A stretch of 34,283 nucleotides of DNA. Origin: Candidatus Fraserbacteria bacterium. Lineage in GTDB: Bacteria > Bipolaricaulota > Bipolaricaulia > RBG-16-55-9. The stretch covers positions 1 through 34,283 of the forward strand of contig JBBIPG010000017.1 of assembly GCA_037442925.1 (NCBI GenBank). Direction: 5' to 3'. A program made the position numbers and the translations under genes. Shown here piece by piece: positions 1 to 34,283 of this stretch. Within the stretch, counting starts at the first letter, position 1. Every line of letters starts with the position of its first letter. The notes beneath the pieces were generated by a model, which was not told the origin of the DNA, searched no databases, and saw only the letters and a list, made by a program, of their open reading frames with translations.

Positions 1-976
1 CGAACAGTTTATTGGAGCTAATCCCGTATCTGAACACCTCAGTCTTTTCTAGGTTGAAGACGAAGGCATCAGCCTCTTGAAGAACCTTTGACACCTCGTC
101 TTTGGGGACTGGATTACGGAATTCTAGATTCGTGAGCTCCATCTGTCTGGCCAACTCCATCAGCTGGGGTTTCTTCGGGCCATCTCCGATCAGGACAAAT
201 CTTATCTCCGGATCGCCTTGAGCTTGAGTCATTTCGGCGGCTTGAAGAAGCACATCGAGAGCATTAGCTTGCCCGTGCGCCCCGAGATACATCACTTGAA
301 AACTCTCATGTCTCGCTTCTGGGATTGAGGTGCTGTCAAACCGGGCAAGATCGATCCCGTTGGGGATCCAGACGATCTTCTCGCGCGGGATCCCACAGCC
401 GGTGATGTACTCATAGGCTAAGGGCAGTAGCGTGATGATCCGTTCTGCTCGATGATAGAGGAACTTCTCTAAGGCCTGCAACGCCTTCGTGATTGGGCTA
501 CGAGGGCTCAGCTCGCCCATGTCTATGATGGTTTGCGGCCAGAGATCACGAACTTCCATGATGAACTTGACCCCATAGTGCTTGGCTACCCAGTAGGCAG
601 CAAGCACCGCTAAAAGATGCACCGAGGAGCCGATGACCACGTCAGGCCTTCCGATCTCAGATGTGAGTTCAGGTAGCCTGCATCCCAGCCACCAGGCACG
701 GAGCATATAGCTACTCATATTGAGCACCCTGCGCCAGTCGTTGCGTTTGTGGGGGATGGTCTTCACCCAGACAAACTTTACACCGTTCACATCCTCGATC
801 TTCCACGCCTTATGTGCAGCCAGCATTGCTTCTCCCTGCGTGTAGGGATGATAGCTGGAGGCAAAGATCGTTACTTGCCAGCCTCGCTTGACCAACTCCT
901 GAGCCAAGTCAAAGTGGCGCGTGCCACCGGGAAGAGCGGGGGAGACGGCATAGTGATTGAAGATCCAAAGGTTCAT
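1..976 (-). CDS. Glycosyltransferase family 4 (WbuB-like), runs off the left edge of the window
   Basis: Not in the ORF track because it is open at the edge. Manual translation from ATG at 976: MNLWIFNHYAVSPALPGGTRHFDLAQELVKRGWQVTIFASS..., later YLGAHGQANALD, FVLIGDG and RYGISSNKLF, typical GT4/WbuB motifs. Confidence 0.9.
   Translation of the reverse strand, partial: MNLWIFNHYAVSPALPGGTRHFDLAQELVKRGWQVTIFASSYHPYTQGEAMLAAHKAWKIEDVNGVKFVWVKTIPHKRNDWRRVLNMSSYMLRAWWLGCRLPELTSEIGRPDVVIGSSVHLLAVLAAYWVAKHYGVKFIMEVRDLWPQTIIDMGELSPRSPITKALQALEKFLYHRAERIITLLPLAYEYITGCGIPREKIVWIPNGIDLARFDSTSIPEARHESFQVMYLGAHGQANALDVLLQAAEMTQAQGDPEIRFVLIGDGPKKPQLMELARQMELTNLEFRNPVPKDEVSKVLQEADAFVFNLEKTEVFRYGISSNKLF
914..976. 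repeat. 63-bp imperfect direct repeat, copy 1 (5' end of the GT4 gene)
   Basis: Matches 1927-1989 at 56 of 63 positions by manual alignment. Confidence 0.9.
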
Positions 977-1171
977 GTTTCCCGCATCTTTTCATGCGGC
1001 GCCAAGAGGTTCTCCGCTTCCTCCCCAACTTCGTGAATTACGCTATTGAGTTGCTCAACCGCACCAATTCTGCCTCATTATGGCAGGAGGTCATAGTTAC
1101 TGCAACGACACTCCCTTCCGCACACACGGTTCCTCGGCCTACCACCCACGTAGATCCATAGTGAGACATAC

Positions 1172-1217
1172 TTGACAGACATCTGAATTGAGTGCACAAT
1201 GTTGACACAATAGGAGG
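1172..1217 (+). promoter_or_regulatory. Putative sigma70 promoter and RBS of vapBC
   Basis: TTGACA (1172-1177), 17-bp spacer, CACAAT (1195-1200), a second CACAAT just downstream (possible operator repeat), and AGGAGG at 1212-1217. Confidence 0.6.
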
Positions 1218-1226
1218 TGCATATGA

Positions 1227-1433
1227 ATGGCACGAATGACGGTGGCCATCGATGAAGAGCTCTTGACAGAGGCGCGGCAGTTGAGCGGCGCTAAGACGAA
1301 GAAGGAAGCGATCGAAATCGCGCTACGGGAGCTGGTCCGCCGCTTTCGTAGACGGGAAGTGGCCGCCCATGCTGGAACGATTGAGTTGGAGCTGACCCAG
1401 GAAGATTTGCGACGAGCTCGTGAGGAGCGCTGA
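1227..1433 (+). CDS. vapB: Type II TA antitoxin, VapB family
   Basis: 68 aa; RMTVAIDEELLTEARQLSGAKTKKEAIEIALRELVRR is the typical VapB signature; TGATG overlap with the PIN toxin gene. Confidence 0.88.
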   Translation: MARMTVAIDEELLTEARQLSGAKTKKEAIEIALRELVRRFRRREVAAHAGTIELELTQEDLRRAREER

Positions 1434-1840
1434 TGGATAGAGTGCTGGTGGATACCTCTGCCTGGATCGAGTTCTATCATCCGCAAGGATCGGAGGAGGT
1501 AAAGAGAGCACTGAGGGAGGCTCTCACCGTTCATGAGGTTGCCGTCGTCGCCCCCGTCGTGGTGGAGTTGCTCAGCGGAGCGAAGACGGGAAGCGCCTAT
1601 AAGACGTTGCTGCAGGACCTACAAACCCTATCATGCCTCCCTTTGGGCTGGGAGGAAGCCACCGCGGCTGCGAAGCTGGGTTGGGAGCTGGCCCGTGCTG
1701 GCCGACGGGTGCCGACGATTGATCTTCTGATCGCCGTAGCGGCCAAGGTTCATGATCATGAGGTTTGGCACTTTGGGGATGGGCATTTCGAGGCGATTGC
1801 CGCTGCCGGTGGGCCGTCTCAGCGCGACCTTAAAGCATAG
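1433..1840 (+). CDS. vapC: Type II TA toxin, VapC PIN-domain ribonuclease
   Basis: 135 aa; VLVDTSAWIEF, VVVELLSG, IDLLIA and DGHF carry the PIN acidic motifs. Confidence 0.92.
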   Translation: MDRVLVDTSAWIEFYHPQGSEEVKRALREALTVHEVAVVAPVVVELLSGAKTGSAYKTLLQDLQTLSCLPLGWEEATAAAKLGWELARAGRRVPTIDLLIAVAAKVHDHEVWHFGDGHFEAIAAAGGPSQRDLKA

Positions 1841-1865
1841 GAAGGGTTCTACGTCGCTCATAGGG

Positions 1866-1989
1866 CTATTCCCAGTCCCAATTATACTTCTCCCGCACCG
1901 CCCGCCGTCCGTTCTCGCTCATCCTCGTGGCGCGTGCCGCCGGGAAGATCTGGGCTGACGGCATAGTGATTGAAGATCCAAAGGCTCAC
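1866..1989 (-). pseudogene. Internally deleted GT4 glycosyltransferase remnant (N-terminus joined out of frame to a C-terminus)
   Basis: From GTG at 1989: MSLWIFNHYAVSPDLPGGTRH. In a shifted frame it continues RMSENGRRAVREKYNWDWE*, which resembles a GT4 C-terminal helix. It starts 6 nt after the wzt stop. Confidence 0.75.
1927..1989. repeat. 63-bp imperfect direct repeat, copy 2
   Basis: Matches 914-976 at 56 of 63 positions. Confidence 0.9.
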
Positions 1990-1995
1990 GGTAGC

Positions 1996-2724
1996 CTAAG
2001 ACTTTAAGTACTGCTCGATCACTTCTTGAGCAGTTCCCTGTGCTCGAACGGTCCCCTTGTCCATCCAGAGCACCTGATCGGCGAATCTTCTGATCGATTC
2101 CATGTTGTGACTGACCAGAATGATCGTCTTATCTTCTGTCATTAACTCTTGAAGCTTCTCTTCGCACTTCTGTCGAAACTTCGCATCCCCGACACCCAAA
2201 ACCTCGTCGATGAGCATGATGTCTCGTTGGAGATGGACCGCGATGGCGAAACCCAGCCGTGCATTCATTCCAGAAGAATAGGTCTTGACAGGGGCATCGA
2301 TGAATTCATCCAGCTCAGAGAACGAGATGATGTCGTCCAACGCCTGATCGATCTCTCTCTCCTTAAACCCTAGAAGGATCCCGTTCAGATAGATGTTCTC
2401 TAGGCCTGATAGCTCCGCTTGAAAACCTGCTCCAATGGAGAGCAGCGTCGAAACGGTCCCATGAACGGTGAGGCAGCCTTCGTCGGGCGCATAGATTTCG
2501 CCGATCACGCGCAAAAGGGTGCTCTTCCCAGAGCCGTTCCTGCCGATCACCCCCAGGACTTGGCCCCTCTGCACGCTGAAGCTGACCGATTTCAAAGCCC
2601 AGAACTCCTGAACTTGCTGGCGGCCACTGCTCATCATGCGAGCCAAAGCGCTCCTTACAGAGGTTCTTCGCTCTCGGTATAGCTTGAACTTTACCCCGAT
2701 ATTCTGTGCCTGGATGATCTCCAT
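1996..2724 (-). CDS. wzt: Polysaccharide export ABC transporter ATP-binding subunit (Wzt/TagH-like)
   Basis: FWALKSVSF, Walker A GRNGSGKST, signature YSSGM, IDEVLGVGDAKF and VSH; 242 aa with no C-terminal carbohydrate-binding domain. Confidence 0.93.
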   Translation of the reverse strand: MEIIQAQNIGVKFKLYRERRTSVRSALARMMSSGRQQVQEFWALKSVSFSVQRGQVLGVIGRNGSGKSTLLRVIGEIYAPDEGCLTVHGTVSTLLSIGAGFQAELSGLENIYLNGILLGFKEREIDQALDDIISFSELDEFIDAPVKTYSSGMNARLGFAIAVHLQRDIMLIDEVLGVGDAKFRQKCEEKLQELMTEDKTIILVSHNMESIRRFADQVLWMDKGTVRAQGTAQEVIEQYLKS

Positions 2725-3500
2725 TAGACTTCCTTAGCAAAGTCCAATTCCTTGGCCTTAAAGAGGAGCAGGCCACCGTAGCAGAAGATGAGTCCCAGAA
2801 TGGCTGGGACCAACAGATAACCATCAGGGGGCATTCCTCGCACCAAGACGTTCTTATACGACTCGAACAGAGCAGCGAACGGGTTGAGCATGTATATGGG
2901 AATGAACCTCGGCGGAACGGTGCCCTGAATGGAGTACAGAGCCGGGGACAGGTAGAACCACATCCTGAGCCCGAACTGGAGGATGTTTCCCAAGTCGCGG
3001 AAGTAGATTCCGAGTACAGCGCAAAGTAGAGCGCCTCCGAAGGTGAAGAGGAACTGTATGAGGATCAATGCTGGCAGCCAGAGCCAATGGAGCGTGAATT
3101 GGGCCTCAAACGCGATGAGAAGAGGCACGAGAACAATGAGTCCCAAGAGGAAGTCGATTAGCCCGATGAGCACGCGACTGAGTGGTAGCACGGCTTTGGG
3201 GAATGACACAGTCTGAATGAGCTTTGCCTTCCCCGTGATGGACGCAACCGAACTAGCTAAAGAATAGGTGAACCAGTGCCAAGCCAGCAGAGACGTGAAA
3301 AGCAGGATGGGGAATTGAGGGTCACCTCGTTTGAAGATGAAAACGACCAGCAGCGTATACACGGCCATCATCAGCAGGGGATCCAGGAGGCTCCACAGGA
3401 AGCCCAGTACTTTATGCGTGTAAATCAGCTTAAGATCGGTGCGGACGAAATATTTCACCAGATCCCTCCGGGACCAGAGCGCTTGAAGTTGCTCAAGCAT
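2724..3500 (-). CDS. wzm: Polysaccharide export ABC transporter permease (Wzm/TagG-like)
   Basis: DLKLIY..LGFLWSLLDPLLM, FPKAVLP, YFRDL, FYLSPALY and LNP motifs; multiple TM segments; 1-nt overlap with wzt. Confidence 0.93.
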   Translation of the reverse strand: MLEQLQALWSRRDLVKYFVRTDLKLIYTHKVLGFLWSLLDPLLMMAVYTLLVVFIFKRGDPQFPILLFTSLLAWHWFTYSLASSVASITGKAKLIQTVSFPKAVLPLSRVLIGLIDFLLGLIVLVPLLIAFEAQFTLHWLWLPALILIQFLFTFGGALLCAVLGIYFRDLGNILQFGLRMWFYLSPALYSIQGTVPPRFIPIYMLNPFAALFESYKNVLVRGMPPDGYLLVPAILGLIFCYGGLLLFKAKELDFAKEV

Positions 3501-4890
3501 GGAGTTCCTCTTGGAGCGATTGGTAGATGGCCAGCAGTTTCTTTGACTCGTTCTCCCAGTTTAGTGTCGCGGCTGCCCGCTGAGTATTTCGCTTCATTTC
3601 CTGATAGCGTTTTGGGTCCTTCAGGATATCGTGTATGGCGCGAGCGATGTCTTGCGGATCTTTGGGATTGAACGTCTTGCCAATATCGTGATCTTGAACG
3701 ATGCGGCGCATCTCTGGAAAGTCGCTCACTGCCACAGGGATATTGCCTGCAATGCACTCGAAGAGCTTGTTCGGCGAACAATAGTAATAACTCAGACATG
3801 CGTTTTGAATGGGTACCACTCCGACGTCCGCCCCCGAGGCGTATGTGGATACTTCTTCGGAAGGGACCGGTGACAGGAAGTAGGTTTGCCCCAGAACTCT
3901 CTGCTCCTCTGCCAGGGCTTTGAGACGGTCCATGTACGTGCCGCCGTATCCATAGCCCATGATCACTAAAGCGGCCTGTGTGAGGTAGCGCAGGCTTTGG
4001 ATGACTTGCTCAAGTCCATGATGCGCTGTGATCCCCCCGATATAGATGACGATCTTCGCATGCTCAGGCAGACGAACTTGTAGTTCTTCTTCCAGCTTCC
4101 GACGCAAGAGCAGCGGGTTGAGATTGTTCCCCTGAGGTGGGGCATTCATGATGACGTGTGGCTTGGGAATGCGATACCGCCTGCTGAATTCGGAAGCGAT
4201 GGCCTCGTTGACTGTGATGACGGCAGCGGCTTTCTTGATGAGTTTGGCCTCCCTGCGGCTCAGGCGGAAGTCGAACACGGGATTGTGATCCAAAAAAATG
4301 GGATTTCTCTCCAAATACAATTCATGGGAATCATAGACCAACTTTGCGTGGCAGGCCTTGGCAGCCAGATAAGCCATTCGCAGGGTCGTTAGGTCGTGGG
4401 CATGGTAGACGTCTGCCCGCTCTTGGATCGCTGCTTGAACCGTCCCCGGAGAATGGTGGGGGTCAACCAACCAGATGGCCTGCTTGAAAATGAACTTTCT
4501 GGTCCAATCTTGCAGCTGGGTGGGTCTGATCATCAATCGTCTGGCTATCACTCTTGCGATTTGCTTTAGAACGCGACCCACTCGGATCGCCTTAGCAACA
4601 TAGCGCAAGAGCGCCAAGAACTTCTTGGCGAGGAAACCTAAAGGAGAAAAGGGTGCGAGGATCACTCGGCCAACTTTCCTCATGAATTCATTGCACTGCG
4701 AGATCGCCGTGACATACCGGCGACGAATGCGCTTGATGATAAACCCGTCTCGTTCCTCGTAGGGGACGGTCTTGTCATCCAGGACGGCAAACACGACCAC
4801 GTTGTGTCCGGTGCCAGCCAATGCCTTGGCTTCCCGCAGCACTCGGCTGTCGAGGGTCATGTTGTTCAGGACGAACATGCAGATCTTCAT
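3493..4890 (-). CDS. Glycosyltransferase family 4
   Basis: DSRVLREAKAL, YHAHDL, VYDSHE, SPNKLFE, SDFPEM and LNWENE motifs. Confidence 0.92.
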   Translation of the reverse strand: MKICMFVLNNMTLDSRVLREAKALAGTGHNVVVFAVLDDKTVPYEERDGFIIKRIRRRYVTAISQCNEFMRKVGRVILAPFSPLGFLAKKFLALLRYVAKAIRVGRVLKQIARVIARRLMIRPTQLQDWTRKFIFKQAIWLVDPHHSPGTVQAAIQERADVYHAHDLTTLRMAYLAAKACHAKLVYDSHELYLERNPIFLDHNPVFDFRLSRREAKLIKKAAAVITVNEAIASEFSRRYRIPKPHVIMNAPPQGNNLNPLLLRRKLEEELQVRLPEHAKIVIYIGGITAHHGLEQVIQSLRYLTQAALVIMGYGYGGTYMDRLKALAEEQRVLGQTYFLSPVPSEEVSTYASGADVGVVPIQNACLSYYYCSPNKLFECIAGNIPVAVSDFPEMRRIVQDHDIGKTFNPKDPQDIARAIHDILKDPKRYQEMKRNTQRAAATLNWENESKKLLAIYQSLQEELHA

Positions 4891-4905
4891 GAATGCGTTC
4901 TCTCC

Positions 4906-6987
4906 TTAGTCCACGAAGGTTCGCAGCCAAAGTTCCAAGCAGAGGGCTCGCCAGATCTCCTGGCTATAATCACGATTCCCAAGGCTGTGCTCCTCGAGGA
5001 TCTGATTTGCCGCTTTGATTTCGAAGTATGGGCGTTGACGAAAACTGGCAGAATTGAAGATCTCGCGAGTCGTCTCTTTGAGAATCGTCCGAAACCAGAC
5101 GTCTTGAGGAGTAGAGAAGCCGATTTTATCCAAACGTTGACGGATCGGCTCAGGCAGAACTCCCTTCATTGCATTCCTCAGGACAACTTTGGTTACGCCT
5201 TGGCGTATCTTTTGGTCACTCGGGATGGCAAAAAGATACTCGATCAGTCGATAGTCTAGGAAAGGGGTCCGGGATTCGATCGAGAAAGCCATGGAATTGC
5301 GGTCTTCATAATGTAACAAATGGTGTAATCCGGGTTTGATGGTACTGGTGTATAGATAATCATCGAATAGATTGTCGCGAAAGAGTGCGTAGGGACTGGT
5401 TGTTAGTGTTTGGTGTACTCGCAGGGCTTTGAGGAATGAGGGACTGATCCAGTCCGTCCGGCTTTGAGGAGCGCTAGGGGAAGGCATCCAAGCGCGCAAG
5501 AATCGACTGACCAGAGGCATTCTTCTCCCTCGAACCTGCAGGTATGCCATAGCTCGGTTGTAGGCTTCCGCTTTCGAATAACCGTAGAGCCTCTTATAGC
5601 AGTTCATCTCGTTGCGCAATCTGAGCCAGCACGAAGACTCGATGAGGGCTGCAAAGTATTGGATGAACGCCGTGTGATAGCCGGCCAGTGACTCGTCGGC
5701 GCCTTGGCCATCGAGGGTGACCGTGACTCCGACTTGCCTGGCGAGCTTGAATACGTTCCACTGAGCAAAGATGCTCAAGGTAGCAAAGGGTTCTTCTTGA
5801 TAGTAGATCAGCCTCTGGATCTCATCAAAGATCTCAGAATCCTCGGGATAGATGTGATGCGCATCGATTGCGGTTCTTTGGGCAACATTCTCGATGAACT
5901 TCCCTTCGTCATGGGGGCTATTCCGGTAGCGGGCTGAAAAGGTCTTTTGGATGTTCTCGCGGCCGGGGATCTTGGCCTTGCCTTCGCGTAAGAGCTTATC
6001 CAGCACACAAACGATGGACGACGAATCCAAGCCGCCGCTCAAGCAGGTGCCCACGGGCACGTCGCTGATCAGACGAAGGCGCACAGCATCCTCCAACAGT
6101 TCATAAAATCTCTGCGCGTACTCCTCATCCGACTGTCCGTTGAGGTAGCTGTCAGGGCTGATATCCCAGATCGGAAGAGCACCCACAAAGCCTGTGCCGC
6201 TCAGGTGCAGCTCCAAGTATTCGCCGCCTCTCAACTGCCTGATGCCTTCAAAGAAGGTTTCGCTGGCATGGTCGTGCCTCTTGTGGAGAAGATAGTCGTG
6301 GATGATCCTGTTGTTCGGCTTCGACGGGACAAGTCCTGAGCGAAGAATGGCCTTGATTTCCGACGCAAAAATGAACCAGTCTGGATCTAAGTGATAATAG
6401 AATGGCTTGACCCCAAACCGATCTCGAGAACAGAGCAGTTTCTTCTCCTTGGAATCCCAAATGACAGAGGCCCACATCCCATTGAAGCGTGTAAGACAGT
6501 CTTTTCCCCACTCTTCATAGGCGTGGACGATGACTTCTGTGTCTGCGTCGGAGACGAACTGGTGCCCAGACGCTTTCAATTCGTTGCGTAGCACACGATA
6601 GTTGTAGATCTCGCCGTTGTGGACAACCCAGATTGTCTGGTCTTCGTTGCACATGGGCTGGTGCCCTGCGGGTGAGAGATCCAGAATGGACAATCGTCGG
6701 CAGGCCAGTGCGAGGCTCAGTTCCCCTTCGAGTTCGTGCAATTCAGGATCCGAGATTCGCTGGTGAGGTGAGAAAGCGTATCGACTCGCAAGGACCTCGG
6801 AGGGAGTGTCTGGTCCCCCAGCTAGGCGATGCTCGCCGCACTCCCATTTCCCGAGCAAGTAGCCTTCATCGTTTGGCCCGCGGTGTTTAATCGATTCAGC
6901 CATATTGCGGATCATACGGCAGATAGTTCTAGGCTTTTCATTGGTTTCAGTCTCTCTCAAGTGCACAAATCCTAGGATTCCGCACAT
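4906..6987 (-). CDS. asnB: Asparagine synthase (glutamine-hydrolysing) family amidotransferase, probably sugar amidating (WbpS-like)
   Basis: N-terminal MCGI, HRGP, RRLSILDLS, HNGEIYNY, RDRFGVKP, LSGGLDSS, DGQGADE and EDRNSMAFSIESRTPFLD; located in a polysaccharide cluster. Confidence 0.93.
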   Translation of the reverse strand: MCGILGFVHLRETETNEKPRTICRMIRNMAESIKHRGPNDEGYLLGKWECGEHRLAGGPDTPSEVLASRYAFSPHQRISDPELHELEGELSLALACRRLSILDLSPAGHQPMCNEDQTIWVVHNGEIYNYRVLRNELKASGHQFVSDADTEVIVHAYEEWGKDCLTRFNGMWASVIWDSKEKKLLCSRDRFGVKPFYYHLDPDWFIFASEIKAILRSGLVPSKPNNRIIHDYLLHKRHDHASETFFEGIRQLRGGEYLELHLSGTGFVGALPIWDISPDSYLNGQSDEEYAQRFYELLEDAVRLRLISDVPVGTCLSGGLDSSSIVCVLDKLLREGKAKIPGRENIQKTFSARYRNSPHDEGKFIENVAQRTAIDAHHIYPEDSEIFDEIQRLIYYQEEPFATLSIFAQWNVFKLARQVGVTVTLDGQGADESLAGYHTAFIQYFAALIESSCWLRLRNEMNCYKRLYGYSKAEAYNRAMAYLQVRGRRMPLVSRFLRAWMPSPSAPQSRTDWISPSFLKALRVHQTLTTSPYALFRDNLFDDYLYTSTIKPGLHHLLHYEDRNSMAFSIESRTPFLDYRLIEYLFAIPSDQKIRQGVTKVVLRNAMKGVLPEPIRQRLDKIGFSTPQDVWFRTILKETTREIFNSASFRQRPYFEIKAANQILEEHSLGNRDYSQEIWRALCLELWLRTFVD

Positions 6988-7013
6988 AGCTAAGCCTTGT
7001 TGCTCATTATCTA

Positions 7014-8837
7014 CTATACTTGATGATTAATATAAAGATTATTGAAGGTCTGAATGTCATCCCTTAGCTTCTCTGTAATGCTAAAATCGTAATCTTTTTT
7101 CTTCGCCCAAAGCTCTTCAAAGGTGCTCACTAGATCCAAACCCTTGACATCTACTACTGAAATCGCGTCAAGTAACAACATCTTGAGACCCTCTACTTTC
7201 TGCTGATAATTGATGATTAACGAGGGCGTATTTTGTGTCGCGGCGATGATCCCCGAATGGTATCTGGTTCCGACCAGAAACTCAGAGGAAGCTATCTCCT
7301 CGATAGCTGATTTGAAATCCACGATCCTTGCGTTATAGTCCTTCTTCTCTATCCACTCCTTATCTCTTGGCTCGAAGCCCAAGACTACAGGTTCATAACC
7401 TTGTTCCAACAAATGGTTATAAAGGCGATCCAACTCCTGAGCTAGGATTTCATTCGCGTCAGAAGGTAAGTTTGAATCCCATCCTTTGGGGATCATTCGA
7501 ATATTGAGAGCGATCTTGCCTGGTCGCCTGGAATGTTGAGAAATCGGAGTCAAGAAACCAGGATCTGGCAGCAACTGAACGGGGATTTCAGGAAATTGGC
7601 TCTGAAAAAAGTCCGTACATAATTCATCTCTCAAGCTAACCAAATAGCATTTCTCTATAAGGTAGCGGATCTCGTTACACCAGTCAAAAAATGGTATTCC
7701 TGCTGAATATACTATGATCGGTGTATTTTCACAATTGGGGAGTGCAGATGGAGGTAAAACCTGTTTGATGTAGCCATCATGGAGAACTCCTCCACCACCA
7801 ATTAGTAATAGATCCAGTTTGGGCAGATGAGAGCCGATATACTGATAGTGAAAAACGCTCCTTACTTTATGCATGGTTTTGACTTTCTCAGGCTGATCGG
7901 TATATACACTCACTTCATGGAAAGCGAAGCTCCGAAGCATATTATGAAGAATCAACTCGTCTCCTGCATTTTCGTGTCCAAACCATCCAAGAATCCCGAT
8001 ACGTTTGCGTTTCTTCTCTAGTTTGTGAGCATAAGTCCACCATTTCTTCATCTTATGAGGGTAAGAGGGATCATTAGTGAAGGCGAACAATCCTAATCTT
8101 TCTTGAAGTTTCTTGGTTCTTTGAAAGCGAACCGGTTTGGCCTTCTGTGGCGAATCACTCTTGGATTGAGTGCCATGATGGATGACGCAAACATCAGACA
8201 AATGAATCCTCTTTAATCCTCGCCTCGAGATTAAGAAGCCATGATAACGATCTCCTGACATGAAAGTTGGATAAGGTTCTACTTCAAAGATCTTTCTTCT
8301 TGCGATATATGAGCCGAAATAAGTGGTATCCTTTATCACGTTCTCTTGTTGCCATTCTCCAGAGATGTCAAAAAGATCTCCATAAACCGACCCGTCAGCA
8401 TTCAATAATCTAAAACCGTATATGTCCGCTCGTATTTGCATGCACTCTAGAAGATGTCTGTACCAACCAGATTCAAGAGACATATCATCATCTAGGTCAA
8501 CAATCCACTCATGGCGCGCTGTTTCTACACCCTTTTGGAAGGGCTTGTAAAAATATACAGGGAATGTTTTAACAGGGACGTGCTTAACGTAGGGATGTCC
8601 GATATATTTGCCCTGATAGCGTCCGGCAATGATGATCTCAAAATCTGGGATGTTCTGATTCAGTATGGAGGGGACTACGACGTCATCCAGCAAAGCATCA
8701 CGCGTTCCTACTGAGCTGATGACAAAACTGATCGATGATTGCGCAGACAGCTTAGGCTTATAAAGCATGCGCAAGGAGTTCCCTAGTCTTCGCATGGCTC
8801 TTACCGTGGCACACTTCAGTTGATCCAGTTGTTGCAT
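7014..8837 (-). CDS. Fusion of a GT2-like N-terminal domain and a polysaccharide pyruvyl transferase family domain (start uncertain; TTG at 8906 also possible)
   Basis: N-terminal ISFVIS..FEIIIAG..DLDDD (DxD). C-terminal GWFGHENAGDELI, IGGGGVL, SLRDE, PDPGF and GTRYHSGI. Visibly AT-rich. Confidence 0.78.
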   Translation of the reverse strand: MQQLDQLKCATVRAMRRLGNSLRMLYKPKLSAQSSISFVISSVGTRDALLDDVVVPSILNQNIPDFEIIIAGRYQGKYIGHPYVKHVPVKTFPVYFYKPFQKGVETARHEWIVDLDDDMSLESGWYRHLLECMQIRADIYGFRLLNADGSVYGDLFDISGEWQQENVIKDTTYFGSYIARRKIFEVEPYPTFMSGDRYHGFLISRRGLKRIHLSDVCVIHHGTQSKSDSPQKAKPVRFQRTKKLQERLGLFAFTNDPSYPHKMKKWWTYAHKLEKKRKRIGILGWFGHENAGDELILHNMLRSFAFHEVSVYTDQPEKVKTMHKVRSVFHYQYIGSHLPKLDLLLIGGGGVLHDGYIKQVLPPSALPNCENTPIIVYSAGIPFFDWCNEIRYLIEKCYLVSLRDELCTDFFQSQFPEIPVQLLPDPGFLTPISQHSRRPGKIALNIRMIPKGWDSNLPSDANEILAQELDRLYNHLLEQGYEPVVLGFEPRDKEWIEKKDYNARIVDFKSAIEEIASSEFLVGTRYHSGIIAATQNTPSLIINYQQKVEGLKMLLLDAISVVDVKGLDLVSTFEELWAKKKDYDFSITEKLRDDIQTFNNLYINHQV

Positions 8838-8967
8838 CACAGAGTCCTCGTCCTCACTTGGGCCCTTTGTCTTAGCGCTTTTGCCGTCCTCCAGTATAGC
8901 ACCCAATCTCGCCCTTGGGGTAGGAGCACCTTGGTCCAGGGGTTTCCTGGAGAGGGCTTACAGGAGA

Positions 8968-9097
8968 TCAATAAACTTCCTCATGAGTGCCCCTCGTCAA
9001 GAGCAGAATCTCCTCTTCATCTGACTCCGGATTCTGCACAAACTCGAATAAAATGCAAAGCTCGCACAAAGCCTGAACTCCAGACAAGGGTTCTCAC
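8968..9097 (-). pseudogene. Internally deleted, frameshifted RelE/YafQ-family toxin remnant
   Basis: GTG at 9097 overlaps the upstream stop (GTGA) and reads MRTLVWSSGFVRA. A shifted frame reads ILFEFVQNPESDEEEILLLTRGTHEEVY*, matching the ...GTHDEVY-type C-terminus of RelE/StbE/YafQ-like toxins. Confidence 0.75.
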
Positions 9098-9333
9098 CCC
9101 GCTAGCTCCTTCATCAAGTCAGCCACCGTGCCGCGACGGATTTTGCCCTGCTGATAAACCTGACGGGCTTCGGCAATGTCGGCTGCCAGTTCTCTGCGCC
9201 GATGGTGAATCAGGCGTTGTCGGACGATCTCAATCAATAGCAACTGGTCGTCTAGTGGCAGCGCCTCGACAACTTCAATGACCTCCTGGAAGCGGGAGGA
9301 AGCTCCTTTATCCTTACCCATGTATAGTTTCAC
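9094..9333 (-). CDS. Small hypothetical protein, probable antitoxin partner of the broken RelE/YafQ-like toxin
   Basis: About 75-79 aa (EALPLDDQLLLIEIVRQRL...RRGTVADLMKEL); translationally coupled to the toxin remnant. Confidence 0.65.
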   Translation of the reverse strand: MKLYMGKDKGASSRFQEVIEVVEALPLDDQLLLIEIVRQRLIHHRRRELAADIAEARQVYQQGKIRRGTVADLMKELAG

Positions 9334-9464
9334 CTTCCTCTGTTGCCTTTTTGACTGCTGAGCCCGAATGTGCTGCCATCATAGCTTGTAGCACATACTC
9401 CAGCAACCAATGCTACGATCCAGAGTCGGTATAGCGTCCAGCCGCCCTGCTAGGCCAGCAAGCA

Positions 9465-9806
9465 TTAAAGGCCCACAAGGATGCGCAGGCGATCCTCCAC
9501 GTCTGCCAGCGTAGCCTGTGTAACCCTTCCCCTCAGCTCCACCAACCGTTCCTTGGCTACCGAGCGCACATCCTCGCACTTGATAAAGCTCCGCCGCTTG
9601 AGTCCTCCTTCGGGCGGGCGGACCTCCACGTGAAACGGGATGCCCTTCTCCTTGCTGGTGAGGGGGATAATGAGGACCAAGTCTGCCGGGCCATGGTTGA
9701 ACTCATCGACGGAAATCACAAGACCAGGGCGCCGGCCCGCTGCCTCGTGCCCTCGGATCGGGGAGAGATCCACCAGCCAGATCTCCCCACGGGACGGCCT
9801 GAGCAA
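9465..9806 (-). CDS. mazF: Type II TA toxin, PemK/MazF family
   Basis: RGEIWLVDLSPIRGHE..GRRPGLVIS, IIPLTS and CEDVRSV; GGAGGAG RBS before a TTG start. Confidence 0.92.
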   Translation of the reverse strand: MLRPSRGEIWLVDLSPIRGHEAAGRRPGLVISVDEFNHGPADLVLIIPLTSKEKGIPFHVEVRPPEGGLKRRSFIKCEDVRSVAKERLVELRGRVTQATLADVEDRLRILVGL

Positions 9807-9809
9807 AGC

Positions 9810-10055
9810 TTACTCCTCCAGCCCATCGGCGAGGGTGCCTTCCCAAGCGGTCCGCTCTTCTTCTTCGTCGGCCCAGGCCTCCTTGTCCGCTCGTAGGGCC
9901 GCAAAAGCTACGTTGGCTTCTTTCAGGAACAACTCCCGCCGGTAGCGTTCCACCGCTTCATCCAGGAGTTCTTGAAGCTTCCTCCCGGTTTGGGAGGACA
10001 ACTTCTGTAAGGTCTCTCTGGCCTCCTGGCTGATCCGCATGGTAGTACTGGCCAT
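9810..10055 (-). CDS. Antitoxin (RHH-like) of the MazF toxin
   Basis: MASTTMRISQEARETL...ELLDEAVERYRR...WEGTLADGLEE; GAGGAGG RBS before ATG 10055; directly upstream of mazF. Confidence 0.82.
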   Translation of the reverse strand: MASTTMRISQEARETLQKLSSQTGRKLQELLDEAVERYRRELFLKEANVAFAALRADKEAWADEEEERTAWEGTLADGLEE

Positions 10056-10081
10056 CGTCTTCCTCCTCATCGTTACGAATT

Positions 10082-10110
10082 AGTTTACAAAAGAGTGACA
10101 TACTCGTCAA
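10082..10110 (-). promoter_or_regulatory. Putative sigma70 promoter of the MazEF-like module
   Basis: Minus strand TTGACG, 17-bp spacer, TAAACT. Confidence 0.55.
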
Positions 10111-10121
10111 GAGGAGGTTCC

Positions 10122-11243
10122 CTACCTGTGATTTGAGGGACCGATGGGCGCAATATGGCCTTCACTCTCCAAGTGTTGGACGATCCGCTCCGCCGCCCGG
10201 CCGTCGCCGTAAGGAGCCTCACACGTAGAGCCTGGCTGAGCTGTGCGCACGGCCCCCAAGATGCGGTCACGTTCACAGCCCACCAGCACGTTCCAGCCCG
10301 CTTCGACCGTTTCTACCCACTCCGTCTCGTCTCTTAATGTCACGCACGGCACCCGGAAGAAGAACGCTTCTTTCTGTACTCCACCCGAATCTGTCAGGAT
10401 AATCTTCGCGTTTTTCTCCAAGAGCAACATATCGAGATAGGAGGTAGGCTTGATGAGTTGCAATCGATTTGTGGACAGCCCAATGGTCTCCAACTGCTTG
10501 CGGGTTCGAGGATGCAAGGGCACAACCACGTGCAAGCCCTCTCCGGCAATCGCTTCCAGCGCTTGGAAGATGGACTTCAGCCTCCCCGCGTCATCCGTGT
10601 TCTCTGCCCGATGCACAGTCACAAGACAGTAAGCTTTGGGGTTCAGCTTGAGCTCGTCCAAGATTCCTGATCGTTTTTCTGCCAACTGCACGTTGTATAA
10701 CACGGAGTCATACATTACATCGCCCACAAGGTGGACGCCATTTGTGATTCCTTCTCGCTCGAGATTCTTCACTGCTGTCTCTGTGGGACAGAAGAGGAGA
10801 TCTGAGACGTGATCCGTGAGTACGCGATTGATCTCTTCGGGCATCTTCTTGTTGAAGCTACGCAGACCTGCTTCAACGTGGGCCACCGGGATGTGGAGCT
10901 TGGCAGCAGCTAATGCGCCTGCGAGGGTGCTATTGGTGTCTCCATGGACCATGACCAGATCGGGTTTTTCTTTTAAAAGCACTTCTTCGATGCGCTTGAG
11001 TATTTCGCCCGTCTGATCCGCATGGGTGCCGGAGCCTACGTCGAGATGATGATCCGGCGACTTCAACCCCAGCTCCTCAAAGAAGACCTGAGACATCTCG
11101 TAGTCGTAGTGCTGGCCGGTGTGCACGAGAATCTCTTGAACTGCTCGTTGGGGATACTGGCGATTGTGCTTCTCGAGGGCCCGCAAGATGGGCCCGACTT
11201 TGATGAACTGCGGTCGAGCACCGACGATATTGAGAAGTCTCAT
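10122..11243 (-). CDS. wecB: UDP-N-acetylglucosamine 2-epimerase, non-hydrolysing (WecB/WbpI-like)
   Basis: VGARPQFIK, HTGQHYD, GDTNSTLAG, HVEAGLRS, PEEINR, TDSGGVQKEA and RDETEW motifs. Confidence 0.95.
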   Translation of the reverse strand: MRLLNIVGARPQFIKVGPILRALEKHNRQYPQRAVQEILVHTGQHYDYEMSQVFFEELGLKSPDHHLDVGSGTHADQTGEILKRIEEVLLKEKPDLVMVHGDTNSTLAGALAAAKLHIPVAHVEAGLRSFNKKMPEEINRVLTDHVSDLLFCPTETAVKNLEREGITNGVHLVGDVMYDSVLYNVQLAEKRSGILDELKLNPKAYCLVTVHRAENTDDAGRLKSIFQALEAIAGEGLHVVVPLHPRTRKQLETIGLSTNRLQLIKPTSYLDMLLLEKNAKIILTDSGGVQKEAFFFRVPCVTLRDETEWVETVEAGWNVLVGCERDRILGAVRTAQPGSTCEAPYGDGRAAERIVQHLESEGHIAPIGPSNHR

Positions 11244-12373
11244 GCTCTGGCCGAAAATTCCTGAACGTTTCTGATGATATGTTCTCGCTCTTCCCCGGTC
11301 AACTCCGGGAAGATCGGCAGCGAGAGCACTTCACGACTGGCCTGCTCAGACTCTGGTAGCTGCCCTTCTTCATATCCTAGATGCCGGAAGCACGGCTGCA
11401 GATGTAACGGGAGGGGGTAGTAAACCTCCGTGGCTATGCCGCGCTCGTTCAGGAATTCCCGCAGCGCGTCACGGCGACCACCAGCCACCCGAATCGTGTA
11501 CTGATGGAAGATATGAGTTCGTTCGGAAGATCGATGGGGCACAGTAATTCCGTTGATGCCTGCCAGAAGCTCATCATAAGATGCAGCGTGTCTCTGGCGG
11601 GCACGCGTCCATTCGTCCAGATGGGCAAGCTTAACTCGGAGGACCGCGGCCTGTAAGGCATCCAAGCGAGAGTTGGTGCCCACCAGATGATGATGATATT
11701 TGGGCTTCGACCCGTGAACTCTCAGCAGGCGCACCCGCTCAGCCAGCGCGTCGTCGTTGGTGACGACAAGCCCACCATCACCGTAGGCTCCTAGATTCTT
11801 GGTGGGGAAGAAACTGAAGCAACCCAGATGCCCGATTGCACCCACGGCGCGAACGCGATATTCCGCACCGATGGCTTGGGCTGCGTCTTCAATCACCGTT
11901 AGCTCATACCGCCGAGCGATCTCTAATAGCTCGTCCATGTCAGCGGCCTGACCATAGAGATGGACCGGGATGATCGCCTTTGTCTGGGCTTGAAGCTGGG
12001 CATCGGACTCAAGCAGGTCGAGTACGTGGTTGGGGTTGACATTGAACGTCTTGGGGTCAATATCGGTGAAGACGGGCGTTGCACCGACGTGACAGACCGT
12101 CCCAGCGGTGGCGAAGAACGTGAAGCTAGGCACGATGACTCTATCTCCGGGGCCGATGCCCGCCGCTTTGAGAGAGAGCCAGAGGGCATCCGTGCCGCTG
12201 GCTACCCCGATGGCATGCCTGACGCCTACATACTGAGCGACCTCGCGCTCGAAGGCTTGGACTTCCGAGCCTAGAATAAACTGCCCCGACTCGATCACAC
12301 GCGCGATAGCGCCGTCAATCTCGTTCTTGATGGACTGATACTGACGCTGTAAGTCGAGAATGGGAATCTTCAT
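11240..12373 (-). CDS. DegT/DnrJ/EryC1/StrS aminotransferase (WbpE-like)
   Basis: [34 protein letters not shown] (PLP lysine) and NSRLD; start 12373 overlaps the upstream stop (ATGA). Confidence 0.93.
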
Positions 12374-12951
12374 AGATGGACGATTCGCCCCTTGCTCTCT
12401 TGACGATACTGACGCCCGCACTGTGCACAGTGGGCGTGCTGGTTTTGGAAGTGCAGTCTCTCGCCGCACTCGCACATCCAGCCGTGGACTCGGGCCGGGA
12501 CACCGTAGGCGATGGCATGAGCGGGTACGTCTTGGGTAACGACCGCACCAGCTCCGATGAAGGCATGCTCTCCCAGCGTCACCCCACAGATGATCGTGGC
12601 ATTGGCTCCGATAGAGCAGCCGCGCTTGACAAGAGTTTTCACAAAGCGCTCCGGTCCTTTGGAATCAGCCGCCCGTGGATTTAGATCATTCGTGAAGACC
12701 ATCGAAGGACCACAGAAAACATGCTCTTCCAGCGTGACGCCCTCATAGACCGAGACGTTATTCTGAATCTTGCATCCCTCCCCAATGACGACATTGCGCC
12801 CGATGAAGACATTCTGCCCGATGGTGCAGTTCTTGCCGATCCGGGCGCCGTTCATGATGTGACAGAAGTGCCAAATCTTCGTGCCTGTGCCGACAACCAC
12901 ATTCTCGTCCACGTACGAGGACTCGTGCACGAAATAACCCTGCTCACTCAT
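12370..12951 (-). CDS. Hexapeptide-repeat N-acetyltransferase (WbpD-like)
   Basis: [36 protein letters not shown] and GVPAR, with a C-terminal CxC...CxxC; start 12951 overlaps the upstream stop (ATGA). Confidence 0.92.
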
Positions 12952-13955
12952 GGTGTACCGACCTCTTCCAACATGACAGGCGCTCCGTGGGAGTCGATTG
13001 ATCGTTGCGCCGCTTCCAGGACGCGCAATACTCTCAAGCCATCGCGCCCGTCGCTGCGCGGCGGCTCTCCCCGCTGCATACAAGAGAGGAAATGCTCACA
13101 AGCAGCTCGCAACGGTTCGCGGGCTGGAAGGGGCACGACTTGAGCGCCCTCATCGTGCGGCAGAAAAGCGTTATGAGCTCTTGCCATGTATTTCTTGAAG
13201 AGCAGCAACTTCTGCGAGGCCGTATCGTCAAAGATCGCCATTCTCTGGCTGCCGATAACCACCAGCTTGCGGGCTTTCCGGGGGTCGAGCCAACTGACGT
13301 GCAGATGCGCGCGCACGCTGTGTGCGAACTCCAACATCACGAGAGCCATATCGTCAATGGCATCTTGTAAATAACGAGCACCGTGAGCCCACACGCACTG
13401 AGGTTCTTTCCCCAATAGGTGCAGCACAACAGAGATATCGTGGGGGGCTAGGCTCCACAGGGCGTTCTCTTCCGTGCGAACGATTCCCAAATTGAGCCGC
13501 TCACTGTAGAGGTAAAAGATCTCTCCTAGCGCTCCTTGCTGGATGGAACGTCTCAGCTGCTCGATAGCGGGGTGATACTCCAATAGGTGATCCACCATGA
13601 GCACGCGCTGTTCTCGTTCTGCCAGATCGATCAGGTCTTGGGCCTCAGAGCAGTGCATGGCGATAGGCTTCTCGACAAAGACATGCTTGCCGGCAGAGAG
13701 GGACTGGCGGGCCAAAGCGTAATGTGTGACAACAGGCGTGGCGATGACCACGGCTTCTACGTGAGAATCGTTCAATACAGCGGAGAGATCCGAGGTGATG
13801 CTCACGTCAGGGTAGTGGGATCGAAGTCCTTGAAGACGGTGGGCGTCGATGTCACAGGCAATGACGTGCTCTTCGTCTAGGAGGGCGCAGAAGCTTCTGA
13901 GAAGATTCCTGCCCCAATTGCCCACACCGACGACGGCCAGCTTCTTCTTATTCAT
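12948..13955 (-). CDS. Gfo/Idh/MocA oxidoreductase (WbpB-like UDP-GlcNAcA 3-dehydrogenase)
   Basis: GVGNWG Rossmann motif, [23 protein letters not shown] and VSWLDP. Confidence 0.9.
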
Positions 13956-15261
13956 GGAGGGCTCCCAATCGGAAGATATGGGGGGCCGACAAGCCGCTGA
14001 GCGCGTTGCGCGTGTCGTAGATGAGCGGGCCATGCTGGACGACCAGACTGTAATCAACGCTCGAGTGCTCGGTCGTTATAATGACGAGATCTGACTGCTT
14101 CAAGATCTCGGCGGTCAAGGGGATCGACGAATACTCTTGGTCTGCGATCCAGCAGCGCGGGATATGTGGATCATGATAAGAAAGCCGGGCGCCCCATTGG
14201 AGAAGATTCTGTGCCACCTTAAGCGCCGGAGACTCGCGCAGGTCATCCACGTCTTTCTTGTAAGCGATGCCCAATAGTAGCACGCATGCACCGTGGAGGC
14301 ATTTCTTATGTCGGTTGAGAATCTCAGCAGCCTGAGCGACGACATACTCGGGCATGGAGTTATTGATTTCGCCAGCTAATTCAATGAAGCGGGTACTGAA
14401 ATCATATTCTTTGGCTTTCCAGAGAAGATAGAAGGGATCGACGCCGATGCAATGGCCACCGATTCCCGGCCCAGGATAGAAGGGCATGAACCCAAAAGGT
14501 TTGGTCTTGGCGGCTTCGATAACTTCCCAGATGTCAATTCCCATGCGGTCACAGAGCATGGCCAGCTCATTGACTAAGGAGACGTTCACGATACGAAACG
14601 TATTCTCCAAGAGTTTGCTCATCTCAGCGACGCGTGGGGAAGAAACTGCCAAGACTTTCTCTTGGATGATCGCTTCGTAAAGAGATTTGGCAAGCTCCGT
14701 GCAGCGGGGGGTGACGCCGCCTACGACCTTGGGCGTGTTCTTGACGTTGAAGTGGCGGTTGCCAGGATCCACGCGCTCGGGTGAAAAGGCTAGATAGAAA
14801 TCCTTACCGACCTCGAAGCCGCGGCTCTCAATCCGAGGTAAAATGACTTCTTCCGTTGTCCCCGGATAGGTCGTGCTCTCCAGCACCATAAGCTGCTGTT
14901 CTCTCAAGTGCGGCAGACTTTGATCGACGACGTATTCGATATACGTCGTATCGGGATTCTTGTTCTTGTCCAAGGGGGTCGGCACACAGATCGTAATCAC
15001 ATCGACATTCGCGATGGCATCGAACGTCTGAGTGGCCTGCAGCCTCCCACGCTGGACCACCTCCTCAAGATCGAGATTGATCACGTCAGGAATGTAATTC
15101 TTGCCCCGATTGACCATCTGGACACGCCTAGGGTTGCGCTCGATGCCGATCACTGCGAAGCCGACTTTGGCCTTTTCGACAGCCAAGGGCAGGCCGACAT
15201 ATCCCAGGCCAATGACGGCGATCACAGCCTTCCTATTTTGAATCTTTTCAAGTAAGTCCAT
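13948..15261 (-). CDS. UDP-N-acetyl-hexosamine 6-dehydrogenase (WbpA/WecC/TviB family)
   Basis: IGLGYVGLP, ICVPTP, ESTTYPGTT, SPERVDPG, KLLENTFR, GIGGHCI and YKKDVDDLRESP motifs. Confidence 0.95.
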   Translation of the reverse strand: MDLLEKIQNRKAVIAVIGLGYVGLPLAVEKAKVGFAVIGIERNPRRVQMVNRGKNYIPDVINLDLEEVVQRGRLQATQTFDAIANVDVITICVPTPLDKNKNPDTTYIEYVVDQSLPHLREQQLMVLESTTYPGTTEEVILPRIESRGFEVGKDFYLAFSPERVDPGNRHFNVKNTPKVVGGVTPRCTELAKSLYEAIIQEKVLAVSSPRVAEMSKLLENTFRIVNVSLVNELAMLCDRMGIDIWEVIEAAKTKPFGFMPFYPGPGIGGHCIGVDPFYLLWKAKEYDFSTRFIELAGEINNSMPEYVVAQAAEILNRHKKCLHGACVLLLGIAYKKDVDDLRESPALKVAQNLLQWGARLSYHDPHIPRCWIADQEYSSIPLTAEILKQSDLVIITTEHSSVDYSLVVQHGPLIYDTRNALSGLSAPHIFRLGALHE

Positions 15262-15283
15262 GCCTATTTGTGTAAGGGATCTG

Positions 15284-16069
15284 TTACATATACCCCAGCG
15301 CTCGAAGCCGCTCCATCACACCCTCTTTGTCCTGTTCGCGTCCTGCGCGCTCTCCGATCCCCAGCTTCTGCTCCCACGCCGGACGGTCATCTGTCTTGGC
15401 TCCTTCGATGGAGTCCAACGATCTGTACCCCTGAGCATAGAGAGGATGCATGGGTAAGCCCTCTCTTAACATTACATTCCAGATGTCCTGCTCCGTCAAG
15501 GGCAAGATGGGATGCACACGGGTGTGCGGCGGGTCCTCCCGGAAAGATACGAATTGCTCTTGGGCGCGAGCCGGATGCTCATCCCAGCGAATCCCCACAA
15601 AGACATAATCAAAGCCATGTGCGCGAATGGCCTGCTTGAGCGCGACGGTCTTCAAGAGATGATTTCCCGCGGGCGTATCCAGCGTATACGGGAATGTCTC
15701 ATCACAGTAGCCCAAGACTTCTCGTAATTCTCGCTGATTCTCTTCGTTTAAGTCATCCACGCAAATGGGTTCATCAAGCTTGCAAGCGTGCGCGAGAACG
15801 TCCTCGTTGCGGGCGATGAGCAGATCGAGCTTCCATTGTGCCTTGACTTGATCGATTAGCCTCCAAGTCTCAGGGAAATGGAGCCCATGGTCGATCAAGA
15901 GAGTGGGGATCGTCTTTGAGCTTGCTTGGCGGACGAGCCACAAGAGTACCGTGGAGTCCTTGCCCCCTGTGTAGAGAACCACAGGACGCTTGGCTTGCCT
16001 CAGCGATTGGGCGATAACACTTCGGGCGTGGGTGAGTTTTTCGGCTAGCGATGACGAAGATAACTGCAT
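15284..16069 (-). CDS. PAPS-reductase-superfamily protein, most like sulfate adenylyltransferase subunit 2 (CysD-like)
   Basis: PP-loop TGGKDS, GIRWDE, RVHPIL, HPLYAQGYRSL and C-terminal ERAGREQDKEGVMERLRALGYM; lacks the ECGLH motif of CysH. Confidence 0.75.
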   Translation of the reverse strand: MQLSSSSLAEKLTHARSVIAQSLRQAKRPVVLYTGGKDSTVLLWLVRQASSKTIPTLLIDHGLHFPETWRLIDQVKAQWKLDLLIARNEDVLAHACKLDEPICVDDLNEENQRELREVLGYCDETFPYTLDTPAGNHLLKTVALKQAIRAHGFDYVFVGIRWDEHPARAQEQFVSFREDPPHTRVHPILPLTEQDIWNVMLREGLPMHPLYAQGYRSLDSIEGAKTDDRPAWEQKLGIGERAGREQDKEGVMERLRALGYM

Positions 16070-16088
16070 GAATCATTCCTCCTCAAAG

Positions 16089-16193
16089 GATCGGTCAACG
16101 GATAGAATAGCGGATTCGCAGATGAAATGCAGCTTGACGATCCCATGCCAGTCTCACCAATCCGTTAATCCGTTTCACATCCGTTGACAGATC
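16089..16193. repeat. Intergenic palindromic element with terminal inverted repeats and internal CGGAT/ATCCG units
   Basis: GATCGGTCAACGGAT (16089-16103) pairs with ATCCGTTGACAGATC (16179-16193) at 14/15 positions; ATCCGTT occurs three times in 16160-16185. Confidence 0.75.
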
Positions 16194-17528
16194 TCACTCC
16201 AGCAGATTCCCCCCCTCGAACTCGTGGGGGATCGTAAGCCCCATGAGTGCAAAGATCGTGGGTGCCACATCCAAGATCGATGGCTGCTTATTGGCCATCT
16301 CGTGCAGCTTGTGTCCCCGCACGTAAACGAGGGCTTCTTCATACGTATGCATCCCCGTGCGAGCTGTGCGCTGGAATAGTCCTTCATTGCCTATGCCAGC
16401 CTTCAGGTCATACCCATTTTGGGGGTGAGCGATGAGTTCCGCCGCTTGAGAGAGGAGTGGCCCCTGATAGATCTCCGCGCGCGTGTAGACCCGCTGGATT
16501 ACAGGATCACCGCTCTCGGGGCCCTTAAGTTCGTAGAGCGCGTCTTTGAGTTCATCCAGCAGCTGTGGAGCATCTTGGGGGTCCACGCTTCCGCCCGTCT
16601 CACGACCCTTCAGGTTGAGATAGATCCGCCCCGGCGTGAGACTATAGGCGACGGAGGACGGATCGAGATCGCTCAGGCTCTGAGCCGCTTTCTTAAAGCG
16701 AAGATACCCCAATTCTGTCAAGTAGCGGTTGAGGTCGACTTCGTAGCGAATATCGCAGAAGCCGTGATCGGAGAGGATCATCAACTGCGTGTCGTCATCG
16801 AGCGTGTCCGCCACTTGCCCGATCAATTCATCTACTCTTGTGTAAAACTCGCAGAAGTCACGATGGCGGGGATGCAAAGTGTCATCTTTGGCATCCCAGA
16901 AGAAGTGATTCATGCGATCGGTCTCCATGATGTGAAGCATGAAGAAATCCCACTCTTGTTCTTCCAAGAGCCGAAAGGCCAGCTTGCCGCGTGCGCGGAG
17001 TGCTTGGAAGATCTCTGCTAGGAAAGCAGTCTGATCACGGTGGGCCAGCCAGGGCTCCGCATCGACGAGGTAGTTGAGTGATTTGAGCAGGGGCACCAGC
17101 GACGCGGGGTAGGTTGCCTTCTCTACAGTCGGGCTAAGAAAATCTCCGATGAGGATGCCCTCGATGGAATCGGGCGGGTACGTTCCAGGCACATTGATGG
17201 CAATGACACGCTTTTGACGTTCGTTCAGGCGCCTCCAGAGGCTCTGTGCCCGAAGGCGTGAAGAGGTGACCACAATGGGATGAAGCTCTGGGTCCCGATC
17301 GGTGAAGCCAAAGATGCCGTGCTTCGCTGGATTGACACCCGTTGAGAACGTAGCCCAAGCAACAGAGGAGATCACAGGGAGAACGGAATTCATCTTCATG
17401 AGAGATCCCTGCCTGATCAAGCGCTGGAAGTGAGGCATCTGCCCCTTCTGACAAGCCTCTTGTACGAAAGAATAGGGTACGCCGTCAATGCCGAGTACGA
17501 AGAGTCGTTTGTCTCTTAGTGTTGTCAT
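16194..17528 (-). CDS. Alkaline phosphatase superfamily protein (type I phosphodiesterase/nucleotide pyrophosphatase family)
   Basis: LGIDGV, SSVAWATFSTG, ETDRMNH, SDHGF, TGMH and ILDVAPTI; start 17528 overlaps the upstream stop (ATGA). Confidence 0.88.
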   Translation of the reverse strand: MTTLRDKRLFVLGIDGVPYSFVQEACQKGQMPHFQRLIRQGSLMKMNSVLPVISSVAWATFSTGVNPAKHGIFGFTDRDPELHPIVVTSSRLRAQSLWRRLNERQKRVIAINVPGTYPPDSIEGILIGDFLSPTVEKATYPASLVPLLKSLNYLVDAEPWLAHRDQTAFLAEIFQALRARGKLAFRLLEEQEWDFFMLHIMETDRMNHFFWDAKDDTLHPRHRDFCEFYTRVDELIGQVADTLDDDTQLMILSDHGFCDIRYEVDLNRYLTELGYLRFKKAAQSLSDLDPSSVAYSLTPGRIYLNLKGRETGGSVDPQDAPQLLDELKDALYELKGPESGDPVIQRVYTRAEIYQGPLLSQAAELIAHPQNGYDLKAGIGNEGLFQRTARTGMHTYEEALVYVRGHKLHEMANKQPSILDVAPTIFALMGLTIPHEFEGGNLLE

Positions 17529-18478
17529 GCTGGCACATCCTTTACCGGAAGATGAGTTTCGTATACCTGAGCCAAGCATAAAGCCAGCTTGAGGGAGGCT
17601 TCGAGATTCCGGGTTGTTACGTGTTCGATGTTGAGTCCTAGAGGTACAGATATCCCCTCGTTCTCCACGAATTCCATAAGTTCTCTAAGAATCTGTTCGG
17701 CCACTTGGGTGGATCGCTCCCCAATTCCGGACTTTTCTCTCAAGATGAAACGCTCGAATTCAGAAGGGATCTCCACTCCCCACCATCGGAGAAAGCGTAC
17801 GTCGGATTCTGACGAGACGGGAGCGAAACTCAGAAAAATCCTCTTTGGCTCCACACGGAGTTCTCGACAACGCTCCTGATAATCTCTGAGTAGTTTCTTC
17901 ATGTGCGCCGCTTCGTAGATCACTTGGCTGATGAAAAACGCGATCCCACTTCTCGCCTTCTCAATGAGGCGCTCGGGCTCGTTGGGGCGGGTAGGGATCG
18001 TGATTCCTCCCAGAAAAAAATCCCCAAAGATAAAAGAACGCCCGATGAGTCGGGCTGCTTCCGCCACCGAGGGACCGGGATAACGAACCCGGCTCGAATC
18101 TCCTCCCACCAACACAAGATTTCGAATGCGATAGTCCCGCCAAGTCTTCATGAGCCACTGTCGTTGGTTGGCCCAGTGGGTGTACACGATGCCGCGATCC
18201 ACAATCACCTCCCCTCGATGATCAAAACGCTCCTGAATGAGGCGAGCAAAAGACCGAGGCTCCATCTTTGGCGTGAAGGGAGTCACTCGAGGATTTCGAG
18301 TCTCCGGGCGCACTTCCGGGATGTTGATCGCCACCACAGGGAGATCATATATGAGCCCTTGCATGCTTTCCAGGCGTGCCTCGATCTCTGCTTGTGGCGC
18401 ACCCGCGGGCGGCGGGACGATCGTATAGATCACGAGCTGCTGCCAAGGATCTTCCATCTTTAACCGGAAGGAATTCAT
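17525..18478 (-). CDS. Methylenetetrahydrofolate reductase-like protein (divergent MetF/MTHFR fold)
   Basis: INIPEV, LVLVGGD, GGITIPTR..EPERLIEK..GIAFFISQVIY and LSFAP..DVRFLRW.GV resemble the MTHFR fold; ATGA-coupled to ribH. Confidence 0.6.
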   Translation of the reverse strand: MNSFRLKMEDPWQQLVIYTIVPPPAGAPQAEIEARLESMQGLIYDLPVVAINIPEVRPETRNPRVTPFTPKMEPRSFARLIQERFDHRGEVIVDRGIVYTHWANQRQWLMKTWRDYRIRNLVLVGGDSSRVRYPGPSVAEAARLIGRSFIFGDFFLGGITIPTRPNEPERLIEKARSGIAFFISQVIYEAAHMKKLLRDYQERCRELRVEPKRIFLSFAPVSSESDVRFLRWWGVEIPSEFERFILREKSGIGERSTQVAEQILRELMEFVENEGISVPLGLNIEHVTTRNLEASLKLALCLAQVYETHLPVKDVPA

Positions 18479-18942
18479 GGCTTGATGGAGTTGAGGGTGT
18501 GGATCAGCTCAATCAAACTCTTCGCAGCTTCCGCGCCTTTGTTCACTTTCGCACCAGCCCGCGCAGCGGCCTGCTCGACGGTATCTGTCGTAAGTACGCC
18601 GAAGACAATGGGAGTCCTCGACTGTAGTGCCAGCTGCGTCAGCCCACATGTCACGGCTTGGCAAATATACTCAAAATGGCGCGTCTCACCCCGAATGACG
18701 CACCCCAGAGGCAAGATTCCATCATAACGTCTTGTCTCGGCCAGTCTTCGCACAGCCTGAGGAAGCTCAAAAGCCCCCGGCACCCAAATCACATCGATGT
18801 CTTTCCCATCCACCCCAAGCTTTGTCAGGGATGTGAGTGCGCCTTTGAGGAGTTTTTGAGTGATGGAGGAATTGAATCGGCTCACGGCCACAGCAATCTT
18901 TAACCCGTCTCCCTGGAGCTTCTGCTTAGACGTCTTGCCCAT
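18475..18942 (-). CDS. ribH: 6,7-dimethyl-8-ribityllumazine synthase
   Basis: [31 protein letters not shown] and NKGAEAA motifs. Confidence 0.97.
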
Positions 18943-20179
18943 CGGCCTTGACAGAGGGCTCCACCGTTTCGCTCGGAAGGACGTGTTCTAGGCGGTGGCC
19001 CAGCTTCTCTTTCTTAGCTTTCAAATACGCATAGTTGTAGCGATTGGGCCGGACCGTGAGCGGAACTTGCTCCATGATCGTTAGACCGTAGCTTTCGAGC
19101 CCGACGATCTTCTTCGGGTTGTTCGTGAGGATGCGGATGGTCGTAAGACCCAGATCCCGAAGGATCTGAGCGCCGATGCCGTATTCTCTTAGGTCTTCCT
19201 TGAATCCCAGCTGCCGGTTGGCGTCTACCGTATCGAGCCCCTGATCCTGCAAGTGATAGGCTCTGATCTTGTTTCCGAGACCGATTCCGCGGCCTTCTTG
19301 ACGCAGATACAAGAAGACGCCTCGACCCTCAGCCTGAATGCGCCGCAGTGCCTCGGTCACTTGGGTGCCACAGTCACACTTGAGCGATCCAAACACATCT
19401 CCCGTAAGACACTCCGAGTGAACGCGCACCAGCACGTTCTCCACGCCATAGACCTCACCCTTGACGAGGGCCAGATGCTCTTTCCCATCCACCAGGCTCC
19501 GATAGGCATGAATCCCGAAATCGCCATAACACGTCGGCAGCTGCGCGGCCGCTATGCGCTCGATCAACACTTCTCGCTCGCTGCGGAACTTGATGAGATC
19601 CGCAATGCTGATCATGTGCAACTGAAATCGGCGGGCGAACTTCTCTAAGTCAGGGAGGCGGGCCATTGTGCCATCTTCATTCATGATCTCGCAGATCACG
19701 GCGGCAGGGAAGAGCCCGGCGAGTCGGGCCAAATCCACGCTGGCTTCCGTGTGGCCTGCCCTCTGCAAGACGCCCCCGGCCTTGGCCCTAAGCGGAAAGA
19801 CGTGACCCGGCTGAACGAGGTCTGCGGGTTTGGTGTGTGAGTCGATGAGCGTTCGGATCGTTTGCGCTCGATCCTGCGCAGAAGTCCCTGTGCTAATGCC
19901 CGTCCGCGCATCCACGGAGACCGTAAACGCACACCCCTTCCCCGTGGATTCGCTTTGTACCATGAGCTTGATCCCCAGCTCATCCAGGCGTTCTTGCGTC
20001 ATGGGCACGCAGATGATCCCTCGAGCGTGCTTGGCCATGAAATTGATCTTCTCCGGGGTCACCTTCTCGGCAGCTACGACGAGATCCCCCTCGTTCTCGC
20101 GGTCCTCGTCATCGACCACAATGACCATCTCACCCCGGCGGATGGCTTCAATTGCATCGTCAATGGAATCGAAAGCCAT
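18926..20179 (-). CDS. ribBA: Bifunctional DHBP synthase / GTP cyclohydrolase II
   Basis: [26 protein letters not shown], then [22 protein letters not shown] and TNNPKK. Confidence 0.97.
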
Positions 20180-20770
20180 TCAATGCCCCCTCTCTTGAAT
20201 CTGCCTCGCGACGTACTTCGCTACCAGATCGAACTCGACGTTCACTCTATCGCTCAACTGTAGCTCATGCAAGGTCGTGGCGCGCAACGTATGAGGAATC
20301 AGAGCCACATCAAAATGCCCCGCTCGAATGTGAAAGGGAGTCAGGCTGACCCCGTCAATGGCCACGCAGCCCTTCTCCACGAGAAGATGGTCGTAACCCG
20401 GATCGATCCGGAAGGTGAAGAGAGAGAACTCCCCTTGGGGTTGAATCGAGACGACTTCTCCCACCGTGTCGACATGCCCCTGCACGAGATGTCCCCCCAG
20501 CCGATCGCTCAGTCTCAAGGGCAATTCGAGGTTGACACAATCACCCGGCCGGAGTGATCCCAGCTTTGTGCAGCGCAAGGTTTCTGGGCTGATTTCAACT
20601 TCGCATTCCCCACGAAGTGAATCTACAGCGATGGCCGTAAGACAGGCTCCGCTGACGGCTACACTGCCTCCTACGGTCAATTCAGAAGAGACAGCCTTGG
20701 AAGCGATCCGCAAGCGCGGTGGAGAGAACTCGCGGACTTCCCCGATTGCCGTGATAATCCCTGTGAACAT
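20180..20770 (-). CDS. ribE: Riboflavin synthase (alpha chain; ribE in Bacillus nomenclature, ribC in E. coli)
   Basis: MFTGII start, GACLT, VNLE, GGHLVQGHVD, DGVSLT, LIPHT and VNVEFD. Confidence 0.96.
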   Translation of the reverse strand: MFTGIITAIGEVREFSPPRLRIASKAVSSELTVGGSVAVSGACLTAIAVDSLRGECEVEISPETLRCTKLGSLRPGDCVNLELPLRLSDRLGGHLVQGHVDTVGEVVSIQPQGEFSLFTFRIDPGYDHLLVEKGCVAIDGVSLTPFHIRAGHFDVALIPHTLRATTLHELQLSDRVNVEFDLVAKYVARQIQERGH

Positions 20771-20779
20771 CTTTATGCT

Positions 20780-20832
20780 ATCATAGCGAAATGCCGACGG
20801 AATTTGCAATCCCGAAGCGCTCTGAGTAGACT
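20780..20832. promoter_or_regulatory. Putative back-to-back promoters for ribE and yidC sharing a palindromic -35
   Basis: TTGCAA at 20804-20809 is its own reverse complement. Plus strand: 17 bp then TAGACT (20827-20832). Minus strand: 18 bp then TATGAT (20785-20780). Confidence 0.5.
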
Positions 20833-20872
20833 GGGCGCGATTTCAAATCGGGAGGGCACACCTCAAGTTCGC

Positions 20873-22549
20873 ATGAGTTGGACTCGTAGAAGATGGGTCG
20901 TTTTGGCCGTCGGCCTGCTGTGGGCTTTAGCGGGAGCTTCCGTAGAGGCGGCTGACCTACACACACCCATCCCAACCGTACGCATCCTCGAGCGCGAAGG
21001 CTATCGCGAGATCGAAGTCGTAACCAAGCTCGCTTCCTATCTTTTCTCGACTCAAGGGGGAGTGCTTCGAAGCATCTACTTGCATTTCGCTCCCATGGGA
21101 ACCCCTCCCGTTGAACTCATCCCGGACGCAGAGACTCGACTTGACCCTGCGAGCGGCGAACTTAAGCGCAGTTACGTGCGGAACGCCCTCTTCCCCTTTC
21201 GGCTCGTGGTGGACGGCACACCCACAGATGAGCTCGAGTATGCCTTTGAATCGCAAGACTCCGGACAGCAGCTTCGCTTGCGCTTCACTGCCGAGGTCCA
21301 GGGAGTCATCATTAGAAAGACGTTCACTGTAAGTGAGAACCCCTACTATTCCGTGAGGTTTGATCTCGAGGTGATCAACTCCACGGCTGCGCCTCTCTCG
21401 CTTTCGCAAGGCATCCAGCTTTTTGTGGGGCATGGTGTGGGAAAAGTCACAGATTCTCGTGGGCAGATTCGCTATCTCTTTGGAAGTCAAATCACGGATC
21501 GCCCCCTGGAATCCTCTGAATTCAATGGCTTGGGATTCGTTGGGCAGGGTCTTGTCCTCTTTCTCAAGAATCTCCCCAGCGACGGACCGCGTTCCCCACT
21601 TTCGGGTGAGGCCACGGGTCACGAGACGGGCTTGGGAATTGAGATCAAGCTGCTCACGCTCTTAGCACGAGAATCTAAGACGTACTCGTTTGAGCTCTAT
21701 GCTGGGCGTGCCAAGTATACACTCTTAGAGCATGAAGGCCTCGGACAGCTCGATCCACCCGGCTTCTTCTCCCAGCTGCTCATCTGGGTCGTCGAGTTGC
21801 TGGACTGGCTCTATGGGCTGACGAGCAACTATGGGTGGGCGATCATCCTCTTCACCTTGATCACGCGGATTGTGCTCTTCCCCCTGACGCGCCAGCAGTT
21901 TCATTCCATGGCCAAGATGGCGGAGCTGCGCCCCAAGCTGGAAAAGCTTCAGCAGCGTTACCCTACCCTGCGACGGCTCAAGGAGCTTCATCCCAACATG
22001 AGCCAAGAGGAGCTATTCAAACGGGATCGGGAGAACCGTCGAGCCCTGCAAGAGAAGATGATGGAGCTCTATCGTGAGGAGAAAGTCAACCCCCTGGGCG
22101 GATGCCTGCCGGTGCTCATACAGTTTCCCATCTTGATCGTCCTGTGGCAGGCTATTGTCTATAGTGCGGAGACGATCCACCTAAGCCCCGGCTTCCTCTG
22201 GATGAATGACCTCTCGCTGCGCGATCCCTACTATCTGATCGTGGCGCTCACAGCCATCGCCATGCTGATCCAGACAAAGACCACCCCCACGCTGACGACA
22301 TCCACTCAGGGTCCGAATCCCATGATCTTCATGCTCTTCTCCGTTGCCTTGATGGTCTTGTTCTTGAAGGATTTCCCGGCAGGGCTCTGGCTCTACTACT
22401 TGCTCACCACCCTCTTTCAAGTGGGGCAGCAGGTGTTCATCAACTGGGAACTCAAGCGCCTCCGTCTGGAGAAGGAGGCAGCAGTCGCTGTGACCTCGGA
22501 AGCCAGAACCGAGGGGGACAAAGCTCCAAGAGAATCACGAACAAAATGA
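20873..22549 (+). CDS. yidC: Membrane protein insertase YidC
   Basis: N-terminal signal/TM and large periplasmic domain, then NYGWAIILFTLITR, SMAKMAELRPKL, NPLGGCLP.LIQFPI, FLWMNDLS..DPYY and PAGLWLYY. Confidence 0.95.
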   Translation: MSWTRRRWVVLAVGLLWALAGASVEAADLHTPIPTVRILEREGYREIEVVTKLASYLFSTQGGVLRSIYLHFAPMGTPPVELIPDAETRLDPASGELKRSYVRNALFPFRLVVDGTPTDELEYAFESQDSGQQLRLRFTAEVQGVIIRKTFTVSENPYYSVRFDLEVINSTAAPLSLSQGIQLFVGHGVGKVTDSRGQIRYLFGSQITDRPLESSEFNGLGFVGQGLVLFLKNLPSDGPRSPLSGEATGHETGLGIEIKLLTLLARESKTYSFELYAGRAKYTLLEHEGLGQLDPPGFFSQLLIWVVELLDWLYGLTSNYGWAIILFTLITRIVLFPLTRQQFHSMAKMAELRPKLEKLQQRYPTLRRLKELHPNMSQEELFKRDRENRRALQEKMMELYREEKVNPLGGCLPVLIQFPILIVLWQAIVYSAETIHLSPGFLWMNDLSLRDPYYLIVALTAIAMLIQTKTTPTLTTSTQGPNPMIFMLFSVALMVLFLKDFPAGLWLYYLLTTLFQVGQQVFINWELKRLRLEKEAAVAVTSEARTEGDKAPRESRTK

Positions 22550-23010
22550 ATGAGCAGATCAAGCAGGCCGTCGAGCAATACTTTCGCGGGTTACTCACCG
22601 TGCTGGGTGAGACGGCGGAGATCCAGTACAAGAAGGAAGGAGAGAATGAGCTTTTCATCAACCTTCAGGGGGTTAGCACGTTCGATGGACTCGACGCGAA
22701 GCTCCTTAGAGCCCTAAGTTATCTCGCCGAGATTGCGATGCGACGTCGGTTAGGAACCGGCATTCGGATTCACCTCGACATCAACAATCAACGGGCCAAG
22801 AGGCTGGCAGAGATCCAGCAGCTGGCTCGTCGGTTGGCGGACGAAGCCGTGCGAGAATCGAAGAAGATTCAGCTCGATCCCATGGAGACCTACGAGCGCA
22901 AGGCTATCCATGAGGCGCTGAGCGGCTATGAGGGAGTCCGCACGTACAGTGAAGGCAGGGGCGCCGAGCGCCGCGTGGTCATTGAGCCCGTCCGTCCATC
23001 TGACTCTTAG
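22546..23010 (+). CDS. jag: Jag/EloR (KhpB)-like RNA-binding protein, short form (KH-like + R3H)
   Basis: LDPMETYERKAIHEAL...TYSEGRGAERRVVI is an R3H domain; ATGA-coupled to yidC. Confidence 0.85.
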   Translation: MNEQIKQAVEQYFRGLLTVLGETAEIQYKKEGENELFINLQGVSTFDGLDAKLLRALSYLAEIAMRRRLGTGIRIHLDINNQRAKRLAEIQQLARRLADEAVRESKKIQLDPMETYERKAIHEALSGYEGVRTYSEGRGAERRVVIEPVRPSDS

Positions 23011-24068
23011 TCCCAGGGGAGAACCCACTTCCAGAACGGGCCGCGGAAGTACGTCCCGATAATGATGAGCAAGACGAATAGTAGCATAGAGAGCGTAAAG
23101 ACCGCCACAGTCATGGGGCGCTCTCGGAGGCGTCGGCCCACCGGAGCACTTCGATCGGATCTCCAGAACTCCAAGTAAGGCTCAATGTACGGGATCGCAA
23201 GCAAGAACAGAACAAACAGTCCAGGCAGGATCACTCCGCCTAGGGCGATCGAATTTAAAAACCCACCCAAGTTGGGAGAAATAGCTAGAAGCTCTTGAAT
23301 ACCCAAGAAATACCAAGGTGCCTTCTCCGGGTTGGGCGTGAAAGCCGGCGTGGCAGCTTGTTCCAAGGGCGCATCCACAAGCAGGGCGTAGATGCTTAAA
23401 CCGCCTAGCAAGAAGAAGAAGATGGTCGTAATCACATAGAGGAAATAGGGGTACGTCAGGATCTCTTCTTTCTCTGTCTCTTGGGCGGGGATGCGCTTGG
23501 AGAAGACCTGGAGCATCATCTCTACGGTCTTCTCGGTGAAGGGGTACTGCGACGGGATCTCTTTCACTCGGTCTTGTTCTAGAGTATAGCGGAGCAGATC
23601 GCTCAGCACTCGAAAGTCTTCTGGATCTCCGCCTCCGTCCACCAGAGCCGGAGCGCGTCGGCGCAGGTCTTTCAGGCGCTTGAGTGTAATAGCCTGAGCG
23701 GAGTGAACCTCTGCCAGCGGCACATGCTCCGCGCAATAATCGAGTAGATCTGCCAGTAAGCCAGGGTGGATCTCGAGCGCCTCGGCGACCTCGTAGCCGG
23801 GGACTTCGAGCTCGAGATCCTCTGTAACAGCCATCTGACACGAGAGCCGCCACTTCTTCTCGATCTTGTCTTTGAGCAAGTCCTTTTCATTGGCGTTGGG
23901 CTCTCCGCCGCCCTTCAGCACGCGCACCGCACACGTAGAGCACGTTCCTCGTCCACCGCAGGTGGCCGGAAGATTGCGGTCATACTTCTTCTCTTGAATG
24001 AATTTCAAAAGATTCGTGCCTGCAGCAACCTCGAAATCCTGTTGGCCGAGAATCGTGACCTTAGGCAT
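23007..24068 (-). CDS. Fusion: NqrF-like [2Fe-2S] ferredoxin domain, helical linker, cytochrome b subunit IV (PetD/QcrC-like)
   Basis: CGGRGTCSTC...RLSCQ ([2Fe-2S]); C-terminal TYPYFL, DAPLE, PNPEKAPWYFLGIQELL (Qo-loop equivalent), LAIPYIE and GTYFRGP.W with 3 TM segments. Confidence 0.85.
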   Translation of the reverse strand: MPKVTILGQQDFEVAAGTNLLKFIQEKKYDRNLPATCGGRGTCSTCAVRVLKGGGEPNANEKDLLKDKIEKKWRLSCQMAVTEDLELEVPGYEVAEALEIHPGLLADLLDYCAEHVPLAEVHSAQAITLKRLKDLRRRAPALVDGGGDPEDFRVLSDLLRYTLEQDRVKEIPSQYPFTEKTVEMMLQVFSKRIPAQETEKEEILTYPYFLYVITTIFFFLLGGLSIYALLVDAPLEQAATPAFTPNPEKAPWYFLGIQELLAISPNLGGFLNSIALGGVILPGLFVLFLLAIPYIEPYLEFWRSDRSAPVGRRLRERPMTVAVFTLSMLLFVLLIIIGTYFRGPFWKWVLPWD

Positions 24069-24074
24069 ACTCGA

Positions 24075-24989
24075 TCACCTTGCCCCTTCTGACCCGCGGG
24101 CGATCTCTTGTAGCTTCTGGTTCACAGCGCGTCCTCCGGGCAAACAGCGCGTGGGCGGGGCTTTCCCTTGAGCAAGCGCTTGAGCATACTCTTCACAAGT
24201 GAGATATCCGCAGGCCTCACAATCGAAACCGGGCAACACCGCACGGAGCGCGCGGGCTTTCTCAGTCAGTAGGCCTCTCGCCGGTGCAGGCCAGCGAATC
24301 ACCAAGGGCTTGAAGAGTTCAATCGCAAGATCGCTCTCCACGGGCACTTGACAAGCGAGAAAGATCGGAAGAGCACGCTGCCGGGGGGTTAATATGGGGC
24401 CATAGTGCTTCTCTTCCCAATTCTCGGCTCCTTCGCGCACCCTCACACGACAACTGGCGCACGATCCCTGACGGCCGCATTGGGTGATCAAGCGATAGCC
24501 CGCATCCTCCAGCACTGTAAGCAGCAGTGTCCCTTTTTGAGAAGCGAGTACGCTTCCATCGTTGGCGATGGCGACGAAATGGCGGGGCCGAGCAGTCTCG
24601 CGAACTCGCTCTGCGGCATAGAGGGCTACCAGAGCAAAGCCCCCCAGTAGTAAGGGCTGCATGAGGTTCGGAATATGAGCGAAGCCCCATAAGCTCAAGG
24701 CCAAAATGAGAAGCAATACAACAGTAATCCCCAAATAGCCTTGAGCGCGGAGTATCTGAGGTATATCCGCCACGGACAATCGTTCGTGAGTGGCTTCGAT
24801 GGCCTGCACGAGCAGCTGACAGACGAGCCCACCCAGAACAATCCCCACGATGATCGTGTCCAGACGTAGCTGCCAGAGGAGCGAGAGCAGGATGATCCCA
24901 ACGAGGGCCATTCCAGCAAGCATGAGCGCCAACCCGCGCGTGAGGCGCACCTCTCGCTGCCAACGGGCACGCCGTTGTTGAACGCTCAT
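24075..24989 (-). CDS. Membrane protein with a [2Fe-2S] ferredoxin domain and a C-terminal RnfB-type FeS domain
   Basis: About 4 N-terminal hydrophobic helices; CGRQGSCASC...LACQ; LPGFDCEACGYLTCEEYAQAL...RCLPGG. Start 24989 has a GGAGG RBS and an ATGA overlap. Confidence 0.82.
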   Translation of the reverse strand: MSVQQRRARWQREVRLTRGLALMLAGMALVGIILLSLLWQLRLDTIIVGIVLGGLVCQLLVQAIEATHERLSVADIPQILRAQGYLGITVVLLLILALSLWGFAHIPNLMQPLLLGGFALVALYAAERVRETARPRHFVAIANDGSVLASQKGTLLLTVLEDAGYRLITQCGRQGSCASCRVRVREGAENWEEKHYGPILTPRQRALPIFLACQVPVESDLAIELFKPLVIRWPAPARGLLTEKARALRAVLPGFDCEACGYLTCEEYAQALAQGKAPPTRCLPGGRAVNQKLQEIARGSEGAR

Positions 24990-26011
24990 GCGCGACCTCC
25001 ATAGCTCTTGGGCAGGGTCCACCTATCGATGAGGGGGACGAATAAGTTCATGAGCAATACAGAGAATGTGACGCCTTCTGGATCGGGAGTCAGTGCCCGT
25101 AGGATCAGTATGAGCAATCCAATCGCGATCGCGTAGATCCACTTGCCCCAGGCAGTCATGGGACTTGTGACGGGATCTGTGGCAATAAAGAAGGCTGTCA
25201 AGAGCGTGCTTCCGGCAAGCACGTGAATCAGCCAGCCTCCTCGAAACACCGTGGGAAAGAACATCTCCAGCAATGACTGGCCGATGGCAATAGTTGCGAG
25301 CATCACGATGGAGATGCGCCAGTCGATAGCGCGAGTCAAGAGTAGCCAGCCTCCCGCGAGCAGCAGCAAGAGTCCCGACGTTGCCCCCATGGCTCCGGGG
25401 GCATTGCCTATAAACAATTCTCCCAGCGGCGGTGTCGGTTGGTTCTGAAGCGCAGCCACGAGAGGTGTGATGGTGGTCGTCACGTCCGCAGGCGGTGCCC
25501 ACTCTACGAATCCTCCTGATCCACCCCAGAAAGGCTGCGAGAATTGGCTCATGAACACGGGAAAGAGGACGAGTAAGAATGCCTTGCCGACCAGGGCGGG
25601 ATGAAAGACGTTGTATCCCAGCCCGCCGAAGAGTTCTCGGGATAACATGGCAGCGGCCGCACCCAGAGCCACGATCCACAATGGAAGGTTCGGGGGCAGG
25701 AGGAGAGTGTATAAAAGAGCGAGTATGAGCAAACCTTCGGTGGGCGGACGTCGTCGGATGAAACTGAAGGCCAATTGCACAACTCCTCCCGCGATCACGG
25801 CAACGAGAAAGACGGCCAGAACGTGCCATCCAAAGAGATAGATCGCGCCTGCCGTCGCAGGCAACACGGCCAGAAGAGGCATGAGCATATAGCGTTGAAT
25901 GCTGACCCCATCTCGCAGGTAGGGCGCGCTCGAGGCAGAGAGATCACTCCCACCGTAGAGAAGATCACTCAGGCTCTGGCGGAGGATGGGTCTAGATACT
26001 CTGTGATTCAT
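24986..26011 (-). CDS. rnfD: RnfD/NqrB family membrane flavoprotein
   Basis: APYLRD, TEG, LFGGLGYNVFHPALVG, DVTTTITPL (FMN-Thr site), ATDPVTSP and PEGV..LLMN..PLID. Confidence 0.88.
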   Translation of the reverse strand: MNHRVSRPILRQSLSDLLYGGSDLSASSAPYLRDGVSIQRYMLMPLLAVLPATAGAIYLFGWHVLAVFLVAVIAGGVVQLAFSFIRRRPPTEGLLILALLYTLLLPPNLPLWIVALGAAAAMLSRELFGGLGYNVFHPALVGKAFLLVLFPVFMSQFSQPFWGGSGGFVEWAPPADVTTTITPLVAALQNQPTPPLGELFIGNAPGAMGATSGLLLLLAGGWLLLTRAIDWRISIVMLATIAIGQSLLEMFFPTVFRGGWLIHVLAGSTLLTAFFIATDPVTSPMTAWGKWIYAIAIGLLILILRALTPDPEGVTFSVLLMNLFVPLIDRWTLPKSYGGRA

Positions 26012-27432
26012 GATTCGAGTCGCTCCTCACGAATGGCCCGCTTGCCCTTCTGGATCTCGTCCATTACGGAGATCTTGGAGGGGCAGACGTAGCTACAGAG
26101 CCCACACTCAACGCAAGCGAAGATATCGAGTTCTTCAGCTCGCCGGAGATCGCCTTGGTGCGCGGCCTCCGCGATCCAAATTGGGAGTAGATTCTGCGGG
26201 CAGACTTCGACGCAATACCCGCAGTGAACGCAGGGACGTGGCGTGCCGTTCAAGCCCGTCGTAGCTACCCGTGGACCTCCCAGCAGAGGGGGAATGATGC
26301 GCGTATACGAATCGTGTCTCAACCCCGGCCGAGCGCCTCCGAAAAGTTTCTTAGTGGGTTCACGCAGCACAACGAGCGCACGTGTGTCGCGCAGAATGGG
26401 TGTGTTCATGTCGTTGACGGCTATTCCTCTCATGGGGCCACCCAGAAGGTTTCTAGAAGGCGTTTCGTGACCAAACTCACGAAGTAGATCTCCGATGGGC
26501 GTGCCAATGCGCACCCGCGCGTTGACCGGACGGCGGACGGCTGAGCCGCCTAGTGAAATTACGCGCTCGATGAGAGCCTTCCCTTCGAGCACCGCCTCGT
26601 AGGCCGCGAGGACTTGCTGCACATCGCAGACGACTGCTCCGATGGCCGTAGCATGCTTTCCAGATGGAACGTCCAGATTGAGCAGTGTCTTGACGAGAAC
26701 TTCATCTTCTCCCTGCGGGTATTTCGGCAGAAGGGGATGTATGTAAAGCCAGTCGTGGTAGTCCATGCGGTTCTCTAGTTCTTCGAGGAGGCGAGGCTGA
26801 TCGTAGCCGATGCCCACGTGCGCATCGACGTTGCCCAGTGCGCTCTTGAGAATCTTGATGCCCGTGACGAATCCCTCAAATTCCTCATAGAGAAGAGCCA
26901 GATCTCCCCGTAGATAGGGTTCTGTCTCCACGGCGTTGATCAGGAGATACTTCATCTTGCCGGGATCGACATCGGAAGAGCGATACGCTGTGGGGAAACC
27001 CGCCTTGCCCAGAGCTGTGACACCCGCCTCGTACAGTATGCGCCCCAGCTCGTCAGCTCCCCAACGCTCGAAGTTGCCCTTGGGCAGCTTCAAGTACGTC
27101 CATTCATCCCGGCCGTCGGATTCGATCGTCACATATGTCGTAATGGCTTGGCTCAGGGGATGAGCCCCCTCATCGATGGCTGTGACTTTCCCGGAGATCG
27201 GAGCATGGACAGGCGTTGAGATCATCTCATCCGAGCAGGCGATGATCTGTCCGGCCTTGACTCGATCACCCACGGCCACCAGCGAAGCGGTCTCTGAACC
27301 AAAGCCCTGCCGCAGCGGAATCTTGACTCGGGTTGGGACCGGTACTGACACGATGCGTGTGCTGGGGGTGCCCTCAAAGCGGCTGAAGTAGTGACCGCCT
27401 TTGAAGGTCTTGAGCGTGCCGACGATGGCCAT
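26008..27432 (-). CDS. rnfC: RnfC/NqrA-like subunit with two [4Fe-4S] motifs
   Basis: FKGGH, VGDRVKAGQ, HAPISG, AGVTALGKAGFPT, INAVETEPY, KYPQG, RIGTP, GGPMRG, CVHCGYCVEVCP and CVECGLCSYVCPS. Confidence 0.88.
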   Translation of the reverse strand: MAIVGTLKTFKGGHYFSRFEGTPSTRIVSVPVPTRVKIPLRQGFGSETASLVAVGDRVKAGQIIACSDEMISTPVHAPISGKVTAIDEGAHPLSQAITTYVTIESDGRDEWTYLKLPKGNFERWGADELGRILYEAGVTALGKAGFPTAYRSSDVDPGKMKYLLINAVETEPYLRGDLALLYEEFEGFVTGIKILKSALGNVDAHVGIGYDQPRLLEELENRMDYHDWLYIHPLLPKYPQGEDEVLVKTLLNLDVPSGKHATAIGAVVCDVQQVLAAYEAVLEGKALIERVISLGGSAVRRPVNARVRIGTPIGDLLREFGHETPSRNLLGGPMRGIAVNDMNTPILRDTRALVVLREPTKKLFGGARPGLRHDSYTRIIPPLLGGPRVATTGLNGTPRPCVHCGYCVEVCPQNLLPIWIAEAAHQGDLRRAEELDIFACVECGLCSYVCPSKISVMDEIQKGKRAIREERLES

Positions 27433-28211
27433 CAGCTGCGCCCCTCCTCGGGCGGCACGCTGAAGTCGTCTTTGCGGATCCGCCAGAAGTGGATGGCGAT
27501 CAAGAGCACAATCAAGACCGGCAAGAGGAAGACGTGGATCACATACCAGCGAATGAGCGAGAACTGATTGAGATTATTGCAGTTGCTCACGCCCAGAAGC
27601 CCCTGTCGAACTTCTTCCCCCACAAAGGGGACGTTTTGCGCGATGTTGCAGGCGATCTTGGCAGCGTAGTACCCCAACTGATCCCAAGGCAGAATATAGC
27701 CGGAGAAGGCGAAGAAGATCGTGATCAAAAAGAGCAAGACGCCGATGATCCAGTTGAACTCCCTGGGTTTTTGGTAGGCTCCGGTGTAGAAGACGCGCAG
27801 CATGTGGAAGAAGACGACGGCCACCATCAGCTCGCCGGCCCACTTGTGCAGGTTTCTAAAATAGCGTCCCAGCGAGACTTGATTCATGATGTAGCGGATC
27901 GTGTCGAAGGCCCGCTCCACCGAGGGCACGTAATAGAACATCAAGTAGATACCAGACACGACTAAGATCACAAAGAGCCAGAAAGCCGTCACGCCCATCC
28001 AGAGCCAGCTGTAGCTCATGCGCATGGATTTCTTGTTGATCGTGGCCGGCAGGACGTGCACGAAGAAGTTGCGGCGGTTCATGGCCAGATAGTCTGTTTC
28101 TGTCTGTGGGAGGTGCTCTCGGCGGAAGATGGAGATCCAGAGTCTGCTGCGGCGTAGCCGCTGCATGGTGAGCACGAGCTTATCGATGATCCCGTAGAAG
28201 AGCAGGTTCAT
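27432..28211 (-). CDS. Cytochrome b, N-terminal half (cytochrome b6/QcrB-like)
   Basis: MFYYVPS, RNLHKWAGELMV..FFHMLRVFYTGAY..PREFNW, GYILPWDQ and RWYVIH...AIHFWRIRK; all four heme-ligating His are present. Confidence 0.93.
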   Translation of the reverse strand: MNLLFYGIIDKLVLTMQRLRRSRLWISIFRREHLPQTETDYLAMNRRNFFVHVLPATINKKSMRMSYSWLWMGVTAFWLFVILVVSGIYLMFYYVPSVERAFDTIRYIMNQVSLGRYFRNLHKWAGELMVAVVFFHMLRVFYTGAYQKPREFNWIIGVLLFLITIFFAFSGYILPWDQLGYYAAKIACNIAQNVPFVGEEVRQGLLGVSNCNNLNQFSLIRWYVIHVFLLPVLIVLLIAIHFWRIRKDDFSVPPEEGRS

Positions 28212-28215
28212 GTCA

Positions 28216-28848
28216 TCATCCTCGGCAGGGGACGCAATCGCTGCCGTCGGGTAGCGGTCCCTCTACCATGGCTCGCTTGTCGGGATCGAGATAGAGATTA
28301 TGGCCGACGCCCTCGCCTGTCTTGCGGCTTAACTCATCCGTGAGATTGACAATGCTCTTGTCCACTTGGAGGCGTCCATCGGCGGTGAGCTCGATCTGAT
28401 AGAAAGGGAGCGGTCGCGGGGCAGGTCCTCCCAGCACGCGACCATCTCGGGCGAATCTGCTTCCGTGGCAGGGGCAGTAGGCATGAACGGTGGGATATTC
28501 TGGATTGGGTGGTCCGAAGGGCTTATAAGAACACCCCAAATGCGTACAGATGGCGGAGACGGCCTGAAAGCCTTGGGGGCTGCGAAAGATATACACTTGT
28601 TTGGCCTCTAAGAGCCTCATGTCTCCCACTTGATAATCTTGGGGTCGGCCGATGGTGAAGACCGTCGAGGGCTCGTAGTTCATCTTAGGCAAGATGAATG
28701 AGATGATGCTGGTGAAGACTCCACCAAGCGAGAGTGCGAAAGCGCCCAATCCGAGGCGGGCAAAGAATTTTCGCCGTGTGATGTGGCGCGCTTGGGGCGA
28801 CTCCCCAAACTCAGCGACATCTCGGCCATCACGTCCTAGCTTCCGCAT
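28216..28848 (-). CDS. Rieske [2Fe-2S] protein of a Rieske/cytochrome b complex (Tat-exported)
   Basis: Twin-arginine motif TRRKFF plus a TM helix; CTHLGC and CPCHGSRF boxes; GPAPRPL. Confidence 0.93.
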   Translation of the reverse strand: MRKLGRDGRDVAEFGESPQARHITRRKFFARLGLGAFALSLGGVFTSIISFILPKMNYEPSTVFTIGRPQDYQVGDMRLLEAKQVYIFRSPQGFQAVSAICTHLGCSYKPFGPPNPEYPTVHAYCPCHGSRFARDGRVLGGPAPRPLPFYQIELTADGRLQVDKSIVNLTDELSRKTGEGVGHNLYLDPDKRAMVEGPLPDGSDCVPCRG

Positions 28849-28953
28849 CGCCCTGTTTTCAGCACCTTAGTTCACGCTGTGGAGAGATCGTACTCACCTT
28901 GGACCACAAGATCCATGATCCGTGTCATCTCAAACATGGGGGAGTCTGCTCGG

Positions 28954-28982
28954 ATTATAGCTGTGACGAAAGAAGAGGTCAA
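28954..28982 (-). promoter_or_regulatory. Putative sigma70 promoter of the Rieske/cytb-Rnf operon
   Basis: Minus strand TTGACC, 17-bp spacer, TATAAT, about 105 bp upstream of the Rieske start. Confidence 0.7.
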
Positions 28983-29003
28983 ACTCGTTTAATGCTCCCG
29001 GCG

Positions 29004-29033
29004 TTGCTCAAGGTCCGCCATTCGTTCTATAAT
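29004..29033 (+). promoter_or_regulatory. Putative sigma70 promoter of the aldehyde dehydrogenase gene
   Basis: TTGCTC, 18-bp spacer, TATAAT; GGAGG RBS before ATG 29082. Confidence 0.55.
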
Positions 29034-29081
29034 GGCAGAAAGATCTTTGATCTAAAAGATGGCGAACATGGAGGCAGAGCG

Positions 29082-30560
29082 ATGCGCTATAAGAACTGGA
29101 TCGGGGGCAAGTGGGTCGAGGCCAAGAGTGGAAAGTACTTCTCATCCACCAACCCCGCTGACCCCTCGGATGTACTGGGCGAATTCCCGCGCTCAGAGAG
29201 ACACGATGTGGATGCGGCGGTCAACGCAGCAGATCGGGCGTTCACGGAGTGGAGCCGAGTGCCCGCTCCGAAACGGGGAGAACTCCTCTTCGAAGTCGCA
29301 CAGCTACTGAAAGAGCGTAAGGAAGAGCTTTCCAGGCTCATGACCCGCGAGATGGGCAAAGTGCTCAACGAAGCGCGTGGCGACGTACAAGAGGGCGTGG
29401 ACATGACGTACTACATGGCCGCTGAGGGCCGTAGGCTTCTGGGTTACGTTACGCCATCAGAACTGCCCAACAAGACATGTTACGGCGTTCGTCGCCCTAT
29501 TGGGAGAATTGCCGTGATCACTCCCTGGAATTTCCCCTTGGCGATTCCCACGTGGAAGATCATGCCGGCGCTGGTGGCAGGCAACACGGTGGTATGGAAA
29601 CCGGCGAGCGACACTCCCAGACTTGCGTACGAGCTGGCAAAGATCTTTGAGGAAGTTGGTCTTCCCGAGGGCGTGGTGAATCTCGTCTTTGGCAGCGGCA
29701 GCAGTGTGGGAATCCCGCTGGCCCAACATCCCAAGATCGACATGATCAACTTCACCGGCAGCACCGACATCGGTAGAGAGATCTATCAGTATGGCGCAGG
29801 CAAGCTGAACAAAGTCCATCTGGAAATGGGGGGCAAGAACCCTGTCATCGTCATGGAGGATGCCGACCTGGAGCTGGCACTGGATGGAATCCTCTGGAGC
29901 GCCTTTGGGACTTCGGGACAGCGGTGCACGGCTTGCTCGCGCTTGATCATCCACAAACCCGTCTACAAGACTCTTCTGGATATGCTGGTGGAGAGGACGA
30001 AGAAGCTGAAATTGGGCAATGGTCTTGATCCTAGGACCGATGTGGGTCCCGTGGTCAATCCCATCCAGCTCAAGCGCATTCACGAGTATGTCGAGCTAGG
30101 CATGAAGGAAGGAGCGAAACTTCTGGTCGGGGGCAGAATCGCCAAAACAGGCGAATTGGCCAAGGGATCATTCTATGAGCCGACGATCTTTGCCGACGTG
30201 ACGCCCCAGATGCGAATCTTCCAAGAAGAGATCTTTGGGCCGGTGCTGGCCGTCACGCCTGCCAAAGACTACGACGAGGCCATTCGTCTGGCCAATGATA
30301 CAACGTATGGGCTCTCTTCATCGATCTTCACGCGCGATATCAATCGGGCTCAGCGTGCAATTGATGATCTGGAAGCGGGCATTACGTATGTGAATGCCGG
30401 GACGATTGGGGCGGAAGTCCATCTACCTTTCGGCGGTGTGAAGAACACGGGCAACGGCGGTCGCGAAGCAGGTCAGACAGCCATTGATGAGTGTTGCGAA
30501 TGGAAGACGGTGTACATCGATTACTCCGGCAGACTCCAGAAAGCCCAGGGGATCGAATGA
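29082..30560 (+). CDS. NAD(P)+-dependent aldehyde dehydrogenase family protein
   Basis: [39 protein letters not shown] and PFGGVK; start set to 29082 by the RBS. Confidence 0.95.
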
Positions 30561-30608
30561 TGCTCAGACGGAAGGTGATCTCCCACACATTCATTCAGGC
30601 GGCAATCT

Positions 30609-30617
30609 TGTTATAAT
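30609..30617 (+). promoter_or_regulatory. Putative extended -10 promoter upstream of the exosortase locus
   Basis: TGTTATAAT (TGn-TATAAT). Confidence 0.45.
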
Positions 30618-30730
30618 CCATCCAGGTGGGGTCCTGGCGCTTAGGGCAAGCGCGATCAAGAAAAGACACCCATCAAAAGAGGAAGGCAAGATACGAAGCG
30701 AAAACAGGCAGGCAAAAGGAGGAGGTTGGC

Positions 30731-31846
30731 ATGTGCCACAAAATTCGTTCATTCTTCTGGCTCGTAGCACTGGCGTTTGTCGTAGGGGTGTGGACGAGTC
30801 AAACCGCCGTTCAGGCACAGCAGGTCATCGATATCTGCGAAGCAATCGACACCTCAAGCAGTATCAGCAATAATCAACTGGCTCTTGAGATTCAAGGGTT
30901 CAAAGCCGCCCTCAACCAAGTACTGCTGCCGGCCGCCGAGGCAGGATCGACGATACGCTTGGCGATTGTAGGGTTTAGTACCAATGTGCAGACCTTCCTC
31001 CCTCTGACACTCGTGAACTCGGCGAACAGGGCCGCCATCGAGGCAGCCCTGGATGCCGTGCAGAACACGACGGATCGCCGATTGACGAATATGGGAGGAG
31101 CCATCAACCAATGCGTCAGCCTCTTGTCTGCAAACACCGTACCTCGGCGAGTGATTGACCTCTCCACGGACGGTCGACCGACGACGGGACCATCCACCAC
31201 GACTGCGGCCACAAACGCCAAAAATGCTGGCATAGAACTTTGGACGATGGGCATAAGCCCCAGCGCAGATAATACTTTGCTAAGCCAAATCGCCGGCTGT
31301 CCGCCTGCCAGCCCCAATTGCGGGGCCAAGAACTTTCCCGTGGCGACCTTCAATGACTTCGCACAAGCCGTCAGAGAGAAGCTGGAACTGATCACCAATG
31401 GCGGTGTCCAGCAGCCACCAATCGCTGTGGCAGATAGTACGAGCACCCAACCTGGCACACCCGTCGTGATCTCCGTGCGCAACAATGACTCTGATCCAAA
31501 CGCTGATCCTCTTACGATCACCAACGTCACTCAACCCGCCAACGGCACGGTGGTCATCAACCCCGACGGCACCGTGACGTACACGCCGAGAAGCGGCTTC
31601 ATCGGCACGGACACTTTCACATACACGATCAGCGACGGTAGGGGTGGAACGGCGACCGCGACTGTCACAGTCTTCGTAGGCGTCAGTCCGCCGGGCCCGC
31701 CAGGACCGGGACCAGGGCCTGGGCCAGGTCCTGTGGGCATCCCGGATCTCTCGACGTCTGGCTATCTGCTTTTGATGATCTTGTTCTCGCTGTTGCTCGT
31801 GAGAGAACTCTATAAGCGTGGCGCGCGTTCTCGCACGGACTCGTAG
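30731..31846 (+). CDS. Secreted VWA-domain + Ig/cadherin-like protein with Pro-Gly linker and IPTL-CTERM-like sorting signal
   Basis: Signal peptide; MIDAS DTSSS...T...STDG; PIAVAD..NDSDP..GTVTYTP..GTDTFTYTISDG; (GP)n; IPDLSTSG + TM + basic tail; AGGAGG RBS. Confidence 0.88.
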   Translation: MCHKIRSFFWLVALAFVVGVWTSQTAVQAQQVIDICEAIDTSSSISNNQLALEIQGFKAALNQVLLPAAEAGSTIRLAIVGFSTNVQTFLPLTLVNSANRAAIEAALDAVQNTTDRRLTNMGGAINQCVSLLSANTVPRRVIDLSTDGRPTTGPSTTTAATNAKNAGIELWTMGISPSADNTLLSQIAGCPPASPNCGAKNFPVATFNDFAQAVREKLELITNGGVQQPPIAVADSTSTQPGTPVVISVRNNDSDPNADPLTITNVTQPANGTVVINPDGTVTYTPRSGFIGTDTFTYTISDGRGGTATATVTVFVGVSPPGPPGPGPGPGPGPVGIPDLSTSGYLLLMILFSLLLVRELYKRGARSRTDS

Positions 31847-31880
31847 AACAAGAAAGAAAGAAAAAGAGAACGGGGGAGGG

Positions 31881-32399
31881 ATGCGCAAGCACGCAGCCAG
31901 CAACTCTCTTGCGATCTGGGGTCTTGCGGTCAAATCTCTGCTCGTCTTTGCGGGGACGTTGGCTCTGGCTATCACCTTTCTCCTTAGCCCTATCAGTCGG
32001 GCGTTGCGAACCCAGCTGGAAGTGATTCTTGCGCAGACAACGGGCACATTTCTGAGTTGGTTCGATCCTTCCGTGGCGATTCTTGGCTCTACGGTGAGAA
32101 TCAACGACTTCTCTGCCGAGATCATCCCGGCCTGCACCGGCCTATTCACCACATCTATTTATATTGCTGCCGTGCTCGCTTATCCGAGCAGATGGAAGGG
32201 TAAGCTTCTGGGAGTTGCGCTCGGAGTCTTTGGCATTTTGGCCCTCAACTGGATTCGCATTGTGAGTCTCTTGCTGGTTGGGGCATACTATCGGCCGGTA
32301 TTTGAATTTGCGCATCTATTTGTCTGGCGATCCCTCGTCATCTTCGCTGCGGCGCTTCTGTGGCTCTACTGGGTCAAACGCTTCACCCATGCGACGTAG
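31881..32399 (+). CDS. xrtH: Exosortase H-like transpeptidase (exosortase/archaeosortase family)
   Basis: Catalytic-type residues in IIPACTG (Cys), LNWIRI (Arg) and FAHLFVW (His); multi-TM; directly downstream of an IPTL-CTERM-like substrate. Confidence 0.8.
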   Translation: MRKHAASNSLAIWGLAVKSLLVFAGTLALAITFLLSPISRALRTQLEVILAQTTGTFLSWFDPSVAILGSTVRINDFSAEIIPACTGLFTTSIYIAAVLAYPSRWKGKLLGVALGVFGILALNWIRIVSLLLVGAYYRPVFEFAHLFVWRSLVIFAAALLWLYWVKRFTHAT

Positions 32400-32922
32400 G
32401 GATGTACTGCTGCGTTTTGCACTGCACTTTGTTCTCTACTTCCTGCCACTCACGTTCCTCTGGATTGCCGTAGGACCCCTCTATGCGGCTCTCATCTTCA
32501 CGGGAGCCAATCTCGTGTTTCACCTGGACGATCCTCCGGTGGCCCGCGTGGGAGAATTCTATGCCTACCGCGTCACAGAAACAGGGGATGTGCCGGTCTT
32601 CGCATTCGAGAGATATGGTCTCTTTTTCAACGCAGTTGTGCTTGTTGCGCTGCTCATGGCCACACCGGGACTGGTGTGGCTTGGCCGCCTGAAACGCATA
32701 GCCCTGGGAATGGCCCTGCTGGCTGTGGCCCACGTGCTCTTTGTCGTGTTTCAGGTGAAAGCCAGTTTCGTGAATATGGGTCTTCTTCCCATGTCGCCAC
32801 CGGCGGCCTACGCGTACAACTGGCTGGCAGTGCTCTTTGGCACGCTGGGAGAGGGACTCTTCCCCCTGCTCATTGCCGGAGCGCTCAGTTGGCGAGCCTG
32901 GGGACAGGCCCTGGGAAAGTGA
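32389..32922 (+). CDS. Exosortase-associated membrane protein
   Basis: Hydrophobic protein of about 177 aa (ALLMATPG, AHVLF) overlapping the exosortase stop. Confidence 0.65.
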   Translation: MRRRDVLLRFALHFVLYFLPLTFLWIAVGPLYAALIFTGANLVFHLDDPPVARVGEFYAYRVTETGDVPVFAFERYGLFFNAVVLVALLMATPGLVWLGRLKRIALGMALLAVAHVLFVVFQVKASFVNMGLLPMSPPAAYAYNWLAVLFGTLGEGLFPLLIAGALSWRAWGQALGK

Positions 32923-33109
32923 CGAGGCGTCAGTTGGCCTTTTCGCCGTGTTGTGTTAACATCTATGCACCAAGGGAAGAGTGTCAAATCAAAAGGTGAT
33001 CCGAGTCACAGACGTTACATTCGTAAGGAGACTAGAATCGAGCAGACTTGACAAATCACACAGGTAGGCACCGATCGCACACGAGCAAAACAAGGAGGCT
33101 AGCTGAAGT

Positions 33110-34283
33110 ATGACAGCTGCCCGATGGAGATGGATCTGGTTTGCGTCCCTTGCCGTCTTGGAATTGTTCGTGCTTTCCGGATTTGGACAGGTGACAACAT
33201 CGATCGATCTTGCTGAGGAAGCCGTAGATTTCACGATCATCTCCCGGGATGGAAGCGATGGCTTAGGCAGTGCCAACGCCATGGCTCTGGGCGACTTTAA
33301 CGGCGACGGGATCTTGGATCTACTGCTGGGTTCCGGCAACGGGGATGGGCCGGACGACCGACGCACAAACGCGGGAGAGGCATATATCATCTTCGGACGA
33401 CTCGATCTGCCTCCCACGTTCGATGTGGATGGCGTGCCGGGCCCCGATGTCATCATCTACGGGAAGGACCCGGGGGATCAACTTGGCAGAGGCGTGGCGG
33501 CCGGAGATGTGAACGGGGATGGGATTGATGACGTCATTCTCGGTGCTCCCGGTGGGGATGGTCCCGCGAACAGCCGCGATTCCGTAGGCGAGGTCGTCGT
33601 CATCGTGGGTGGTTCTTCTCTTCCGGCAAAGATCGACTTACAGCGCTCTCCAGTGAATCTGATCGTGTTTAACAACCAGCAGCGCAGCCAATTTGGTAGT
33701 GCCTTAGTATCTTTGGACATCAACGGGGACGGCATAGACGATGTGCTCATCGGCGATCCGGCTGCTCGCCGAGAAGCCGGGAGCGTATACGGCATCTACG
33801 GCCGAGTGGATCTTCCAGCGCGGGTTGACATTTCCGAGCCCAAAGGTCCGGATCTCTTCATCTACGGTGTGGATAGGGGTGACCGGGTGGGCAGCACTTT
33901 GGCCCGTGGGGACATCAATGGCGACGGGATCACGGATCTGGTCATTGGAGCACCCTTTGGCGATGGTCCAGGCAACAACCGCTCGGATGCGGGAGAGGCG
34001 TATGTGATCTTAGGCCGTGGTGGGCTCCCGCGGGTGATCGATCTGGCGGCCACCAGCGCGGATATCACGGTCTACGGAGCCGATGCGCAAGATCAACTGG
34101 GCACGTCGGTGGCCACGGGGAATATAAACGGAGATGGGATCACGGATTTGCTCGTGGGAGCACCGGGGGCGAGTGGCCCCAGCAACCAGCGCGGAGCGGC
34201 GGGCGAGGCCTACATCATTTACGGAAGGGGGACGTTGCCCTCGGTCTTTGACATCAGCACCAATAGTCAAGATGTGGTTATCC
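33110..34283 (+). CDS. Secreted FG-GAP (integrin alpha beta-propeller) repeat protein, runs off the right edge
   Basis: Not in the ORF track (open at the edge). AGGAGG RBS, signal-like MTAARWRWIWFASLAVL..., and five in-frame repeats of the form GD(F/V/I)NGDGxxDxxxGAP...AGEAYIIFG. Confidence 0.9.
   Translation, partial: MTAARWRWIWFASLAVLELFVLSGFGQVTTSIDLAEEAVDFTIISRDGSDGLGSANAMALGDFNGDGILDLLLGSGNGDGPDDRRTNAGEAYIIFGRLDLPPTFDVDGVPGPDVIIYGKDPGDQLGRGVAAGDVNGDGIDDVILGAPGGDGPANSRDSVGEVVVIVGGSSLPAKIDLQRSPVNLIVFNNQQRSQFGSALVSLDINGDGIDDVLIGDPAARREAGSVYGIYGRVDLPARVDISEPKGPDLFIYGVDRGDRVGSTLARGDINGDGITDLVIGAPFGDGPGNNRSDAGEAYVILGRGGLPRVIDLAATSADITVYGADAQDQLGTSVATGNINGDGITDLLVGAPGASGPSNQRGAAGEAYIIYGRGTLPSVFDISTNSQDVVI

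Follow-up and report, generated by a model that had tools for sequence, protein, structure and literature searches.

An operon of uncultured bacteria that joins Rieske/cytochrome b and Rnf/Nqr-type genes likely encodes an unstudied respiratory enzyme

Bifurcation of quinol electrons to NAD(P)H or ferredoxin has been proposed for Rieske/cytochrome b complexes of anammox bacteria from Rieske potentials and models (PMC12954380); in the available portions of that account the mechanism is a proposal and the extra haem of the complexes an AlphaFold3 prediction. The anammox systems Kuste4569-4574 and Kustd1480-1485 described there resemble the operon reported here in several ways: the split b6-type cytochrome b is of one clade and has the His/Arg/Lys of the predicted extra haem, the Rieske motif is of the Ser/Phe kind, subunit IV is separate, and there is a cytoplasmic Fe-S module that has been put forward as low-potential electron acceptor. 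The cytoplasmic module is a GltD/Nfn-like FAD enzyme in anammox bacteria but Rnf/Nqr-derived in the operon, which also has no haem cN Cys or multihaem cytochrome c and has its subunit IV fused to a [2Fe-2S] domain.

The Rnf complex, RnfABCDGE, resembles the operon in the RnfC fold, the RnfD riboflavin Asp and the RnfB-type FeS domain; compared with the available parts of its descriptions (PMC9588780, PMC11889175, PMC12174285), the operon is missing RnfG, RnfE, the A/E cluster, the RnfD FMN consensus, ApbE and a polyferredoxin RnfB, which makes the U-shaped path and sodium pumping impossible. Na+-NQR (NqrA-F), as far as the available parts of PMC9325719 and PMC10643135 describe it, is similar in that the operon's D subunit has NqrB signature residues and an N-terminal helix, its C subunit an NqrA-like insertion, and its [2Fe-2S] domains an NqrF-like character, but the C subunit of the operon retains Fe-S clusters, and the operon has no NqrF FAD/NADH domain, no NqrC/D and only half of NqrE. 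Cytochrome b6f likewise has a split cytochrome b plus subunit IV, b6-like His spacing and a C-terminal Arg, whereas the operon lacks a haem cN/ci Cys and cytochrome f and has its cytoplasmic Fe-S domains covalently tethered. Rieske and cytochrome b genes clustered with rnf genes were mentioned in passing in Ca. Acetothermum autotrophicum (OP4C155-0162; Takami et al. 2012, PMC3267732), where the available text treats the rnfCDGEAB genes as a normal Rnf accompanied by two further genes and mentions neither a mechanism nor a subunit IV. Judged by that description alone, the cluster is likely the nine-gene long form considered below, from which the form in our window differs by the absence of G, E and half of A. 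The original prediction had not recognised the architecture as described; the nine-gene form had probably been noted.

The window is the whole 34,283-nucleotide stretch of DNA that was analysed, and the operon comprises six ORFs on its minus strand, from 28848 down to 23007, at the coordinates first predicted (Table 1). The genes are co-directional and tightly spaced or overlapping, as predicted, with gaps of 4, -1, -4, -4 and 6 nt from Rieske to orf6, and domain matches confirm the order Rieske, cytochrome b, RnfC, RnfD, orf5, orf6. The predicted near-consensus promoter is also present; promoter-like sites in the region are at chance level (3 versus 2.7 expected in shuffles), so that what speaks for this candidate is its own quality and position. 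No gene for RnfA/E/G or a c-type cytochrome lies within the six-gene operon, in agreement with the prediction except that orf5 holds half of an RnfA/NqrE. The operon is genuine and conserved, with no misassembly: an assembly made independently from run X1, which may be the source sample, has single contigs that span the cytochrome b-RnfC and RnfC-RnfD-orf5-orf6 junctions, and a gene-neighbourhood comparison across genomes found the same six-gene order in 9/9 related short-form loci from three families, so the arrangement is not unique to this contig.

Table 1. Coordinates of the operon and its features in the window
Feature	Position	Strand	Details
Sigma-70-like promoter candidate	28954..28982	-	TTGACC-17-TATAAT, 11/12 consensus bases, 106 nt 5' of Rieske start
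Rieske [2Fe-2S] protein, 210 aa	28216..28848	-	PF00355; twin-arginine N-terminus, one TM helix, C-terminal CxxC
Split (b6-type) cytochrome b, 259 aa	27432..28211	-	PF00033; haem His 122, 136, 226, 241
His52 codon of cytochrome b	28056..28058	-	Aligns with anammox His43/His62, predicted ligand of extra dimer-interface haem
RnfC/Fe-S-NqrA-type subunit, 474 aa	26008..27432	-	TIGR01945, 340.9 bits (cut-off 245.95)
RnfD/NqrB-type membrane subunit, 341 aa	24986..26011	-	TIGR01946, 236.5 bits (cut-off 207.05)
Degenerate flavinylation motif of RnfD	25463..25486	-	Ile in place of Ala at -1; Thr182 retained
orf5, 304 aa	24075..24989	-	RnfA/NqrE C-terminal half, membrane anchor, [2Fe-2S] (Fer2), RnfB-type FeS (PF04060)
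RnfA/NqrE remnant in orf5	24660..24932	-	Matches long-form RnfA profile positions 106-194; cluster Cys lost
orf6, 353 aa	23007..24068	-	Fer2 (NqrF-like [2Fe-2S], 1-93); helical linker about 100-195; subunit IV with APWY

In relatives there is also a nine-gene form, in which RnfG, RnfE and RnfA occupy the middle; the six-gene form is a deletion derivative of it, and the RnfA/NqrE remnant at the N-terminus of orf5 is the scar. The suggested check for separate rnf/nqr genes and apbE found no RnfAEG or ApbE elsewhere in the genome: PF02508 (RnfA/E) is detected in 0/11 short-form genomes as against 20/24 others, and PF04205 (RnfG) and PF02424 (ApbE) in none of the same 11, of which G000 is 94% complete. 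Fe-S-NqrA operons with NqrF form the sister group of the RnfC/RnfD pair, and the Rnf half of the operon stems from an Nqr-type lineage. The Rieske/cytochrome b module did not replace RnfAEG, as had been supposed; it joined a complete Rnf/Nqr-type operon first, G, E and half of A being deleted later.

At its potential-tuning positions the Rieske protein retains Ser and carries Phe in place of Tyr. The Ser is present in 18/18 relatives, as in anammox Kustd1480, whose potential is given as +335 mV in the available part of PMC12954380; the three unrelated Rieske proteins encoded in the genome that holds the window have Gly there. Cytochrome b has an N-terminal extension in common with the anammox Kuste4571/Kustd1481 orthologues and clusters with them and with relatives adjoining a GltD/Nfn-like oxidoreductase (FastTree support 0.913), its identity to the Brocadiaceae orthologues being 38-41%. 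Such an oxidoreductase is a neighbour at 30/80 of the nearest metagenomic cytochrome b loci; neither this FAD enzyme nor a multihaem cytochrome c is among the six operon genes. By its sequence, then, the subunit belongs to the clade of anammox NAD(P)-reductase-linked complexes, and the anammox likeness noted originally is stronger than could be seen at the time, extending to the aligned residues of the predicted extra haem (His52 and Arg246 in 20/20 cytochrome b sequences, Lys247 in 19/20). None of the 20 has a haem cN Cys at residues 64-75, and the positions that we take, by bc1 numbering, to be the QN/Qi His/Lys/Asp read Arg/Val/Ile in a hand alignment; the canonical QN/Qi site appears to have neither the b6f-type Cys nor the bc1-type His/Asp pair. 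The Rieske boxes, the four haem His and the subunit IV Qo motif (APWY) are all present.

The RnfC-like subunit has two intact [4Fe-4S] motifs, a partly altered FMN/NADH cleft and an NqrA-like C-terminal insertion, and its fold matches Rnf structures (TM-score 0.81-0.83; Foldseek E 1.7e-38 to 8ahx_C). Short forms retain 96% of RnfC over 32 conserved columns, with eight Cys in 10/10, and 74% of RnfD over 44 conserved columns. The RnfD FMN motif D-x4-A-T-P occurs in 0/10 short forms versus 48/49 other sequences; the motif Ala and the FMN-contact Arg (Arg130 equivalent) are each found in 0/10, and the Thr itself is mostly retained. Loss in RnfD is selective for the cofactor residues. The start of orf5 was taken as the ATG at 24989 (the longest ORF begins at 25022). 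A 13-base adapter-like error lies within this gene and leaves the reading frame unbroken; adapter-like errors occur at two places in the window. The [2Fe-2S] domain of orf6 is structurally nearest NqrF (Z 14.2, rmsd 1.9, 91 aligned), and its ExtQ/subunit IV profile match is weak (51.7 bits versus a cut-off of 150).

The likely product of the operon is a respiratory enzyme, so far unstudied, by which one electron of each quinol would be driven uphill to yield NAD(P)H or reduced ferredoxin. The sequence itself shows the cofactor motifs, that cytochrome b has no normal QN site, and that the transmembrane Rnf path (RnfG, RnfE, half of RnfA, the RnfD FMN motif and ApbE) has been lost. We put at about an even chance the reading that the six products form a single membrane complex for quinol bifurcation, in which the low-potential electron passes via tethered Fe-S domains to RnfC and then to NAD(P)+ or ferredoxin, without sodium pumping. 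Quinol would be oxidised at the Qo site (APWY), one electron going to a high-potential Rieske cluster, from there to a cytochrome c whose gene lies outside the operon, and finally to a haem-copper oxidase or other high-potential acceptor. The other would cross the membrane through haems bP and bN to the predicted extra haem on the His52 residues of two cytochrome b monomers, and continue through the [2Fe-2S] domain that is fused to subunit IV and the orf5 clusters to the two RnfC [4Fe-4S] clusters. RnfD and the RnfA remnant would serve mainly as a membrane scaffold holding RnfC and orf5.

Bifurcation is favoured by the grouping of cytochrome b with its anammox orthologues, the retention of His52, Arg246 and Lys247 together with the absence of a cN Cys, the invariant Rieske Ser, and the selective erosion of RnfD cofactor residues beside retained RnfC clusters. 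The host encodes CODH/ACS and four 2-oxoacid:ferredoxin oxidoreductase gamma domains and so has a use for low-potential electrons, a further point in favour, as is the co-occurrence with haem-copper oxidase genes, found in 24/27 genomes of the order with the operon cytochrome b versus 2/8 without it, although related genomes do not count as independent cases. In one genome, 90% complete, a cytochrome b of the operon type, orf6 and the oxidase are all missing, and the operon does not begin with a Rieske gene. Against bifurcation, Lys151, Asn270 and Thr273 of RnfC, which we take from NuoF to be FMN contacts, are lost, making FMN/NAD binding uncertain. NuoF is above its curated cut-off in 0/35 genomes of the order and the C-terminal match of NDH-2, an insensitive family, is absent from G000, so these organisms may instead need the operon for NADH oxidation. 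In G000, MqnA/D were not found and the MenB match is below cut-off; cytochrome c is not in the operon; 3/27 cytochrome b carriers (90, 84 and 61% complete) have no detected oxidase; RnfD retains some quinone- and riboflavin-site residues; and the anammox parallel is itself a proposal with a predicted haem.

More tentatively, and at somewhat less than an even chance, we suggest that this Bipolaricaulota order built a nine-gene hybrid of quinol-bifurcating Rieske/cytochrome b and an Nqr-type sodium pump, then deleted the pump to leave a minimal six-gene quinol-to-NAD(P)+/ferredoxin bifurcating enzyme. The operon would then be a smaller, independently assembled version of the anammox proposal with another cytoplasmic module, and the pumped nine-gene and unpumped six-gene forms are available for comparison. 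If true, the pair amounts to a natural experiment on how quinone-based bifurcation can be coupled to flavin-based ion pumping, and the mechanism proposed for anammox bacteria would gain an independent case. Our picture of energy metabolism in these acetyl-CoA-pathway bacteria would change as well: the "Rnf" counted in them is either a hybrid of unusual kind, derived from Nqr, or, in 11 of the genomes, no pump at all.

In an unlikely but credible alternative, NADH or ferredoxin would feed a quinone loop: RnfC would oxidise NAD(P)H, and RnfD would reduce quinone via riboflavin at an NqrB-like site; this site would also take the low-potential electron of cytochrome b, as an external Qi site, and Rieske/cytochrome b would re-oxidise the quinol. 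In the nine-gene form that electron would return to quinone through the Nqr-type pump. The descent of the RnfC/RnfD pair, the NqrF-like orf6 domain and the missing canonical NuoF speak for such a loop, and long-form RnfD has NqrB-like N-terminal helices with Glu144/Glu157 equivalents in 12/12. Gly141, however, whose replacement in NqrB is said in the available part of the source to block quinone, is present in only 5/12 long forms. Hauser et al., in the available part of their argument, hold that the same direction wastes energy in anammox complexes. Riboflavin genes lie within the fetched stretch at 6/9 short and 7/13 long loci, and an aldehyde dehydrogenase at 5/9 short-form loci, both in keeping with the loop. 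In short-form RnfD, Asp279 of the riboflavin site is kept in 10/10 and the Gly141 and Glu157 equivalents in 7/10 each, but the hydrogen-bond residues erode (Asn203 equivalent 3/10, Asn200 5/10, Thr162 4/10). The first amphipathic helix is gone from short forms, and both from 2/9 aligned sequences; the window RnfD has one such helix and the Gly141/Glu157 equivalents.

It is rather improbable that RnfC has no flavin and forms only a quinol-ferredoxin wire, its clusters exchanging single electrons with ferredoxin or a partner such as CODH/ACS and never with NAD(H). Lys151, Asn270 and Thr273, invariant or nearly so in canonical RnfC, are changed in both short and long forms, with similar cleft decay in the Fe-S-NqrA relatives, and the C-terminal PF04060 domain of orf5 is of the RnfB/AcsC type. 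The remainder of the cleft (Asn166, Glu169, Glu171, Tyr238-Gly241) is nevertheless retained in 10/10 short forms, as against 4/15, 5/15 and 6/15 Fe-S-NqrA proteins for Asn166, Glu169 and Gly241, which suggests that a ligand still binds. The Gly-rich loop of RnfC is deleted in one long-form genome, but that genome has also lost cytochrome b.

Slightly less probable again are two co-transcribed modules in place of a single bifurcating complex, Rieske/cytochrome b/orf6 and RnfC/RnfD/orf5, which would communicate solely via the quinone pool or soluble carriers. One long-form genome has kept just the Rnf part, and in the deepest-branching member (76% complete) neither cytochrome b nor orf6 was detected; with an intact pump, the Rnf part can therefore exist by itself. 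The pump-less remnant, by contrast, was in every case found together with the operon cytochrome b (11/11 short-form genomes), the Rnf genes are nested between the cytochrome b halves with overlapping stops and starts, subunit IV bears an NqrF-derived domain, and a cytochrome b with no canonical QN site needs another electron exit.

The adapter-like errors and the eroded RnfD cofactor residues might point to faulty assembly or to a pseudo-operon in decay, but the synteny of the short-form loci already refutes this reading; all frames are open, identities across those loci are 54-92% for RnfC and cytochrome b, and all Fe-S Cys of the RnfC and orf5 clusters are conserved.

ORF calling and domain searches recover the six ORFs with the order, spacing and domains of the original prediction. 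The genes encode Rieske, cytochrome b, RnfC, RnfD, orf5 (an RnfA/NqrE remnant, a [2Fe-2S] domain and an RnfB-type Fe-S region) and orf6 (an NqrF-like [2Fe-2S] domain, a helical linker and subunit IV). The operon is flanked by a divergent aldehyde dehydrogenase gene on one side and a convergent yidC-jag pair on the other, with riboflavin genes slightly farther out, and its near homologues carry the source labels Bipolaricaulota or Acetothermia.

Coordinates of the operon and of other features discussed (G000, genome of the window; C, contigs; L, fetched loci)
Feature	Position	Strand	Basis
Six-gene operon	window 28848 to 23007	-	ORF and domain calls
CxxC at Rieske C-terminus	window 28216-28240		
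13-base stretch, copy in orf5	window 24362-24374		
13-base stretch, other copy	window 6168-6180		
Riboflavin synthesis genes	window 17525-22549 and 28899-30560		
vWA and Ig-like surface protein	window 30626-32399		
Orphan second Rieske copy	G000:C38:19102-19764 (L071)		
Protein with RnfC/NuoF-like FMN domain	L074:11871-12959 (G000:C5)		

An identical 13-base stretch, which we take to resemble a sequencing adapter, occurs twice in the window (0 expected by chance). Compared with an independent assembly, the copy in orf5 alters a handful of residues close to a conserved Trp, so the orf5 of the window has a small assembly error.

RnfD homologues are present in 88 of the 184 genomes of the phylum, and 40 RnfD loci, then 11 further stretches, were fetched. 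Nine loci have the short order Rieske-cytb-C-D-orf5-orf6, with orf6 split into a soluble part and subunit IV in two of them, orf5 duplicated in one, and the Rieske gene cut by the contig end in one. Ten loci have a complete nine-gene order (the long form) in which RnfG, RnfE and RnfA lie between RnfD and a shorter orf5; the remaining fetched loci either hold ordinary operons of Nqr-like or Rnf type or are truncated at contig ends. Operon-type cytochrome b is found in 28 of the 184 genomes, and a single order accounts for 27 of these. In searches beyond the phylum, among the matches listed, many of them on short contigs, no Rieske or cytochrome b gene flanks any of the 71 RnfC loci other than the nine Rieske-linked ones, and none of the 80 nearest metagenomic cytochrome b loci has RnfC/D/G/A/E genes. 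Genes for riboflavin synthesis neighbour the operon at 6/9 short and 7/13 long loci, on varying sides, and an aldehyde dehydrogenase gene at 5/9 short loci compared with 1/13 long loci.

The genome of the window (94% complete) gives zero matches to the RnfA/E, RnfG and ApbE families, which are matched in control genomes, and partnership of the operon with RnfAEG encoded elsewhere is ruled out, there being no such families in the genome. Among the 35 genomes of the order, all three are missing from the eleven short-form genomes, and the other 24 contain them in 20, 20 and 19 cases, respectively; as the short-form genomes are kin, these losses represent one event or two rather than eleven. When profiled, the orf5 membrane region matches long-form RnfA/NqrE at E about 1e-10, with RnfA/NqrE proteins ranking directly below the orf5 proteins, and in the reverse search an RnfA profile finds orf5 as its sole match (E 0.0013) among the 1971 called genes of G000. 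The match spans RnfA positions 106-194, and the cluster cysteine is lost. A novel origin for this membrane domain is rejected, the profile matches showing it to be RnfA-derived. In a tree of RnfC plus RnfD the short forms are nested among the long forms; the best tree requires two changes, and a single short-form clade is not rejected (p-AU 0.346). Judged from these sequences, the short form arose from the nine-gene form by deletion.

Cofactor sites of RnfD and RnfC were scored by the residues named in the accessible parts of Rnf and Nqr structure papers. A complete RnfD flavinylation consensus is seen in 0/10 short forms versus 48/49 other sequences, and the FMN-contact Arg is likewise present in 0/10 short forms. 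The riboflavin Asp is kept in all ten, and its two Asn and Thr in 3, 5 and 4 of 10; His137 was rejected as a metal ligand, being present in 6/10 only. All eight Fe-S cysteines are kept in the short-form RnfC, and retention of otherwise conserved columns in the short forms is 96% for RnfC against 74% for RnfD. The state of the cofactor sites follows the deletion of RnfG, RnfE and half of RnfA. The predicted model of the window RnfC has the RnfC fold (pLDDT 89.4; TM-score 0.81-0.83), and in the nucleotide cleft Asn166, Glu169, Glu171 and Tyr238-Gly241 are kept in 10/10 short forms. The cleft is mixed, however: Lys151, Asn270 and Thr273, which hardly vary among 18 canonical RnfC proteins, are changed in both forms; the functional labels of the cleft positions are assumed to carry over from NuoF.

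In the tree, the C/D pair falls outside canonical Rnf, and its sister group consists of operons that carry an Fe-S-bearing NqrA, in many cases with NqrF as well (support 1.0). RnfD has NqrB-type signature residues, and the nearest structural match of the orf6 [2Fe-2S] domain is NqrF (Z 14.2, rmsd 1.9, 91 residues). For the orf6 helical linker (95-200) there was no usable Atlas match, and the ferredoxin domain took up the fold-search listings. The likely history is that an Nqr-type pump, its NqrF having lost the FAD/NADH domain, was joined by a Rieske/cytochrome b unit, the genes of which lie on either side of it. Operons that combine NqrB-F with an NqrA-like subunit in which two [4Fe-4S] motifs are retained (L096-L098, L109, L149, L158, L160, L165) occur in several phyla, and are an Rnf/Nqr intermediate. 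Anammox and related planctomycete genomes have an Rnf-like operon (L117, L121, L127, L144, L146, L150, L163) in which RnfC is short at its N-terminus, a single long gene is of A/E type, and a [2Fe-2S] protein has 550 residues.

The best matches of the cytochrome b in three anammox genomes are near-full-length at 38-41% identity, the N-terminal extension included. In the accessible text of Hauser et al. 2025 (PMC12954380), His43/Arg247 and His62/Arg266/Lys267 surround, in the model, an extra haem that sits at the cytoplasmic dimer interface of the anammox complexes and adjoins the NAD(P) oxidoreductase; the numbering of the anammox best matches reproduces these residues. Window His52, Arg246 and Lys247 align with them; of 20 relatives, 20, 20 and 19, respectively, share these residues. 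All 80 of 80 metagenomic relatives have His in the His column; the third anammox complex does not, nor do two of the three other G000 cytochromes b, the remaining one being poorly aligned at this column. None of the 20 relatives has the haem cN cysteine found in the anammox proteins; many other clade members also lack it, with 44/80 having it. The operon Rieske shows the Ser/Phe pattern of Kustd1480, for which the accessible text reports a measured potential of +335 mV (PMC12954380), and three unrelated G000 Rieske proteins lack the Ser. A C-terminal CxxC, never followed by His, is present in 9/10 short and 0/9 long Rieske proteins.

The cytochrome b described here combines a Qo site and a likely cytoplasmic electron exit with the lack of any recognisable QN site; its presumed partner, the Rnf module, has kept the Fe-S clusters and lost the membrane path. 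Taken together, these features make bifurcation the simplest reading: quinol would be bifurcated and the low-potential electron led to RnfC, which would pass it to NAD(P)+ or ferredoxin. We give this reading an even chance. The host encodes CODH/ACS and ferredoxin-linked 2-oxoacid oxidoreductases, and haem-copper oxidases are present in 24/27 genomes with the operon-type cytochrome b compared with 2/8 without it. Gene searches of G000 identified neither a quinone pathway nor an acceptor cytochrome c. The lack of canonical NuoF speaks against the bifurcation reading and makes an NADH-oxidising role of the operon possible, though less likely: none of the 35 genomes of the order has NuoF above the curated cut-off, and the sole NuoF-like gene of G000 is located in a molybdopterin dehydrogenase operon. 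Complex I genes (G000:C80 and C50, and order-wide) appear without canonical NuoF, which suggests that complex I of the order lacks its NADH module.

By membership tests the operon falls outside both Rnf and Nqr, and it has the core features of Rieske/cytochrome b complexes. It differs from the anammox NAD(P)-reductase-linked complexes in its cytoplasmic module, and most likely its product would work as they do with this different module. The accessible text of Takami et al. 2012 (PMC3267732), the one paper listed for this cluster in the literature searched, describes a Ca. Acetothermum autotrophicum cluster in which rnfCDGEAB accompany Rieske and cytochrome b genes, and proposes no mechanism; this is likely the long form, which is already known (2012). 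The accessible parts of PMC3362086, PMC5317091 and PMC6037941 hold no description of the cluster. The literature searched, its scope excluding most subscription journals and all supplements, contained no account of the six-gene form or of a mechanism, and subscription papers on Bipolaricaulota genomes or cytochrome bc evolution may describe the cluster more fully.

Across metagenomes, anammox-type cytochrome b carrying the extra His is widespread (L179-L258); a GltD/Nfn-like gene is nearby in 30/80 loci, many of them with multihaem cytochromes. The proposed anammox mechanism may be common. The operon head of G086 (L049; long-form, 90% complete) has no Rieske gene, and the genome lacks operon-type cytochrome b, orf6 and haem-copper oxidases; its RnfC has a deleted Gly-rich loop, and its Rnf operon may be a stand-alone ferredoxin-fed pump. 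In G094, the deepest-branching member (L038, L270; 76% complete), the gene for the [2Fe-2S] subunit comes immediately after C-D-G, and A/E lie on a separate contig; cytochrome b and orf6 were not detected.

Elsewhere in G000, a 33 kb contig (C19; L072, L073) carries three more Rieske and cytochrome b genes along with a molybdopterin enzyme; it also encodes many multihaem cytochromes, in which there are as many as 18 CxxCH motifs. The orphan Rieske copy, 77% identical to that of the operon, has a metal-sensing repressor gene on one side and an RND/MMPL transporter gene on the other, and the stretch fetched around it contains no cytochrome b gene. The RnfC/NuoF-like FMN domain occurs in a stand-alone protein of 362 residues. 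The surface protein of the window ends in a C-terminal membrane segment, and its gene directly precedes an exosortase gene.

Follow-up and report, generated by a model that had tools for sequence, protein, structure and literature searches.

How are electrons passed on from an Rnf-type NADH module that stands beside a Rieske/cytochrome b complex, and what does a subunit with a multi-helix anchor, a [2Fe-2S] domain and an RnfB-type FeS domain contribute? The question is raised by a locus in Candidatus Fraserbacteria (assembly GCA_037442925.1, here genome G000), within a stretch of 34,283 nucleotides of contig JBBIPG010000017.1, the whole of which is called the window below. Six genes run on its reverse strand with overlaps or gaps of at most 6 bases, and the gene under study is the fifth. 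In the direction of transcription the locus comprises:

28954..28982, reverse strand: sigma70-like promoter match (11/12), about 105 bases 5' of the Rieske gene
28216..28848, reverse strand: Rieske protein with a twin-Arg-like N-terminus and both cluster boxes
27432..28211, reverse strand: cytochrome b6-type subunit, four heme His kept
26008..27432, reverse strand: RnfC with FMN/NAD domain and two 4Fe-4S motifs, above the TIGR01945 cut-off
24986..26011, reverse strand: RnfD with a degenerate flavinylation motif; Asp279 (Asp248 of C. tetanomorphum) kept
24075..24989, reverse strand: very probable RnfA'-B' fusion gene, open reading frame of 304 aa
23007..24068, reverse strand: [2Fe-2S] ferredoxin-PetD/ExtQ-like cytochrome b subunit IV, APWY in place of PEWY

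The hallmarks of a Rieske/cytochrome b complex are present: Rieske boxes, the four heme His and a subunit IV with a PEWY-like motif. In b6f-type complexes Cys35 of cytochrome b6 is the heme cn Cys; at this position, placed by alignment with 1VF5, all 23 aligned sequences carry a Trp. The promoter is a consensus match only, three such matches being found against 2.4 expected.

The fifth gene has GGAGG directly 5' of its ATG at 24989. Pfam assigned residues 149-217 to Fer2 (E 7e-10) and residues 252-284 to FeS (PF04060, E 1e-11) and found nothing else in the protein, neither a Fer4 repeat nor an FAD/NAD domain. The NCBIfam models of RnfB (TIGR01944; residues 248-296, 46.1 bits, cut-off 68.7) and NqrF (TIGR01941; residues 141-225, 38.6 bits, cut-off 295) match in part and below their cut-offs. 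The two cluster domains are located as follows:

24339..24545, reverse strand: NqrF/RACo-like [2Fe-2S] domain (Cys171, 177, 180 and 213)
24138..24236, reverse strand: FeS domain (PF04060) of the RnfB FdI type, predicted to bind [4Fe-4S] (Cys257, 260, 265 and 282)

The Cys spacing of the former is Cx5Cx2C...C, as opposed to the plant-type Cx4; the FdI-type domain is described for RnfB in the available part of PMC9588780. All eight Cys are invariant in the 27 aligned sequences (the query and 26 matches; the near-identical P0002 was omitted), drawn from 27 homologues found by a protein search in which 7999 candidates were scored. Twenty-five of the aligned sequences have a multi-helix anchor and two a single TM; both Cys motifs are intact in 27/27 fused proteins, down to about 40% identity, and the frames are open in all ten full-length genome matches of the family. 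A search of the ESM Atlas with the protein gave no usable match. The AlphaFold2 model (pLDDT 80.4, pTM 0.63) places two compact domains behind four long N-terminal helices (3-38, 43-73, 85-105 and 110-133). Only three segments (20-38, 46-64 and 86-104) pass a Kyte-Doolittle threshold of 1.6, but the fourth helix aligns with the TM anchor of NqrF; the anchor therefore likely consists of four TM, of which the fourth is the weakest.

Pfam, the model and the alignment thus agree with the first-pass annotation, which had placed the FeS domain at the C-terminus behind a [2Fe-2S] domain and a multi-helix anchor and had noted that ferredoxin-type [4Fe-4S] repeats and FAD/NAD domains are absent. The absence of the polyferredoxin repeats is real but not peculiar to this protein, as RnfB of T. 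maritima has only FdI (PMC9588780, available part).

A short part of the gene appears to be an artefact:

24362..24374, forward strand: adapter-like stretch in the fusion gene, in frame, about 5 codons

This 13-mer, which resembles an Illumina adapter, occurs twice in the window against 0.01 matches expected. Compared with a contig from run X1, possibly the source sample, the window shows 11 differences inside 24362-24374 and only two others over 1101 bases, and residues ~206-210 of the window protein are therefore regarded as an assembly error. No Cys of the protein is touched. The second copy lies at 6168-6180, likewise inside a gene, and the assembly (2.07 Mb) contains nine in all, so that short spurious peptides may be present in further G000 proteins.

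The remainder of the window holds genes of other kinds. A polysaccharide biosynthesis and export cluster extends over 1996-16069 on the reverse strand, and the stretch 7001-9000, with a GC content of 0.42-0.45 against ~0.55, holds a CsaB-like pyruvyl transferase. A gene with a weak MTHFR match (E 0.002) at 17525-18478 (reverse strand) lies downstream of ribE-ribBA-ribH, which were named by inspection. At 30626-32399 (forward strand) a VWA and Big_9 surface protein with a C-terminal TM tail is directly followed by an XrtH-like exosortase (92.7 bits, cut-off 86); the two are likely a dedicated target-sortase pair.

The first-pass annotation had missed the origin of the multi-helix anchor. Profile comparison traced it to RnfA:

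24672..24893, reverse strand: RnfA C-terminal remnant, residues 33-106 corresponding to RnfA 121-191
24876..24932, reverse strand: TM1, residues 20-38, predicted in the same orientation as RnfA TM4, without the RnfA Cys
24591..24662, reverse strand: TM4, residues 110-133, occupying the place of the single B'/NqrF anchor

An alignment of the fused proteins matched RnfA 121-191 in hhalign with a probability of 95.7% (E 9.4e-9). The profile-profile comparison of the anchor with RnfA gave 96.9%, the RnfE, RnfG and RnfD controls staying below 1%. The remnant spans the end of TM4, TM5, the cytoplasmic loop and TM6 of RnfA, that is the C-terminal third, and is devoid of Cys. PF02508 does not match the fusion protein, which is missing RnfA TM1-3 and both cluster Cys; the metal ligands of the solved complex are RnfA Cys25 and Cys113 (PMC9588780, available part). 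None of the 27 fused proteins has a conserved Cys in the anchor, and the TM4 Cys of RnfA is without counterpart. In structure searches RnfA was not among the matches listed for the anchor, folded there as part of a longer chain. A novel four-helix unit is ruled out by the RnfA match. The RnfG anchor was also considered as the source of TM1, and its match was not significant (probabilities 2.8% and 0.9%).

The origin of the remaining part became apparent from the operons of relatives. In Bipolaricaulota the full operon has nine genes in the order Rieske-cytochrome b-rnfCDGEA-B'-ferredoxin/PetD, and the subunit at the rnfB position consists of one TM, an NqrF-like [2Fe-2S] domain and FdI in one or two copies. 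In three loci the extra ~2.1 kb between rnfD and the one-TM gene are rnfG, rnfE and rnfA. The nine-gene order was found in 10 of 33 loci and the six-gene order in seven of them plus the window, the remainder being cut by contig ends or variant; these loci come from 32 genomes. All genomes compared in this work are incomplete MAGs, and kin among them are not independent. In G052, a genome outside the order to which the window genome belongs, the RnfA sequence lies unfused directly upstream of a one-TM B', and the full form is therefore likely the ancestor. Together with the RnfA match, the one-TM B' at the rnfB position indicates that the protein is very probably the RnfA TM4 end, TM5 and TM6 fused to B', in a reduced Rnf. 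The earlier description as a rearranged RnfB/NqrF chimera thus holds for the domain order; the rearrangement is not a fresh shuffle, because the order TM-[2Fe-2S]-FeS already exists in the relatives' one-TM subunit, and what is particular here is the RnfA'-B' fusion in an operon without G, E and A.

This architecture is narrowly distributed and not common in unrelated contexts. Among 185,579 species genomes 43 loci were found (a set that overlaps the 33 loci above, so that the counts are not additive), 32 of which match in the FeS domain only; the 11 that match beyond it belong to Bipolaricaulota/Acetothermia/Fraserbacteria (9) and uncultured Thermotogae (2). When 1.84 billion representatives were searched with a profile built from one-TM and soluble forms, 10 matches had E<=1e-30, eight of which cover both FeS domains. 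Thereafter E drops to 6e-21, and in the other 140 matches listed the best stretch covers one domain. A separate search with 88 matches listed agrees. The conserved Cys and the restricted distribution support the proposal that the protein is an electron-relay subunit of unusual architecture.

Variants of the cassette were observed in several genomes. In G073 (L074:7400-8774) it is divided into two genes, an RnfA-remnant-[2Fe-2S] protein followed by a soluble [2Fe-2S]-FeS protein, with a duplicated [2Fe-2S] domain; P0084 is the unsplit form. Ferredoxin and PetD are separate ORFs in both G098 and G099 (L087/L088). B'-type proteins with TM and [2Fe-2S] but no FeS domain are L078 (G094), P0088, P0094 and P0096; the one in G094 follows rnfC-D-G, with rnfE-A on another contig. 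In G095 (L075:6358-7341), G096 and G097 (L076 and L077 being the other two loci) the [2Fe-2S]-FeS cassette forms the front part of a fusion with a NuoC-like domain; the operon encodes a Mrp/Nuo-like membrane complex and lies beside NiFe-hydrogenase-like genes.

The operon of the window is reduced in more than the fusion. RnfG, RnfE, RnfA and ApbE gave no match in G000, which is 94% complete. Among the 35 genomes of the order, PF02508 is present in 20, PF04205 (FMN_bind) in 20 and ApbE in 19, and none of the three occurs in the 11 fusion-bearing genomes (G000, eight members of its family, G072 and G073). G089 and G095-G097 are also without RnfA/E, and the reduced operon was not seen in them. 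RnfD has changed as well: the motif DxxxxATPL occurs in 0/10 reduced forms versus 17/18 full forms, the eighteenth being cut by a contig end. The flavinylation-acceptor Thr is still aligned in eight of the ten reduced forms, and the Asn flanking the riboflavin is replaced by His in six, the window included. DP[VA]TS is kept in all reduced (10) and full (18) forms, as is the Asp248-equivalent. At an RnfC identity of 50-55%, RnfD identity is 43% in eight reduced pairs versus 53% in 20 full pairs, the pairs not being independent. Electrons in Rnf cross the membrane via RnfAE, RnfG and the FMN of RnfD (PMC12174285, accessible part), a path that cannot run here in the absence of G, E and A. With rnfG, rnfE, an intact rnfA and apbE not found and the RnfD motif degenerate, the normal Rnf electron path and the pumping core are concluded to be missing. 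Elsewhere in the genome an RnfC/PrdC-like FMN-domain protein of 362 aa is encoded outside any rnf operon (G000:C5 21870-22955).

The long branches of the anchor and the relaxed RnfD would be expected if the operon were a decaying Rnf relic without a current role. This explanation is very improbable, as the Cys motifs are intact in 27/27 sequences, the frames are open in 10/10 and the fusion has been retained across two families plus G073.

How often the fusion arose was addressed with trees. In the RnfC, cytochrome b and Rieske tree G073 groups with full-operon genomes (100/100), and a single reduced clade is rejected (AU p 3e-9 in a topology test without the gappy G092). For the soluble part of the fusion one origin is not rejected (p 0.36), and the anchor tree of 73 columns unites both fused groups, on a long branch (100/99; p 0.12 for the alternative). 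The trees are compatible with two independent fusions as well as with one fusion later transferred. The [2Fe-2S] domains fall into two well-supported clades, one for the fusion family and one for PetD, and neither NqrF nor FNR-type nor long (~600-650 aa) proteins emerge as a supported sister; the fusion-family clade (96/90) gave AU p values of 0.37 with NqrF and FNR-type sequences and 0.30 with the PetD ferredoxin. Of the two paralogous [2Fe-2S] domains claimed earlier for the operon, the second one (in 23007-24068) is confirmed; the phylogeny against NqrF proposed at the same time neither establishes nor rejects a sister relation of the two domains by duplication (AU p 0.30) or an origin from NqrF (AU p 0.37).

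The fusion protein is likely tethered to the membrane as a carrier that takes single electrons from the NADH site of RnfC and hands them to the ferredoxin-PetD/cytochrome b complex encoded beside it; we put the probability of this reading at roughly 0.55. The nine-gene form would be ancestral, with G, E and most of A deleted. The RnfA remnant would keep the FeS arm docked on RnfD, which would now mainly anchor RnfC; in the solved Rnf, RnfD holds RnfC (PMC9588780, available part). Electrons from NADH would pass the FMN and 4Fe-4S clusters of RnfC, enter the FeS and [2Fe-2S] clusters of the fusion and continue from this arm to the [2Fe-2S] cluster on PetD, and from there to heme bH and quinone at the inner site. 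The usual Rieske/Qo turnover would then feed cytochrome c oxidase. The fusion arm could also accept electrons from reduced ferredoxin. Rnf-type ion pumping would not take place, and it would be the cytochrome b cycle that conserves energy. The direction from NADH to cytochrome b rests on the usual redox potentials.

Complex prediction weakly supports the docking, with 0.57 for the anchor and RnfD versus 0.00 for the best control, at least 84% contact agreement between runs and a partner pLDDT of at least 73. Of 157 solved pairs 116 reach the mark applied, as do 2 of 215 mismatched pairs, and passes at 0.60 or under comprise only 18 solved pairs and both mismatched ones; as Rnf structures are solved, the pass may also reflect likeness to them. 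Co-occurrence is consistent with the wiring to cytochrome b: all 27 of the 184 phylum genomes that have ferredoxin-PetD also have a B'/fusion match (E<=1.4e-62), and the B'/fusion family is found without ferredoxin-PetD in six. G086 (90% complete) has a full Rnf with no Rieske, cytochrome b or PetD at the locus and neither a cytochrome b nor COX1 in the genome; COX1 is present in 27 of the 35 genomes of the order. Against this wiring stand the RnfD acceptor Thr that most reduced forms still align, the separation of ferredoxin from PetD in G098 and G099, the split cassette of G073 and five other cytochrome b genes in G000. A respiratory island of this genome (L161, G000:C19 9000-29000) contains three Rieske/cytochrome b pairs, several multiheme cytochromes, DOMON proteins and a molybdopterin/NrfD module. 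As to the quinone, MqnA/D of the futalosine pathway were found in none of the 35 genomes of the order despite their Rieske/cytochrome b genes and oxidases. A UbiA-family gene lies near a polyprenyl synthetase in G000 (L165).

The same gene order and co-occurrence would fit a flow in the opposite direction, in which the low-potential electron of quinol bifurcation passes from cytochrome b via the PetD ferredoxin and the fusion to NAD+ at RnfC. In anammox Rieske/cytochrome b complexes, NAD(P)H modules have been proposed to operate like this. For the usual b hemes a transfer to NAD+ would be uphill in potential and would run against the membrane potential, which makes this direction quite unlikely.

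Equally improbable is a membrane-tethered, non-pumping ferredoxin:NAD+ oxidoreductase, short-circuited between fusion and RnfC, with the Rieske and cytochrome b genes merely co-transcribed. RnfB touches RnfC on the cytoplasmic side of the solved Rnf (PMC9588780, available part), RnfC keeps its cofactor motifs, and G086 and G094 have the Rnf half by itself. These stand-alone cases, however, carry RnfG/E/A, and no reduced locus is without ferredoxin-PetD beside the fusion. The energy gap between ferredoxin and NAD would moreover be wasted, and the PetD ferredoxin would be left partnerless.

The main rival, itself unlikely, is that RnfC-RnfD-A'B' is a substitute NADH input for a headless complex I, one without NuoEFG, with the arm reaching NuoI/B. 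NuoA is present in 10 of the 11 reduced genomes versus five of the 20 genomes that bear RnfA/E, NuoD-grade matches occur in all 11, and G000 has nuoA-B-H and nuoC-D-I without adjacent nuoEFG. Since the same Fer2-FeS cassette is in addition fused to a NuoC-like subunit in G095-G097, complex I has to be taken as a real rival acceptor. Its genes, however, are unlinked to the fusion operon, while the fusion directly adjoins ferredoxin-PetD in every intact locus; the NuoA correlation represents at most two or three independent lineages, and a NuoEF pair is encoded in G000 next to a formate dehydrogenase-like gene. A headless complex I can, besides, take ferredoxin directly. The gene set nuoA-B-H-(J-K-L-M-N) was seen apart from nuoC-D-I in L172 (G000:C80), G000:C50 3204-5498 and L173-L177, and nuoEFG was adjacent to neither set in the reduced-Rnf genomes inspected. 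NDH2_C had no match in G000, with a model that also misses its E. coli control.

If the relay to cytochrome b is correct, the six proteins may form a machine of the type NADH(ferredoxin):quinone:cytochrome c, with an Rnf NADH module placed on the inner face of a Rieske/cytochrome b complex by two tethered [2Fe-2S] arms, the RnfA remnant serving as clamp. This fuller picture, with living intermediates (the full pump beside bc, the pump by itself, the gutted pump beside bc) and possibly a twofold evolution within one order, is tentative and falls a little short of even odds. Wired in this manner, the assembly would be a new entry of NADH or ferredoxin electrons into a Q-cycle and a natural series of how respiratory complexes recombine. 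The one-TM B' is a natural NqrF/RnfB hybrid and bears on the question of Nqr arising from Rnf. For annotation, rnfC and rnfD alone should not earn these genomes an ion-pumping Rnf.

An operon-like cluster rnfCDGEAB + Rieske + cytochrome b has been reported for Ca. Acetothermum autotrophicum (OP4C155-0162; Takami 2012, PMC3267732). The accessible part of that paper treats it as a standard rnfCDGEAB pump and mentions no [2Fe-2S]-bearing B subunit, ferredoxin-PetD or reduced form. The RnfA-B fusion and the reduced operon were likewise not described in the literature searched, subscription papers being mostly beyond reach, and are unmentioned in the available parts of PMC9586279, PMC6037941 and PMC7327174. 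We regard the protein as a conserved, lineage-restricted RnfA'-B' fusion whose parts are known, while the respiratory assembly around it is possibly new.

Among known systems, RnfB (TIGR01944; PDB 7ZC6_B, 8AHX_B and 9ERI_B) shares the FdI-type FeS domain (E 1e-9 to 7ZC6_B), and the one-TM orthologues in the full operons of relatives occupy its place after rnfA. In RnfB a single N-terminal TM directly precedes FdI and 2x[4Fe-4S] repeats follow, whereas the fusion has four helices and a [2Fe-2S] domain before FdI, an RnfA remnant in front and none of these repeats. RnfA/NqrE (PF02508) have six TM and two Cys for a membrane [2Fe-2S] cluster, and only the C-terminal third is kept. The N-terminus of NqrF (PDB 7XK3_F and 8A1T_F), the best match in sequence and Foldseek searches, shares the TM followed by a Cx5Cx2C [2Fe-2S] domain; the structural match is Z 11.9 with an rmsd of 7.5 over 128 residues, RACo (3ZYY) is matched equally well (Z 12.8, rmsd 2.0 over 93 residues), and the FAD/NAD domains of NqrF are absent from the fusion. 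Rnf/Nqr reviews regard RnfADEG as the invariant core and the input and output modules as swappable (PMC12174285, accessible part); here, the peripheral modules stand without that core, next to a Rieske/cytochrome b complex. The closest parallels on that side are split Rieske/cytochrome b complexes with cytoplasmic input, which share the split b6 and subunit IV and a redox module on the cytoplasmic side. Cytoplasmic electron input is known from cyclic flow through b6f and from anammox bc complexes with an NAD(P)H oxidoreductase. In contrast to these, the input module described here is derived from RnfC/RnfD, its FeS arms are covalently tethered and a Trp occupies the position of the heme cn Cys.
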